From Phycisphaerae bacterium (GTDB lineage Bacteria; Planctomycetota; Phycisphaerae; UBA1845): a stretch of 64,000 nt of DNA. The stretch lies in contig CAXXGO010000005.1 of the NCBI GenBank assembly GCA_963666835.2, positions 128,001-192,000 of the forward strand, written 5' to 3'. The notes under the pieces are model-generated. The model made no database searches, was not told the origin of the DNA, and saw only the letters and a list, made by a program, of their open reading frames with translations. The number at the start of each line of letters is the position of its first letter. Position 1 is the first letter of the stretch. A program made the position numbers and the translations under genes. Below, one piece after another: positions 1-64,000 of the stretch.

Positions 1-542
1 GATTGCTGGTCGACGCCAGACGTCAGTATGACGACGGAATCGGGATATACCAGTATGCGCAGAGCAGGCCGACGATCTGGAGCGATCCATATGGCGAAAG
101 GACTTTCACATATGAGCTCAACAGCCCACAGACACCAGCTGGCCTCAGTTTATACGGTCGACTAGAAGTGACTAAGGAGAGCTGTTGCGCGGAGGCTGCT
201 GTCTTTGTCGCCGCAGAATGGCAGCCCCCTGGGCTGCATTATGTTAAAAAGCCCCTGAACTGGATGAACGTGCATTTGGAGTTCGGCGCGCGTGGGGGCG
301 TCAAGGGTTCTGTGCGGGCCTGCGCATCCGGCTGTGTCAGGGACATCAAACTATGTGGGCGTTACGAAGTCTTCGGTCGTGTCGACTACCGAAGGAAGGG
401 CGTCAGAGAAGACTGGGGGCGTGGGCGGTTTACACGAATGCGATTCGGTGTCGGGGCAGATGGAGGAGGCGAGATCTGCTATAACCTATGCAATGGCGCC
501 GTGACGGCTAGCGGACAGATATCGTGGTGGGCTTACGCACAT

Positions 543-1584
543 CCTGATTCTCTACCTCGCTCCGGTGGTTAACTCCTTTAATGTCAGTGGTTTGGCAGCT
601 ACGGCCGCGATAACAAGGCGATCGAAGAGTTTTGCTTCCATCCAGCGACGGTTGGCCCGATAGGTGAACGCGGCCAGGTAACGGTCGAGGTGTTTGGGCG
701 AAACGCTGTGATATGTGCCCACAATCATCCGCTTCAGGTTGCCGATGAAGGTGTGAACCCAGGGGAAAATTTGAACCGCATTCTTCCCACCGCCCGTCAC
801 GATTGCCTCGTGCTCGTACCCGGCCTTGGCCACTGAAACGTAACTTCCCCATCCGTCCGTCCGGAGACATGAGCCCTTCGCTACGTGTCTCGTCGTGAAA
901 CCCCTCAGGCTTCGAGCGTCGACGCTTTTCAGTCCCTGAATGGCGATTCGCTTAGGCCGGTCGTTCTCGTCAAGCTCGACGGCCACTCCCACTGGGACCT
1001 TCTTCTCCACTCCACGCCCCGGCCGACCCGGTTCCCGGCCGCCAACGTATGTCTCGTCGACCTCCACAAGTCCCTGCAGGACATAACGTTGGCATCGTTG
1101 ACGCATGGCCTCGCGGAGCTTCTGCAGCATCATCCAGGCAGTCTGGTAGCAGACCTGGATCTGCTTGGCCAACGCCGTGGCCGCGAGGCCTTTCTTCGAG
1201 TGAGCCTCTTGATACATAGCCCAGAACCACTTCCAGAGCGGCACGCGGGCACCGTGAAACACCGTGCCGGCCGTCGGTGAGGTCTGATGGTGACACTCCC
1301 GGCACTCGACGAGCCCTCGGGTCGGGAGCCACCATCCGCGGTTATGCCCACAGTCCGGGCAGACGAACCGTTCCAGGTTCGGTCCCCAGCGAGCCTTTCG
1401 CAGATACGCGGCACAGGCCGCATCATCTCCGAAGCGACGCATAAACGACGCTACATCCAAGATCTTGGGCACGGGATGCTTCGGGCGAATCTCGTCAGAC
1501 ATGGCCGACCTCCTCCATGAACCATGAAATCGTAAGCCCTAACAAATACCGTACTTAGCCGCCGGAGTCAAGTAGAGAATCAGG
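543..1584 (-). mobile_element. IS1595-family insertion sequence, copy 1 (1042 bp)
   Basis: Terminal IRs CCTGATTCTCTAC/GTAGAGAATCAGG; 8-bp TSD ACGCACAT at 535-542 and 1585-1592. Confidence 0.95.
552..1502 (-). CDS. IS1595-family transposase (probably ISSod11-like, D-D-H)
   Basis: Zn ribbon CPDCG..CREC, VEVDETYVGG, TDGW, WVHTFIGNLKR, YHSVSPKHLDRYL. Confidence 0.93.
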   Translation of the reverse strand: MSDEIRPKHPVPKILDVASFMRRFGDDAACAAYLRKARWGPNLERFVCPDCGHNRGWWLPTRGLVECRECHHQTSPTAGTVFHGARVPLWKWFWAMYQEAHSKKGLAATALAKQIQVCYQTAWMMLQKLREAMRQRCQRYVLQGLVEVDETYVGGREPGRPGRGVEKKVPVGVAVELDENDRPKRIAIQGLKSVDARSLRGFTTRHVAKGSCLRTDGWGSYVSVAKAGYEHEAIVTGGGKNAVQIFPWVHTFIGNLKRMIVGTYHSVSPKHLDRYLAAFTYRANRRWMEAKLFDRLVIAAVAAKPLTLKELTTGAR

Positions 1585-1725
1585 ACGCACATTTCGGTTG
1601 GAGTTGGTTCGGTCGAAGCTATGAATATGGAGATTCGTGGTACTTTTCGGAGAAGACGCTGCTAAGTGGTCCCGCACCGCTTAGAGAGTACTGCTGCGGA
1701 CGTTAGATCGGAGGACGGATGTTGC

Positions 1726-2424
1726 ATGAGAAAGCCGCTTGCCGAGAAACGTGGGTTTTCCGTACGGAAAACGGATAGGGGCGTTGCTGTAAGGAAATCG
1801 GCCTCGCCATTTTCTCGCGTGTTGTTCGTGTCGCCGTTCATTGCGGCGGCCTTCGTGCTCGCCGTTGTTGCGACGCTCGTGTCCGGATACCTGCCTTTCG
1901 TCACCATTCGGGAACGGAACGGCTGCGATATGGGTCTGTGGACTGCAATCGGGCTGGGAGCCATGTTCCTCACAGGGGCGGGCGTGGCCTGGTGGTTCCT
2001 AGTTCACCTTGTCCTCCGTATCCTGCCTGTTGAGAAGAGGATTGACCGCGCGCAAGGAAGCGTGATATGCCGCGCCTTTATCTGGCGACTTGTATACTTG
2101 CGTCGTGCTCTGAAACTTCCATTGAATGTCGTCGTCCAGGTTTATGATAGCCATGGCGATCCTTGCTTCAGAGTGTTCTTGAGAGATGCAAAAGGTCGAC
2201 ACTTCTTGCTGACGATTCCGACGGTGGTGGGATCACGCTCGGGCGCAAAGGAAGAAGCCTTGGCGCTTGGAGTGCCGATTGCGCGGAGGCTCAAGGCCGA
2301 CATCGTTGTGGAAACACGGACTCGGGCAGGATGGTGTCCTCCTGAGAAACTCGATTCCAGAGATTGGTGCGCGCACCGGGATCCAACACGCGAAGCGCAA
2401 ACCTCGTCGAGTCGTGTTCTCTGA
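1726..2424 (+). CDS. Membrane protein, candidate immunity protein for the upstream Rhs C-terminal domain
   Basis: Two hydrophobic segments; GGAGG before the ATG; starts 20 bp after the restored Rhs stop. Confidence 0.55.
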   Translation: MRKPLAEKRGFSVRKTDRGVAVRKSASPFSRVLFVSPFIAAAFVLAVVATLVSGYLPFVTIRERNGCDMGLWTAIGLGAMFLTGAGVAWWFLVHLVLRILPVEKRIDRAQGSVICRAFIWRLVYLRRALKLPLNVVVQVYDSHGDPCFRVFLRDAKGRHFLLTIPTVVGSRSGAKEEALALGVPIARRLKADIVVETRTRAGWCPPEKLDSRDWCAHRDPTREAQTSSSRVL

Positions 2425-2521
2425 GCAGAACTCTCCCGTTGGCTAACAGGCGGGAATTCGGGGGCATCACCACCTGTAAGAACAGACCAAAACGCGCGGG
2501 AGCGAACTCGAGGCCTCAATC

Positions 2522-3280
2522 GTGACGAACGAACCGGTAGACCGAGACAGTGTGGGCCCTAGCCCGGCGAGCCTCCCTTGTGCATCTTGCGGGTACGATC
2601 TTCGCGGGTCATTGGCATCCGACAAATGCCCCGAATGCGAGCATGCCATTGCCGAATCGATTGCGCTTGCCCGCCGCGGACCGAACATTGCCACTCGGAT
2701 GTGCCGCGTCTTTCGGCGCCACTACGTGGCTGCTGGGTTAACGGCCTTCGGGCTCGCTATTGCTCTGGGTTCACTGCTCTCCTATAGAGAACGGACCTCT
2801 GACTACTACTGTCCATTGTGTGCGCGGGTTAGATGGCAACACACTACTGGGCTCGCTGTTCCCTTTACGGACTTATGGGTCGTCGAAGTCCATACGCGAA
2901 CGGAGGCGTTCAGGCCAGACACGGCGATATCACGGCACCTTGATCCTGCCGGAAACTGCACGCACGATTGGGTATTGAATAGCGCGTACGACAAGGATGT
3001 GTTCGGTCCTCGCGGCCCACAATCTCGGCGTGATGTGACCTCGTGTGCTTGTGCAACTGATGAAGACATGTTAGCGTTTCTCAGGGAATTGCCCAACGCA
3101 AGTATGCAGCTTACGGAGCATATTCGGGAACGAGATTTGTGTGAGTGGCTGCCTGACGTTTTCGACCGGTGGGATCGTGAGCGGGAGGAAGTGAGCGGCG
3201 CTGACAGCACGTGCGCCGAGAACTTGGGCGACGAAAATTCCGAGAACGAGAATTCGGGGGACACCATATGGATTCCCTGA
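2522..3280 (+). CDS. Zn-ribbon membrane-anchored hypothetical protein
   Basis: CASCGYDLRG..CPEC followed by a TM segment; the 3' end runs into the repeat cluster. Confidence 0.6.
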   Translation: MTNEPVDRDSVGPSPASLPCASCGYDLRGSLASDKCPECEHAIAESIALARRGPNIATRMCRVFRRHYVAAGLTAFGLAIALGSLLSYRERTSDYYCPLCARVRWQHTTGLAVPFTDLWVVEVHTRTEAFRPDTAISRHLDPAGNCTHDWVLNSAYDKDVFGPRGPQSRRDVTSCACATDEDMLAFLRELPNASMQLTEHIRERDLCEWLPDVFDRWDREREEVSGADSTCAENLGDENSENENSGDTIWIP

Positions 3281-3445
3281 CAGAATTCGGGGGACACTAT
3301 ATGGACAGAATTCGGGGGACACTATATGGATTCCCTGAGCTTTCGCCCACGTCGCTGCTTGGGCTTGAGTTCGGGAGAAAACGGGACATCACTAAGTTCC
3401 GCCGGTTAGCGTCTGGCGACGATTCGGGGAACACCATATCGATTT
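3249..3445 (+). repeat. Three AGAATTCGGGGGACACYATATGGA units plus a ~73-bp element shared with 18400-18473
   Basis: Units at 3249-3272, 3282-3305 and 3307-3330; 3373-3445 matches the reverse complement of 18400-18473. Confidence 0.85.
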
Positions 3446-3461
3446 TGGTCGCATCACCAGC

Positions 3462-5285
3462 ATGGGCTTCAAGCGGAACGGTGCCTCTACCCTTCATCGT
3501 TACGAGTACGGTTACGACGCCAACGGCAACCGAACCTACGCCAAGATCAACCAGGCCGGGCACCCGAACGATCGGTCGTTCCTGTATGGCTACGACAATC
3601 TGAACCGGCTGGTCTACGCTGAACGGGGCGTGCTCGATACATCAGTACCGGTGATAGACAACGGCGGGACCGGCCGGGCGTGGAATCTGGACGTTTTGGG
3701 CAACTGGTCCGGGGACCAGACGAATCAGCGAAGCGTGATCGATTACACGTTCTCGTCCGGGAATCCCGGGTACTCCAGCAGTGATACCGTTACCGCCTAT
3801 ACCCATCACGATACCGACGCGACGAACCAGATCGTGCAACATCGCTACGATGCAACCCCCCAGACCCCGAGTTCCGTCGCCACCACCGATTTCCATTACG
3901 ACAAGGCCGGGAACGTCATCCTCGATAACGAGCATTTCTACAAATACGACGCCTGGAACCGGGTCGCACGCGTCAGCGAACGAGGCACCCTGGCCGTGAG
4001 CGGCGACACCTTCACCGGCGCTGTCGGCGATCTTCTCAGCATTTTCTTCTACGACGCCCTCGGCCGGCGGATCAACAAGAGGGTGTACAACTCCGAAGCC
4101 CTCAACACGACCGGCTACGGCGACTACTTCTACTACGACGGCCACCGCGTGCTGGAGCATCGCAAGACCAACGCGGCCGGGACCGCCGTCGAGCCGCATC
4201 GCCGGTACGTTTACGGGTTGGACTATATCGATGAGGTGGTGGCGTATTACGACACCGGTGCCGCCGATCCGGACCCGCATTTCGTGCTTCAGGACGCCAA
4301 CTACGACGTCGTGGGCGTGACCGATCACCAGGGATACCTTCAGCAGCAGTACTCGTACGCCCCGTACGGGGCGTATCAGCACATCGAGGACGGGTCCGGC
4401 GTGCGGTATAACGAGATGGACGCCGACCTCACCGAACTACTGATCCCCCTCGGCCGCAACGGCCTGATCCTTGACCGCGAAACCGGCCTCTACTATAACC
4501 GCGCCCGCTATTACGATCCCCTGCTATCGAGATTTCTGCAGGCGGACCCGAACGGGACGGGGTTGGTGGCTTCGGGTATGTTACTGCGGAACGGGTCTTC
4601 GCCAGGCCTAGCGCCTGCGGTGAATGCGGCAGGCCAATACGCCGACGGGATGAACGTATATGAGTATGCTCTGAGCGGTCCGTCATACGCGGTTGATCCA
4701 AGAGGACTCGGCATAACGGTTGCCCAGAAGTGTATGGTGCTGGTTAATATCAACCACGAGGAAGACAAGAGATGGCTCCTTACAAGAGCAGAGAGCCTTG
4801 TTTGCAGCGCGTGGGGAAACCTTGTCTGCCATGCTGATAAGTACAACCGACAGCCCTGCAAGGACGAGGAAGGCAATGACATAGTCGACGAAGTGACAGG
4901 TGAGCCGACAATGTGTGATCGCCCAGGTTTGATCCCGAATTTCCCGTCTATCACGACGTTCACGGGCCCTGGCAAGGGTGAGGAGGAGTGGCTGCCAATA
5001 TTCAATGCCGCAAAGACAGCTGCGCTCGCCCGAGGCGCGGAGCTAGCCGAGGATTGCGAATGCAACTGCAAGCGAATCGCGGTTGTTCTGAAGTGCAATT
5101 TTCGAGCGAAGTTAGGCGACACGAGAAGTAAATGGTACCGGGAGGAATGTCCGCGACAGTCTCAGTGGTTCAAGAAAGACGGAACGGATCTTTTTAGTGG
5201 GCGGAGTGGACGTATTGACTGGTATGGCACTTTCAAGACGTTCCCATGCAAGAATCGGCAGGCTAAGCCTAAACGGAGAAGGTAG
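3462..5285 (+). CDS. Orphan Rhs module: partial YD-repeat core plus Cys-rich unknown C-terminal toxin domain
   Basis: YGYDANGNRT, YDNLNRL, YDALGRR, DRETGLYYNRARYYDP..RFLQADP and DPRGL cleavage motif; starts mid-core. Confidence 0.9.
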   Translation: MGFKRNGASTLHRYEYGYDANGNRTYAKINQAGHPNDRSFLYGYDNLNRLVYAERGVLDTSVPVIDNGGTGRAWNLDVLGNWSGDQTNQRSVIDYTFSSGNPGYSSSDTVTAYTHHDTDATNQIVQHRYDATPQTPSSVATTDFHYDKAGNVILDNEHFYKYDAWNRVARVSERGTLAVSGDTFTGAVGDLLSIFFYDALGRRINKRVYNSEALNTTGYGDYFYYDGHRVLEHRKTNAAGTAVEPHRRYVYGLDYIDEVVAYYDTGAADPDPHFVLQDANYDVVGVTDHQGYLQQQYSYAPYGAYQHIEDGSGVRYNEMDADLTELLIPLGRNGLILDRETGLYYNRARYYDPLLSRFLQADPNGTGLVASGMLLRNGSSPGLAPAVNAAGQYADGMNVYEYALSGPSYAVDPRGLGITVAQKCMVLVNINHEEDKRWLLTRAESLVCSAWGNLVCHADKYNRQPCKDEEGNDIVDEVTGEPTMCDRPGLIPNFPSITTFTGPGKGEEEWLPIFNAAKTAALARGAELAEDCECNCKRIAVVLKCNFRAKLGDTRSKWYREECPRQSQWFKKDGTDLFSGRSGRIDWYGTFKTFPCKNRQAKPKRRR

Positions 5286-5293
5286 CTGCTTCT

Positions 5294-5671
5294 ATGGTCA
5301 CCTGCACTAGGCAACGAGCGTTTGTGTTGGCACTGGCGGCAGGATGCGTGTTCTTCGCTACCTTCGACTTATGCCGAGTCAAAGACCGGTTGTGGCCACA
5401 TGAGATGTGGCTGTGGGGACAATGCGACGATCTGTTGGGCGTCGCCGGTATGAGCGATTCGGCCGACTACGCTGGTTTTTCCCGGTATATGCTTGCTGGA
5501 CAGTTATCTTATGTCCTCCAGTCCGCCCCCGTACTGGGGCTCGCGCTGGTTGTTTACCACTTATGTGCGTATCGGCATCGGCGGGATCGGCATGCCCGCT
5601 GCGCGTCGTGTGGTCATATCCTAAAGGGCCTAACTGCGCCGCGATGTCCGGAATGCGGGTGCAGAATATGA
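5294..5671 (+). CDS. Two-TM protein with C-terminal Zn ribbon, candidate immunity protein
   Basis: RCASCGHILKGLTAPRCPECG; starts 8 bp after the Rhs stop. Confidence 0.7.
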   Translation: MVTCTRQRAFVLALAAGCVFFATFDLCRVKDRLWPHEMWLWGQCDDLLGVAGMSDSADYAGFSRYMLAGQLSYVLQSAPVLGLALVVYHLCAYRHRRDRHARCASCGHILKGLTAPRCPECGCRI

Positions 5672-6006
5672 AAGTGCTGCTTCGCCAGTCTCTAAGAGGA
5701 GGCGCCGCCATTGCCGTTGGCATGTTAGTATATGCTCTCGTCTCTGTCTCACCGCCGGATTATGACGCCAAGCCAGCGCCAGTTCTATGGTTCGACCTTC
5801 TCCACCGGTGGTCTGAGAGCTGGTTCTTCGCCATGCACACAACCCGGATCCTAGCCGTCGTACCCGGCCTAGTGGCGTCATTATTCGTTTACCATCGTCT
5901 ATCTCGCGCATCTTATCGTGGGGGACCGACTCGGTGTGCGGCCTGTGGGAAAGTCATGCGGGGTCTGACCGAACCAGTGTGTCCGCATTGCGGGGAACCG
6001 GTTTGA
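5668..6006 (+). CDS. Paralogous two-TM Zn-ribbon protein
   Basis: ATGA overlap with the previous gene; RCAACGKVMRGLTEPVCPHCG. Confidence 0.7.
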   Translation: MKVLLRQSLRGGAAIAVGMLVYALVSVSPPDYDAKPAPVLWFDLLHRWSESWFFAMHTTRILAVVPGLVASLFVYHRLSRASYRGGPTRCAACGKVMRGLTEPVCPHCGEPV

Positions 6007-6088
6007 CAACGTCGACACGCGATCATACAGTCGGAGGGAGGGGGAACTCGATTCCACTCGGTCTTCGTTCGAGTCGGGTTCGAACGGT

Positions 6089-7789
6089 GTGGGGCGGACG
6101 TGGAACTTGGACGCTTTGGGAAACTGGTCCGGGGACCAGACGAATCAGCGAAGCGTGATCGATTACACCTTCTCGTCCGGCGGGCCCGGCTACTCCAGCA
6201 GCGACACCCTTACCGCCTATACCCATCACGATACCGACGCGACGAACCAGATCGTCCAACATCACCAGACCCCGAGTTCCGTCGCCACCACCGATTTCCA
6301 TTACGATAAGGCCGGGAACCTCATTCTCGATAACAAACATTTCTACAAATACGACGCCTGGAACCGGGTCGCACGCGTCAGCGAACGAGGCACCCTGGCC
6401 GTGAGCGGCGACACCTTCACCGGCGCTGTCGGCGATCTTCTCAGCATTTTCTTCTACGACGCCCTTGGCCGGCGGATCAACAAGAGGGTGTACAACTCCG
6501 AAGCCCTCAACACGACCGGCTACGGCGACTACTTCTACTACGACGGCCACCGCATGCTGGAGCACCGCAAGACCAACGCGGGCGACACGGCCGTCGAGCC
6601 GCATCGCCGGTACGTTTACGGGTTGGATTATATCGATGAGGTCGTGGCGTATTACGACACCGGTGCCGCCGATCCGGACCCGCATTTCGTGCTGCAAGAC
6701 GCCAACTACGACGTCGTGGGCGTGACCGATCACCTGGGATACCTCGAGCAGCAGTATTCGTACGCCCCGTACGGTGCGTATCAGCACATCGAGGACGGAT
6801 CCGGCAACGCAGAAGGCACCGGCCCTGCCGATCTTACCGCGCTGCTGATCCCCCTCGGCCGCAACGGCCTGTTCCTTGACCGCGAAACCGGCCTCTACTA
6901 TAACCGCATTAGGCACTACGATCCGCTGTTGGCTCGATTCTTGCAGCAGGATCCGCTTGGGACAGGGCTGTTGCTCGTGAATGCAATGATGAGGAATGCG
7001 TCATCGCCTGGTGTTGGCTCGCAGTTCAGTGTAGGCGGGCAGTATAGCGATGGGACGAGTTTGTATGAGCTCGCACGCTCAAACGCGTTGGGATGGATTG
7101 ACCCTATGGGTCAACAATCCCTCCGTTCGTGGTTTCGGGGGGACATGCCAGATTGGGTGACGCCGGACTATTCCTTCGAAGACCTGATTCGGTGGTACTT
7201 GGAGGCGCACGGAGGGGCAAACGCAGACCCCAGGGGTTGTTTACGTAAAGTCTACAAGGCACTCGGCAGTGACTACGACAAGAAGACCGGACAGCCGGGA
7301 ACGGTAGGAGGGGAGAAGGTTGCCTGGTCTTACATCCACTGCGTCAATCACTGTGCTCTAACAAGGAATAGCCACATTTGTGGCGGTCCGAGTGCGTCCA
7401 TGAAGATCGGCGAATTGACCGAGGCTGTTCAGAAGTTCATATGCTTGGGCGGGAATGCTGGGGGCGGCCTGGTCAAGAGGCTGGCAGGAAGAGCTAACAA
7501 GAAATGGGCCGACAAGATTGAGTCGGAATGTCAGAGTGCTTATCAGCGATCTGACTACTTCGACAACGCACTTGGCCGCAAGTGTGGTGCGACGGACGAG
7601 AAATGCTCGATCTGTTGCGAGAAGAAGATGCGAGGTAAGACTCGTGACAAACTCCCGGAGGGGCCGGGCACATCTAGGCCGTTTGGGCCTCACCACCCGA
7701 GGAGGCCGGGGCCGGATTGGCCCGAAGATGATCCGTTGCTTCCCGACAACTGGGGGCCTGAGGGCGTGCGTTTGCCCGGCGGCAAGTAG
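6089..7789 (+). CDS. Second orphan Rhs module; near-identical core, different C-terminal domain (HCxxxC...E...DxxxNxxGR)
   Basis: Core DNA ~6095-6907 nearly identical to ~3675-4502; DPMG motif. Rhs-like frame extends upstream of the nominal GTG (GELDSTRSSFESGSNG), so there is no true start. Confidence 0.9.
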   Translation: MGRTWNLDALGNWSGDQTNQRSVIDYTFSSGGPGYSSSDTLTAYTHHDTDATNQIVQHHQTPSSVATTDFHYDKAGNLILDNKHFYKYDAWNRVARVSERGTLAVSGDTFTGAVGDLLSIFFYDALGRRINKRVYNSEALNTTGYGDYFYYDGHRMLEHRKTNAGDTAVEPHRRYVYGLDYIDEVVAYYDTGAADPDPHFVLQDANYDVVGVTDHLGYLEQQYSYAPYGAYQHIEDGSGNAEGTGPADLTALLIPLGRNGLFLDRETGLYYNRIRHYDPLLARFLQQDPLGTGLLLVNAMMRNASSPGVGSQFSVGGQYSDGTSLYELARSNALGWIDPMGQQSLRSWFRGDMPDWVTPDYSFEDLIRWYLEAHGGANADPRGCLRKVYKALGSDYDKKTGQPGTVGGEKVAWSYIHCVNHCALTRNSHICGGPSASMKIGELTEAVQKFICLGGNAGGGLVKRLAGRANKKWADKIESECQSAYQRSDYFDNALGRKCGATDEKCSICCEKKMRGKTRDKLPEGPGTSRPFGPHHPRRPGPDWPEDDPLLPDNWGPEGVRLPGGK

Positions 7790-7886
7790 CGTGAAGGAGA
7801 AGTCGGGTTTGTGTGGTTTGGGGAGCGTAGATCACGTGAGGACAAGCCGTGGGCGAGCGAGGACAAGAGGCAGGAGGTCCGCAACT

Positions 7887-8885
7887 ATGGTAAGGACAAT
7901 CAGTACAGCAGTATTCGCCGTGGCGGGCGCGTGTAGCTGCTGGGCGCAGGGCAATAGCGGAATCGCAACGCGCCCGCCGCCGCATATTCGTGCTCCGGAG
8001 ATGGTGTTGGTTAAGGGCGGTACGTTTCTGATGGGGAGCCCGATTGACGACCGGTCCTCGTACGAATACCACGAGTGTGAACGTCCGCAACAGGAGGTTC
8101 GCGTCGGTGGTTTTTACCTGGCGAGGTTTGTCGTAACCGCCGAGGAGTTCTGCAGATTCCTTAACGAGCGTGGTGAAGACGGTCTCGTGTGCGTTGAGTA
8201 CGCAGGTAGACCGACGACGATTGAAGTAAAGGACGGGACTTATCGTCCCCGACGATGGGCTGAACGATGCCCAGCCACTCGTGTAACGTGGAAGGGTGCC
8301 GTTGGGTATAGCGCTTGGCTATCAAAGAAGACGGGGCATTCATATCGGCTACCCACGGAGACTGAGTGGGAGTACGCCGCTCGGGGGACCGAGCTGCGTC
8401 CCTGGCCCTGGGGCACTGAAGCACCCGATGACCACAACCTCGACCCGAAGGCCAACCCGTTCTTCGAGCACTATGGCGCTCGCTGGATATATCATCCGTG
8501 GGCACCGGATCAGCCGGTACTTCGATCTCCTGTTGGCAGCTTCCCAAGGGGGGCGACCCCTGACGGGATCCTCGACATGTTGGGATATAGCTTCGGTGAA
8601 TGGTGTGCGGACGAGTATGCCGAAAGCTCAGGAGGCGGATCAGCGGCTGAGGACGTCCGACGGCGACGCGTCGTACGAGGGGTCTACCACAAGGCCACTA
8701 ACGTGACAGTAGGGGATGTCTTGGAGGAGAAGAAGAAGGCAAAGACCATCTTCGGTGTGATGGGCGAACCAAGTATGCCGCAATACCATCCAGGTCGGAG
8801 CTGGACGCGCATGGGCGTGGACGAACAGACTGGCGTAGGTCTGATACGCCTGGCAACGGACGGGAAGGCAGACGGCAGGGAGTAG
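7887..8885 (+). CDS. Secreted formylglycine-generating-enzyme (FGE/SUMF1)-like domain protein, candidate immunity protein
   Basis: AGGAGG RBS, signal peptide, PEMVLVKGGTFLMGS, YRLPTETEWEYAARG, PVGSFP. Confidence 0.85.
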   Translation: MVRTISTAVFAVAGACSCWAQGNSGIATRPPPHIRAPEMVLVKGGTFLMGSPIDDRSSYEYHECERPQQEVRVGGFYLARFVVTAEEFCRFLNERGEDGLVCVEYAGRPTTIEVKDGTYRPRRWAERCPATRVTWKGAVGYSAWLSKKTGHSYRLPTETEWEYAARGTELRPWPWGTEAPDDHNLDPKANPFFEHYGARWIYHPWAPDQPVLRSPVGSFPRGATPDGILDMLGYSFGEWCADEYAESSGGGSAAEDVRRRRVVRGVYHKATNVTVGDVLEEKKKAKTIFGVMGEPSMPQYHPGRSWTRMGVDEQTGVGLIRLATDGKADGRE

Positions 8886-9710
8886 CGACGAAAAGGGGAA
8901 AACGGGGACATCACTAGTCCTTCGCTTCTTCCGTCCGGTATCCTACCGGGCTACGATCCGTCCTCAGTTGAGGAGCCTCCGCGGGAGCCGGGCCGGTCGG
9001 CGTAAAGGCACCGGGATTCTGTCGGCATGGACTCGACCGGCGGACAATCAGCTACATCCCGTTCCCTGTTTGCGATCCCGATCGCCAGCAACATTTTTCT
9101 GATCGACACACTTGGTTCTACGGTCGTGAGAAGCCAAGCGCAGGCTGCGCATGTGGCGGGGACGATGAGTCAGGCCGGCCTGAGTCTCCATTGCGTCGGG
9201 CGACGGCGTGGGCGCCTGGTGACAGGCGGCTCTCTCGTGTATTGGTCATGGGGTAAACGGGTCATTCGACAACTCCATGCATCAGCCAACCATGGTACGG
9301 GTGTGAGGGTCGTGGCGCGTGACAGTAGAGAGACAAGCGGCTTGTTCTTGAAGAACATGTGGCTTGCGTCTCGATGACATTGCACGGTCGGTGCCGTACC
9401 ACCTCCCCGGAGGGATGATCCTCCGGTCGAGTGACAGCCCCCAGCGAAGGATTCCTCGTCATCGTCGCCAAGAACAGGAGCTGCGGGAAGGCGAGCGCTG
9501 TTGGCCTGGAGAATCCGTAATGGATGATCATCGCTTTCCTCTCCGACCGAGGCGCTTGATGCCCCACGCCGTTATGACGATCAGGACGAGGGCGCCGCCG
9601 TCGAACCAGAAGTCCGGCGGATTGCCGCCCATGAACGGCAGGATGTGAGAAATCGGAAACTCTGCGTCGCCTCGGATCTGGCCTATGAGTGCCGCCGCAA
9701 TAATAATAAT

Positions 9711-11254
9711 GCCTCCTCAGCAGAATTTGTGGTGGATTTTCGGTTCGGGTAGTTTGCCAAGTGCGTGATATAGGGCGACTTCCGCGGCCTTTAGCTCTCG
9801 AAAGCCGTAGGCTCTTCTGATGGTCAGTTTGACCTTGTTGTTGAGTCCCTCCACGATCCCGGACGAATACTGCTTTCTCGCCGCAAACCAATTCAAGATC
9901 AGGTTCTCATGAGCACGCAGACTGCGCGCGACTTTCTTAATCGGTTCAAGCCGGCTGCGCATGGCCCGTTGAATCCACCCCTTCAGAAATCGTCCTGCCC
10001 AGTGGTATGACTCGTAATCCCAGAGCGCCTGGAAGCTGTTCTTGAGCAGGTAGGCCCGGATGCTCTTGAGGTTGTATCGCATCAGTTCGCTGAGCTTGGC
10101 TCCCTGTTTGTTCGTCAGGTTCGCGGGACGCTTCAGCAGGCACCACCGGCTGTGCTTCAGCACCGGGTCGAAACCTTCGCGTGCCAGTTCCTTCGCCTCG
10201 GCCGCCCGGACCTCGTCAACCGCCTTGTTCAGCCTGGCCACGATGTGGAACCGATCCAGAATGTGAATCGCGTCGGGGATCTTCTTCCGGATCACGCGCA
10301 GGTAGGGCTGCCACATATCGCTGCAGACGTAACGGATTCCGGCTGATCGCGGCTTGCCCATCATGCGAAAGAAACGCAGGAAGCTCTTGGCGGTGCGATC
10401 CTGCCCGATCCACAGCAGACGCCGGCACGAGTTCTCAACCTGGTAGACCAACGTCAGATACCGATGTCCTTTTTGGAACTGAATCTCATCGACGCCGATG
10501 GCGGCGACGTTGTCCAAATCCCGGTGTTTCAGGCCGTATTCGACGACCCAGGCAACCGAGCGGTAGACCGTGTCCCAGCTGGTCTTGAACACCGTGGCCA
10601 CCTCTTTCCAACTCAGGCGGCGCGCCCACCGAGCGAGGAACAGCGCGTGAGCGTTGGTGATTCGCTTCTTACCGTCCGCCCAAGGCAACAGTTCGACCTT
10701 CACGCCGCAATCCTCGCACTTGACGCGGCGGGGTGCGTAGAGCATCACAACCGGCAAGGCCCACAGCGGAATGAACGAGAACGATCGTCTCGGCATTCGG
10801 TCGTAGGCCTTGCCTCGGCGGCCGCAACCCGAGCAGAACGGACGGCTGCCGCGTCGCGGCCGGATTTCGACTTCCAGCGTCATGGGATCCGAATCACGGA
10901 ATCGAACGTCTCCGTAGACGAAGCCCTTGACTTTGTGGACGCGATTGAGGATGGTCTTCACTTGCATCGTTCGTTTTCTCCGGGTTGATGTCTTCGCAAA
11001 CACCAATTTACCGGATTCTCGAACGATGCACTTCTTTTGTCCCGGACACAAGCCGGCCTCTGCCCGTTCCATCACGTAAACCAAACGCTGCCTCCAGGCC
11101 CCTGTAGCTCCGTCACCCTCGGCGTCGGTCTCACCCGACTAGGGCCGACGCCGAGGGGGACGGTGCGGAAGGGGCCGCCCCGGACAGCTCCCGAGCCGGA
11201 GGCCGAGGATTACCTCAACCTATGAAATCCTTCCACAGATTCGGCGGAAGAACC
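9711..11254 (-). mobile_element. ISL3-family insertion sequence (1544 bp)
   Basis: Imperfect IRs (16/22) GCCTCCTCAGCAGAATTTGTGG / GGTTCTTCCGCCGAATCTGTGG; 8-bp TSD ATAATAAT at 9703-9710 and 11255-11262. Confidence 0.92.
9717..10967 (-). CDS. ISL3-family transposase
   Basis: CSGCG Zn finger, IGVDE, CSDMWQPY, LDRFHIV, SGIVEGLNNKVK..RRAYGFR. Confidence 0.95.
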   Translation of the reverse strand: MQVKTILNRVHKVKGFVYGDVRFRDSDPMTLEVEIRPRRGSRPFCSGCGRRGKAYDRMPRRSFSFIPLWALPVVMLYAPRRVKCEDCGVKVELLPWADGKKRITNAHALFLARWARRLSWKEVATVFKTSWDTVYRSVAWVVEYGLKHRDLDNVAAIGVDEIQFQKGHRYLTLVYQVENSCRRLLWIGQDRTAKSFLRFFRMMGKPRSAGIRYVCSDMWQPYLRVIRKKIPDAIHILDRFHIVARLNKAVDEVRAAEAKELAREGFDPVLKHSRWCLLKRPANLTNKQGAKLSELMRYNLKSIRAYLLKNSFQALWDYESYHWAGRFLKGWIQRAMRSRLEPIKKVARSLRAHENLILNWFAARKQYSSGIVEGLNNKVKLTIRRAYGFRELKAAEVALYHALGKLPEPKIHHKFC

Positions 11255-11270
11255 ATAATAATGAAAGTGA

Positions 11271-11855
11271 TCATTGCGATGCGCATAGGGAGAGCTCCGC
11301 CATATAGAGCTGAATAACCTCAAACTGGATGTGCTCAAGCGCTGGGCTGAGTGCAAACTCGCTGGCTATACTCCGCTGGACCTCGTCGGAGTAGCGCGCC
11401 TGAGTTGTGACGATGGTCAGTTTTCCCACGGCATCCGATTCAATCAGGCATGCGCGAACGTGAGAGGCGAGGTTCTCGGTGCAGGTGACGCATATCTCAA
11501 AGGCGTGCACCTGCCCATCGGTGAGCCAGGCAGCATCCACCTGGTGCGACGTTCCGGGCATGATCCACTCGGTTTCGGCCTTATGCCCACGGCGCACACC
11601 AGCCTCTCGGATCGAGGCTGCGAAGTGCCGGTGAGCGATCCCGCCCCGACCCGTGCGGGAGGGCGGCGTTTGGCCGAGCGATTGCCATCCCTCTGGAGTT
11701 GGCTCGATCAGCAGCACGTTCGTGCGAGTGATGCGGACTTGCTCAAAGGTGGCCAACTTGGCGCTCTCGAGTTCCTCCCGGGTGGCCTGCTGGGCCGCCG
11801 GCGGCACCTTACCGATTGCCTGCCATATACGCAGACCATTCAAAGCGTAGCACAT
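11271..11855 (-). CDS. Hypothetical protein, probably a 5'-truncated island relic with a possible PD-(D/E)xK-like domain
   Basis: GRGGIAH, E.EW..HQVDAAW...AFEIC pattern; no convincing start. Confidence 0.35.
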   Translation of the reverse strand: MCYALNGLRIWQAIGKVPPAAQQATREELESAKLATFEQVRITRTNVLLIEPTPEGWQSLGQTPPSRTGRGGIAHRHFAASIREAGVRRGHKAETEWIMPGTSHQVDAAWLTDGQVHAFEICVTCTENLASHVRACLIESDAVGKLTIVTTQARYSDEVQRSIASEFALSPALEHIQFEVIQLYMAELSLCASQ

Positions 11856-12313
11856 GCACTAGGCGTGGACCCTGGCGCGTTTGCCCCGTCCTTCGAGGCC
11901 CGCGAATCACGCGTTGCAGCCTCATCGGCCAAGTCAAGCGTAAGGTCACTGCTGCGAGACGACGCGTTGAGCGGCCTTCACTCCGTTCCGGGCGTCTCCC
12001 GCACTGATGCGCTCCGTGGAGACCACCCCACACCTCGGTTCGCGTTCTCGACACAGAGACCGTGGGATGACGTTCTCGGGAGCCACAGCGACTTCACGAC
12101 GCCCGCGATCTCGATTCGCTGGCCAGCCCCGATAATCAGGGCATTCTCGGCCCGGCCGGTCAAGGCGGAGTTCTCAGATGGCACCCCTGAGCACGACGCC
12201 TTCTCGTAACCACCTCGGCAGATCATGCCGATACACCTTGTGTAACGGGAGTAGTAAGACTACAATAACCTTGGATTTTGGGAGCACGGGTGCCGATTGG
12301 GAGGCCTTAAGCA

Positions 12314-13621
12314 ATGAAGCGTGCCATAAGCGAGCAGCTCCTGGCGTGGAAGAACCGGCCCCGGCGCAAGCCGCTGATTCTCCGCGGGGCTCGGCAGGTC
12401 GGCAAGACCTGGTCCGTCATGGACTTCGGCCGGCACCACTTCGAGGGTACGGTTCACCTGGTCGATCTGGAGAAACGGCCAGACTACCACCGCATCTTCG
12501 AGGCAGACCTCGAATCGAAGCGAATCCTCTCGGAACTCGAAGTCCTGCTAAACGCGCGGATCGTTCCCGGCAAGGACCTACTGTTCTTTGATGAGATCCA
12601 AAGTTGCCCGCGAGCGATCAGAGCCCTGCGCTATTTCTACGAGGACTGTCCCGAGCTTCATGTGATCGCGGCCGGTTCACTGCTTGAGTTCGCTATGCAG
12701 GATCTGTCGTTCCCGGTTGGCCGCGTGCAATTCATGAACATGGTCCCGATGAGCTTCCCGGAATACTTGTTCGCGATGGGCAAGAACGTCGCCGCAGAGA
12801 CAGTCCTTGCCGAGCCGAAGCCGCAGCCTGAAGCGGTTCATCGCATGTTGCTGGGTGAGTTGCGTTGTTACTTGTTCGTCGGTGGGATGCCGGAATGCGT
12901 CAAGGCCTACGCGGATACGAACAGCATGCATGATGCGTTCGATGTACAGGCGGAACTCGCCAACGCCTACCGTCAAGACTTCTCGAAGTACGCACCACAT
13001 GCGGACAAGCAATGCCTGAACGCGGTGTTTTCTTCGGCAGCCAGATCGGTTGGTCAGCAGATCAAGTATTCACGTTTGGCAGAGGACTATACGCACAAGA
13101 CGATCAAGAAGGCATTCGATTTGCTGTGCCTTGCTCAGGTGATGCGTAGGGTGCCCGCTGCAACGCCGGCTGGTTTGCCGTTGGGCGCGTCAGCTTCTGC
13201 CCGCAGATTCAAGGCGTTGATGGTGGATGTCGGTCTGATGCAGCACCTATGCGGCATGCCAGTAGACATCGAATACGCCAAGACGGACTTGCTTGAAATC
13301 CACGCCGGTGCGATGGCGGAACAGTTCGTTGGGCAAGAGCTCCTCGCCGCCGGCCAGGAGCTTCACTACTGGGCACGAAGTGCCAAGAGCAGCACGGCCG
13401 AGGTGGATTTCTTGATAGTGACCCATGATGCAATCTGCCCAATCGAGGTTAAGAGCGGCGCGTCTGGCCGACTGCGGAGTCTGCATATGCTGCTTGAAGC
13501 CTATGAGAACTGCCCGCGCGGGTATGTGTTTTCCACAGCCAGATACTCGGAATTGCCTGAGCAGAAGCTCGTCTTCCTGCCGTTGTATCATGCGTTCAGC
13601 GTTGGGCTGCCCAGCCGGTGA
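12314..13621 (+). CDS. AAA+ ATPase (AAA_14) with DUF4143 C-terminal domain
   Basis: GARQVGKT, LLFFDEIQ, AAGSLL, GGMPE, AEVDF..PIEVKSG. Confidence 0.92.
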   Translation: MKRAISEQLLAWKNRPRRKPLILRGARQVGKTWSVMDFGRHHFEGTVHLVDLEKRPDYHRIFEADLESKRILSELEVLLNARIVPGKDLLFFDEIQSCPRAIRALRYFYEDCPELHVIAAGSLLEFAMQDLSFPVGRVQFMNMVPMSFPEYLFAMGKNVAAETVLAEPKPQPEAVHRMLLGELRCYLFVGGMPECVKAYADTNSMHDAFDVQAELANAYRQDFSKYAPHADKQCLNAVFSSAARSVGQQIKYSRLAEDYTHKTIKKAFDLLCLAQVMRRVPAATPAGLPLGASASARRFKALMVDVGLMQHLCGMPVDIEYAKTDLLEIHAGAMAEQFVGQELLAAGQELHYWARSAKSSTAEVDFLIVTHDAICPIEVKSGASGRLRSLHMLLEAYENCPRGYVFSTARYSELPEQKLVFLPLYHAFSVGLPSR

Positions 13622-13843
13622 TTTCGACCGGGAAAAGAGAATGGTGTGCGAGGCCTGCCCATGGGAAACGACGGGCCCGCTCATAACACATTCGAGGAGT
13701 TCGTGCATATCTTGCGGATACCCCTCTTTCGAGCACCACCGACCGAATGCCGCTTTCTGTGCAACGTGCGGGCGATCGCTTGGCAGCGCATAGGCAGCAC
13801 GCGATGCGAGTGAAGCCGTCCGCCGCGCCGTCAGGAGGAAACG

Positions 13844-14275
13844 ATGGCGTTCGGAGCCGTCCAACGTTACGATACTGAGAACCGAGCAAACAGTGGGCTC
13901 AAGGACAAGGATCTACGCCTTGTCCCGCTACCCGCCCAGGCAGTGAACGTGCTCACCGAGCTCCAGCTTGCGGCAGCCGATGGGCAGCAGTACGTCGTCG
14001 TCAACGGCAACGGACCGGACGCCGGCGATCGCGTGAAGCGTCAGAACATCACCCGCGACTTCCGCGTAATCTGCCGTCGAGGTGGAGTGCCACGATGTAA
14101 GTTCCACGACCTGCGTAAGAGCTACTGCACTAACATCGCCCAGGTGACACCGCTGCACGTTGTCCAACAGCTTGCCGGGCACGCGGACATCCGCACGACG
14201 CAGAAGCACTACCTTCAGGTGCAGCCGGAACTCATTGATGCGGCGCGCCACGCGGTTGAGGAGGTGCTCAAATGA
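13844..14275 (+). pseudogene. Tyrosine integrase C-terminal fragment
   Basis: FHDLRKS and LAGHADIRTTQKHY catalytic boxes; N-terminus absent; next to the tRNA 3' end. Confidence 0.85.
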
Positions 14276-14405
14276 GCGGGCGAATCCTCACTGACCCACT
14301 TCTGACCCACTCTCTCGAAAACGCGGTTTTTCTCGGACCTTGGCGAGAGACGCATGAAAAAGGCATGAGTCATAAACCCATGCCTAGTAACGGTTTAGCT
14401 TTGAA

Positions 14406-14477
<72 letters not shown>

Positions 14478-14729
14478 AAATGCGGTTTACCGCTGCGTTT
14501 TGGTTGAACCGGGGCGACGGGGCGTCCGGCATTAACCGGATGCACTGCGCCGCCGCGTTCACCTCTTGCACCACAAAGTACTGATTCGGCGATGGAAATC
14601 AAGCCTCAAGACCTGGAAACTCAAGCGACACCCCGCCGCTTCCGCCGCACGCGGGCCACTATCGCGTGTGCAGACTCGGCGATCGTCAGACGCGTCGCGC
14701 GCAGTTCTGCCGGACGCAGGCGCGTTCAC

Positions 14730-16397
14730 TCAGGAAGCCGCTTCGACCTTCTCCAGCACATTACGAACCTTACGCAGCAATCCCTGTCGGGTGAAAGGCT
14801 TCTCGAGAAACTCGACGCCCTCCTCCAGCACGCCGTGGTGGGCAATGACATCGGAGGCATAGCCGGAGATAAACAACGTCCGCAAGCCGGGACGCACGAC
14901 ACCTACACGGTCGGACAGCATCCGCCCGTTCATGTCCGGCACAATCACGTCGGTGATTAGCAGATCAAGCGTACCGACGTGGGCGTCGACCGCCGCGAGT
15001 GCCTCCTCTGCACGGCCGGCCGTGATCACCTGGTACCCGCCCGCCCGCAGCGTCTCGGCGATCAGTTCCCGTACAGGATCGTCGTCTTCACACAGCAGAA
15101 TGGTCTCGTGACCGCCCGGAGTGGCAATCGGCTGCTGTGCCGGCGCTTCGTCGGCCGGCGCCTGGTCGATCGCCGGCAAATAGATCTTGAACGTCGTGCC
15201 CTGCCCAGGTTCGCTCTCGACCATGATATGTCCGCCGGACTGCTTCACGATACCGTGTACGGTAGAGAGCCCCAATCCGGTGCCCTTGTCCGTAGGCTTC
15301 GTTGTGAAGAAAGGCTCGAAGATCCTCTCGCGTGTCGCCGCATCCATTCCGTGCCCGGTGTCACTGACGGCCAGCAGCACATGAGGGCCCGTCTGAGCTT
15401 CGACGTCGCTACGCGTGCATTCCTCGTCGAGTATCACGTTCCGCGTCTCGAGCGTCAGCCGGCCGCCGTTTGGCATCGCATGCACTGCGTTGACGACCAG
15501 ATTGACGACCACCTGCTCGATGCGGCCGGCATCCGCCCGTATCGAGCGCAACTGAGGGTCGGCCACAAGGTTGAACTCGATGTCCTCACTGATCAGTCGC
15601 CGCAGCATCTTATCCAGACCTGTCAAAGTGCTGTTCAGGCTGAGCACTCGAGGCTGCGTGACATCCCGGTGGCTAAAGGCCAGCAATTGCCTGGTAAGCG
15701 CGGACGCCCGCCGGGCGGCTTCATCGATCTGTTCCATCGAATGCACGACGTTGTGCTCGGCGCCCAAAGCGTTCCGAACCTTCTCGACGCTCAACTGGAT
15801 GTTGCCTATGATCACCGTGAGAATGTTGTTGAAGTCGTGCGCGACGCCGCCGGCCAGTTGCCCCACGGCCTCCAGCTTCTGCGCTTGACGAAGCTGGGCC
15901 TCTAATCCCCGTCGTTCGGCCTCGGCTTGCTTACGGGCGGTGATGTCGACACAGACACCTGTCATGCGGCTCGGCCGGCCCTGCGGATTGACAAACGTCA
16001 TTCCGCGAATCTCGATCCAACCGCGTTCGCCGTCGCCGCGGACGATCTCGTGTTCGTAGTTGATCACGGCTGACTCGTTCGCATCGGACAGGAACTGCTC
16101 AACAAACGCGTCCACCTCTACGCGACGTTCCGGCGCAACGAAACCCAAGTAATCCTTGTACGTTCCGCCGAAGTCCTCTGCGGACACTCCGAAGATCCTC
16201 AGCGTCTCCGGCGACCACATAACTTGATGCCGCTCGATGTCCCACTCCCAGGTTCCCATGCGCGACGCTTGCATGGCTAGCCGCAATCGTTCGGTGCTCT
16301 CTTTCAGAGTCTTTTCGGCCGACTTGAGTTCGGTGATGTCGTACCCCTCCGCAATAATGGCTCGGACACCGCCGTCCGGATCACGCATAGGACGCAT
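14730..16397 (-). CDS. PAS-HisKA-HATPase-REC hybrid sensor kinase (5'-truncated)
   Basis: QAQKLEAVGQLAGGVAHDFNN, NLVVNA, GTGLGL, C-terminal receiver. The frame begins inside a PAS domain. Confidence 0.88.
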   Translation of the reverse strand: MRPMRDPDGGVRAIIAEGYDITELKSAEKTLKESTERLRLAMQASRMGTWEWDIERHQVMWSPETLRIFGVSAEDFGGTYKDYLGFVAPERRVEVDAFVEQFLSDANESAVINYEHEIVRGDGERGWIEIRGMTFVNPQGRPSRMTGVCVDITARKQAEAERRGLEAQLRQAQKLEAVGQLAGGVAHDFNNILTVIIGNIQLSVEKVRNALGAEHNVVHSMEQIDEAARRASALTRQLLAFSHRDVTQPRVLSLNSTLTGLDKMLRRLISEDIEFNLVADPQLRSIRADAGRIEQVVVNLVVNAVHAMPNGGRLTLETRNVILDEECTRSDVEAQTGPHVLLAVSDTGHGMDAATRERIFEPFFTTKPTDKGTGLGLSTVHGIVKQSGGHIMVESEPGQGTTFKIYLPAIDQAPADEAPAQQPIATPGGHETILLCEDDDPVRELIAETLRAGGYQVITAGRAEEALAAVDAHVGTLDLLITDVIVPDMNGRMLSDRVGVVRPGLRTLFISGYASDVIAHHGVLEEGVEFLEKPFTRQGLLRKVRNVLEKVEAAS

Positions 16398-16727
16398 CGA
16401 AAAGTCAAAGGTGTGAATCTGATCGTTCGTGTCGGGGTGCGTTGCTTCGAAACGTACGAACTCGCCGGCCGCCGTGCGTTCGACCTCTGAGGTTGGGACG
16501 CGGGGGGATTAGCGTTTCGGTTTGCGGCGGTTTCGGCGGCGGTCGGCGTGGCGGGTCTCCTGCCTGCGGGATTACCCGTTGTCGGATTCCCCGGCAATCC
16601 AACCGCGTGAATCAATACCCGCCCCAGATAGCCGAGCAGTCGAGAATGGCACTGGTGGGCGTTTGCGTCCCCGTCGTGGCTTGCCGGAACTGCCGGAATG
16701 GGCCATACTGGCCCGGGATCGACGTTC

Positions 16728-16800
16728 GCCACCGTAGCTCAGTTGGCAGAGCAGCGGTTTTGTAAACCGCAGGTCAACGGTTCGAGTCCGTTCGGTGGCT
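16728..16800 (+). tRNA. tRNA-Thr(TGT)
   Basis: GCCACCGTAGCTCAGTTGGCAGAGCAGCGGTTTTGTAAACCGC...GGTTCGAGTCC..CGGTGGCT. Confidence 0.95.
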
Positions 16801-17084
16801 TTGTAAACCATTGTAGCATCAAGAGTTATGATACCCAGGGCAAGCCGCTGATTACTGTGCGCTGAGTATGCATGATTCATCCACCCGGCTTGTTCTCTGC
16901 TGCTGCGCCGTCAAACCCCCAGAATCGCCCCGCAGTCATCTTTGCGGCTCGTTTCCGGCCGCGCCCATCGATTTAACGGGCGAGCGGTTCCCCCCCTTCA
17001 CCTGCGGTTACTTCGGCTCCGTCGGGTGGCCTCGGCTTTGCGGAATCCGGCGCCGAGCCCCACACCGATTCGCGTGCCCGCGCT

Positions 17085-17951
17085 TCAGTCATCAGATGAC
17101 CGGTCCTGCGCGGCGCCGGTCATCGGTACGAATCGCACAGGTATCAGCTCCTCGCGGTGCGGAGTGCCCATATCATCCTTCGTGACAACGATGAGTCTCT
17201 GTACGGCGTGCGCACCGCCCACGGGTATGCACATGCGTCCGCCCGGCTTCAGTTGCTCGATTAGCTTGGGTGGAATGCGATCCGGCGCGCACGTCACGAT
17301 GATGGCATCAAACGGAGCATGCTCGGGCCAGCCCGCGTACCCATCACCGATCCGAACTCGAATACCCTCGTAACCGTGCCGCTCGAACGTGGCAAGCGCC
17401 CGGCGGGCCAGCGGCTCGACGATCTCGATCGTGAATACATGCGGCGTTATCTCAGACAGCACGGCCGCCTGATAACCCGAGCCGGTGCCGATCTCCAGCA
17501 CTTTCGAATCCGGCGTAACATGCAACGCCTCCGTCATCAACGCCACAATGTAAGGCTGCGAGATCGTCTGCCCTTCGCCAATCGGCAAAGGGCGATCGGC
17601 GTACGCGAGACGTTGCCAGTCATCCGGCACGAACCAATGACGCGGAACGGTCCGCATGGCCGCCAGGACGCGCGGGTCGTCAATGCCGCGAGCTTCGATC
17701 TGCCGATCGACCATCTCCTGTCGCTCGGCCGCGTACTCATCCGGCTGCTTCTTCCGGACGGCGTCGTTGCCTTGCGCCGAGGGTGCCGCCGGCAGTTTCT
17801 GCTCCCGTGCCAGACCGGAACTTCGTCCACCGGGCGGGTCGTTCTGTTCGCAGGCGGGAATCAGCCCCAAGCCGAAGGCCATGACGAGAAGCACCGGGGC
17901 GGCCGGGGCAGTATCGCAACGAGCACGAGATGACGTGAATAGAGTCAACAT
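17085..17951 (-). CDS. pcm: Protein-L-isoaspartate O-methyltransferase with N-terminal lipoprotein-like extension
   Basis: AYADRPLPIGEGQTISQPY, VLEIGTGSGYQAA, GDGYAGWPEHAPFDAI, VRFVPM. Confidence 0.92.
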   Translation of the reverse strand: MLTLFTSSRARCDTAPAAPVLLVMAFGLGLIPACEQNDPPGGRSSGLAREQKLPAAPSAQGNDAVRKKQPDEYAAERQEMVDRQIEARGIDDPRVLAAMRTVPRHWFVPDDWQRLAYADRPLPIGEGQTISQPYIVALMTEALHVTPDSKVLEIGTGSGYQAAVLSEITPHVFTIEIVEPLARRALATFERHGYEGIRVRIGDGYAGWPEHAPFDAIIVTCAPDRIPPKLIEQLKPGGRMCIPVGGAHAVQRLIVVTKDDMGTPHREELIPVRFVPMTGAAQDRSSDD

Positions 17952-17984
17952 GATGAGCTACATTGTCACCGTCCGTCACGTTTT

Positions 17985-18186
17985 CGGCAACGCGGGTCAG
18001 CCGGCCCGACGCGTCAAAGTTCCACGTCCGCCCCACACCGTTCGAGCCCGACACGAACGAAGACCGAGTGGAATCAAGTTCCCCCCGATCCGCAGTGACC
18101 CGCCGGTTTAGCCGGTCGTAGCGGTAGAGGTAAGATCGATCATCGTGCCCGGCCTGCGCGACCTCGGTGTAGGTACGGTTGCCGGC
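17985..18186 (-). pseudogene. Rhs core relic
   Basis: AGNRTYTEVAQAGHDDRSYLYRYDRLNRRVTADRGELDSTRSSFVSGSNGVGRTWNFD aligns with the starts of both Rhs modules. Confidence 0.8.
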
Positions 18187-18320
18187 CGTGCTCTCCCGGA
18201 AACCGTTAACCGTTTCAGCCTACCCACGCTGGGTATAGTCGAACGCCAAAATGCCAACCACAGTGTCCGGGACTCCGTCCATGTACCCCTGAACCCGGTA
18301 CCGGAGGAGCGACGCGGCCG

Positions 18321-18473
18321 TAATCCGTATGGTGTCCCCGGAATTCCCGTATGGTGTCCCCCGAATTCCCCCCAAATTCCCACCCCCGAATTCCCAGCGA
18401 AATCAATCTGGTGTTCCCCGAATCGTCGCGAGACGCTAGTCGGCGGAAATCAGTGATGTCCCCTGTTCTCCCC
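18321..18473 (-). repeat. GAATTC(G/C)GGGGACACCATACGG units plus the ~73-bp element also found at 3373-3445
   Basis: Direct reverse-complement comparison with 3249-3445. Confidence 0.8.
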
Positions 18474-19482
18474 CTGCTTTGAGTACGCCCGCCAGCGCTA
18501 CAGAAAGAACGGCCGGGCGGCCTGTGGGATCGACAATATCAAGGATGCCATCCGACCGCTGTACGAGCTGTAGAGAGCCGAAGAGCCCGGCGGGTTTGGC
18601 CCGGCAGGCTTGGAAGCCGGGCGGTCTTTGTCAGCCCGCGGGTACAACGGTTTCGTCAGCCGTTTCTACGTAATCCCGCGGCCCTTCTTTGGCGGGTCTC
18701 GTTCCGCGGCGCGGCTGGACAAGAACGTCCCGGGCACGGTATTGGTCAGAGTCAGCGGTCTTATCGAGGCGGTGCGATCTTGAGGTTACCAAATGCTCGT
18801 CAACGGTGGCAAGGCGGTCGTGAGCGCTCAGGCCGGCAGTAGGGGGGCTTGCTACGGTCGGCGATGTTGCTCTCGTTTATCGATTCCGATTGCAGGGTGC
18901 ATGGAATGTGAGATGGGGACTATCGTGCAGAAGACGGCGGCGGGTTGTCCGGGCTTTGGGGGCGGGGTATAATCTACAGGATCGGCGGTGGGTGAGTGGA
19001 GACTCTTCCCCTTCCGGAGCGACTTGTCCACCGCGGGTTCCTTTTGTGTCAGCTCAGTGTCAGCAAGTTTCGGGGTGAATCGGCATAATGTGCCGGGCTC
19101 TCGGCACCCCACGTGCATTCTGCGCGTGCTCAGCAGCCGGGTGGACTACCTTGTCTTAACGAGCATTCCAGGCGTATCGGCGCCGATGATATCCAGCGGT
19201 TTGTCCGGGGAAGATGCTTCGAAAGGGGCGACCACCAGGTAATACGCCGCCCAACGAGGTTGGGACGACAGCCGTTGAATCCCGAGGTGTCATTCAGTAT
19301 CATTATGGTTCCTGAACGGGGCGCGGCAGTGTCTTAGCGGTGGCGCTGCTCATGGAGCGGGATGCGAAGGAAGGACTATACGGTCGGCGGTGTGCTACGT
19401 CGGCGGTCCGGTGTCGGCGGGGGGGCAGTCGAGCGAAGTGCGGAGCGTTAACGACCTGAAGACTATATCGGAGGGCGGATAC

Positions 19483-20664
19483 ATGGCGCGTTGCAGCACG
19501 TTGGCGGTGGTTTTCCTGACGGTGGTTCCGGCAAGCGGTGCAGACCTGGCGGACTTCGCGGAGTTTCAGCGTTGTCTTGGTCCGGAGCCGGATGTTCTTT
19601 GCCGGATGATGTTTGATTGCGACAACGTCGACGGACGGATCGACCTGGAGGATTACATCACTTTCTACGCAAGGTTTACCGGCCAGGACGTTCCGCCGTG
19701 CGGCATGGTGGCGGTTTCCGACGGCGAGTTCGAGATGGGAGACCCGTGGGGGGAGGGCTACAGCGATGAGCTGCCGGTTCACCGTGTTTACCTTGGAGAC
19801 TATGCCATCGACCGGTACGAGGTAACGAACGAGCATTACGCGGCGGCGCTGAATCGGGCAATCTCCCAGGGTGGGTTGATTACGGTGCTCAACGGCGTTG
19901 TCTATCAATACGGCAGCAGGGGGCGGTGTCCGTATTGCGATACGTACGCACACGATAACGATAGTAGGATCCATTGGGACGGGGCGGTGTTTTCGGTAAC
20001 GCCGGGGAAGGAAGACCACCCGATGGTCGAAGTGAGCTGGTATGGGGCGGCAGCGTACTGTAACTGGCGTAGCGAAATGGAAGGCAGGCCGCGGTGCTAT
20101 GACCTGTCGGCGTGGACGTGCGACTTCGGCGCGGCCGGTTACCGTTTGCCGACTGAGGCGGAGTGGGCGAAGGCGGCCGGCTGGGATCCCGATCAGGGTC
20201 TGCACCTTCGGTTCGGGGAGCACACCGACGGCTGCGGTTGCGATTGCCTGGACGGGGGGCGGGCGAACTACTTCAATAGCGGCGACCCGTTCGAGTCCGG
20301 GGATTATCCGTGGACTACTCCGAGAGGCTTTTTCAACGGCGAACTTCACCGCAGGGTAGACTTCGGCTGGCCGGGATCGGGCAGTCTGGAGAGCTATCAA
20401 TCTCAGAATGCGAAGAGCTACTACGGCTGCTATGACCTGAGCGGGAACGTCTGGGAGTGGTGCAACGATTGGTTCGGCGTTGGTTATTATGCGACCAGCC
20501 CGTATGACGACCCGCCGGGACCGGAGAGTGGGACGTATCGCATGTTACGCGGCGGTGGCTGGAACAGCGATCCTGGCGACTGCCGTTCGGCTTTTCGCGG
20601 ATGGTACACGTCCGACAGCCGCACCAGCTCGTACGGGTTTCGCTGTGCGGCGGGGGCTCGGTGA
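19483..20664 (+). CDS. Secreted FGE-sulfatase-domain protein with N-terminal dockerin/EF-hand-like module
   Basis: DLADFAEFQRC, FDCDNVDGRIDLED, FEMGD, YRLPTEAEW, YDLSGNVWEW, RGGGW, GFRC. Confidence 0.88.
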   Translation: MARCSTLAVVFLTVVPASGADLADFAEFQRCLGPEPDVLCRMMFDCDNVDGRIDLEDYITFYARFTGQDVPPCGMVAVSDGEFEMGDPWGEGYSDELPVHRVYLGDYAIDRYEVTNEHYAAALNRAISQGGLITVLNGVVYQYGSRGRCPYCDTYAHDNDSRIHWDGAVFSVTPGKEDHPMVEVSWYGAAAYCNWRSEMEGRPRCYDLSAWTCDFGAAGYRLPTEAEWAKAAGWDPDQGLHLRFGEHTDGCGCDCLDGGRANYFNSGDPFESGDYPWTTPRGFFNGELHRRVDFGWPGSGSLESYQSQNAKSYYGCYDLSGNVWEWCNDWFGVGYYATSPYDDPPGPESGTYRMLRGGGWNSDPGDCRSAFRGWYTSDSRTSSYGFRCAAGAR

Positions 20665-20759
20665 GACCTCACGTTTGCGTATGCGAGTCTCACCATACGC
20701 CGGCCTGAGCCGAGGTTCATTCTTGTTTGGCTGCGGACCGCGGAAGGTCGGGTAAGATC

Positions 20760-20848
20760 TTCCCCCCTTGCCAAGGGGGGATTCAGGGGGGCTGTTTCGA
20801 CGGAGATAAACCTCCCCCGGCCCTTTCTTGGCAAGGGGGGGGGAGAAG
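20760..20848. repeat. REP-like inverted pair of GC hairpins between convergent genes
   Basis: CCCCCCTTGCCAAGGGGGG...GGGGG / CCCCC...CTTGGCAAGGGGGG. Confidence 0.6.
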
Positions 20849-20877
20849 GGCAACTACCTTACTGGAAAGGGCACTCG

Positions 20878-21291
20878 CTACGGGCCACCGAAGGTCGTCT
20901 GGACGTCGGCGAAATCGCGCAAGTCGACCGTGTTGCTCTGGTCTACATCGAAGCAGACGCATCCAGGCGGCGCGGTTGTGGCCGGGCCTGCGAGGCACGC
21001 CTCGAGTTCGGCATAGTCAACCAGATCCACGTAGCCCGTTGTGTTGCAGTCCCCGGCGGGCGTTTGGAACCAGAACCCACCGGTGAGCACGAGGGTTGGG
21101 CTGGTCAGAGGCGGTCCGGCATCGGGCTGGCCGATGGTCCCCGACAGCTCGAAGTCACCGCCGGTACTACGCATCACGCCGCCGCCATCGACACTCCACC
21201 AATCGAGAGAAAGGTCGCCGGACCCGCTTTCGGTGGCCGCGAAGGCTGCCAACACGATACTCCAAGCGAGCCTCAGAGTTCCATCGAACAT
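20878..21291 (-). CDS. Small secreted protein with dockerin-like C-terminus
   Basis: Signal peptide; WWSVDGGG..GGDFELSGTIGQPDAG..LTGGFW; FDVDQSNTVDLRDFA. Confidence 0.8.
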   Translation of the reverse strand: MFDGTLRLAWSIVLAAFAATESGSGDLSLDWWSVDGGGVMRSTGGDFELSGTIGQPDAGPPLTSPTLVLTGGFWFQTPAGDCNTTGYVDLVDYAELEACLAGPATTAPPGCVCFDVDQSNTVDLRDFADVQTTFGGP

Positions 21292-21364
21292 TCTACCTTC
21301 TCCTTGCGTTACGGGCCGGATTCCCAACGGTCTGACCGGCGCGCGTGCCCGCCGGAGGATTCCG

Positions 21365-22957
21365 CTATTCCCCGATCGTTACGATTCCGTTCATTGCCAT
21401 GAAGGTTAGCGGCTTATCATAGGTGAGAGGACCGGAGTACGTTCCGGCCTGGATCTTGATCCGTAACTCCTCCCAGGCTGCGTTGATTCCATCTTCAATC
21501 GTCAAGTGCGGGCACGAGGCCGTGCCCATGGGAATGCCGCACGTCCCGGCTGGGTCGACGTACATGGTACCGCCGATTATCAGGTACCATCCGATCTTGC
21601 TCCAGGACTCTTCGAACTCTCCGTAGACCGCCCAGAAGTTGTCGATGTTGCTGCAGGACAGATCGTCAGGATCGGTAGTGGCGGAGCAGATTCCCCACAG
21701 TTGGCCGGCCAGTTGGCCGGAACCGTTAAACGCTCCCGAGCCGCTCGAGCCTTTCTGAGTCAGCCCGTCAATCTGGTCGTAGGAATCGAAGTCGGTCGGG
21801 TCTTTGGTCCCGCAGCCGATGACGACATCTTCCAGGAAGACCACACGTTTCCAGGATCCCTTGGGGTGGTGGACCCCGTATTGGGCGGAACTCGTGCTCT
21901 CCGTCCAGCCGACCAAGCCGAGTCCGCCGGTCAGGTCGCCGGCCAGCCGCATGAACTCCATATCGTTTTCGTCGTAGCTGCGCAGATGTAGACCGCCTAC
22001 GTTACGCGGAAGACTCCAGTAGGACGGCACGCTAGCCTCATCGTCGCACGTGGCGGTCTGGTAGTTCCACACGACTTCCAGGGTGTCAACCTCGGCCTGA
22101 GTGTGCAGGCAATGCCGGGCAGTCAGGAAATACGGTACGATCGTCTCATTGTCGAGGTCGTTTAACAGGGTTCCGGTGCAGCTATAGCTGTTAGTGCCGT
22201 CGCTGAAACTCATCCGCCCGGTGGCCATCTTGGCCACCCAGTATACGTCATCATCGTGGCAGTTCACGTCCAGATGACAATCGAGCAGATCAGGTCCCCC
22301 CCTTTCGTCGACCGGATCGGCCGGGCTCCGGTCCAGATGGATGATCTCGGCAATTTCGAACCTCGGCTCGCGGATACCGTTGAACTCGACGAAGACCTCG
22401 TCACCCGGAAGCGAAGCGGTCCAGAAGTCGCCGTCACGATCCGGTCCCGTGCCGGCGTACGGCCCGCGTACGATAATCCCGGACTCGCTTGTCGAGTACA
22501 CCAGACCGGATCCCTCGCCGACGTCGAAGTCCGCGAAATGCAGCCGGATTCCATCCGCGCCGGGCGATCTGATCGCGAGTGTCCAGACAGTTTCGCCGTG
22601 ACGTGCTTCCGCTGGCAGCGCATCGGCGATGGTGAGCGCCGGTCCCACGGCTCGGGTTATTCCCACTCGCTCGGGCCCGGGGTATACGTGGGCGTACTTC
22701 TCGGCCGCACGTCGGTCGGCTTCGGCAATGGTGGCGTTGCTCACGCTGCCGAGGTTGTGGATGTTGATGCCCACACGAAAAGCGTCTTCTAGGTTGAGGC
22801 TCACCGGTGGCGGTGGCTCGATCGCCAAGCTTGGTCCGCCGTCCGGGACGATCATGGGGAACGCTTTGTGGATTCCGGGGTCAGGCTCCGGCGTGCCCCG
22901 GGCACCCGCGAGTGCGGTGAGTAGCGCGGCAGTGAATACGCCAACGGCTGCTTTCAT
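21365..22957 (-). CDS. Secreted trypsin-like (lysyl endopeptidase-like) serine protease
   Basis: CTGTLLN, YFLTARHC, HHPKGSWKR, GSSGS. Confidence 0.85.
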   Translation of the reverse strand: MKAAVGVFTAALLTALAGARGTPEPDPGIHKAFPMIVPDGGPSLAIEPPPPVSLNLEDAFRVGINIHNLGSVSNATIAEADRRAAEKYAHVYPGPERVGITRAVGPALTIADALPAEARHGETVWTLAIRSPGADGIRLHFADFDVGEGSGLVYSTSESGIIVRGPYAGTGPDRDGDFWTASLPGDEVFVEFNGIREPRFEIAEIIHLDRSPADPVDERGGPDLLDCHLDVNCHDDDVYWVAKMATGRMSFSDGTNSYSCTGTLLNDLDNETIVPYFLTARHCLHTQAEVDTLEVVWNYQTATCDDEASVPSYWSLPRNVGGLHLRSYDENDMEFMRLAGDLTGGLGLVGWTESTSSAQYGVHHPKGSWKRVVFLEDVVIGCGTKDPTDFDSYDQIDGLTQKGSSGSGAFNGSGQLAGQLWGICSATTDPDDLSCSNIDNFWAVYGEFEESWSKIGWYLIIGGTMYVDPAGTCGIPMGTASCPHLTIEDGINAAWEELRIKIQAGTYSGPLTYDKPLTFMAMNGIVTIGE

Positions 22958-22984
22958 AGTTGGTCCTCCCGTCCGAGGTCTGGG

Positions 22985-25900
22985 CTACTGAAGACTTACC
23001 AGGACCAACACCAGTCCCTTGTCGCCGGCCGGAAGCCCGGTCATGGCTTTCCCGATGATCGCGCCGTTGGCCCGGTCATAGTCGGTTACTTTCATGGCGT
23101 ACCCCGGCATATCAGAGGTTGTCAGCAGATCGCCCGGCAAAATCGGGGCATTGGTGGTATTCGCCCGCACGTATACGCGACCCGTAAGGGCTACGGGATA
23201 GGCGCCGTCGGCCACCGTGTCTTGCTGTCCCATCATCATTCCGGTCTCGATCCCCCCGGCGCCGCTTATTATCCCGGCCACTGTGCGATCGTAGGCCCTG
23301 CTACTGATTACGAGCTTCCCCGCGCGCTCCGGATCAATACACACGACCATTCCGGGCTCCGCCGCCGTCCGGCCGGTGTCGACGTCGAATTGCTCCGAGA
23401 GATCGGCGCCCCCCATGATCTGCAGCACATCCACCTGGGTAGTGCCGTCGGTGTTCACCGCGAAGATCTGGCTGCCCCCGCTATACGGATAGACGCGGAC
23501 ACTTCCGTAGAACGCGCCGGCGATGTACGAGCTGGAAGCTACCAGAGCCTTGTAAGGTGACGTGGCATAAACGCCATTACTCTCCACTCCGGTCGCCTCG
23601 GCTCGTAGTCCTACTCCGTTGGGCTTCGTGCCGATGGCTCTAACGCCGACCATCTGGCCCTCAGCTTCGACGCCGATTCCCCCGGGGCTGTTGACGGCCC
23701 TGAACCAACCACCACGGTTCTGCGTGGAGCTGCCGCTACTCGCTGCGGTACCCCGGACCCCGTAGCCTCCGTCCATAGCGGAGCGGAAATCACCTCCGCC
23801 ACTGCCGTTCGTGGAACCGTAGAAGGCTTTACCCGAACCCGAGTTGGAGGCGTAAACTGTCGTAGTGTTGTCACTAGACGCCTGAATTGCCATGCCCGAG
23901 CCTATTGCGCTAAAGTGCGCTGCGGCGGCGTCGGATGAGGCGTTATCGATTATTCCCGTGATCGCCGACGTGGCGTGGCTCGTTCCGCTGTTGGTGATTC
24001 TGAAGGCATCGCCGTCGATCGTCACCGACCTGTCCAGGGGAAGGTTGAAGCTACCTCCGCCTCCTCCCGGTTGCCAGCTTCCGTTGCCGGCGGAGTCGCT
24101 CGTCAACACGTAACCCGACACCGGCGAGTCAGTCAGCGCGAAGCCGTCCACTACGATTCCGCCGGTAACCTCGACGTTCGTTGGGGTTACGGTAAGACGT
24201 TCCGAACCGTTGGCCCCCAGGGTCAGACGAGAGGATGGTCCGCCGGCGAAGATGCGGCAGTGTCCTGCTCCAACACCATCGGTGGCGACGCCCATTTTCA
24301 GGCGGTACGTGCCGCCGCCGATTTTGAAATCTCCTTCAGTGTGAACTACGTCCCAGTTCCCTCCCGCCACGTGGAGAGTAGTCTGAGGATCACTCACTCC
24401 AACGCCGACGTTGGCGGTGTCGTAGTAAATCTCCGAGCCGTTGGTCTGCCACAGTGACTCGCCGCCTGCGCTCGGCGGTTGCCAGGAACCGTTGCCCTGG
24501 GCGTCGCAGGTGAGAACGTAACCGGATTCCGGGTCGTCGGTTAATCGGAAGCCTTCCATCCTGACACCACCGACAACATCCAGCGTTGCGGCCGGATCGG
24601 CGGTGCCGATACCGACGTTGCCGGCATTGTAATAAAGGCTACTTCCTGATTGATGCCACAACTCTGCGGCGCTGACGGCGGCGCTGGTTTGTGTTGTCCC
24701 GTCGGGGAACCTGAAACCGTCGGCCGTGGATTCGATCAGCCCGTTTACCGTCAAGGGTGAGCCGGGCGCGGTCGTACCAATACCCACATTGCCACTGAAG
24801 TAGCCTCTCCCGTCGAAGTAGCCGCCGAAGCCGCCGGCACTGTTGGTCATGCCATACACGCCGTAGTTGAGCCCTGAATCGGCGATCGCCTGGCCTAAGA
24901 CGCCGTAGCCTGAGGAGCTTCGTGAGCGACCCAGCACGCCGACCGTTGCACCCGTGGATGACGTGGCATCCGCATAGACGGTCCGTGCCATCGTACTGTC
25001 GGCTTCGCCGTGAAACGCGTGGGATTGGGCGCCCGAGTGAGTGGCGTGGGCGTGAATGGCCTTCAGACCGTCACTTTCAACGTAGAGGCGGGCGCTCGCA
25101 TCGGCGGGCCCGCCGATTCCGACATTACTGCGGTGGGGCGTGTCGTCTTCGTAGTGAATGCCCTCGTTATCCGAGGTCCAGAGCGAATCTCCCCCTCCGC
25201 CCGCCGGTTGCCACGTGCCGACGCCGGCGGAATCGGCCGTGAGGACGTATCCGGATGTGGCAGATTCTCCGAGGCGGAGGCCGTCCATCTTGACGGTTCC
25301 GCCGACTTCGAGTTTGGCCGCGGGCCACATGAACTCGTCAAGGCCGATTCCGACGTCCCCACCGTTATAGAGAATGCAGCTCTCCCCGATTTGCCAGAGC
25401 GAGTCCCCGCCGCCGGCGGGGGGTTGCCAGCTACCGCAACCGGAGCCGTCGGAGGTCAGAACGTAACCGGCCACCGGCTGGTCGGTGAGCTGGAACCCGG
25501 TCATTTCGACGGTGCCGTAGACGTCCAGCATCGCGGAAGGCTCAATCTCGCCGATGCCGACGTTGCCGGTCGTATAGTAGATGTGGGTTCCCCAGTCCTC
25601 CCAAACCGAGTCCCCGCTGCCCCCGGGTCCGTCGAACGCATAGAGCGCGTACGGTGCCGGGTTGATAGGCTGGCGTGGACTCAGCTCTACGGAGCTCATG
25701 CCCTCTTCGTCGGTTACGGCCACTTCAAGCCAACGCGGCTGACCGTTGAACGCTTCCGGGCCGAACGCCATAGCGTCCACTTCAACGGTAAATAGACCAT
25801 CGACCACGTCCACTCCATCCGGCGTCCAGCAACACCAGCCGACCGGCGCCCCGCCATCGGGGTCGTCCCACAACCCGAATTCGAGGTAGACCACGCCGTT

Positions 25901-26029
25901 ATACGGGTGTCCCAGCTCTTTGAGTTGGCCCTGGTAAGTGAAGACCGGGTCCATTTGTGCAATTACCGGGTTTACGCAGAGCGCGCCGGCAAACAGATTG
26001 CCCCAGGCTGAAATACGTGCCAGTTTCAT
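22985..26029 (-). CDS. Secreted fibre-like repeat protein with C-terminal chaperone/peptidase-G2-like domain
   Basis: FTYQGQL..PRQPINPAPYA N-domain; repeated GNVGIG and GYVLTxDxxGxGxWQ; GADLSEQF..VAGIISG..VALTGRVYV..GAIIGKA. Confidence 0.75.
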   Translation of the reverse strand: MKLARISAWGNLFAGALCVNPVIAQMDPVFTYQGQLKELGHPYNGVVYLEFGLWDDPDGGAPVGWCCWTPDGVDVVDGLFTVEVDAMAFGPEAFNGQPRWLEVAVTDEEGMSSVELSPRQPINPAPYALYAFDGPGGSGDSVWEDWGTHIYYTTGNVGIGEIEPSAMLDVYGTVEMTGFQLTDQPVAGYVLTSDGSGCGSWQPPAGGGDSLWQIGESCILYNGGDVGIGLDEFMWPAAKLEVGGTVKMDGLRLGESATSGYVLTADSAGVGTWQPAGGGGDSLWTSDNEGIHYEDDTPHRSNVGIGGPADASARLYVESDGLKAIHAHATHSGAQSHAFHGEADSTMARTVYADATSSTGATVGVLGRSRSSSGYGVLGQAIADSGLNYGVYGMTNSAGGFGGYFDGRGYFSGNVGIGTTAPGSPLTVNGLIESTADGFRFPDGTTQTSAAVSAAELWHQSGSSLYYNAGNVGIGTADPAATLDVVGGVRMEGFRLTDDPESGYVLTCDAQGNGSWQPPSAGGESLWQTNGSEIYYDTANVGVGVSDPQTTLHVAGGNWDVVHTEGDFKIGGGTYRLKMGVATDGVGAGHCRIFAGGPSSRLTLGANGSERLTVTPTNVEVTGGIVVDGFALTDSPVSGYVLTSDSAGNGSWQPGGGGGSFNLPLDRSVTIDGDAFRITNSGTSHATSAITGIIDNASSDAAAAHFSAIGSGMAIQASSDNTTTVYASNSGSGKAFYGSTNGSGGGDFRSAMDGGYGVRGTAASSGSSTQNRGGWFRAVNSPGGIGVEAEGQMVGVRAIGTKPNGVGLRAEATGVESNGVYATSPYKALVASSSYIAGAFYGSVRVYPYSGGSQIFAVNTDGTTQVDVLQIMGGADLSEQFDVDTGRTAAEPGMVVCIDPERAGKLVISSRAYDRTVAGIISGAGGIETGMMMGQQDTVADGAYPVALTGRVYVRANTTNAPILPGDLLTTSDMPGYAMKVTDYDRANGAIIGKAMTGLPAGDKGLVLVLVSLQ

Positions 26030-26231
26030 GTGTTGTCTCCAGTTTCGAGCGGGCTCCCAGCTACCGGGGGGCGACGTTGGCTACGTCCTTTCCGCCTTGC
26101 CCGCCGGCGTTCGAACCTCGGGGACAAGGGGTTATTCGGACCCTCCAGGTGAGAATCGCCTTGTCTCGTCCATTCAGAAACGCGACAATAGAGACGCAAC
26201 TTCGCAACAGTTGGCGTTTTTTATTCGGCGA

Positions 26232-26816
26232 ATGCCCGTGGACGACGCGAACAGCTCGAACATCACCCAGATGCTGAAACAGGCTACCGGTGGTGATGAC
26301 TCGGCCGTCAGGTGCCTGATGCCGCTGGTATACGACGAGCTGCGGGCTTTGGCGCAAAGCTATCTCCGGCAGGAGCGCTCCGACCACACCTTACAGGCGA
26401 CGGCACTGGTGCACGAAGCGTACGTCCGGCTCATCAGACAGGAAGACGTAGAGTGGCGGAACCGCGCGCACTTCTTTGCCGTCGCAGCCCAGGCGATTCG
26501 GCGAATCCTGGTGGATCATGCCCGGGGGCATGGGCGGCTGAAACGCGGGGGCGGTTTTGAGCGTGTGCGGCTTGATGATGACGTCGCCGTGTCGGAGGAA
26601 ACCGATCTGGACCTGGTTGCGCTCGACGAGTTGTTGGAGAAGCTGGCCGGTTTGCATGAGCGGCAGGCCTGTATCGTGGAACTCCGTTTCTTCGGGGGGC
26701 TGACCCTGAAGGAGGTGGCCGATTACCTAGGCGTCTCGGCCCGGACGGTTGACGGTGACTGGAGCATGGCTCGCGCTTGGTTGCGCCGGGAACTCCGGGA
26801 GGCACCGGAGCTGTGA
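26232..26816 (+). CDS. ECF sigma factor, Rhodopirellula/TIGR02999-like
   Basis: LVYDELRALA, HTLQATALVHEAY, RAHFFAVAAQAIRRILVDHAR, ARAWL. Confidence 0.92.
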   Translation: MPVDDANSSNITQMLKQATGGDDSAVRCLMPLVYDELRALAQSYLRQERSDHTLQATALVHEAYVRLIRQEDVEWRNRAHFFAVAAQAIRRILVDHARGHGRLKRGGGFERVRLDDDVAVSEETDLDLVALDELLEKLAGLHERQACIVELRFFGGLTLKEVADYLGVSARTVDGDWSMARAWLRRELREAPEL

Positions 26817-29452
26817 CCCCGGAACGATACGAGCAGGTCCGTGAGCTGTTTCTGGCCGTTCGTGCGAAGAGTCTGGCGGAGCGGGTCGAGTTTCTCACCC
26901 AGGCCTGTGGCGGTGATTACGCGTTGCGTGCGGAAGTGGAATCGCTGCTCGAAAGCAACGCGGACGCCGATAGCTTCCTGCAAGAACCGATTCTGGGAAA
27001 CGGGTTCGGTGCCTTGAGCCCGGAATCTCTGATTGCGAATGAGGACGGGGGGAGAATGCCGGCGCCACCGGGTGGCTCGGGCAGGGTGCGGTCCCCGTAC
27101 CTTCCGCACGCCATCGGCCAGTACGAGATTTTCGATGTTCTCGGAGAGGGCGGCATGGGAATCGTATACCGAGCTCGACAGGAGAACCCGCGCCGCACGG
27201 TGGCTCTAAAGGTCATAAAGCCGGGGGGCGATTCCCGGCACATGCGCAAGCGGTTTGAGTATGAGGGGCAGGTGCTTGGCTGGTTGCAGCACCCGGGTAT
27301 CGCGCAGATTTTCGAAGCGGGAACGGCGGAGACCATCGGCGGTCCGCGGCCGTTCTTCGCCATGGAGCTCATTCAAGGCCGCCCCCTCACGGAGTACGTT
27401 CGTTCTCTCCGGCTGGGCGTACGATTGCGACTCGAATTGATGGTCAAAGTGTGTGACGCCGTTCATCATGCGCATCAGAAGGGTGTGATCCATCGGGACC
27501 TCAAGCCGGGCAACATCCTGGTAGACGAAAACGGTCAGCCGAAGGTGCTGGACTTCGGCGTGGCCCGAGCTACGGATGCCGACATCCGGACGGCAACTCT
27601 TCAGACAGACGTGGGACAGCTTGTTGGTACCCTGGCGTACATGAGTCCCGAGCAAATGGGAGCGGACTCGGGCCGGCTGGATACGCGTTCGGACGTGTAC
27701 TCGCTCGGAGTTATCTGCTACGAATTGCTCACCGGCCGGGTCCCCCACGATATCTCCCGCAAGACGATCCCCCAAGCCGCGCGCCTGATCGCAGAAGAAG
27801 ATCCGCCTTCGCTCGGCGCGCTTGATCGGTCTTTGCGCGGAGATGTGGATACGATAGTCACAAAGGCTCTGGAGAAGGACAAGGACCGGCGGTATCAGTC
27901 GGCGTCCGATCTCGCCGAGGACATCCGCCGGCACCTTGCGGATCAGCCCATTGCCGCGCGGGCGGCGACCACGGTCTATCAACTTCGCAAGTTCGCCAGG
28001 CGTAACAAGGCTCTGGTGGCCGGCCTGGGCATTGCGTTTGCGGCGCTTAGCGGGGGCCTGGTCCAAGTAACCCTCGAACGCAATAGGGCGGTGGCGGCGG
28101 AGAGACTTGCCGAGCAGCGCCGCGGCGAGGCGGAGACACAGCGAGTTGCGGCTGAACAGCAAGCAGCGATTGCCCGGGCGATTAATGAGTTCCTGAACGA
28201 CGATCTTCTCGCGGCCGCGGGCCCTCTGCGCACGCCGGACCGGCAGATCACTGTGCGCGAAGTGCTGGATGCCGCGTCGAAGAACATTGCCGGCAAGTTC
28301 ACCGATCAGCCGGAGACCGAGGCGTCAATCCGCAATACGTTGGGAAGAACTTACGAACACCTGGGGGAGTACGATGCGGCGAAGGTGCATCTGACCGAAG
28401 CCTTGAGACTCTATCGAGAATCTCGGGGAGATCAGGACCTGAATACGTTCAACGCGATGGAAGAGCTTGCTCTGGTTTTCAGAAGGCAAGCGGCATACGA
28501 AGAGGCCGAGGAGCTGTTCCGCGAATCGCTCGAGGGTAAACGTGAGCTGCTGGGTGACGCGCACCTCGAAACTGCGATCGCCATGAACGACTTGGCCACC
28601 CTCTACCATACGCAAGGGCGGCATGCCGAGGCCGAACGGCTCTACCTGGAGTCGCTTAGCGTGCGACGTCAGTTGTTTGGTGAGAACCACCCCGAGACCG
28701 CGGCCTGCGTGTGTAACCTGGCGAATCTGTATCAAGTTCTCGGGCGGTACGATGAGGCCGAGAGGTTGCATGTCGGTGCTTGGGCGACGCGCAAGCAAGC
28801 TCTCGGCGAGGAGCATGTGGACACTCTGATGTCCATGAACTCGCTCGCCAAGGTCTACAACAGCAAGGACGAGCCTGACCGGGCCGAACGGCTCTGGCGA
28901 GGGGTCCTCGAGGTCCGCCGCCGTACGCTCGGCGAGGGGCATCCGGACACGCTTAAGACCATGAACAACCTGGCCGTGCTCTATCTCAAGGTAGGCCGAT
29001 ACGAAGAGGCAGAGCGGATGTCGTCGGCGGTGCTTGACGCTCAACGTGCCGTGCTGGGCGAACAGCACCCTCACGTCTTGGTGTCTATCTACAACCTGGC
29101 TGACGTCTACTTGCAAATGGGCCGGCTCGAGCAGGCGGCCGCTATGTTCGAAGAGGCCATCGTCGGAAGCCGGAGTTCTTTGCCTGACGGTCACTGGTAC
29201 ACGGGCGTGTTCCTGAGCAAGTTCGGCGATTGCCTGAATCGGCTGGGGCGGTTCGCGGAGTCGGAGACTGCCCTGATTGCAGCACATCAGAACCTCTCCG
29301 CCTCTCTCGGTGTTGACCACGATCGAACCAGATCGGCTGCCGCTGCGATAGCTGATCTGTATGACGCGCGGGGGAAGGCCGATCGAGCCGCAGAATGGCG
29401 GGAGACGCTGTCGGCGGCGAAGGCGACGGAGGCCGCGGCCCCCGGGTCGTGA
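26813..29452 (+). CDS. Ser/Thr protein kinase with TM segment and TPR repeats
   Basis: GEGGMG, VALK, HRDLKPGN, DFG, YMSPE, repeated LGxxHPxT..MNNLA; GTGA overlap with the sigma gene. Confidence 0.93.
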   Translation: MTPERYEQVRELFLAVRAKSLAERVEFLTQACGGDYALRAEVESLLESNADADSFLQEPILGNGFGALSPESLIANEDGGRMPAPPGGSGRVRSPYLPHAIGQYEIFDVLGEGGMGIVYRARQENPRRTVALKVIKPGGDSRHMRKRFEYEGQVLGWLQHPGIAQIFEAGTAETIGGPRPFFAMELIQGRPLTEYVRSLRLGVRLRLELMVKVCDAVHHAHQKGVIHRDLKPGNILVDENGQPKVLDFGVARATDADIRTATLQTDVGQLVGTLAYMSPEQMGADSGRLDTRSDVYSLGVICYELLTGRVPHDISRKTIPQAARLIAEEDPPSLGALDRSLRGDVDTIVTKALEKDKDRRYQSASDLAEDIRRHLADQPIAARAATTVYQLRKFARRNKALVAGLGIAFAALSGGLVQVTLERNRAVAAERLAEQRRGEAETQRVAAEQQAAIARAINEFLNDDLLAAAGPLRTPDRQITVREVLDAASKNIAGKFTDQPETEASIRNTLGRTYEHLGEYDAAKVHLTEALRLYRESRGDQDLNTFNAMEELALVFRRQAAYEEAEELFRESLEGKRELLGDAHLETAIAMNDLATLYHTQGRHAEAERLYLESLSVRRQLFGENHPETAACVCNLANLYQVLGRYDEAERLHVGAWATRKQALGEEHVDTLMSMNSLAKVYNSKDEPDRAERLWRGVLEVRRRTLGEGHPDTLKTMNNLAVLYLKVGRYEEAERMSSAVLDAQRAVLGEQHPHVLVSIYNLADVYLQMGRLEQAAAMFEEAIVGSRSSLPDGHWYTGVFLSKFGDCLNRLGRFAESETALIAAHQNLSASLGVDHDRTRSAAAAIADLYDARGKADRAAEWRETLSAAKATEAAAPGS

Positions 29453-29829
29453 TCGGCCCTTGTTCACGGCCTCCGAGGCTCCTGTTCCGGGCCACCAGAG
29501 TGGGATCTCCGGCTTACGGACCGCCGGATCATCCGTCCTCCCGGTTGCACCTTGTCGACGGGGCTGCCCTCAATCCGGTCCGGAGCCCGGGAACCGCTTC
29601 TTTCTCGGACTCCAAGGCGCGGCGGCCCTTGCGGCAGTTTTTGCCGATCGGGACGCTGCTGAGGGCTTTCTCCGGGAGACGTGATACGCTACAATCTTGA
29701 AAACCGACGGCGGGGCGAGAATCCCGCTTGCGGTCGGGGGCTCGGTCCTATATACAGGGCCTCCCCGGAAGGCTGGCTGCCCGGCCTGACGGAGCTTCGA
29801 CGATAGCTGCGACAGGCGGGGAGAGAACC

Positions 29830-29903
29830 GGCGGCGTACCCAAGTGGACTAAGGGGACGGATTGCAAATCCGTTATTCATGGGTTCGAATCCCATCGCCG
29901 CCT
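29830..29903 (+). tRNA. tRNA-Cys(GCA)
   Basis: GGCGGCGTACCCAAGTGG...ACGGATTGCAAATCCGT...GGTTCGAATCC..CGCCGCCT. Confidence 0.95.
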
Positions 29904-30001
29904 TTCGTGGTGTTCTACGACCGTCTCGGCCCCATGCGCGGAGGGGTTCGCGCGGACCCTAGGGGGGGGGCGGTCACGATTGCCCAGCGAAGCTACGTGT
30001 T

Positions 30002-30074
30002 GCGGGCGTAGCTCAATTGGTAGAGCATCAGCCTTCCAAGCTGAATGTTGACGGTTCGAGTCCGTTCGCCCGCT
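30002..30074 (+). tRNA. tRNA-Gly(TCC)
   Basis: GCGGGCGTAGCTCAATTGGTAGAGCATCAGCCTTCCAAGCTGA...GGTTCGAGTCC..CGCCCGCT. Confidence 0.95.
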
Positions 30075-30494
30075 GTTTGACGGTGGTTGCCTTTCGTCCA
30101 TAACTCTTGCTAGTTACGTCACTTACAACACTCCGCTCTTCCGGATCCGATGACGCGCTTTTGTCAGCAGATGCCCCGAATATGCGCCGTTTGCCGGGGT
30201 CTGGGGTAAGGACGGGTGTAAGCAAACTCGTCCCCTTTCGACTTGGCCGGTCGCGCTCTGCTGAGGCTCGGTAAGACGTTCTGTGCCCCGGAAGCGTCCG
30301 TAGGTCTCGGCCGGTTGGGGCTTACGAGAGCATGAAGTGTGCTGGGACGGAGACGCCTGCCCATCAACGGCCACGCAGGGGCTCGCGACGGCGCGGCAGC
30401 GCAACAAGAGGCAGGGGCGGATCGGCACGTGGGTCCGATCCGCCCCGTTTATATTCGAGCCGACAGTGGACTTCGGGCTCCACAAGCGTGTGGG

Positions 30495-32699
30495 TTACTT
30501 GCACACCCCGCGGTGGCATCTGTTGGAGCAGCATTCAGCGTCAAGGGTGCATACTTCACCGCGTGGCAGACACGAGCACGCCGGATCACCATCGCAATCG
30601 GTATCATCGCAATCGGTATAGTTGTCGCAGTCGTTGTCGACTCCATCGGTGCAACTGGTTTCGGTTGAGGGCGGTGTTCCACAATCCGCGGGACAGTTAC
30701 ATTGGTCTTCACCGGCATCGCAGGTGCCGTCACCGCAGTACGGGGCCGATCCGCAATCGATCGCGCAGTTGTAGCTGTCCTCAGCACCCTCGCAGGTCAG
30801 GTCGCCGCAGCAGTAGGATTCGCCGGGCGTATCGCTGCAATCGAAGCCGTCACTAGTGCACCGCGAGTCCGAACACCCGACGGGGTTCGATCCGTCTCCG
30901 TCCCCGCAGCAGAAGCGTCCCGAGGGTTTCCCGGTCTGTACGCCGTTGCAGTCTTCGGGGCACGATACGCAATCCTCGCCGCTGCTCGGCTCGCACACGC
31001 CGTTGCCGCATGCACCGCCCACACCACTGATGCAATCGCTGGGGCAGTTATAGCAGTCCTCTCCTGACTCACAGGTGCCGTCGCCGTCACAGATGCACGC
31101 GGGATCGGAGCTGCAATCGTCGTCATCGCAGTCCGTGCCGTTGTCGCAGTCGTTGTCGACGCCATCGTTGCAATTGGTTTCAGTTGAAGGCGGGGTTCCG
31201 CAATCGGCGGGGCAGTTGCACTGGTCTTCACCGGAATCGCAGGTCCCGTCTCCGCAGAAACTCGAGCCGGACACCAGCGTATCAACGTACGCGGCCCCGG
31301 TGCTGCCCGGATCAAGCCAGTCGCTCAGACGCGACGAGGATGACCCGCCACCGGTCCAGGACACCGAGAACTTGCCGTACCAATCCGAGCTGTCATTGCC
31401 GCAGGCCGCATAACCCCCGTGCAACTGGCCGATCACGTGATGGTCCTGGTTGAACAACGGCGATCCCGAGGAGCCGCCCTCCGTCGTGCCCAGGTCCCAA
31501 TCGATAACCCGGACATGCGTGCCATCACCGGGTACTGTCGTGCTCAGGTAGCTTGTGGTCGTAGTGGAGTCGTACTCGAAGCTTATGCGTTTTTCGTCAC
31601 AACTGGGGTGGTGAATCGCCACGGCCGTGCTGGCATCCGCTCCCGTTCGATCCCAGCCGGCGTAAGTGATGTTCCAACTCGGATCCGGATCTTCGTCGAG
31701 TTCGACAAGCGTGAAATCGGAGTCGCCATACTCCGCCCGGAAGTACGAACCGGACTGCCAGTCGCTCAGGCTCCCGTCCGGCGTACCGCCGCAGGAGGAC
31801 GTTTCGTAGTTCCAATAGGCCACAAGCGACGACGCGTTGTATGACCGGATGCCGCAGTGGTACGCCGTCATGAAATAGGGCGTCTCGTCCTCCGCCGTGT
31901 TGTTGACCATGAATCCGGTGCAGAACAGGCTGCCACCTGTCGAGATCACGGCGACGGATGGGATCTCGTCCCACCAAGCGTCGCCTTCCGGGCAAACCAC
32001 ATCGACATTGCACGTGCCGGACTTGTCGCCTCCGACTTTGCCGAAACCGCGGTAGCCGACGTTGATTGAGGTCAGCTCGAGTCTGAGTTCATCTCGCACT
32101 GCGGTAGGTATCGTGACTTCGATGACCACCTCGTCGACCGGAATAATCGGCGTCCAAAGCTCGCCGTGCTCCTCGTTGTCTGCTGGAGTGAACGGCCGGA
32201 TGACTTTGCTGAAGTCCGAAGCGTAGATGAACATCTGCCCGCCTTCAGGCATGTGATACTGCGCGAAGCCGAGATTCAGCGATTTCGCTCCCGGCGAGGA
32301 GACCTTCATCCGCCAAACGAGGGTGTCTGCAGCGACTTTCTCCCAGATACCGTTACGGTCCGGGGTCATGCTCACTGCGTTCGGGATAGCGAACCGCGGG
32401 GCGAGCCCGGCCCGCTCGCGTTGCTCATCCTCAAGTGCTACCGCCTGGAGGTCTGCCGGCGATGCGTGCGCGACGGGCACCGAGTTCTGTTCGATCAAAA
32501 CGTTAGCTTGAGTCAGTGCGGTGGGTTGGTTTCGGTCGATGATCGTCCGAACCGATGTCGCCGGATCCTGCTCTTGCCCGGCTGTCGCCACCGGCGGGCG
32601 AGACAGCACAAGGAAGGCGGACGCTGCCAACCCGGTCACCAGCAGCGCAAGCCCGCGCGAACGGACTGTCCACCTCGATACTCTATTCCATCTTCCCAT
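30495..32699 (-). CDS. Secreted lysyl endopeptidase-like protease with Cys-rich C-terminal repeats
   Basis: CTGFMVNN, YFMTAYHC, SDFTLVEL, GGSSGSP; repeated CGDGTCDxGEDQCNCPADCG..DGVDNDCD. Confidence 0.88.
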   Translation of the reverse strand: MGRWNRVSRWTVRSRGLALLVTGLAASAFLVLSRPPVATAGQEQDPATSVRTIIDRNQPTALTQANVLIEQNSVPVAHASPADLQAVALEDEQRERAGLAPRFAIPNAVSMTPDRNGIWEKVAADTLVWRMKVSSPGAKSLNLGFAQYHMPEGGQMFIYASDFSKVIRPFTPADNEEHGELWTPIIPVDEVVIEVTIPTAVRDELRLELTSINVGYRGFGKVGGDKSGTCNVDVVCPEGDAWWDEIPSVAVISTGGSLFCTGFMVNNTAEDETPYFMTAYHCGIRSYNASSLVAYWNYETSSCGGTPDGSLSDWQSGSYFRAEYGDSDFTLVELDEDPDPSWNITYAGWDRTGADASTAVAIHHPSCDEKRISFEYDSTTTTSYLSTTVPGDGTHVRVIDWDLGTTEGGSSGSPLFNQDHHVIGQLHGGYAACGNDSSDWYGKFSVSWTGGGSSSSRLSDWLDPGSTGAAYVDTLVSGSSFCGDGTCDSGEDQCNCPADCGTPPSTETNCNDGVDNDCDNGTDCDDDDCSSDPACICDGDGTCESGEDCYNCPSDCISGVGGACGNGVCEPSSGEDCVSCPEDCNGVQTGKPSGRFCCGDGDGSNPVGCSDSRCTSDGFDCSDTPGESYCCGDLTCEGAEDSYNCAIDCGSAPYCGDGTCDAGEDQCNCPADCGTPPSTETSCTDGVDNDCDNYTDCDDTDCDGDPACSCLPRGEVCTLDAECCSNRCHRGVCK

Positions 32700-33268
32700 T
32701 CCTCGATCCTCCTATGATTGGTGTGTCGCCTGACAACGTGACACGCTCGCAAAAGCGGCGCAGCCGAACGACTCGGCTCCGTCACACACAAAAAGGTCGG
32801 TACTGCGCCGTAGCGAATCTCGGAGCAGCGAAGAAGCTGATGCCTGACCAGAAGAGGGTTCCACAACATCACCAAGGTAGCAGGGCTCGGAGGCGAATTC
32901 AAGGTTGATTTCGCCGAGGATGAGTGGTGGGCGCAGCGTGGCGGTGCTTGCGAACCCGCCGTGTCGACGAGCATCCGCGAATGCCGCAGCCACATTGTGA
33001 CCTCGGATTCCCGCGCGCGAAGTCACATTGGCGATGCCGGATTCGCCCGGCGCCTTGCGTTTCTGCGTGACGTTCACCAATCGTGTAGACATCTGCCGCT
33101 TGCGGGTATTCCCGGACTTTGCTCAGCTCTGGTTACTTCTGACGTACGTGCCGTCGGGTTTCCGTACTCGGTCACACGCAAAGGTCGTTAAATCGGCATC
33201 GTCTGTACCGAGTTCTCTACGGTTGCGAATGGCTGTACTGATTGGTGCATCGGTGGCGTAGCGGTGTG

Positions 33269-34555
33269 CTAGGGTGGGGCGGAGCGCGTGGTGGACGCCG
33301 GGTTCGGCGGACGCCGGCTACCAGTTCCACCGGTCTGTCCGGCCACGATGGCGGATGGTACGGGAAACGGCGATAGCGCACGTTCCAGAATGCCCAGGCA
33401 GCGCGCGATCGTCAGACCGTAGTTCGTCATCGGTACGCCGGCCTGCCGGCATCGTTCGAGCCGGCTGAGCACGGAACGGCGATTGTGGACGCACGCTCCG
33501 CAATGAATGACCAGTTTGTAGGTGTCCAGGTCCGCCGGGAAGTCATGCCCTTGCACGTGGGTGATGTCGAGCTTGCCGCCGACGTACTGCGCGAGCCAGT
33601 GGGGGATCTTCTCGCGCCCGATGTCATCGGCAATCGGATGATGTGTGCAAGCCTCCGCGATTAATACGCGGTCGCCGCTTCGCAGATTGTCAATGGCCAG
33701 GGCTCCGTGAGTGAAGGACGCCAAATCACCCTTGAAACGCGCAAACAGAATGGAAAACGACGTCATGGGCACCTGGGGAGGGGTATCTTCGTGGACCTTC
33801 AGAAACGCCTGGGAGTCCGTTACCACCAAGTCCGGTGGCTGCTTCAGCCGGTTGAAGGCGTCGCGCAGCTCGTGCTCTTTCACAACCAGCGCGTACGCAT
33901 CGTTATCCAGTAGATTACGTATGGACTGCACTTGCGGTAGAATCAACCTACCCTTGGGCGCTTCCTTATCGATTGGGACGACAAGAACCACGAGTCCGCC
34001 GGCCGGCACGAGATCTCCCAGGATCGTAGGTGTGTTGATGAACTCGTCGGGCACGATGCCGATCAACGCTTGCCGTAAGTCGTCCACGCCGTGCCGAGTG
34101 TTGGCGTTGGTTTCCACGACCGCGACCCCCTCATCCTGAAGTCGTTGCCGCAGCGCTGCGTCCGGTGCTCCCAGGTCGGACTTGTTGAAGACCACTATTG
34201 TAGGCGTGGCACGCTCCTGCAACTCTGCAAGAAGCTGTTGCTCGAACGCGCTCCACGCACCGGCGGAGACGACGAGCAAGGCCACTTCCGTACGATCGAT
34301 GACTCGCCGCGAACGCTCTACGCGTTGGGTTCCTAATGCGCCGACGTCATCGATGCCGGCCGTGTCGATGAACAGCACCGGTCCGATCGGCAGTAGTTCC
34401 ATGGGCTTCTCGACGGGATCTGTGGTTGTACCGGCGACCTCGGAGACGATCGATACCGACTGCCGCGTCAGCGCGTTGAGCAACGACGACTTGCCGACGT
34501 TACGCCGTCCAAACAAAGCGATGTGGAGTCGCATTCCTTTTGGAGCCGGCTGCAT
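33269..34555 (-). CDS. hydF: [FeFe]-hydrogenase maturation GTPase
   Basis: GRRNVGKS, DTAG, APKGRLILPQ, EACTHH, HCGAC. Confidence 0.95.
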   Translation of the reverse strand: MQPAPKGMRLHIALFGRRNVGKSSLLNALTRQSVSIVSEVAGTTTDPVEKPMELLPIGPVLFIDTAGIDDVGALGTQRVERSRRVIDRTEVALLVVSAGAWSAFEQQLLAELQERATPTIVVFNKSDLGAPDAALRQRLQDEGVAVVETNANTRHGVDDLRQALIGIVPDEFINTPTILGDLVPAGGLVVLVVPIDKEAPKGRLILPQVQSIRNLLDNDAYALVVKEHELRDAFNRLKQPPDLVVTDSQAFLKVHEDTPPQVPMTSFSILFARFKGDLASFTHGALAIDNLRSGDRVLIAEACTHHPIADDIGREKIPHWLAQYVGGKLDITHVQGHDFPADLDTYKLVIHCGACVHNRRSVLSRLERCRQAGVPMTNYGLTIARCLGILERALSPFPVPSAIVAGQTGGTGSRRPPNPASTTRSAPP

Positions 34556-34674
34556 TATGTGTTTCTCCTAGGTGTTACGCCGCGCGCAAAGGTGCGGGGC
34601 CAATCCACGTTATTCGCCGTATCTGCACTGCTCAAGAGCAGTGGCACACCTGAAGACCTTGGTGTGACGTAGCA

Positions 34675-36105
34675 TTAGAGGTACAGGTCCCGAGCGTCGG
34701 TCTCCTTGATCTGCCGCAGCCGGCTGGCCACGGCTACACGCTGCTTTTCGTCGTCGATTCCCGCCAGCTCTGCAGCGATTAGCCGATCGGCGGCCGCCTG
34801 GGTCTCTGGCGATGCGTAGTCCATCAGGTATTCCTGCAGCGTCGTCAGGGCATTGGGTGTGCAGAACTGTTGGATGAAACCGGGAATCGCATACTCCATA
34901 AAGTGCTCGCCGGTTCGGCCCAGTCGATAGCACGCGGTGCAGAAGCTCGGAATGTAGCCGTCCTCGAGCAACTCGCGCATGACTTCGTCCAGTGAGCGGA
35001 CGTCGGCGATTTGGAACTGGCTTCGCTCCGGTTTGGGGGGCTGTTGCATCGCCGTATACCCACCCAGCTCGATTCGCGTCCCGGCGTCGATCTGGGAGAC
35101 GCCGAATGCCAGCACTTCGCGCCGCAGTTCCGCTCTTTCACGTGCGGTCAGGATCAATCCGGTGTACGGAACCGCCAGCCGCAGCGTGGCTACAATACGT
35201 TTGAAGTCAAAATCACTCACCTCGTAACGCCGGTCGAACTCGACGCCCTGAGCGGGGCGGATGCGGGGGAAGCTGATCGTGTGCGGGCCCACACCGAACC
35301 GTGTGCCTAGGTGACGGGCATGCGTCACAAGACCGAGCACCTCGAATCGCCAATCGTACAAGCCGAACAGTACGCCGATGCCCACATCGTCAATCCCGGC
35401 CTCCTGAGCCCGATTCAATGCGTCCAGCCGGTAGAGGTAATCGCCTTTACGCGTGTCGGTGGGGTGGTAGTGCGTATACGTTTGCGGGTGATAGGTTTCT
35501 TGAAACACCTGGTAAGTGCCGATCCCGGCCTCGTGCACAATACGGTAGCCCTCGACATCGAGCGGAGCGGCGTTGATGTTCACCCGGCGGATCTCACCGT
35601 GCCCGACCTTGGTGTCGTAGACCGCACGGACACACTCAGCAATGCCCTGCGGGTTGTATCTGGGGTGCTCTCCAAAAACGAGGATCAACCGCTTGTGCCC
35701 TTGCTGTTCGAGAGCCCGCACCTGTTGGCGGACTTCATCCGGCTCCAGTGTGCGTCGGTCGACATCCGGGTTCGAACGCCTAAAGGCGCAGTACCGGCAA
35801 TCGTTGGCGCACAGATTGCCCACGTATAACGGGGCGAACAGCACGATACGATTACCGTAGACGTCCCGCTTCAGCCGGCGGGCCGCTTCGAAGGTCTCTT
35901 CGATCGATTCCGGATTCCGGATGCGAAGCAACGCCGCGGTTTCCTGTTCGTTTAAGGCCTCTTTGGACAGGCTCTTCGCGATAATCGCGCGTACTTCGGC
36001 CGCGTCCGGCGGTGCTAGGGTTAGCAGATGGCTGAGCCGCGCGGCGTCGATGAAGTTGGTTGCGCCTTCGCTGAGCGTCATATCGGGTAATTTTCTCATG
36101 GTCAT
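34675..36105 (-). CDS. hydG: [FeFe]-hydrogenase maturation radical SAM enzyme
   Basis: YGNRIVLFAPLY, CANDCRYC, FQETYH, PSFCTACY..C. Confidence 0.95.
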   Translation of the reverse strand: MTMRKLPDMTLSEGATNFIDAARLSHLLTLAPPDAAEVRAIIAKSLSKEALNEQETAALLRIRNPESIEETFEAARRLKRDVYGNRIVLFAPLYVGNLCANDCRYCAFRRSNPDVDRRTLEPDEVRQQVRALEQQGHKRLILVFGEHPRYNPQGIAECVRAVYDTKVGHGEIRRVNINAAPLDVEGYRIVHEAGIGTYQVFQETYHPQTYTHYHPTDTRKGDYLYRLDALNRAQEAGIDDVGIGVLFGLYDWRFEVLGLVTHARHLGTRFGVGPHTISFPRIRPAQGVEFDRRYEVSDFDFKRIVATLRLAVPYTGLILTARERAELRREVLAFGVSQIDAGTRIELGGYTAMQQPPKPERSQFQIADVRSLDEVMRELLEDGYIPSFCTACYRLGRTGEHFMEYAIPGFIQQFCTPNALTTLQEYLMDYASPETQAAADRLIAAELAGIDDEKQRVAVASRLRQIKETDARDLYL

Positions 36106-37184
36106 GCCCACCTCGCTTTGGGTAACGCCGTATCATTGTGGGTGCGGCGGTGCATGTTGGGTGCGTCGCCTCGTCCGACTCCGACGGTTCGCCCCAGGGC
36201 TGCGATCCGCTCGCGGAGTAGAGCCAGGGTTGCCGGTGAGTCATCGTAATTGCAGGCCTTCTCCGGGTAGATCTGATACTGTTCGCGATACTCCTCCGGA
36301 GTCAGGTTTGGCATGATTACGTTTGCTCCGCGCTGTAACGCGAGCATCTGGCCATCGATGCCGTATAGCGTCGCCACGGCCGTCGTACTGGGGATGTTCG
36401 CCAGCGGGCATAAAAGCCGGGTGAGTGCCATTACGATGTAGGTGGTGCTCGCCGTATTGGGTACTTGTTCGGCCGGGGGGGGCGCATGTTCCCCAGCCGT
36501 GCCCAACGGAGTTTCGGGGTGCGGTACGAAAGGGCCGACCCCGATCATGTCCAAATCCAATTCGCGAAAGAGCGCGAGGTCCCGGGCGAGATCCGCGTAG
36601 GTCTGCCCGGGGATACCGATCATCACGCCGCTACCGGTTTCATACCCCAGCTCACGCAGGAGCCGCAGCAATGCCAAGCGATCATTAGGACCGCCCGGTC
36701 GCGGCGGATGGATGCGTTTCAGCAGTTGGCGGTTAGAGGTCTCAAAGCGCAGCAGGTACCGATCGGCACCTACGACGCGCCATGCCGCAAGTTCATCCGG
36801 TAGACGTTCCCCCAGACTCAGTGTAATCGCCAGAGTTGTCTCTGCTTTGATCCGCCGGATCACGTCCGCGACCCATTCGCGGTCGAGCACCGGATCTTCG
36901 CCGGCCTGCAGCACGACCGTGCCGAATCCCAGCGCAACTGTCCGGCGGGCGCAGGTGACGACCTCATCCGCGGTCATTCGGTAGCGGTTGACTTTGCGGT
37001 TCGGAGCCCTGAGACCGCAATACTCGCACAGCCGTGTGCACCAGTTGGAAACCTCGATCAACCCGCGCAGATGGACGGCCTCGCCGACATGCTCTCTGCG
37101 GACGGCTTCGGCCCGCTGCCAGAGCGTGCCCAGCCGCGAGGTGTCGGTTTCGTGCAGCCAATGGAGCAGCTCGCTATGCGTCAT
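36102..37184 (-). CDS. hydE: [FeFe]-hydrogenase maturation radical SAM enzyme
   Basis: LRGLIEVSNWCTRLCEYCGLR, YLLRFET, GANVIMPN, YQIYPEK. Confidence 0.92.
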   Translation of the reverse strand: MTHSELLHWLHETDTSRLGTLWQRAEAVRREHVGEAVHLRGLIEVSNWCTRLCEYCGLRAPNRKVNRYRMTADEVVTCARRTVALGFGTVVLQAGEDPVLDREWVADVIRRIKAETTLAITLSLGERLPDELAAWRVVGADRYLLRFETSNRQLLKRIHPPRPGGPNDRLALLRLLRELGYETGSGVMIGIPGQTYADLARDLALFRELDLDMIGVGPFVPHPETPLGTAGEHAPPPAEQVPNTASTTYIVMALTRLLCPLANIPSTTAVATLYGIDGQMLALQRGANVIMPNLTPEEYREQYQIYPEKACNYDDSPATLALLRERIAALGRTVGVGRGDAPNMHRRTHNDTALPKARWA

Positions 37185-38325
37185 TCTCAGACTCCGCCGG
37201 AGCCGTATGCCTATTAAGAAGCACTGTGAAGCTGCTGCCGACATCCGCCTCACTCTCGACCGACACACGCCCTCGATACAGCTCGGCGATCTTCTTCACA
37301 ATCGCCAGCCCAAGCCCACTGCCCGGGATGTCGCGTGTCTTCTCGTTCTTGATGCGCGAGAAGTCCTGGAATAGCCGGTCCGCTTCGTCGGGAGCCATAC
37401 CGATTCCGGTGTCCCTAACGACGATTGTGATCGTCTCGTCGTCGCTGTCGAGGGTGACGGTTACGGTGCCGTTGTCGCGATTGTACTTGACGGCATTCGA
37501 CACGAGGTTGTCCAGCACGATGTCGATCTCGCCCTGGTCGGCCTCCATCGTGATGGCGCCGGCGTGTTCAATTGCGAGCTTGATTCCGCGCTCGTCGGCC
37601 CGGGGCTTGACGCCTTCGACGGCAGCCAAAGCTGCGGCGTGTACGTCGACCGTGCTGAACTCGCGCTTTTTCTGGCCTGATTCTATGCGCGTCATATCGA
37701 GCAAGTCGGCAATGAGTTTGCGCATTCCCCCGGCGCGGATGAGCGAGCGTTTTATCATTTGGTCGTACGCCCCGATTTCGGCGCCGGCAACCCGCTCCTG
37801 CATCAGGTTAAGGTAGCTCTCGATCGCCCCGAGCGGGCTTTTCAACTCGTGTCCCAACACGCGAATGAAATCGAACCGCACGCGCCGCTTCTCTTCCGCC
37901 AGCTCGTGCGCCCGCCGCTTCACCATCAGGTGCGCCGCCGCCTTATCTACCGTTTCCTTCAGCTCTTCCGGAGTAAAGGGCTTGGTGAGAAAGTCAAAAG
38001 CTCCGGATTTCGTCGCCCGCACGGCGGTCTCGATCGTTGCGAAGGCGGTAATCATAATGACGAGCATGTCCGGCTCGCGCGGGCGGAGCTGATCGAGCAC
38101 GTCTACCCCCGTTATGCCGCCCAGTTTGTGGTCCAGTAGCATCAGATCAAACGTCTGCTCGGCGAGGATCTCAAGCGCCTTTTCTCCACTGTCGGCCTCG
38201 GTGAACTCGAAACCGACCTCGCTTTCGATTTCCGGCAGGCGTACGGTGTGATTAACGAGCCCGCGCTTGATGCTGTGCCGCATCCCCGGCTCGTCGTCCA
38301 CCACGAATACGCGCAGCTTGTTCAT
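37174..38325 (-). CDS. REC-HisKA-HATPase hybrid kinase
   Basis: VVDDE, LLDHK, KPF, HELKSPL, NAVKYN, GSGLGL. Confidence 0.9.
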   Translation of the reverse strand: MNKLRVFVVDDEPGMRHSIKRGLVNHTVRLPEIESEVGFEFTEADSGEKALEILAEQTFDLMLLDHKLGGITGVDVLDQLRPREPDMLVIMITAFATIETAVRATKSGAFDFLTKPFTPEELKETVDKAAAHLMVKRRAHELAEEKRRVRFDFIRVLGHELKSPLGAIESYLNLMQERVAGAEIGAYDQMIKRSLIRAGGMRKLIADLLDMTRIESGQKKREFSTVDVHAAALAAVEGVKPRADERGIKLAIEHAGAITMEADQGEIDIVLDNLVSNAVKYNRDNGTVTVTLDSDDETITIVVRDTGIGMAPDEADRLFQDFSRIKNEKTRDIPGSGLGLAIVKKIAELYRGRVSVESEADVGSSFTVLLNRHTAPAESENDA

Positions 38326-38329
38326 GCCG

Positions 38330-38716
38330 TTACTCCTTCAGGAGCCGGTCCAGCTCGCGCCACAACTGTTCGGAGCGCACCGGCTTGGCCAGCAAGGCAT
38401 CCGCCTTAATCCACGACCGATCGCCGCCGGACGCTCCGCCGAAATCCAGCCCGGTTTCGCTGGTGACGGCGGTCACCATTATCACCGGGATCGAGGCATC
38501 AAGCCTTTTGATGTGGTGGCATAGGGAGAATCCGCCGTCGACTTCTTCCATCATCAGGTCGATAACCGCGACGTCCGGTCGCCAATCGCTTAGCCTGGCC
38601 TTCGCCTCGGCGACGCCTTCGGCGGTCGTTACTTCGTACCCGGCGCTCTCGAGCAACGTCTGCGTGCTCAGCACAAAGTCCGGATCGTCATCGACCAGCA
38701 GTACGTGTTTGCTCAT
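38330..38716 (-). CDS. Single-domain response regulator
   Basis: LLVDDD, IDLMM, VTAV, KPV. Confidence 0.9.
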   Translation of the reverse strand: MSKHVLLVDDDPDFVLSTQTLLESAGYEVTTAEGVAEAKARLSDWRPDVAVIDLMMEEVDGGFSLCHHIKRLDASIPVIMVTAVTSETGLDFGGASGGDRSWIKADALLAKPVRSEQLWRELDRLLKE

Positions 38717-38806
38717 CCGTTCAAACCTCGCAAAACGGCCAACCGGCGACCTCGAGTGGTTTCACCGGGTTCTGTCCTTGTGGTGTCCATGCCATGTTTG
38801 AATCCA

Positions 38807-40822
38807 CTACTTCTCGTCCAACTGCACGCGACGGATTTGAGGTAGCGTTACATAGAACGTCGTTCCCGTCGGTCCCTGATTCGGATCAGTGTTTGACTCA
38901 AACCGAATGTCCCCATGATGCATCTTCACGATCCCGTAGATGACGGAGAGGCCCAAGCCCGTGCCCTCACCCGCCTTCTTGGTGGTGAAGAACGGCTCGA
39001 ATACCCTCGTCCGGTTCTTCTCCGGAATGCCCACGCCGGTGTCGGACACGCTAAACCATGCGTCGGGACCCTTCTTGCCGCAACGAAACGTCAACGTGCC
39101 CCCGCCCGGCATAGCTGCTACTGCGTTTGTTGCCAGGTTGGTTAGTACCTGCACGAGTTGATCGCTATCGACCTCGATCCGCACGTTCTTCTCGTCGTGC
39201 TCGATCTGAACGGCGACCCCCTCAGGCTTCTTGAGCGACCGCACGGCACGCTCGATCAGCTCCACGAGATCGCAGTCCCGCGCTTCCACCTTGTTCTTGC
39301 GGGCGAAGTGCAGCAGTCCCGCCACGATCTTCTTGCAGCGGTCCGCCTCACCGGCGATCATCGCCAGGTCTTCGCGCTGGGGGTCGTCTTGCTTGGTCTC
39401 GTCGAGCAGGATGTGCGACAACATCAAGACCGTGCCCAGCGGGTTATTAACTTCATGCGCGATGCCTGCCGCCAGTTGCCCCATACTCGCGAGCTTCTCC
39501 GACTGCATCAAGGCTTCCTGCGTCGATGCGAGCTGCTCGTTCGAGAAGGTCAGCTCACCACAGGTGCGTTTGAGCTCCTCTATGGTATACGGCAGGCACA
39601 TCTCACTCTCGGCTAGTCCGCGGTAGATCGCGATTGCGTGCTCGCGGCATGTTACATAACCGCAAGCACCGCAGTTCAATTCATCTTCCGGGGCGAATTT
39701 GCCCATTCGCCGCAGAATCCGCCGCACGCCTTCTTCGGATGGTTTATCAATGCGTTGGTCGTTTGCGATGTAGCGGCGGGTGAGGTCACAGCTCAGGCAA
39801 TCCGCCAGGTCGCGCTTCCAACGGGCGCGATCCAGCGTAGCCATGCGTTGTCGCACGAAACGGCTGACCAGGGCGCGCCGCCGGAATAGCGGAGCCTTCG
39901 AGCTGAAGCCCGGACCCATGATGCAGCCGTTGCAGCAAAGACATTCCAACAGTTGCACATCGAGGTCGCCGGACTCGAACTCGCGGATTGCCTCGACAAA
40001 CTCCTGGTGTCCGTCCGCCGCTACCACCTCGCCGGCCATGAGGTCTTCGCCGATCTCGGCCGCCTGCAACATCCCCCGGCTGATCGGAAACAGACCGCCG
40101 TGCGCACCGTGCGGGGGATCGAAATCAGAGGGCTCGACTTGATCGGGAGTGACGCCGGTCAGCTCGAACAACTGCCGCAACTCGATGAAGGTCATCACCG
40201 CGTTCACCTCACCGACGACCGGATCGCTGGAGGATTCACCCTTCTTCGCAATGCACGGCCCGATGAAGACAATCTGGAGCTCGTTACCGTGTCGCCGGTG
40301 GAGCGCCCGAGCGGTCGCGACCATGGGGGAGACGATCGGCGCTAACGCGTTAACCAGGCTGGGGTGATAGCGTTCGACATAACCAACGATGGCCGGGCAG
40401 CTTGTCGCGATGTAGCGCTGCTCGGGATCGCGCTCGAGAAGATGGCGGTACTCTACCGCCACCAGGTCCGCTCCGAAGGCCACCTCGTTTACCAGGTCAA
40501 AGCCCAGTTCCCGTAGCATCCCGACGAACACGCGAAAGTCCATGTCGACGAAATCGGCGGGGAAGCTCGGCGCGACGATGGCCGCCACGCGTGCCTCACT
40601 TTTCAAAAGAGCACGGATGTAGCCCAAATCGCTTGCGACGAGCTTGGCGTTCTGGCTGCATACCCGCACACAGTTGCCGCACCCGATGCAACGGTCCGGA
40701 ATGACCTCTGCCTGCTGATCTACGATGCGGATCGCCTTGGCAGGGCACTCGCGCACACACGTGTAGCAGACGCGGCAGCGTTCTTTGATCGTAGAAACCA
40801 GTGGTGCGTTGGCCGGCTTCAC
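38807..40822 (-). CDS. Sensory [FeFe]-hydrogenase-like domain fused to a histidine kinase (group C-like)
   Basis: 2x4Fe4S motifs, TSCPAIV, GPCIAKKGE, ECLCCNGCIMG, NCGACG, AGIAHEVNNP, GTGLGL. Confidence 0.85.
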   Translation of the reverse strand: MKPANAPLVSTIKERCRVCYTCVRECPAKAIRIVDQQAEVIPDRCIGCGNCVRVCSQNAKLVASDLGYIRALLKSEARVAAIVAPSFPADFVDMDFRVFVGMLRELGFDLVNEVAFGADLVAVEYRHLLERDPEQRYIATSCPAIVGYVERYHPSLVNALAPIVSPMVATARALHRRHGNELQIVFIGPCIAKKGESSSDPVVGEVNAVMTFIELRQLFELTGVTPDQVEPSDFDPPHGAHGGLFPISRGMLQAAEIGEDLMAGEVVAADGHQEFVEAIREFESGDLDVQLLECLCCNGCIMGPGFSSKAPLFRRRALVSRFVRQRMATLDRARWKRDLADCLSCDLTRRYIANDQRIDKPSEEGVRRILRRMGKFAPEDELNCGACGYVTCREHAIAIYRGLAESEMCLPYTIEELKRTCGELTFSNEQLASTQEALMQSEKLASMGQLAAGIAHEVNNPLGTVLMLSHILLDETKQDDPQREDLAMIAGEADRCKKIVAGLLHFARKNKVEARDCDLVELIERAVRSLKKPEGVAVQIEHDEKNVRIEVDSDQLVQVLTNLATNAVAAMPGGGTLTFRCGKKGPDAWFSVSDTGVGIPEKNRTRVFEPFFTTKKAGEGTGLGLSVIYGIVKMHHGDIRFESNTDPNQGPTGTTFYVTLPQIRRVQLDEK

Positions 40823-40875
40823 CGTCTGCTCTCCAACATTCCTGATCCGAGCTCCGTATCCCTGCGAGCCCGCCC

Positions 40876-42597
40876 CTAAGCCACGACCTCGCGGGCGGCG
40901 TAGCGTGTGTGCAACAGATGGTGACTCTTTTCGCCCAGCGGCTCCCCGAGGAAGTCAGCGTAAAGCTGTTGGATCTCGGGGTTCAAATGCGACGCGCGAA
41001 TCTCGTCGTCGCGGTCAATCTGGTACAAAGCCTTCATTCGCGCCCGCAGTACGTCTATGTCCGCTCCCAACGGTTGACCGCCGCCTCCGATACACCCGCC
41101 CGGACAAGTCATCACTTCAATGAAGTGCAGGTCGTCGCGGCCGTTACGGAGCTCGTCCAGTAATGCCGCTGCGTTTGCCAGACCGCTGACCACCGCTACG
41201 CCCAGTTCCAGTCCATCGATTTTGACCGTGGCGCGCTTAACCCCTTTGAGGCCGCGCAGTTGTTGGAGTCTCAGCTCCGGCAGTTCCGTTCCGGTGATAA
41301 GGAAGTGGGCCGAGCGGATTGCGGCTTCCATCACGCCGCCCGTGACTCCGAAGAGCTTGCCGGCGCTGCTGCGCTGTCCGAGTGGGGAATCCGCGGTGTC
41401 GGATTCCAGCGTGTTAAGGTCCAACCCCCGCATCTTGATGAGCCGGGCCAGCTCGCGCGTCGTCAATACTGCGTCGATATCCGGCAGCCCATCGCGAGCC
41501 ATCTCCGGTCGGGCGGCCTCGAACTTCTTGGCTGTGCAGGGCATGATCGAGACGCTGTAGATGTCCTTCGGATCGAGCCCCTGTTTCTGGGCATAGTGGG
41601 TTTTGATGACTGCTCCGAGCATCTGCTGAGGGCTCTTACAGCTCGACAGATTGGGGATGAAGTCCGGGTAGAGCTGCTCGACGAATTTGATCCACCCCGG
41701 TGAGCAGCTCGTCATCATCGGCAGCGTTCCACCTTTCTGAATACGCTGCACCAGTTCGGAGCCTTCTTCCATGATCGTCAGGTCCGCCGCGAAGGCCGTA
41801 TCGAACACGCGGTCGAATCCCAGTGTCCGCAGTGCCGCTACCATGACGCCGGCGACGTCTTTGCCCGGCTTCATGCCGAACTCCTCCGCCAGCGTTACCG
41901 ACACGGCCGGGGCGTGCTGCACTACAACGGTCTTACTCGAATCGGCCAAAGCCTCTATGACCTCGCCGAGGTTGTTCTGCTCGCGCAGTGCACCGGTTGG
42001 GCAGACCATCACGCACTGCCCACAGTTGATGCAGCTCGAGACGTTCATTCCCTGGTTAAAGGCCGTGCCGACCACCGCCTGGCTGCCGCGTCTGATAAAG
42101 TCGATAGCGGCCACCCCCTGAATTTCCTCACAGAAGCGAACGCACTTGCCGCAGAGGATGCACTTGGACGGGTCGCGCACCAGCGCCGGGCTCGATACGT
42201 CGAGTTGGTACTTGTTGCGGTCGCCGTGGTAACGCCGCTCGCGCACTCCCAACTCGTGCGCCAGGCTCTGCAGCTCGCATTCGTTGTTACGCACGCAATA
42301 CAAGCAGTCGTCCGGATGGCTCGCCAGCAGTAGCTCGATGATTGTCTGCCGGGCCCGCACGGCCCGCGGTGAATGGGTCTGCACTTTCATCCCGTCGACC
42401 GCCGGGTAGGCGCAGGACGGCACCAAGTTGTGCTGTCCCTCGACCTCGACCACGCACATACGGCACGCCCCGGTCGGCGTAAGGCCCTTCATATAGCATA
42501 ACGTCGGCACCTTCACCCCGGCGCGGCGGCACACATCCAGAATGGTCTCACCGTGCTCGGCTTTCACCGGTCGACCGTTAATCTCAACCGTAGTCAC
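40876..42597 (-). CDS. hydA: NAD-linked [FeFe]-hydrogenase catalytic subunit
   Basis: 2Fe2S, His-ligated and 2x4Fe4S motifs; TSCSPGW, MPCTAKKFE, EVMTCPGGCIGGGGQP. Confidence 0.93.
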   Translation of the reverse strand: MTTVEINGRPVKAEHGETILDVCRRAGVKVPTLCYMKGLTPTGACRMCVVEVEGQHNLVPSCAYPAVDGMKVQTHSPRAVRARQTIIELLLASHPDDCLYCVRNNECELQSLAHELGVRERRYHGDRNKYQLDVSSPALVRDPSKCILCGKCVRFCEEIQGVAAIDFIRRGSQAVVGTAFNQGMNVSSCINCGQCVMVCPTGALREQNNLGEVIEALADSSKTVVVQHAPAVSVTLAEEFGMKPGKDVAGVMVAALRTLGFDRVFDTAFAADLTIMEEGSELVQRIQKGGTLPMMTSCSPGWIKFVEQLYPDFIPNLSSCKSPQQMLGAVIKTHYAQKQGLDPKDIYSVSIMPCTAKKFEAARPEMARDGLPDIDAVLTTRELARLIKMRGLDLNTLESDTADSPLGQRSSAGKLFGVTGGVMEAAIRSAHFLITGTELPELRLQQLRGLKGVKRATVKIDGLELGVAVVSGLANAAALLDELRNGRDDLHFIEVMTCPGGCIGGGGQPLGADIDVLRARMKALYQIDRDDEIRASHLNPEIQQLYADFLGEPLGEKSHHLLHTRYAAREVVA

Positions 42598-42641
42598 AAC
42601 CAACTCCACTTCTTGGATTGCACCGTTCCTGCTCGGCCGAG

Positions 42642-44624
42642 TTACTCCGCGATTACCGCACCCAACCGACACACGTCGTAGCATGCCCCGCACGCAATGC
42701 ACTTGTCTTCAACGATATAATGCGGGGCCTTTACCGTCCCGAAGATCGCCTCGGCCGGACAGTGCTTAGCACACAGCGCGCAGCCTTTGCAGGCGTCCGG
42801 ATCGATGCGATAACGCAGCAGCTCGCGGCACGCGCCCGCCGGGCATCTGCGCTCATACACATGCGCCTCATACTCATGCCGGAACCACCGCAAGGTCGAT
42901 AGCACGGGATTGACCGCCGATTGACCCAAACCGCATAAACTCGTGTCGCGGATCACCGCTGCCAGCCGCTCCAGGTTCATCACGCCCTTGAATCGCTCGA
43001 GAGCGTCGTGGCCGGTCTCATTTCGGCGAGCCCGGGTGATGCCCTGCAGGATCTCCAGCATCCGCTTCGTGCCTTCGCGGCATGGAATGCACTTGCCGCA
43101 GCTTTCACGCTGGATGAAGTCCATGAAGAACTTGGCCACGTCCACCATGCACGTGTCTTCGTCCATGACGACGAGTCCGCCCGAGCCCATCATCGCACCG
43201 ACTGTTTTTAGCGACTCGTAATCGATCTCGATGTCCAGGCGTTGCTCCGGTATGCACCCGCCGGAAGGCCCGCCGATCTGTACGGCCTTGAACTTCTTTC
43301 CATCGGGGATTCCGCCGCCGATATCGAAGACTATTTCGCGCACGGTGGTGCCCATCGCAACCTCGACGAGCCCGGTCAACGCGATCTTGCCCGACAGGGC
43401 GAAGACCTTCGTCCCCTTGCTTGTTTCCGTTCCGACCGCGGAGAACCACGCTGAACCGTTCTCCGCCAGGGCCGGCAAGTTTGCGAGCGTCTCGACGTTG
43501 TTGATCACGGTCGGCTTGCCAAACAGGCCATTGACCGCCGGGAAGGGGGGGCGCGGTCGCGGCATCCCGCGCTTGCCTTCGATACTGTGGATTAGTGCCG
43601 TCTCTTCACCGCAGACGAATGCGCCCGCACCCATCTTGATAAGGATGTGGAGGTCAAACCCGCTGCCGAGGATGTTCTCGCCCAGCAAGCCGTAGGCGTG
43701 AGCTCGATCTATCGCCTGGCGGAGCCGTTCGATTGCCAATGGATACTCGGCGCGAATGTAGACGTAGGCCTTTTTCGCACCGATTGCGTAAGCTGCGATG
43801 GCCATCCCCTCCACGAGACGATGCGGATCACCCTCAATAACCGCCCGATCCATGAACGCTCCGGGGTCACCCTCGTCCGCGTTACAGATCAGGTACTTCT
43901 GCTCGCTCGGCGTGTTCAGGGCGAACTTCCACTTCCGCCCGGTAGGGAATCCACCGCCCCCGCGACCGCGCAGCCCCGATTGTTCAACTTCATCGCACAC
44001 TTCCGCGGGTGTTTTCGCACGCAGGATGCGCGCGAGTGCCTGGTAGCCGCCCCGCGCCAGATACTCGTCAATACTGCCAGGATCGATAAGTCCGCAGTTG
44101 GCCAACACCCAGCGCGTTTGTGGGGCGAAGAACGGATGCTCATCGAGATACGGTACTCCGGGCCAGGGTTTGGCCTGGGTTGCTCCGTTCGTCGCCGGAC
44201 GGAACTGTCCCAGCGCTCCTTCAGCGGGAATCCCGCCGGCCAGCACTTCATCGAATAGCGCGTCGACCTTCTTCTCGGTCACGTGCTGAAAGCTGACTCT
44301 CAATCGATCGGGGAGTTGTACGTCGACCAACGGCTCGGCGGCACACAGGCCTATGCAGCCGACTTCGACAACGTCGGCGTCCAGTTCATGAGTATCGAGG
44401 TACCTGCGAATGGCCGTTAGGGTCTTTGCCGCGCCGGCGCCGAGCCCGCATGTGCCCGCTCCGACGAAAATCGTCGGCCGGGTAACGACATCGCGCCGTA
44501 AGTTGGTCAGGCGCTCCTCAGCCTGAGCTGCGCCGGGTTCTCCGCGCAACAGGTCGCGTACCCACGCTGGTTGCCTGGCGGCCGTGGTGTGACAATCGCA
44601 GGGCGTCGTCCTACTCGTTGCCAT
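42642..44624 (-). CDS. hydB: NuoF-like flavin/NADH-binding hydrogenase subunit
   Basis: GLRGRGGGGF, CNADEGDPGAFMD, GAFVCGEETA, ESCGKCIPCREG, C-terminal 2x4Fe4S. Confidence 0.93.
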   Translation of the reverse strand: MATSRTTPCDCHTTAARQPAWVRDLLRGEPGAAQAEERLTNLRRDVVTRPTIFVGAGTCGLGAGAAKTLTAIRRYLDTHELDADVVEVGCIGLCAAEPLVDVQLPDRLRVSFQHVTEKKVDALFDEVLAGGIPAEGALGQFRPATNGATQAKPWPGVPYLDEHPFFAPQTRWVLANCGLIDPGSIDEYLARGGYQALARILRAKTPAEVCDEVEQSGLRGRGGGGFPTGRKWKFALNTPSEQKYLICNADEGDPGAFMDRAVIEGDPHRLVEGMAIAAYAIGAKKAYVYIRAEYPLAIERLRQAIDRAHAYGLLGENILGSGFDLHILIKMGAGAFVCGEETALIHSIEGKRGMPRPRPPFPAVNGLFGKPTVINNVETLANLPALAENGSAWFSAVGTETSKGTKVFALSGKIALTGLVEVAMGTTVREIVFDIGGGIPDGKKFKAVQIGGPSGGCIPEQRLDIEIDYESLKTVGAMMGSGGLVVMDEDTCMVDVAKFFMDFIQRESCGKCIPCREGTKRMLEILQGITRARRNETGHDALERFKGVMNLERLAAVIRDTSLCGLGQSAVNPVLSTLRWFRHEYEAHVYERRCPAGACRELLRYRIDPDACKGCALCAKHCPAEAIFGTVKAPHYIVEDKCIACGACYDVCRLGAVIAE

Positions 44625-45099
44625 TGCTTGCGAGTTCCTTGTTGTATTGCCTAATGATCTTGCGGATCTTGTCCGGGGTGACTCCGGCGTGAAACTCGCC
44701 GTTGATTGCCACCACGGGGGCGAGCCCACACGCTCCGATGCACGCCACCACTTCGATACTGAACTTCCCGTCGCGCGTCGTCTGGCCCGGTTCGATCTTG
44801 AGCGCATGCCGCAACGCGTCGAGCACCGCGGCCGATCCCTTCACGTGACACGCGGTTCCGCGACATACCTGGCAGTGCACTTTGCCCTTGGGCTGAAAAC
44901 GAAACTGGTTGTAGAACGTCGCGACTCCGTAGACCTTACTGACCGGCAGCTTCAGCCATCTTCCGACGTCGACCATAGCTTTGCGCGACAGGTAACCGTA
45001 CCGCTCCTGCACGGCCTGTAGGATCGGGATGAGTTGCTCCCGCCTTGCATCCGGAAACGTGTTCAGAACGTCCGCCACATCTTCGTGTTGGGCAATCAC
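44611..45099 (-). CDS. hydC: NuoE-like 2Fe2S hydrogenase subunit
   Basis: VYGVATFYNQF, CRGTACH, CIGACGLAP; GTGA overlap with rex. Confidence 0.92.
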   Translation of the reverse strand: MIAQHEDVADVLNTFPDARREQLIPILQAVQERYGYLSRKAMVDVGRWLKLPVSKVYGVATFYNQFRFQPKGKVHCQVCRGTACHVKGSAAVLDALRHALKIEPGQTTRDGKFSIEVVACIGACGLAPVVAINGEFHAGVTPDKIRKIIRQYNKELASNGNE

Positions 45100-45743
45100 A
45101 CCTTCTCCTCCGACCGACCCGCCCGGGCAAAAAACGCCACCTTTTCGAGCAGCAGGGCGATGTCCGCGTCTTCCACAAAGACCGAATCCGGCACGTGCAA
45201 ACGTACCGGCGCAAAGTTCAACAAGCCGCTCACCCCAGCGGCGATCAGACGTATTGCCGTATCCTGTGCGGCTTCGGCGGGGACCGCGATCACGCCGACG
45301 CGCATGGGGCACTCTGCGAGGACCCGCTCCAGTTCATCGATCATGTAGCAGCGGTACCCGTGCGTAATCCGGCCGGTTTTCTCTGGGTTGATGTCAAAGG
45401 CGGCGACTTGATATTCCGGGTGCTGCCGCGCGAGATAGTCCAGAATCGCCCGGCCCAGGTGCCCTGCGCCAACAAGGGCAAACCCTCCTATTGAGCGGGT
45501 GTCCAGTAATCCCGCGAGATGCTCGATGAGACCCTCAACGCCATAGCCTGTCGCCGGGCTACCGGTGTAGCCGATGGTCATCAGGTCCCGCCGCACCTGC
45601 GCCGGGGTGACCCGCTCAAGTCGGGCTAACTCGTGCGAGTAGATTTGAGTCCGTCCCTCTCCCAGGCATTGGCGCAGATGCCGCCTGTACGCCACTAGAC
45701 GCTCGACCATACGGTTCGGCAACGGCTCGACCCGATCAGGCAT
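45096..45743 (-). CDS. rex: Redox-sensing transcriptional repressor Rex
   Basis: RLVAYRR, SHELA..AQVRRDL..G..GYGV, VGAGHLGRA, LNFAP. Confidence 0.92.
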   Translation of the reverse strand: MPDRVEPLPNRMVERLVAYRRHLRQCLGEGRTQIYSHELARLERVTPAQVRRDLMTIGYTGSPATGYGVEGLIEHLAGLLDTRSIGGFALVGAGHLGRAILDYLARQHPEYQVAAFDINPEKTGRITHGYRCYMIDELERVLAECPMRVGVIAVPAEAAQDTAIRLIAAGVSGLLNFAPVRLHVPDSVFVEDADIALLLEKVAFFARAGRSEEKV

Positions 45744-45802
45744 TTGCTCCCCTCGCCGACACCCCATATCAAAGACCGCCATCTCTCTTCGTGCGGGGCG
45801 TG

Positions 45803-45864
45803 CTGTGAACACAATCACACTGCTAACTCATTCACAGTATACAACACCGCGCGCCCGCGGTCAA
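45803..45864 (-). promoter_or_regulatory. Sigma70-type promoter with tandem Rex operators
   Basis: Minus strand TTGACC (45864-45859)-N17-TATACT (45841-45836); boxes TGTGAA-CACA-ATCACA and TGCTAA-CTCA-TTCACA. Confidence 0.8.
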
Positions 45865-45961
45865 GCGGATAACCGGATTCGGGTGTACCATTCATTCTGG
45901 TCGGTTGCGCGTTAAAGCGACAGCGGAGGCGCGGTGTGGATGCGCGGGTGATCGCGCGACC

Positions 45962-46777
45962 TCACGCAGCAGATGAGCCTCGCCTGCTGCACATCGGGTC
46001 GTAGACGGGCGATGGGGCGACCGGTTCATTATCGAACGTAAGCGGCCGGTCGGCTTCTGGAGATCGAGGGAATGCGGACATCCCGGGCGGATTAGACGAG
46101 CAAGGCAGGAACACGGTGAACGTCGATCCCTCGTTCTCGCGCGTCTCAAGAGTCAATCGACCGCCATGTCGTTCCACCAGGCTCTTGGCACCGGCGAGGC
46201 CCACGCCGCTACCTTCGATTCCGCTCGCTCTGGCGTTCGAAGCGCGGAAGAACTCCCCGAACAGCCTGGGAACGTCGGCATCCGGGATGCCCATTCCGGT
46301 GTCGGTCACGGCCAGCACCGCCGAGTCATCCTGCTGCTGCAACGAGACGGTAACTGAGCCCGATGGTGTGTACTTGACGGCGTTGGAGACCAGGTTGGAC
46401 AGCACCAGGCGGTACCCTTGCACGTCGAAGCGGGCGTGGACGGGGTTCGAGGGCAGGTCGACGCGAAGGGCGAGCCCTTTTTGTTCGGCCTGTTCGCAGT
46501 ATTGCATGCAGCCCCGCTCGGTCTCCGCCCGAAGGTCCATCAGTTCGGCCTCGCCGAGGGGGCCATCAGACTTTGCACGCGCCAGATCGAGCAAATCAGT
46601 GATCAGCTCGGTCAGACTCCCCATCCGACGCGAGATCCTCGCCACCACTGCCCCTACAGGCGTGTCCGCCACGCTCTCGCGGCAAAGGAGCGCGTCGGCC
46701 AGCATTTGGGTGTCAGCCACGGGAGCCTTCAGCTCATGGACCATCATGCGAATGAACTGGGCCTGTTCTGTTTCCAC
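45962..46777 (-). CDS. Histidine kinase core without an input domain (possibly truncated)
   Basis: HELKAP, NLVSNAVKY, DTGMGI, GSGVGL. Confidence 0.75.
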   Translation of the reverse strand: METEQAQFIRMMVHELKAPVADTQMLADALLCRESVADTPVGAVVARISRRMGSLTELITDLLDLARAKSDGPLGEAELMDLRAETERGCMQYCEQAEQKGLALRVDLPSNPVHARFDVQGYRLVLSNLVSNAVKYTPSGSVTVSLQQQDDSAVLAVTDTGMGIPDADVPRLFGEFFRASNARASGIEGSGVGLAGAKSLVERHGGRLTLETRENEGSTFTVFLPCSSNPPGMSAFPRSPEADRPLTFDNEPVAPSPVYDPMCSRRGSSAA

Positions 46778-47001
46778 TAGTCTCAGTCCTTTTTCTCTTC
46801 GGCCACATTCAGGGTCCGCCCGCGGCCCACTCCGCGGGCGTCACATAGGTGTTCGTGCGCGAAGCGAGAATCAGCCCTTCGAAAGAGGAAAAAAAAGCAG
46901 TTTGCCGTCGAAACCCCAAATGTGGTGACTCCAGGGCGCGAAAGAACAGGGCGGGCCGACCTTGGTTGACCCGCCCGTTGCGTTGTGCTCCTGGAAGGCG
47001 G

Positions 47002-50000
47002 TTAGTTCGGACCGCTGAACGCCTTCTGGAACAGGGCGAGGTCGGCCAAGTCCACGGTTCCGCTATCGTCCATATCGAAGCAGGTGCAGCCGTCTTGCAT
47101 CGCGATATCCGGACCGGCCAGGCACTCCGCCAGGATTCCGAAGTCATCCAGGTCGGCATCGTTATCCATGTCGCAATCGCCCGACATGTTCGCCACGGTC
47201 ACCAGGGTGACGTCGTTCTCACCGTAGATGATCTCGGAGCCGCCGGCGTTGTTGATCGTCTGGCCGTTCAGGAACTCAAACTCGCCCGTTCCGGATTTGA
47301 ATGTCATAATCGTGAACGAGTCGCCGGGTAGGGGCTTGAATCCGTCAACCAACTCGATGGACAGCTCGCCACCGAGGTTAGCCGTTCCCTTGTGGGTGAT
47401 CTGATCGTGCTTCGTTCCGGGAGTCAAGCCCCCGATCTGGATCTCGACCGTGCCCGCGTAGGTGACATTCCCGCGACTCACGCCGGCGGGGCCGGTGTAG
47501 CCGGGAGAATCGGTGCCGAGGATGGTCACGTTGTTCAATGTGCCTAATCCTCTTATGTATCCAGTCAGTTCGATCTGCTCGACAGCGGAGTTCCCGAGGA
47601 TCGCACCGTCGTTGGTCAGTGACTTCGTCGGGTCATCCAGTGTTTCGATGACGCCGTGGCCGGTAACATGATCGCTGGAGGTCAGCCCGAGGCCGTTGGG
47701 CACGGTTAGCGTACCGCCGGCAATGCTCGTCGAACTGCCCGTGAAGAGCAGTCCTTGGTGATTAAGCGTTACATGATGGGGACCGACGGTGAGGCCACTG
47801 CCTATCTGAACTCCGCTGCTGCTATTGAGATTGCCGACCGTAAGATCACCGGTCGCCGTGACGGTGCCGGCCGTCCAGAAATCGCCGTTGACCGTGCCGA
47901 AGTCGTGGAAGTTCGCAGCAAGCATATCGAATAGCTCGGCGTTGATCGTTCCGCCGTTCAGGGTCGTTGCGAGGATGTTGAGAACGGTCACGTCCTGCTC
48001 CACCGTCACGGTTGCACCGGGTGCCAGGGATAGCGCGTGGATGTGCCCGCTGCCGTAGTCGCCGGACCCGATCAGCAGCGATCCCGGCATGGTCCAGGTC
48101 GAGCCCGCATCGTAGAGCGCGACCGGCGTCCATCCGTCGCCGACGATTGCCCCGTTCAGGGTCCCGCTGTTCGATATATCCAGCGGGCCTCCAGACAAGT
48201 CCAGAATACCGGAGCCATGCACCGCGACGTCACCGGTAAGATCCAGGTGGGGTGTCTTGACGATTCCGTTGTCGATTTCGACGGCAAACCCGTCCCAGAT
48301 TTTCGTCGTTCCGCCGACGATGAGCTTCGCGCCGTTATCGACGTTGATCATGCCGGTGCCCCCGGCGGTAGCCGAGTCGCCTCCGGCGTACAACGAACCG
48401 CCGCATTTCCACTGGGTGCCGCTGCCGGAGAGTGCGACTTGTGCCGTCGTGCCCGCCTCGGCGGCTATGTAGGCATTGTTGTTGAACACCTTCGCCCCGT
48501 TGGCAACCGATAGCTGCGTGCCCTCGGCACCGCGCACCATCAGGGTGTTGGCCATTGTCCAATCCGTGTTTGCGCCGGTGAGGATCGCCGAGCCCACCCC
48601 GGATGCGTTGCCCACGACTCCGGCACCGCTTTCGACGGCGGCACCACTGCCTATGGTCAGGGTTCCATTCGTGGTCGGCCCCACGAAGAGAGTGTCGGAA
48701 ACCGACAGCGACTTGTGGCCGGTGATCTGCAGGTCGTCGCCGAACGGCTCGCCGCTATCGATACTCAGACTGTCGTTCGTGACGTTGATCGAGCCGGTGA
48801 CCCAATTCCAGGCCGTTTCGCAGCCCGTGAGCGTCCCGGCGTTGATGGTCCCGCTGCTTGTAAGGTTGATGTCGCAGCTCGAGTTATGATAGAGCTGGTT
48901 CGTTACTTCTAGCGTTCCCCCATCCACATCGATCGTGCCCGCGGCGTTTAAGTTGGCACAGGCGGTGACCCCGCCATTGGCGGTGAGTGTGCCGTTGTAG
49001 AAGACATCCAGTTCCGCGGCCTCGAACTCTCCGCCGTCAACTGCGATCTCGCCGCCGTTTCGGAGATCTACGTCGCCAAACTGGGCGGAACCGGTGAACA
49101 CGTTGATCAAGCCCGAGGACCAAACCGTCGTGTCTCTCCACACCCGGACGTGTCCCCCGCCCGTCCAGACCAGACCTTCGCCTCCGGGGCCCGTGTCGTC
49201 TCCACCGACGACCAAGTCGCCATGGCAGAACCAGTCTCCCGAGTAGGAGCCGTTCTTACTCACGAAGACGGTGCCCTCCGCTCCGGGCTCCGCACCAACA
49301 TACGCGTCACCGGTGTTGCTGAGCTCGCCGAGCACCGTAACCATCCCATATCCGTTCTTGCCGATGGTCAGTGAACCGTCGTTTGCCCAGGTGCCCCAGA
49401 TTTTCGCGTGCCCGGCCGATCCGAAGGTCACGCCCAGAATCCCGGAACCGTTGTTCAGTTCGCTTTCGTCGTGAACCTCCAGCCTGCCCACGCCGTTGGA
49501 TCCGACCCAGGTCGGGTAGGGACTGGTCCAGATGACCGGACCTTCGTAGTCATAGAACTGATCTCCAAGTTCGAGGGCGCCCTCACTGAGGTCGGCCTGG
49601 CCAAGCAGGACCATTCCGCCCGCGTTCACGTAGCCGGGCGGGGCACATTCGCTCGTGCCGCCAAACAGCTTCAACGAAGCCGTTTGCCCGGCGGTGGTCC
49701 CGACCCTGGCGGCCGTCTTTACGAAGCTGTCGGAGCCGAGAAGATCGTACGATACCGGAGCCATACACCCGGCGGATGCGGGTACTCCGAGCATAAGAGT
49801 GACGTCTCCCTCGGCCACCGTTAGATCCTTGGTTGTCGTCGCAAGTTCTCCGAAGTACACGCTGGTATAGCCGGACCGGTCGAATACTGCGGTATCCGAG
49901 CTTGCCGGTGGCCCGGTCGGCGTCCAGTTTGCGGGGATGTTGAAATAGCCGCCGGATGGCCCGGTGTACTCGTAGACGGCGGCGTACGCGGGCTGCAAGC

Positions 50001-50061
50001 ACGCGACGAGTGTCAAAGCTACGCCAATCAACCGCGGTAGGGGTATTACGTTCTTTCTCAT
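47002..50061 (-). CDS. Large secreted beta-helix/adhesin-like protein with dockerin-like C-terminus
   Basis: Signal peptide; Gly-rich repeats of the T5SS/PEP-CTERM-associated type; GDCDMDNDADLDDF..CFDMDDSGTVDLADL. Confidence 0.8.
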   Translation of the reverse strand: MRKNVIPLPRLIGVALTLVACLQPAYAAVYEYTGPSGGYFNIPANWTPTGPPASSDTAVFDRSGYTSVYFGELATTTKDLTVAEGDVTLMLGVPASAGCMAPVSYDLLGSDSFVKTAARVGTTAGQTASLKLFGGTSECAPPGYVNAGGMVLLGQADLSEGALELGDQFYDYEGPVIWTSPYPTWVGSNGVGRLEVHDESELNNGSGILGVTFGSAGHAKIWGTWANDGSLTIGKNGYGMVTVLGELSNTGDAYVGAEPGAEGTVFVSKNGSYSGDWFCHGDLVVGGDDTGPGGEGLVWTGGGHVRVWRDTTVWSSGLINVFTGSAQFGDVDLRNGGEIAVDGGEFEAAELDVFYNGTLTANGGVTACANLNAAGTIDVDGGTLEVTNQLYHNSSCDINLTSSGTINAGTLTGCETAWNWVTGSINVTNDSLSIDSGEPFGDDLQITGHKSLSVSDTLFVGPTTNGTLTIGSGAAVESGAGVVGNASGVGSAILTGANTDWTMANTLMVRGAEGTQLSVANGAKVFNNNAYIAAEAGTTAQVALSGSGTQWKCGGSLYAGGDSATAGGTGMINVDNGAKLIVGGTTKIWDGFAVEIDNGIVKTPHLDLTGDVAVHGSGILDLSGGPLDISNSGTLNGAIVGDGWTPVALYDAGSTWTMPGSLLIGSGDYGSGHIHALSLAPGATVTVEQDVTVLNILATTLNGGTINAELFDMLAANFHDFGTVNGDFWTAGTVTATGDLTVGNLNSSSGVQIGSGLTVGPHHVTLNHQGLLFTGSSTSIAGGTLTVPNGLGLTSSDHVTGHGVIETLDDPTKSLTNDGAILGNSAVEQIELTGYIRGLGTLNNVTILGTDSPGYTGPAGVSRGNVTYAGTVEIQIGGLTPGTKHDQITHKGTANLGGELSIELVDGFKPLPGDSFTIMTFKSGTGEFEFLNGQTINNAGGSEIIYGENDVTLVTVANMSGDCDMDNDADLDDFGILAECLAGPDIAMQDGCTCFDMDDSGTVDLADLALFQKAFSGPN

Positions 50062-50840
50062 GACAGTCACTTTCATTCTCTTTCTGCTTCTTCGCAATCA
50101 GAACCGAGGTGGTTCGCTCGATAAGGTCTTGTGGCCGATTCTTGTTCTTTCTGGTTTCAGTCGGAGGCAGCGTTTTTGTTCTCGCCCGGCATATCCGTCT
50201 GAGACTCATGCTCGCGGAACCTGTCCTCCAGATTCCAATCTCCAGGCCGCCGGCCGCTGCGGATAGCCATCTCGGCTTGAGCCTCGCGGATCCCCCAATC
50301 CTCGCTACGCCCGGTACTCCACTTGATCTTCGGTGTCACTCTCTTTCCTTCCTTTTCGTTGGTGCGGTCAGAACCGAGGTGATTCGCACCTCGGCATTTG
50401 CGGTTCGACTCAGGCCCACGCGGCGTCCCCAAGCCACTGATCGTTCAGGCTGTTTCGCCGGCCGGTCGCCGCCGTCCGGCGACCGCCTCACAAAAGGGTT
50501 CGCATGACGTGCTGGAATCAGCCCCGAAGAAGCAGAAAGATCTTTTGGACGCGGGGTCTGCAGGCCGCGACCGGCCTGGCCGGTTGTCAGAGCAGTTTGT
50601 TATCGGGTCTTCGGGTGCTGATTGAGGATTCTGGAAGCCCGTTCCGGCGCGCTGAAGCTGCACGCGGGTTTTGGTTTCGAACCGGCGTCGCGGGCTGCCG
50701 GACGATGCGTTTTGCAGAGAGTATCTGCCGGCTTCTTGAGGGCCGCGACCAATCCGAGGCTTCAGGCGGATTCCGAAAAGGCACGGGACGCCTTGATTAC
50801 TGCGGTAGGGCGGCGTCGCCCGCGATCGGCCCGACCCGGC

Positions 50841-51425
50841 TTATGCGCCCGGGGCGTCTTCGCATTCGAACTCCGCCATTTTGTTGCGTACTCGCCGTAG
50901 CATCCTGGCCTTGGCTTTGTAAACCTGATTGGGGTTCATGCCGAGTTCGTCACAGGCCTCGGTGACGGGGCGACCTTCAACGACCACGATCGAGAAGGCC
51001 TGGAAGGTCGCTCGAGAAACCTCGTTGCGAAGCTGTTCCACGCAGTGCTTGAGATGCTGGTTCTTCCACTCAATCTCCCAGACTTGCTCCGGGGATAGGT
51101 GGTCGTCTTGAATTTGACGCAGAGCGCCGGTGTTGGCCTGATGCTCGCGCCTCTTGCGGAACAGGTCTATGACGCGGCGATCGACCATCGTTCGTAGCCA
51201 GGCCTTGAATCCGCCCTTCGCTCGGTCGTAGTCAAAGGTCTGGATCTGCTGCACGATGGCCTTGTAGCACTCTGATCGAATATCGTCGGCGTCATCACGG
51301 TTCAAGCCGCGTTTGCGGGCGTATCGGTAGATGAGCGGCGCGTAGAGATCGTGAAACTCCGACCATGCTTCAGTGGAGTTGGCGTCCCTGATGCGGATGA
51401 GCAGACTGGCCCGTGTCGTGTTCAT
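50841..51425 (-). CDS. ECF sigma factor (planctomycete type)
   Basis: TTRASLL..AWSEF..YAPLI, FDYD..GGFKAWL, NQVYKAKAR. Confidence 0.9.
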   Translation of the reverse strand: MNTTRASLLIRIRDANSTEAWSEFHDLYAPLIYRYARKRGLNRDDADDIRSECYKAIVQQIQTFDYDRAKGGFKAWLRTMVDRRVIDLFRKRREHQANTGALRQIQDDHLSPEQVWEIEWKNQHLKHCVEQLRNEVSRATFQAFSIVVVEGRPVTEACDELGMNPNQVYKAKARMLRRVRNKMAEFECEDAPGA

Positions 51426-51663
51426 AGGGCTGAATTCCTCGGCGACGTGCAGTCCGGATTCCTGGTAAGTTACGTTCCCGGTAGGGCGGATGGCCCGAGC
51501 GTTAACTCCGAATCGTCCTTAAGCTGAATCCCGCAGCACGGCAGCCCGTTTGCGCGGCCGACAGACATTTACGCGGCACTCCGGTTCTTCGGCCCACGGC
51601 AATAGACTCCATCACCTTGCGGGCATTCTATCGGTTTGCGGCTGGAACCGTCAATCAAATCGC

Positions 51664-51803
51664 CGCATCGGCCTGTTCTTTGCCCGCGAAACCGACCTTT
51701 ACTGTAACCGCGTCCGCTATTACGATCCGCTGTTGAACTGTATTCTGAAGGCGGATCCGAACGGGAAGGGGATGGTGCCGGTGGATGGACTGGCCATGAA
51801 TGG
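51664..51803 (+). pseudogene. Degenerate Rhs core-end relic
   Basis: RIGLFFARETDLYCNRVRYYDPLLNCILKADPNGKG versus [36 protein letters not shown] at ~4455-4562. Confidence 0.8.
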
Positions 51804-51842
51804 AGGGACTCGGAGTCGGAATGAAGCGTCGGAGGCACGTAC

Positions 51843-52250
51843 ATGTCAGCACGAGATGTCGGACCACGTATTCGCTGTCCGTCATGTAGCTTCTCTCTTA
51901 CGGAGAAGGAGCAGGTCGCCCGCGTTTGCGACAATTGTGGCAGGGTATTGGATGAGGAGTATCTTCGGATCAGCCGAGAAGACCTGGGAAGAAAGGAGCT
52001 TCGTGAGAAGCGAGTGATTCTCCTGCAACATGCTGTCGGTGGGCTTGGTATGATTATGATTGTGCTGGGGGTAGCCGCGGTCATTGCGAACAGGTCAAAC
52101 TGGTCGTGGATGACGAGACGGGGCCTCGGTTTCATCGTCCTCACCGGGGTTGTTATTGCCTGGCGATGGCGTGAGCGTGAACCGATGTGGCCTGTTCTTC
52201 TTCTGCTCGGGATCTTCTGGCTTGTGATGGCGTTGTTGTGGGGATTCTGA
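51843..52250 (+). CDS. Zn-ribbon multi-TM protein
   Basis: CPSCSFSL..CDNCG followed by three hydrophobic segments. Confidence 0.65.
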   Translation: MSARDVGPRIRCPSCSFSLTEKEQVARVCDNCGRVLDEEYLRISREDLGRKELREKRVILLQHAVGGLGMIMIVLGVAAVIANRSNWSWMTRRGLGFIVLTGVVIAWRWREREPMWPVLLLLGIFWLVMALLWGF

Positions 52251-52429
52251 TGCGGTGGCACGACGGGGGGAAGAAGGAGGAGAGGGCCGGGATCTGTTTC
52301 GCGGCACGCGCCCGCCTTGTGTAGAACAACTTGCGTACAAACGTCGCAGGCTAAGACAGGGACAGAGGAGAATAGGAGAGAAAGACCTCCTTTTTGGGTC
52401 CCGACGATGCGAAAACCGCGCTACAAACG

Positions 52430-52804
52430 CTAACGAGTGCGTTTAGTATCTGTAAGCTGTACATACAAGGTCTCCAGTTCCCCGTCGCCAGTTAGCACGT
52501 ATGCGACGTGCATGTAGTGTGTCTTTCCGTTGCCGAGCGGGACCACCACTCGATAATCGCCCGGTCCTTCTTCCGTGATCAGACAATCCGTACGGGTCGA
52601 TGCTTCGAGGTACGGCTCCACTTCGATAAGAGACGCGGCGTAGCGCCCATTCTCGGCCTTATACGCCGCAACCGCGTCACGGATGATCCCGGTATGCCAA
52701 TGCCGGACATTGCTTTCAATGTCAGGCACCAGGATCCACGCAGCAACGCAAAGGAGCACGGCTGCGCAGGAGTGCATCGCAAGTCTCCGTCTTGGAGTTG
52801 TCAT
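52430..52804 (-). CDS. Small membrane-anchored protein
   Basis: N-terminal TM; AVAAYKAENGRYAASL; ATGA overlap with the upstream gene. Confidence 0.55.
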   Translation of the reverse strand: MTTPRRRLAMHSCAAVLLCVAAWILVPDIESNVRHWHTGIIRDAVAAYKAENGRYAASLIEVEPYLEASTRTDCLITEEGPGDYRVVVPLGNGKTHYMHVAYVLTGDGELETLYVQLTDTKRTR

Positions 52805-53205
52805 AGCTGTCTGCTTTCGGCATCGAAGGCCCCCTGATTCTGCTTCTCTTGCAAGCATACCGTCCGCCGGCGTAACCTCCGCTCGACGGGCAAGAGCAAG
52901 CAAGCCAGGATCCCCGACCCGAGCATGACGAGCAGCACGGGAAACTGCAAGCAGAATCGCCCATCATTCAACTCCAACCGAAAGCTGCTATCCACATTGT
53001 CCCAAGCAATACTCGACCCTTCACTAAGGCCTCCATAGAGCCGAAAGGCCATCCCGCTACATCCGACTTCCCAGCCTTCGGCCAGGTCGATGCTCCATCG
53101 TCCTCCCGTGGTCATGACGACAACAACGTGAAACAACAGCGCACCACTCACAATGGTCGCAAGCCACCTCATCCGGCGGACGAATCGTACACGCTTGAGC
53201 ACCAT
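52801..53205 (-). CDS. Two-TM hypothetical protein
   Basis: GGAG RBS, two hydrophobic segments. Confidence 0.55.
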   Translation of the reverse strand: MVLKRVRFVRRMRWLATIVSGALLFHVVVVMTTGGRWSIDLAEGWEVGCSGMAFRLYGGLSEGSSIAWDNVDSSFRLELNDGRFCLQFPVLLVMLGSGILACLLLPVERRLRRRTVCLQEKQNQGAFDAESRQL

Positions 53206-53217
53206 GCCGTCTCTCTC

Positions 53218-54234
53218 CTACGGTTTGTCAGGGGCCTTTTCAGTGGATGATTGCCGCTCCTTCTTCTCCTTTGCCCGGAAGAGCTGTTCGTCTATCTTGT
53301 AACGAAGTTCCGCAACCTCCTGTGACGAAACGTCGGTTTGCGGATAACGCGCGATCGCTGTTTCCAGCACCTCGCGGGCACGCTGTGCATCATCGAGGCG
53401 AGTCAGCGACTTCACCGCCTGGAACAGCAGATTGTCTGCCAGCGGAAACGACTCGTGCTCATTGGCGAACTTCAGGGCGCGTTCGACCGCCGGCGTCCCC
53501 TCTTCCACGTCCTTCGTTCTCATCGCATAGAACGTGTCCCAGTAATCGACCCACAGCGAGAAGACTGAGTTCGGGCATTCCTCCCTGATGTACCGGAGCT
53601 TCCGCCGCACCTCGTCCGGGTCGCCGCCGCACGCCCAGGTAGCATCCGGCCCGGGTGTGCGGGAGACACCCTGCGCGTAGTATGGCACCTTGGGCAGTAT
53701 TTCCAAGACGCGGGCATCCTCTCCTTGTGCCTCAGCCACCGTCAGCTCAAACGGCTCCGATTGGACCACCGGAGGACAACGCAGCGCCCCGTAGACCCGA
53801 TATCGCCCCGGTGGCAGGAAGTGCGGTCCATTGGTCACACCTTGCCCATCTCCGCCTGCGAGGCCCTGCAGACACATCACATGATCCGTCTCTAGGCGTG
53901 CCCCCGGAGGGAACGGAGCTCCTGGAGCTCGAGCGCCGTCACCAGCGAGAAGGCGCAAGGGTTTGAGAGTATGCTCCCGTCCTTGCGCGTCGACCGCATA
54001 GAGCGTGAACAGGTCATAGGCCTTCATGCTGCTCCCGCGCTTGAAGTACATATGCCGGGTTGCGTCGCCACGGTTCTCCAGAACGATCCGAAGAACAAGT
54101 GGGCCGCCTTGCACCACAGTGTTCTCATACGGGCGGACCGCGAGATTCAAACCTCCACTATCCCCGCCAATCGGCGGGGCACTCCACAGTGTTGCCGATA
54201 GCAGCGTAATCATTCCGTAACTTAACATCGCCAC
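53218..54234 (-). CDS. Secreted Ig-like + TPR-like partner protein (paralog 5)
   Basis: Signal peptide; GGPLVLRIVLEN, FLPPGRY, SEPFELTV, EECPNSVFS, RYPQT. Confidence 0.75.
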   Translation of the reverse strand: MAMLSYGMITLLSATLWSAPPIGGDSGGLNLAVRPYENTVVQGGPLVLRIVLENRGDATRHMYFKRGSSMKAYDLFTLYAVDAQGREHTLKPLRLLAGDGARAPGAPFPPGARLETDHVMCLQGLAGGDGQGVTNGPHFLPPGRYRVYGALRCPPVVQSEPFELTVAEAQGEDARVLEILPKVPYYAQGVSRTPGPDATWACGGDPDEVRRKLRYIREECPNSVFSLWVDYWDTFYAMRTKDVEEGTPAVERALKFANEHESFPLADNLLFQAVKSLTRLDDAQRAREVLETAIARYPQTDVSSQEVAELRYKIDEQLFRAKEKKERQSSTEKAPDKP

Positions 54235-54337
54235 GCGCCTGCCTTCCTACATCGCCGATGTTGATTCCTTACTCCTGCTGGGTCTCTCCGGCACTTAGCA
54301 TCTCCTGCGGACAATCCTGCAACACACCTCGCAAGAT

Positions 54338-54386
54338 CCACCAGGCAGCACCGAACGGAATCACCCGCTCGGTGCCGCGGGGTGGC
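54338..54386 (-). repeat. Hairpin repeat, copy 3
   Basis: GCACCGAACGGAATCACCCGCTCGGTGCCGCGGGGTGGCA matches the copies at 57 kb and 61 kb. Confidence 0.8.
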
Positions 54387-54514
54387 ATTGGATCAGCAAC
54401 CATGTCCAACAATAGCGGCGTACGTTCCTGCCGTATCCGAGCCGGCGGGCGAGGAAGTACCCGCTCGACGGCAGATCCCCTCAACAAATACTCCCGACCC
54501 ACTCCCCGCCTCGG

Positions 54515-55462
54515 TCATCCGCTGATACCCCACGTCTTCAGCGCGGAAGCAGCCCTTGGACCGTAGTCCAAGGAGTACGGAGACTGCTCGACTCGCTCCA
54601 GGAGGCCCTTCGCCTTTCGCCGAATGCTTGCCGCCTCGGAAGAGGGTTTGTCCTGCTGACGCTTCAGTAGGTCGAGCTCCACAAGGGCGAGCGTGTAAGC
54701 CGCATTGGCCTCGGATTGCGAACGGACCTCGCCGCCGCAGTACGGCTCGTAGTACCGCCGCGCTACCGCTACGCGCTCGCGTAGGAGGTCATCGATGTCC
54801 ACGCCGGGGCCGCCGCGCAGTGCCGCCAGCTTCACCGTACCGAGGAATACACTCAGGCGGGCGGTATAAGCGGTGTCTGGATGCCGCTGGAGCATCCGTT
54901 CCACCCGCGGAGCCAACTGCCTGGCTCGGTTGTCTGTCGGGTTGAGAATGCCAATCGCAAACTCGACGCCAAGTTCCCGAATCATCGCAAGCAGCTCCCG
55001 TTCATGATCCGTAGGCTGCTCAACGACAACGTCGACCTTTGCGCCTGGATACAGTTCCACACTATAGGCGCCTGGGGCTCCGAAGACGTATTGCCTATCC
55101 TCCGTATTCCAGTATAGCATTGCTACGACCTGGACCACGCTCGCGCCACTGTCTTCCCGCATGACGGATGATCTGTTCAAGGACGTCATGACTACCGGAT
55201 TGGCGTTGAAGCTCAAAAGGTACTCTCTCTCGTTTATCAGTATACGACTAAAGAGTTTTGTCAAAACGCTCTCCAACCCGACGTGATCCGAGTGGGATTC
55301 TATTTCCACATCCAGGACTACAAACGCGGGTTGACAGGGCTTAATGTGAACCGTCTGAGGGGATGATATGCGGACGGAACGGATCATGGACTCGCCATGA
55401 GCCACCGGTGACATCAGACAGTGTGTTACAATAATGTACGTTAGATACCGACTTCCTACCAT
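54515..55462 (-). CDS. Secreted Ig-like + TPR-like partner protein (paralog 4)
   Basis: Start overlaps the peptidase stop; YVFGAPGAY, QRHPDTAYT. Confidence 0.75.
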   Translation of the reverse strand: MVGSRYLTYIIVTHCLMSPVAHGESMIRSVRISSPQTVHIKPCQPAFVVLDVEIESHSDHVGLESVLTKLFSRILINEREYLLSFNANPVVMTSLNRSSVMREDSGASVVQVVAMLYWNTEDRQYVFGAPGAYSVELYPGAKVDVVVEQPTDHERELLAMIRELGVEFAIGILNPTDNRARQLAPRVERMLQRHPDTAYTARLSVFLGTVKLAALRGGPGVDIDDLLRERVAVARRYYEPYCGGEVRSQSEANAAYTLALVELDLLKRQQDKPSSEAASIRRKAKGLLERVEQSPYSLDYGPRAASALKTWGISG

Positions 55463-57006
55463 TTCTCTACCTCCCGAAAACGCTTCAACGTTGGACTTGT
55501 GAATGTCGTATGCACCTCCTGCAGATTGGCGGACATCAAACCGCCTTCGGCATGATGCTCTGCTTCCGTACCGGTGTTGCCAGCCGAGTGTCCGATCTCA
55601 TGGGCCAACACTTGATCCTCGAAATAATCATACTGCGGCACATCGGCGATCGTGGCCCTAAAGACAATACTGTCCCAATCGCCAATACTCCCCATCCATC
55701 CGCTTTGCTCCGTCTCGTTATACTCGGCGCCAGGCCAGAATGGCCCGGAGGGATACGTAGAGTTGTCCACCAGCGGATCGGGGTCCATATCCCGGTGGCC
55801 AGCCGCAACAACATCGCCGCCCGCCTGATACCCTGCCATGACAAAGGTCGTCCAAAACTGATTGCTCGAAAAGCGATCTTCCCGGGAGTCATTCCACCCC
55901 CAACCACTCGTCATCTGAGTCCACGTAACATAGAGATCGAACGGTATAGTCCGAGTGAGATTGTATTGTTCATCGAGCTCGACGATGTCGACGTACGCCT
56001 GGGCGAACGCGTTGCGGATGAAATCGTCTACCGTGTAGAAGTGGGGCAGGAGTGGCTCGATGGGATCATCGTCCCTCTCCACCGCCCAATGGCCTACCAG
56101 GGCATTGATCTCAGCGGCTGTAAGAACAACGTCGATATCGACCGTCGAACGCGCGTTGTTCCACACGGAATACTCCAGGCCAAGGGCCTGAAAGATCAAT
56201 GATCCCCCTTCGTATTGATGTTCACTTGCCCCTTGTGAGAACACTCCAAGGTCCAGCGTAGTGGTTGTTGCATTAGCAGTTCCTCCCGTTACATACACGC
56301 CGAACCAGTCCGGCTCCCGCTCCATCGGGTCTGTCGGTTCGCTAGTCATCGAATCGAACTCCACATGCAGCTTCCGCCAGACGGTCAGCATCTCGCTCCA
56401 GACGAGTGGGACGCTGTAGAAGGAGCCGCCGTAGGGCCCTGGATAGAAGTCGGGCGGATCACCGTCGGGAAACGAGCTGAATTCATCCGCGTGGGTCTGA
56501 GTCACTTGGTCCTCGCCGATTGCATCCTCCAGGCACGAGGCCCCGGCACGGTAGTTGTTGCCCGGCTGCATGGATACCTCGATCGTCACCACGGCTCGCC
56601 GATTGTCATCGGTTTTCGCGGCGTACGTGCCCACGGCCGGGTCCGGTTGGCCCGACGGCATGCGATTATCCGGCCCCGACTCGTCGTTGTCGATAAGCTC
56701 GACCTCGCGGACGGTGTTGACTCCCTGTGGTCCGTAGATCTGATCGAACGGATCATCCACGTCCCAGACCCTGAAGTGTACACCAATCCCAGCCACAGGC
56801 GGATGAACCGTGGCCACGAGGTTCACCTTCCGCCTGTCCGCCGCGAAGTCACCGTCGCCCGGATTCGTCAACCCCGGAAAAATCCGGCGTCCGCCGTTGA
56901 TCGGGCATCCGTCCAACTCCGGATTACCCGCCGCGGCCACCTCCCACTCGAGCCGGGTGACTTCGAAGACGAGGATCTCGAAACCTGCCCACGGCCAAGA
57001 CCGCAC
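55456..57006 (-). CDS. Headless zinc metallopeptidase cassette 3
   Basis: HEIGHSAG...HH..GGLM; N-terminal ~215 aa shared with cassette 2; no signal peptide or RBS. Confidence 0.8.
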   Translation of the reverse strand: MRSWPWAGFEILVFEVTRLEWEVAAAGNPELDGCPINGGRRIFPGLTNPGDGDFAADRRKVNLVATVHPPVAGIGVHFRVWDVDDPFDQIYGPQGVNTVREVELIDNDESGPDNRMPSGQPDPAVGTYAAKTDDNRRAVVTIEVSMQPGNNYRAGASCLEDAIGEDQVTQTHADEFSSFPDGDPPDFYPGPYGGSFYSVPLVWSEMLTVWRKLHVEFDSMTSEPTDPMEREPDWFGVYVTGGTANATTTTLDLGVFSQGASEHQYEGGSLIFQALGLEYSVWNNARSTVDIDVVLTAAEINALVGHWAVERDDDPIEPLLPHFYTVDDFIRNAFAQAYVDIVELDEQYNLTRTIPFDLYVTWTQMTSGWGWNDSREDRFSSNQFWTTFVMAGYQAGGDVVAAGHRDMDPDPLVDNSTYPSGPFWPGAEYNETEQSGWMGSIGDWDSIVFRATIADVPQYDYFEDQVLAHEIGHSAGNTGTEAEHHAEGGLMSANLQEVHTTFTSPTLKRFREVEKW

Positions 57007-57080
57007 TGCCGCAAGTTATCGCAAACCACCCGCGGCACCGAACGGAATCACCCGCCCAGTGCCGCGGGGTGGCACTAATG
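56996..57080 (-). repeat. 85-bp hairpin repeat, copy 1
   Basis: 83/85 identical to 61032-61116. Confidence 0.9.
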
Positions 57081-57986
57081 TAATGACTACGCCGGGCCGT
57101 CAAAACAACTCCCGATCCCGGTATTCGGCCCCTTTCTTCTTCGGTGCTTTTGTCTATATCTATGGACTTGACGCGCGGACCTTCTGACGCTCCGCATTCT
57201 CGAAGCGTTCCCTGACGACCGGGATCCCTTCGCGCGCCTCGTCAATGAGACCCTGAACGGTACCTTGTCCGGGAGCCGCGACCTTGGCCGCTGACAGCAA
57301 CCGCTGCGCCGCTTCGAAATCCAGAGCAATCATGCGCAAGTATCCGTGCTGATACAGCGCACGCGGTTTCAGATAATCATCCGCGTGCTCGGCAGCTAAC
57401 TCGAATGCTCGGAAAGCCCGTGCTGACTTGTCGCTCTGCATTATCAACTCGGCCCGGCGCGTTCCCTCTTCAAGGTCGTCTCGACGTTCTCCTTGCTTCC
57501 TCTCGTCCCGTAGCACATTCCTGGCATCGCCAAGGCATAACCCCGAATAACAACAGCCCGCAAAGTACGCGGCGTATGGCGCGTAACTGGATTCCGGAAA
57601 CTCCTGTGCCAAAGCCGCCAGAGAATCAGCCCAGCGCAACGCGGGTTCGAACCCGCCGCACTGCCCGACAATCGCGCCCGGCTCCCTCGCTCGTGTGGCC
57701 TCTAAGATCTCTCCGACCACCAGCAAGGCACGCCAGTCAGCACCGGCAGGACTTGCCGCCCAGGTTCGCCTTCTCTCATCGGGGAGGTTCGCGAGCGGAT
57801 CGCTCCCAAGCAAGTCTGCAAGGAAGTCCGACTCGCTAACACGTTCGATGAACGCTCGGTCCGGCTCACCGGCCGGCAGAACCGTAACGCTCCGCTCAAT
57901 TGTAAGAGGCTCGGTCTCATCGTCCTTGAATGCAACCTGCCAGCGCAGCCGGCATTCGCCCGGGTGTTCGAAAAGGAATCGCTCTT

Positions 57987-59028
57987 CCTGATTCTCTACT
58001 TGACTCCGGCGGCTAAGTACGGTATTTGTTAGGGCTTACGATTTCATGGTTCATGGAGGAGGTCGGCCATGTCTGACGAGATTCGCCCGAAGCATCCCGT
58101 GCCCAAGATCTTGGATGTAGCGTCGTTTATGCGTCGCTTCGGAGATGATGCGGCCTGTGCCGCGTATCTGCGTAAAGCTCGCTGGGGACCGAACCTGGAA
58201 CGGTTCGTCTGCCCGGACTGTGGGCATAGCCGCGGATGGTGGCTCCCGACCCGGGGGCTCGTCGAGTGCCGGGAGTGTCACCATCAGACCTCACCGACGG
58301 CCGGCACGGTGTTTCACGGTGCCCGCGTGCCGCTCTGGAAGTGGTTCTGGGCTATGTATCAAGAGGCTCACTCGAAGAAAGGCCTCGCGGCCACGGCGTT
58401 GGCCAAGCAGATCCAGGTCTGCTACCAGACTGCCTGGATGATGCTGCAGAAGCTCCGCGAGGCCATGCGTCAACGATGCCAACGTTATGTCCTGCAGGGA
58501 CTTGTGGAGGTCGACGAGACATACGTTGGCGGCCGGGAACCGGGTCGGCCGGGGCGTGGAGTGGAGAAGAAGGTCCCAGTGGGAGTGGCCGTCGAGCTTG
58601 ACGAGAACGACCGGCCTAAGCGAATCGCCATTCAGGGACTGAAAAGCGTCGACGCTCGAAGCCTGAGGGGTTTCACGACGAGACACGTAGCGAAGGGCTC
58701 ATGTCTCCGGACGGACGGATGGGGAAGTTACGTTTCAGTGGCCAAGGCCGGGTACGAGCACGAGGCAATCGTGACGGGCGGTGGGAAGAATGCGGTTCAA
58801 ATTTTCCCCTGGGTTCACACCTTCATCGGCAACCTGAAGCGGATGATTGTGGGCACATATCACAGCGTTTCGCCCAAACACCTCGACCGTTACCTGGCCG
58901 CGTTCACCTATCGGGCCAACCGTCGCTGGATGGAAGCAAAACTCTTCGATCGCCTTGTTATCGCGGCCGTAGCTGCCAAACCACTGACATTAAAGGAGTT
59001 AACCACCGGAGCGAGGTAGAGAATCAGG
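57987..59028 (+). mobile_element. IS1595-family insertion sequence, copy 2 (1042 bp)
   Basis: Same IRs as copy 1; TSD TCGCTCTT at 57979-57986 and 59029-59036. Confidence 0.95.
58069..59019 (+). CDS. IS1595-family transposase
   Basis: Same protein as 552-1502 except GHSRG versus GHNRG. Confidence 0.93.
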   Translation: MSDEIRPKHPVPKILDVASFMRRFGDDAACAAYLRKARWGPNLERFVCPDCGHSRGWWLPTRGLVECRECHHQTSPTAGTVFHGARVPLWKWFWAMYQEAHSKKGLAATALAKQIQVCYQTAWMMLQKLREAMRQRCQRYVLQGLVEVDETYVGGREPGRPGRGVEKKVPVGVAVELDENDRPKRIAIQGLKSVDARSLRGFTTRHVAKGSCLRTDGWGSYVSVAKAGYEHEAIVTGGGKNAVQIFPWVHTFIGNLKRMIVGTYHSVSPKHLDRYLAAFTYRANRRWMEAKLFDRLVIAAVAAKPLTLKELTTGAR

Positions 59029-59374
59029 TCGCTCTTTTCCTACACCCCAATGTGCCGCAAGCGGCGTCAAAACGATCGTCTTCTCCTCAGAGTACGCTAT
59101 TGATCCGAGAAACTCGCCCGTTCGGTCGGGATCGGTATCAGCGAATTCATACTTCTCCCCGTCGGTGCTTGTCCAAAGCGACACATTCCTGACTTCACCG
59201 CGGTTCGGGAAAGCCATCCTCTGTACGATACAGCTCTTCGAACCTACCGTATTCTCCACCTGTGCATTTGGCTCGGTGGCAGCGGCATTGTATGCCGGTG
59301 CAAACGTCAGAGAAACCACCACAGCCAAACACCGTACCGTAAGTTGTTTCGCGTGCATTATCATATCTCTCAGA

Positions 59375-61042
59375 TTAAGGTCCACAGTAGTTTCTAAGTC
59401 TGTTGAGGCTCTCGCCAGCGAAGGGCAAGTCCTGCCCTGGGCCCTTCGGGTCCATCAGTCCGACCGGCGGACCTTCGCCCTCGTAGGTGTGCGGAAGCCC
59501 AAGTGTATGCCCGACCTCGTGAGCCACGGTGAAACGCTCCTGGCGTTCTGATTCCGCAGGGCCCAGCGATATTGCCTTGAAGACGACGGCTAGCCCGGTG
59601 GCGGAATCCGGTAGCAGCACGTGCGCCTTTGTGTTACCGTCAGGGTGACTACAAATGCCGAGTGTTGTCCCAGGATCTGCCAGCTCTGAATCTGGGTCGC
59701 CATCCTGGTTTGCCTCAGCTTGCCATGCGGACACGACCATCACAGTCCAGTACGCAGAAGTAGACTTGGGTAAGTCTCTGACTCCCGGAGCCGTTACGTC
59801 ATCCCAGAGGTCCTTGCCATAGAAATCAGTGACCCCAAAGCCCTGGTTTCGCCGAAACGGAAGACTACCCAAAGCGCTCAAACCGCTCTCATGCACGGGA
59901 TGGATGAAGGCAGATCGATAGCGAACCTCGAGAGCACTCAGATCCGGAGGTTCAAGTGCGCCTGGCCCACCGGTGTACAGGCCGTCACATCCCCATACTT
60001 GGGCCGCGAATGTCCCCTCCTCCGACAGATCGTCATCACTGAGCACAGCCTTGCCGCTTTGCACACCTTGCAGACAAGCCAGGCCGCTTATACCGCCACC
60101 GCAGTCAGGGATATTGATAGTTACTTCGTCTTTGAAGTCCAGGTCGTCGATGATCCCCTCATCGGTGGTGTAGTCGACGATGCGCCCGACGACCAGTGGG
60201 TTTCCGGCCGAGTCGCTGACTTCGGCATAACCATGCAGAAACTGTTGGTCATCCGTATCCGAATCGTCCGCCGGCGGATCATCCACTTCGAATCGCACTT
60301 GCGTGGACACCGGTCCCTGCTCTGGCTCGCTCCAGTCCATTTCGAACGTATTCTGTCCGAACGTTGGTCGCATCATGCTATCCGTCTCCACGTGCAGCTT
60401 CCGCCAGACCGTCAGCATCTTGCTCCAATATAGTGGGGTCCGGTAGCTGAACGCGTTGCCGCCTCTGTGGAACTTCGGCGGATCGCCGTGGAGCGATGTG
60501 CAGAGTTCGTCGGCGTGGGTCTGGGTCACCTGGGGTTCGCCGATTGCATCCTCCAGGCACGAGGCCCCGGCACGGTAGTTGTTGCCCGGCTGCATGGATA
60601 CCTCAATCGTGACCACGGCACGCCCATTATCATCCGTTTGCGCGGCGTATCTGCCCACGGCCGGGTCCGGCTCGCCCGACGGCATGCGATTGTCCGGCCC
60701 CGACTCGTCGTTGTCGATAAGCTCGACGCCCGCAACCGGCTGCACACCGTCGCCGGGCGCACCGTTCGGGCCGTAGACCTGATCGAACGGATCATCCACG
60801 TCCCAGACCCTGAAGTATACCCAGATGTCTCGCTGCGGCGGCTCGACGTACGCCGCGAGCTTCACCTTCCTCCGGATCACCCCCAACTGGTCGCCCGGAT
60901 GCGTCAACCCCGGGAAGATCCGCTTGCCGTGGTTGATCGGACATCCGTCCAACTCCGGATTACCGGCCGCGGCTACCTCCGACTCTAGCCGGGTGACCTC
61001 GAAGACGAGGATCGGGACGCTTGCCGACCGGCAAGACCGCAC
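59375..61042 (-). CDS. Headless zinc metallopeptidase cassette 2
   Basis: HEVGHTLGLPH...GLM metzincin motif; shared N-terminal block ending TVWRKLHVExDSM. Confidence 0.85.
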   Translation of the reverse strand: MRSCRSASVPILVFEVTRLESEVAAAGNPELDGCPINHGKRIFPGLTHPGDQLGVIRRKVKLAAYVEPPQRDIWVYFRVWDVDDPFDQVYGPNGAPGDGVQPVAGVELIDNDESGPDNRMPSGEPDPAVGRYAAQTDDNGRAVVTIEVSMQPGNNYRAGASCLEDAIGEPQVTQTHADELCTSLHGDPPKFHRGGNAFSYRTPLYWSKMLTVWRKLHVETDSMMRPTFGQNTFEMDWSEPEQGPVSTQVRFEVDDPPADDSDTDDQQFLHGYAEVSDSAGNPLVVGRIVDYTTDEGIIDDLDFKDEVTINIPDCGGGISGLACLQGVQSGKAVLSDDDLSEEGTFAAQVWGCDGLYTGGPGALEPPDLSALEVRYRSAFIHPVHESGLSALGSLPFRRNQGFGVTDFYGKDLWDDVTAPGVRDLPKSTSAYWTVMVVSAWQAEANQDGDPDSELADPGTTLGICSHPDGNTKAHVLLPDSATGLAVVFKAISLGPAESERQERFTVAHEVGHTLGLPHTYEGEGPPVGLMDPKGPGQDLPFAGESLNRLRNYCGP

Positions 61043-61116
61043 TGCCGCAAGTTACCGCAAACCACCCGCGGCACCGAACGGAATCACCCGTCCAGTGCCG
61101 CGGGGTGGCACTAATG
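61032..61116 (-). repeat. 85-bp hairpin repeat, copy 2
   Basis: 83/85 identical to 56996-57080. Confidence 0.9.
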
Positions 61117-61190
61117 CCTTAAGTGTGGTCGGCCTTCAGGTATATCTCTTATTCAGCCAAACCGCCCGCGCAGTCATGCTTCGTGCAACA

Positions 61191-62138
61191 CTATCGTTCT
61201 TCTGTCTGGCGGGTCTCCTTCAGTAGTTGCGCCGCTTTCTGAGCAGACTTACTATTCGGAAATTCCGATATGAGAGTCTGCGCCACCCGGCGCGAGTCCG
61301 CAATATCGTCGGCGAGCGCATAAGCGACAGCCAGATCAAGGAGGGCTTTCTCTCGAAGCGGATGCCAGCCATCGAAAACAGATGCCGCCTTCCTCAGCTC
61401 CGTGGCAACTGGTGCCCATACCCGTGGATCGGCTCCGCTGTTATGCGCCGCAAAGGTGGTCTTGTATTGCATCAATGCAAGGGATACGATTGCGTACTCA
61501 CCGTATGGGGTGTCGGGGAACTCGCGAGCGAGATGATCAAAACGTCGAAGTGTCTCCTCGCTTCCCTCATGTTCGAGAATCGCAGTCAGCGCAACCGGAA
61601 AGCTGCTGCGAAAAAACTCCGCAGCCTCTCGCCGGGTCTTCCCCGGGTTGCGAACCGTGATCGCGATGGGGTTGGACTCGAGACCGTATTCGCGGTCGCG
61701 TACGAGCAAGGTGTACGCGCCCGTGTGCTCCGAGTGTACAAAATCCCCTCCACGATCACGCTCTTGGGGGAATGCAAGGCCCGATGTCGTGAATTCGCTG
61801 GCTGGTCCGTCAGTCGGCACGAACTCCGCGCCGCACAGCAGGCCTTTGCACACCATCTTGTTGTTTGGATCTTGAAGCACGATATCAAAACGTCGACGTA
61901 GCCTGCGCAGTTGCCTGGCGGCCTCGCGGGGATCATCTGCACCCGGACGGAACGGTTCCTCCAGATGTACAGTGACCTCAACGGCAAGTGGTTCGTATAG
62001 CAGGAAGCTCTCTTTACAGACGTTTGCCGTCAGCGAATCACCGTTGGCATGCGGTGCTATGAGCGTCAAACAGAAAACCAACGTGAGTCCGAAATTCAGT
62101 GGTCCAATCGACCTTACGCACATAATGTTAAACTCCAA
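61191..62138 (-). CDS. Secreted Ig-like + TPR-like partner protein (paralog 2)
   Basis: Signal peptide; YEPLAVEVTV, HTGAY, SNPIAITV, LAREFPDTPYGEYA. Confidence 0.75.
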   Translation of the reverse strand: MEFNIMCVRSIGPLNFGLTLVFCLTLIAPHANGDSLTANVCKESFLLYEPLAVEVTVHLEEPFRPGADDPREAARQLRRLRRRFDIVLQDPNNKMVCKGLLCGAEFVPTDGPASEFTTSGLAFPQERDRGGDFVHSEHTGAYTLLVRDREYGLESNPIAITVRNPGKTRREAAEFFRSSFPVALTAILEHEGSEETLRRFDHLAREFPDTPYGEYAIVSLALMQYKTTFAAHNSGADPRVWAPVATELRKAASVFDGWHPLREKALLDLAVAYALADDIADSRRVAQTLISEFPNSKSAQKAAQLLKETRQTEER

Positions 62139-62335
62139 AAGGATGCTAATCGACTTCTGTAATCTACCAGGTGGCCTCGCGCCGGAATATCACAATTGAC
62201 TCGGCGGCGAAGTCGGCCAGATCCACGTCGCCGTCGAGATCTGTGTCGAAAGCCATCAGACAGGCATGCAGTCGCCGGCCTCGCCGCGTGAATAATTGCC
62301 CGACCCTCTTCAGCGAAATCGCCGGTCTCGCATAC

Positions 62336-63457
62336 CTATGGACTGGTTGCTTCCCTTGCCTTTCGGGCTTCTATCTTTTCGCGGAAACGTTGCATTTGCC
62401 CCTCAAGCTTGTCCGCGATTCCCGGCCCACCAATGTCCGGACACTGTTGGCGCAAGGCGCCCAGGTATTCGCTAGTCTTCTCCCATTCCTGCGCAAGACC
62501 GTGTAGCCAGACCAAGTTCTCCAGCGCCGCCGTGCGCGGCCAGACATTGGCGTCTTTCGCCATCGTGAGATAATGCAGTGCTTTCACGTAGGCGGGATGC
62601 GCTCGGGCTCTTTCGGGATCGCGCTCGAGCCAACCCGCCAAACTTGCTTCGTGTTCCAGGGTCTTGACGTATACCAATCCAAGGTACCGCGCGATGTAGC
62701 CCGAGTACACTGAATCCGGGTAACGCTCCAGCGTTTTCGCCAATGAATCGACCAGCTCCATTTCTCGCTTGTCATCGGGGTCGATAAGGTACGGCTTGGT
62801 CTCGCTGGTGATCTGTGCCAGAAGCAGAATTCCCTCCTGGTCCAGCCCCTTCTCCGCCTCCGGTGCGTTCAGGTCCAAATGGTCCGCATCGTCTCCGATG
62901 TGGTAACGCAGTGCGATCAGTTCAAGCTGCGCGAGGCATTCCTCGTTAACACGTGACATCGGAAGCACGGTCACCCGGGTCTCATTGCTGTAGACGAGCG
63001 CCTTTCCTAGGCCCGAATAGAAGTTCCATCGAAGATGGTACTCACCGGGGTTCGGAAATACGTAGTCGTTTCCAAAATCCAGTAACACCAGGACATCGCC
63101 CGTAGTTGTTTTGCGCGGCCCCAATTTTTTCTCGGTGCGTTGGGGGCCGCTACGTTCCAAGGAAAGCGAGTGCTCGCTATACGGTCCATTATCGCAGGAC
63201 GTTTCAAGGGCCATTCGCACCGGCGCACCGCCAGGCCGCACGAGCAGCGTAAGCGGCTCGTCCCGCAGATTCCTCACTCTGACGTGGGCGATGATCGGTT
63301 CCCGCGCCTCAAAGGTCGAACGTTCCAGGTTGACATCAAACGCCACGACCTGTGAAAACGCAAGTGCTTGCTCGCCGTTCGCCATCTGACCTAATGCTGC
63401 CGCGACGGTCACCCCTTGCAACAACAAGCCTTTCGTCAAGTTGGTAGTCAAAGTCAT
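62336..63457 (-). CDS. Secreted Ig-like + TPR-like partner protein (paralog 1)
   Basis: Signal peptide; REPIIAHVRVRN, YVFPNPGEY, SNETRVTV, LERYPDSVYSGY. Confidence 0.78.
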   Translation of the reverse strand: MTLTTNLTKGLLLQGVTVAAALGQMANGEQALAFSQVVAFDVNLERSTFEAREPIIAHVRVRNLRDEPLTLLVRPGGAPVRMALETSCDNGPYSEHSLSLERSGPQRTEKKLGPRKTTTGDVLVLLDFGNDYVFPNPGEYHLRWNFYSGLGKALVYSNETRVTVLPMSRVNEECLAQLELIALRYHIGDDADHLDLNAPEAEKGLDQEGILLLAQITSETKPYLIDPDDKREMELVDSLAKTLERYPDSVYSGYIARYLGLVYVKTLEHEASLAGWLERDPERARAHPAYVKALHYLTMAKDANVWPRTAALENLVWLHGLAQEWEKTSEYLGALRQQCPDIGGPGIADKLEGQMQRFREKIEARKAREATSP

Positions 63458-63527
63458 CTTCTCACTCCTTCGTGCTCGGTCAAGTTACCTTGATGTCCTA
63501 ACCGCAGCATACCGCTGCTTCTCAGAT

Positions 63528-64000
63528 CTATGGCTCAACATACTCGCGGAGCGTCTTAAGGCTCTCCGCAAGAAACGCCGGCCCCTGTTCAGTCTCGTCC
63601 ATTAAGCCACCGTCGCCGGGAATTGCATGAGCGCCCAAATGTGGTGCGCCTAGCGTGTGGGCAATCTCGTGCGCTACAACCCGCGGCGCCTGAACATCAG
63701 CGTAACCGTCTCGCAACGTCTCGCTGAAGACCGCCGCCATCCCGGTGTATGAGTCGCCCCAAAGCAACGGGGGCGAAGTACTTCCCTCGCGATGCGTCGT
63801 TGCCCCCTTCGTACCCGTGCCTTCTCCGTCACAATCGGCACTCGCCTCCGCCTGGAACGCAGAGAAGATATAAACGGTCCAGAAGGTAGCCCTCGAAACC
63901 GGCAGCCCGCGGAGCACCAAGCGCCCGGGATCCCAGTTCGCTTTGGTTTCGGGCCTGAAGTTCTTGTAGAAAGGATACGCCCCTTCGGAGGTGTACTGCG
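63528..64000 (-). CDS. Zinc metallopeptidase cassette 1 (3' part; continues beyond the window)
   Basis: FWTVYIFSAFQAE and HEIAHTLGAPH...GGLMD..ESLKTLREY align with the C-terminus of cassette 2. Confidence 0.8.
   Translation of the reverse strand, partial: QYTSEGAYPFYKNFRPETKANWDPGRLVLRGLPVSRATFWTVYIFSAFQAEASADCDGEGTGTKGATTHREGSTSPPLLWGDSYTGMAAVFSETLRDGYADVQAPRVVAHEIAHTLGAPHLGAHAIPGDGGLMDETEQGPAFLAESLKTLREYVEP

Follow-up and report, generated by a model that had tools for sequence, protein, structure and literature searches.

A probable non-Rhs polymorphic array of exported metzincin proteins and tip-specific partners in a Phycisphaerae bacterium

What kind of system places three metallopeptidase frames, two of them without a convincing start, among six genes for probable partner proteins? 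The question is raised by the window analysed here, a stretch of 64,000 nt of Phycisphaerae bacterium GCA_963666835.2 (contig CAXXGO010000005.1, positions 128,001-192,000 of the forward strand). An earlier note on this DNA proposed a polymorphic system, organised like the orphan modules of Rhs and CDI loci, with a peptidase as the variable part; this interpretation is supported. The parent gene, the headless tips and the leftover partners, with an own predicted binder for each tip type, point to a likely undescribed weapon-and-antidote system. The locus is probably a non-Rhs polymorphic array, in which a likely exported protein with a Cys-rich stalk carries a metzincin tip likely directed against related neighbours, and tip-specific, likely exported partners would block it.

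The array and its parent gene

A parent gene, two cassettes with headless tips and six genes of partner type make up the array; all are on the minus strand, and the array reaches down to position 52430. Its features are as follows (window positions; L numbers denote related loci):

63528..64000, minus: 3' end of the parent gene; the remainder of the frame lies past the window end, to 67316
62336..63457, minus: partner 1, 373 aa, cognate to tip type 1, with a hydrophobic leader; predicted tip 1 binder
62164..62202, minus: scar of a displaced tip, its last 12 codons and stop; 10 of 12 residues equal the L046 tip end
61191..62138, minus: tip-less partner, 315 aa, 51% to L024 (E 4e-91), homologous to the partners of the scar-type tip
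61059..61110, minus: junction hairpin copy 1, an imperfect stem of 21 pairs with a 4-nt loop
59375..61042, minus: orphan cassette A (cassette 2), 555 aa, headless shared block and metzincin tip with the canonical zinc motif
59037..59385, minus: partner 2, 5' piece, cut off from the 3' piece by IS1595
57987..59028, plus: IS1595 element, 1042 bp, with transposase at 58069-59019 and an 8-bp target duplication (57979-57986 / 59029-59036)
57160..57986, minus: partner 2, 3' piece; both pieces joined, 35% to L097 (E 1e-63)
57023..57074, minus: junction hairpin copy 2, with a 5' flank (to ~57120) that looks like one terminus of a Y1/HUH transposase element
55456..57006, minus: orphan cassette B (cassette 3), 516 aa, headless shared block and divergent metzincin tip, third zinc ligand displaced
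54515..55462, minus: partner 3, 315 aa, 44% to L100 (E 9e-82), cognate to B-type tips
54336..54387, minus: junction hairpin copy 3, without a tip fragment after the hairpin
53218..54234, minus: tip-less partner, 338 aa, 29% to L111 (E 4e-20), related to partners of a further tip type
52801..53205, minus: gene for a small membrane protein; related arrays contain weak homologues, at L109 (E 3e-6), L035 and L030
52430..52903, minus: tip-less partner of small type at the distal array end (E 4e-17 to the gene after the L043 tip)

The six partner-type genes stand against three tips; one of the six is interrupted by IS1595 and three are without a tip. The two pieces of partner 2 together resemble the partner family found after A-type tips. 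The IS1595 element is present in seven full genome copies (identity at least 99.6%), and its empty site is spanned by one contig of run X3.

The layout agrees with the earlier note, which had described three HExxH frames in the same direction, each followed by a secreted gene: the frames lie at 63528-64000 and beyond, 59375-61042 and 55456-57006, and every downstream gene has a hydrophobic N-terminus. Two close starts had also been claimed and are found, partner 2 (GTG) overlapping the preceding stop by 11 nt and partner 3 by 7 nt; partner 1 starts 70 nt past the parent stop. The zinc motif, attributed to all three frames, reads HExxHxxGxxH in the parent and in cassette A, but in cassette B the third histidine is displaced.

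The full-length parent with the shared block, predicted from the window, lies just past position 64000. Its frame spans 63528-67316 (G000:C5:191528-195316; 1262 codons from stop to stop), with a probable start at ATG 67166. It opens with a signal-like hydrophobic stretch. An unnamed N-terminal domain, interrupted by acidic repeats, comes next, and then a Cys-rich stalk, the NNDDD motif and the shared block (residues ~765-965). The metzincin tip at the end is of type 1, with H262, E263, H266, H272 and Met285 (tip numbering). The parents of this array (C5) and of its sister array (C6) have the first ~610 residues in common (59%) and differ in their tips, i.e. a constant body bears a variable C-terminal domain. 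No dedicated transporter gene stands beside either parent; the frames upstream of the C5 parent resemble a CBS-domain protein and threonine synthase (named by eye).

The non-Rhs claim holds, as Pfam found no RHS/YD repeat core in the parent in the same search that gave PF05593 (E 6e-26) for the Rhs gene of this genome. CDI features (a TpsB neighbour, haemagglutinin repeats) were not found either, the parent has no Pfam or NCBIfam match, and its N-terminal domain has no match in the ESM Atlas. The 60 long hits of a search with that domain fall into 13 C-terminal clusters and singletons, arginine deiminases being among the other C-termini. The metzincin tip also terminates RTX, Calx-beta, TSP3 and C25-peptidase carriers.

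Metzincin tips and their partners

The fold modelled for the parent tip (pLDDT 93) matches those of adamalysin, ADAM, ulilysin and archaemetzincin, with a best Z of 13.8 (rmsd 3.1 over 165 aligned residues). The 28 top structural matches are all metallopeptidases (Z from 13.8 to 7.8), and fragilysin is among the fold neighbours. For cassette A, a first structure model was of low quality (pLDDT 60) and had Ig-like Foldseek matches only. H262, E263 and H266 are invariant across 82 tips and Met285 of the Met-turn is nearly so, while a third histidine at the canonical spacing is present in 49 of 133 family tips. The tips have the Met-turn and the modelled fold of metzincins; their proteolytic activity is putative, with a catalytic glutamate that is invariant in the 82 tips. 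No Tox-MPTase family appears among the Pfam matches of these tips, and PDB sequence searches with two further tip clusters gave nothing significant. The divergent halves of the cassettes are homologous metzincin domains (39% between the parent and cassette A) and not unrelated toxins.

Partner linkage, suggested earlier as a check, proved conserved and type-specific across 155 related loci. A close co-oriented frame of at least 120 aa follows 143 of the 152 complete tips, and a hydrophobic start is found in 133 of these 143 downstream partners versus 69 of 715 internal control windows. The partners measure 315-390 aa and form 22 multi-member clusters; 8 of the 143 are lipobox-like. In 89 of 96 cases the partner cluster is shared with the nearest tip, against 6.7 on average and at most 16 in shuffles. 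Among 14 listed loci on multi-tip contigs, the partner clusters differ in 10 and one cluster is reused in 4. Since adjacent genes are inherited together, the tip-partner matching alone does not show cognate inhibition.

Partner 1 is probably rich in beta structure in its N-half, while its C-half is probably helical and TPR-like. In the ESM Atlas it meets one unnamed cluster (at 0.95), and the two partner clusters searched by sequence against the PDB have no significant match among solved structures (weak alpha-SNAP matches, E 0.012). Co-folding of tip 1 with partner 1 scores 0.86, and the best of three controls, all unrelated proteins, scores 0.00. Of 157 solved pairs 116 attain the mark used, as do 2 of 215 mismatched ones; this calibration is rough, since own alignments were used, and close cousins can pass the mark. 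The runs share at least 92% of contacts, with a partner pLDDT of at least 90. The predicted interface comprises about 120 contacts, the inserted barrel included, and the zinc ligands are absent from its named residues. In this model partner 1 is predicted to bind tip 1 and, as a predicted binder, would likely block it. The toxicity of the tips to bacteria and the cognate-only inhibition by the partners are putative.

Such a large interface, taking in the inserted barrel, and the TPR-like half of the partner would also suit a tip-specific chaperone or trans-acting prodomain for folding or export, the whole protein being an effector directed at grazers or hosts among the eukaryotes, or a kin-recognition adhesin. 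The prodomain of the fold neighbour fragilysin works in this folding and export role, and arginine deiminase tips may suit protein targets of any origin. We regard this explanation as very unlikely, because a chaperone is useless without its client, yet the tip-less partners are intact. In addition, effectors directed at eukaryotes usually come without linked immunity genes and cassettes, according to the consulted parts of PMC3482391.

Headless cassettes, tip exchange and the junction hairpin

Over 217 aligned residues, as far as WRKLHVExDSM, cassettes A and B agree at 76%, and past this word at 25%. Both begin three codons past an in-frame TAA, at a GTG without a Shine-Dalgarno-like word and without a hydrophobic leader, which confirms the headless nature ascribed to them. 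Two or more block-bearing frames are present in 21 of the 155 related loci (16 without four duplicates and one frameshifted gene). There, the start points of the downstream copies vary along the block, often right after the stop of a partner, and many copies are short or frameshifted. The Rhs array of this genome is likewise built of headless cassettes. There is hardly any chance that the headless frames are stand-alone cytoplasmic peptidases and the array a plain tandem gene family: both frames, at 555 and 516 aa, are uninterrupted, keep their catalytic residues and match the parent block poorly, but they open right past an in-frame stop with no leader or convincing start, and the varied starts and damaged copies in the relatives also argue against independent genes.

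The idea that tips recombine through the shared block stands with one qualification. A tip swap is seen in two near-identical contigs, L056 and L110: the blocks are 93% alike and the tips differ, but over the final ~60 nt of the old tip and the whole of its partner the two agree at 99%. The scar at 62164-62202 is the same kind of remnant. The present orphans, in contrast, reach 49-51% amino acid identity to the block of this parent, and the longest exact DNA is 17 and 13 nt, so that they would donate poorly to the parent as it now stands. In the C6 sister array exact block DNA extends over 91-112 nt; its joints, considered as tip swaps, were rejected as ambiguous repeat artefacts, and no in-sample swap is readable. 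The window has three tip-less partners, and the related loci have about 12 (19 automatic calls, 7 removed by eye). How orphan immunity genes originate can be read from the scars and from the L056/L110 pair.

These leftover partners bear on a further explanation, that of a surface protease, harmless or serving nutrition, whose dedicated inhibitor protects the producer, similar to the KLIKK peptidases and potempins; swaps would then alter the substrate range and would not be aimed at kin. It is suggested by a fold near that of ulilysin (Z 12.3) and mirolysin (Z 11.7), by the presence of the same tip on the RTX, Calx-beta, TSP3 and C25-peptidase carriers, and by the linked specific inhibitors that shield the membrane of the producer in the consulted parts of PMC9890683. 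However, a nutritional protease gives no reason to retain partners without a peptidase and leaves five or more partner types in one array unexplained; we find it improbable.

A 52-nt hairpin heads each orphan and has 17 occurrences, almost only in polymorphic arrays, the Rhs array included. In the alignment 95% of cells pair, with no two-sided changes and a covariation score equal to that of shuffles. On the gene strand G:T exceeds A:C by 58 to 4 when cells are counted, but only by 11 to 4 when distinct column events are. BLAST detected the hairpin in 0 of 40 relatives, single weak matches occur in 5 of 100 family genomes (22-28 bits versus 68-120 here), the best E value in 94 of the 155 related loci is 0.0065, and no common hairpin was seen after the partners of relatives. 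No RNA holder is listed. In Rfam searches of six loci no family falls on the hairpin; the sole match is a group II intron, which ends ~110 nt before one hairpin, outside the hairpin itself. An integron was rejected, as no IntI exceeds the TIGR02249 cut-off (the genome is 92% complete) and the hairpin is without the AAC...GTT boxes of the attC consensus. A terminator or promoter was also rejected, neither being listed at the hairpins in the scan, with counts at shuffle level.

On its 5' side the hairpin is flanked by sequence similar to the terminal repeat of a TIRYT-type element in this genome (TnpA-Y1 subclass 2.1, as characterised in the consulted parts of Quentin et al. 2018, PMC6006769). 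Unlike in TIRYT, a single end is present. In most copies, among them two of the three window copies, this end is degenerate or missing, and the arrays contain no Y1 gene, all nine genome Y1 matches lying elsewhere. A TIRYT/REP-type HUH element was rejected, since paired terminal repeats around a Y1 gene were not found. TIRYT-like words past partner stops are present in 19 of 129 cases, versus 6% in controls, an excess left unused because the loci are non-independent. A broader, unlikely reading is that of a polymorphic weapon platform peculiar to one Phycisphaerae family, in which the N-terminal domain and a disulfide-rich stalk would present swappable protein-modifying enzymes (metzincins, arginine deiminases, unknown folds) on the outside of the cell, with a bespoke exported inhibitor for each, and in which, within this genome, the single-strand hairpin fused to a HUH-transposase end would be an integrase-free cassette capture site in three unrelated arrays, the Rhs array included. 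The shared hairpin gives a handle on the assembly of orphan cassettes.

For the polymorphic array, which we prefer, the proposed mechanism starts from the observed co-directional parent, two headless cassettes and six partner-type genes. Tip and partner are replaced jointly, as read in the sequences, by a 5' crossover in the shared block and a 3' join just past the new partner; what stays behind is a headless cassette, or else the old partner with a short scar of its tip. The partner is predicted to dock next to the active-site cleft and onto the inserted beta-barrel. The signal-like leader would export the parent, which would act outside the cytoplasm; the headless cassettes would be silent, and the leftover partners would guard against relatives still using those tips. 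Least certain, the hairpin may be an RNA or single-strand stem at the cassette 3' end that travels along.

Significance and comparison with known systems

If true, this would be a conflict system that works beyond the cytoplasm, in a lineage with hardly any cultured members, and is built on a new carrier domain; its multi-member partner clusters would provide a natural library in which metzincins are matched with inhibitors. To our knowledge, protein inhibitors of metzincins are few; one scaffold retuned to many protease variants would make specificity directly testable. Full-text searches, with most subscription journals outside their coverage, found no account of this system; Additional File 1 of PMC3482391, outside the search, may list some of these proteins.

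The toxin-then-immunity order and the strings of leftover immunity genes are a described signature of polymorphic toxins (consulted parts of PMC3482391). Within that source (Zhang et al. 2012), the systems with Tox-MPTase1-5 are alike in the constant body with a variable zincin tip, the stand-alone cassettes, and this same gene order with its leftover strings. In the parts consulted, the Tox-MPTases sit on RHS repeats with no listed immunity protein, whereas here no RHS, FHA or T6SS/T7SS marker is present, the carrier is an unnamed domain with a Cys-rich stalk, and each tip has a leader-bearing partner of 315-390 aa. The orphan modules of Rhs and CDI loci are alike in their headless cassettes, which open with a block shared with the parent and have the immunity gene next; here the carrier is another one, the partners bear leaders, and the tips belong to one enzyme family.

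The VgrG2b-PA0261 and Tpe1-Tpi1 pairs also combine a HExxH peptidase with a downstream, envelope-targeted binding partner. According to the consulted parts of PMC6899460, they are delivered by the T6SS on VgrG and no orphan array is described there, whereas the array here has orphans and no linked VgrG domain or T6SS gene. The KLIKK peptidases and potempins of Tannerella forsythia are similar in that secreted peptidases, some of them metallopeptidases, have a linked specific inhibitor. Potempins, in the consulted parts of PMC9890683, are lipoproteins of 98-132 aa encoded upstream, while the partners described here are encoded downstream, are about three times larger and rarely lipobox-like, and are swapped as cassettes.

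Architecture of the array and its parent gene

The window corresponds to G000:C5:128001-192000. The array comprises three HExxH frames, each adjoined by a leader-bearing gene, as the earlier note had described. Cassettes A and B begin just past an in-frame stop and share a block (76% over 217 residues) before diverging strongly (25% beyond it). The full-length parent predicted past position 64000 is indeed there, as a 1262-codon frame running from window 67316 to 63528, and the anatomy of the array is shown by the sequence.

63528-67316 (-), parent gene ending in metzincin tip 1
59375-61042, orphan A, headless shared block and metzincin tip
55456-57006, orphan B, of the same build
61191-62138, 53218-54234 and 52430-52903, partner genes without a tip
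Inside the gene after cassette A, IS1595, 1042 bp, with an 8-bp duplication
G000:C6:2236232-2263480 (L004, L005), sister array on another contig, a parent with the same N-terminus and four hairpin-headed orphans

The parent has a basic and then hydrophobic N-terminal stretch (by eye, a probable long signal peptide) and further contains acidic repeats, a Cys-rich stalk, the shared block and tip 1; neither Pfam nor NCBIfam gave a match. Its paralogue at C6:2236232 has the first ~610 residues in common (59%), carries another C-terminal domain, and is followed by the four orphans (91–96% DNA identity to the Cys-rich block of the C6 parent) and further tip-like frames. The tips of the sister array are unrelated: several HExxH types, one Ig-like and one arginine deiminase (E 1e-61). 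Each precedes unrelated partner-like genes; the array also has three tandem paralogous partners, the first of which weakly matches HEAT repeats.

IS1595 is present in seven full genomic copies at ≥99.6%. Its empty site is bridged by one contig of sequencing run X3, which indicates an intact allele in a sister strain. In run X5, one contig connects positions 51503 and 55130 of the window, with 3.6 kb missing at the distal end of the array. Beyond that end lie the gene for a 1031-aa protein (secreted-looking, with Gly-rich repeats, a terminal dockerin-like motif and no match in Pfam) next to one for an ECF-type sigma factor (47002-50097 and 50841-51425), and NADH dehydrogenase/hydrogenase E- and F-like genes with a Rex-like regulator and a histidine kinase, named by eye (42642-46777).

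A profile built on the ~110-residue N-terminal domain retrieved 155 representatives. The domain was detected in 29 of 72 genomes from the family and in none of 178 from ten further families in the order. The metzincin of this locus ends only 4 of the 60 listed hits of at least 600 aa, which take in two clearly unrelated proteins and some truncated ones. The C-termini of these 60 and of seven C6 frames form 13 clusters plus singletons. Among 50 scanned, Pfam recognized two deiminases and one beta-helix protein, and no nuclease. Two clusters of well-conserved tips (P0038, P0075, P0122, P0140, P0154; and P0086, P0116, P0121, P0127, P0149, P0167), which lack both a tip match in Pfam and a significant sequence match in the PDB, are candidate new enzyme families.

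The metzincin tip and its partner

The model of tip 1 (308 residues, folded with 82 relatives; pLDDT 93) resembles the folds of adamalysin, ADAM, ulilysin, archaemetzincin and fragilysin (at best Z 13.8 and rmsd 3.1 over 165 aligned residues) and has a beta-barrel insertion at about residues 15–105. The word at which the block was said to end forms the first strand of the metzincin domain; the tips therefore belong, as divergent members, to one family (parent versus A 39%, versus B 23%).

Co-folding of tip 1 with partner 1 scored 0.86 (best of three controls 0.00), with contact agreement between runs of at least 92% and partner pLDDT of at least 90. Among solved pairs 116 of 157 reach the mark used, and among mismatched pairs 2 of 215; these rates apply roughly, as our own alignments were used. 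The predicted interface names tip residues 213–218, 275–279 and 287 (presumably the rims of the active cleft), 168–172, 229–232 and the barrel, and none of the zinc ligands. The model supports tip 1–partner 1 binding, and neither inhibition nor specificity.

Two scans yielded 185 and 122 confirmed stretches; the shared block is present in all 155 loci taken (the best 79 and 76, respectively), more than one block-bearing frame in 21 (16 without four duplicates and one frameshift). The closest loci are titled Phycisphaerae or Planctomycetota, and within the same family 24 of 100 genomes have the tip. RTX, Calx-beta, TSP3, transglutaminase and C25 carriers terminate in it as well (of 14 long frames tested, 8 had Pfam matches); the loci concerned include some titled Verrucomicrobiota, Acidobacteriota and other Planctomycetota.

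The proposed partner linkage holds in relatives: a frame of at least 120 aa follows 143 of 152 complete tips, the others being at contig ends (six) or without a following frame (three). A hydrophobic N-terminal stretch is seen in 133 of these 143 frames versus 69 of 715 control windows. Tip and partner similarities correlate (rho 0.33, shuffle maximum 0.08, 111 pairs), and among tips whose partner belongs to one of the 22 multi-member clusters, the nearest tip has the same partner cluster in 89 of 96. Sequence comparison documents the pairing. Co-inheritance of neighbouring genes adds to this agreement, but partner clusters differ between tips of one contig in 10 of 14 listed loci. In L073, L077, L078 and L090, a common non-coding-looking repeat of 110–280 bp (76–88% identity) lies right after the partner gene.

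Tip exchange and the junction hairpin

The three tip-less partner genes are homologous to partners of tip types absent from the window, and 61191-62138 is directly preceded by what is left of the matching tip, its last 12 codons. The displaced tip's scar is fused to a fragment that we take to be dockerin-like (62170-62300); short stretches of this kind are also present at other places in the genome. Exchange through the shared block, as had been proposed, is recorded in loci L056 and L110, with a common block and different tip and partner, followed by 99% identity that sets in ~60 nt before the end of the old tip and extends across its partner; visible here is the type of event that would leave such a remnant. 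A parent and an orphan (L021/L045) have 1.8 kb in common at 98% with differing tips. P0006 and P0010 have near-identical N-termini and differing tips. A tip-partner cassette (L056:2314-3841, L194:12945-14510; 98.5% DNA) is preceded by a different neighbour in each record, suggesting that cassettes move between loci.

Exact DNA matches to the parent block reach at most 17 nt in orphan A and 13 nt in orphan B, which argues against their ready reuse by the present parent; A and B have 68 nt in common with each other, and the figure for the sister array is 91–112 nt. Orphans A and B are best read as cassettes from an earlier or foreign parent allele.

A 52-nt stem-loop precedes orphans A and B and the partner at 53218. 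Of its 17 copies, the window has three, the sister array four and an Rhs orphan array eight, while two adjoin runs of small membrane-protein genes; the copies join unrelated sequence in each array. In the stems 95% of cells pair, and changes are only one-sided wobbles, favouring the gene strand. The 5' flank carries the consensus of a 13-nt word ending a Y1 transposase element at C1:1181457 (39 exact occurrences by our count, 0.6 expected), with 4 of 17 flanks within one mismatch; the word resembles the TIRYT consensus in the accessible part of its description (PMC6006769). The Y1/HUH transposase gene (G000:C1:1181375-1182139) sits between inverted words, which also form many gene-less inverted doublets ~80–115 bp apart genome-wide.

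No convincing copy of the hairpin was seen in the other genomes searched, and relatives' orphans often begin directly after a partner stop without it; the system can therefore do without the hairpin. Its likeliest interpretation is as a 3' stem-loop that is copied along with cassettes in this lineage; a bolder one is an enzyme site. Hairpin-bearing contigs of runs X1 and X3 (L193:6574-6576, window ~57074) have upstream flanks of which some were not recognized among the 17 copies, and these samples may contain further copies.

The Rhs array (G000:C6:1057715-1080625; L002, L003) has a long Rhs frame interrupted by a stop at 1059013, several small membrane partners with a terminal CxxC zinc-finger-like motif, and a group II intron with a reverse-transcriptase frame (L003:93-2034), ending ~110 nt before a hairpin.

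Comparison with known systems

An Rhs or CDI identity was rejected for the window array. The accessible part of a 2026 preprint on Stenotrophomonas Rhs modules (10.64898/2026.07.13.738213) describes no such hairpin, and no publication on the system was found in the full-text literature searched, which covers a minority of subscription journals. The organisation fits the sequence criteria for polymorphic toxins, as far as available from PMC3482391. The array is a real, conserved variant of polymorphic toxin-immunity arrays, apparently so far undescribed, in which we infer the tips to be toxic. Judged by the available parts of the sources, it would work most like VgrG2b-PA0261 (PMC6899460; PMC9846239), with the potempins (PMC9890683) as a benign analogue.
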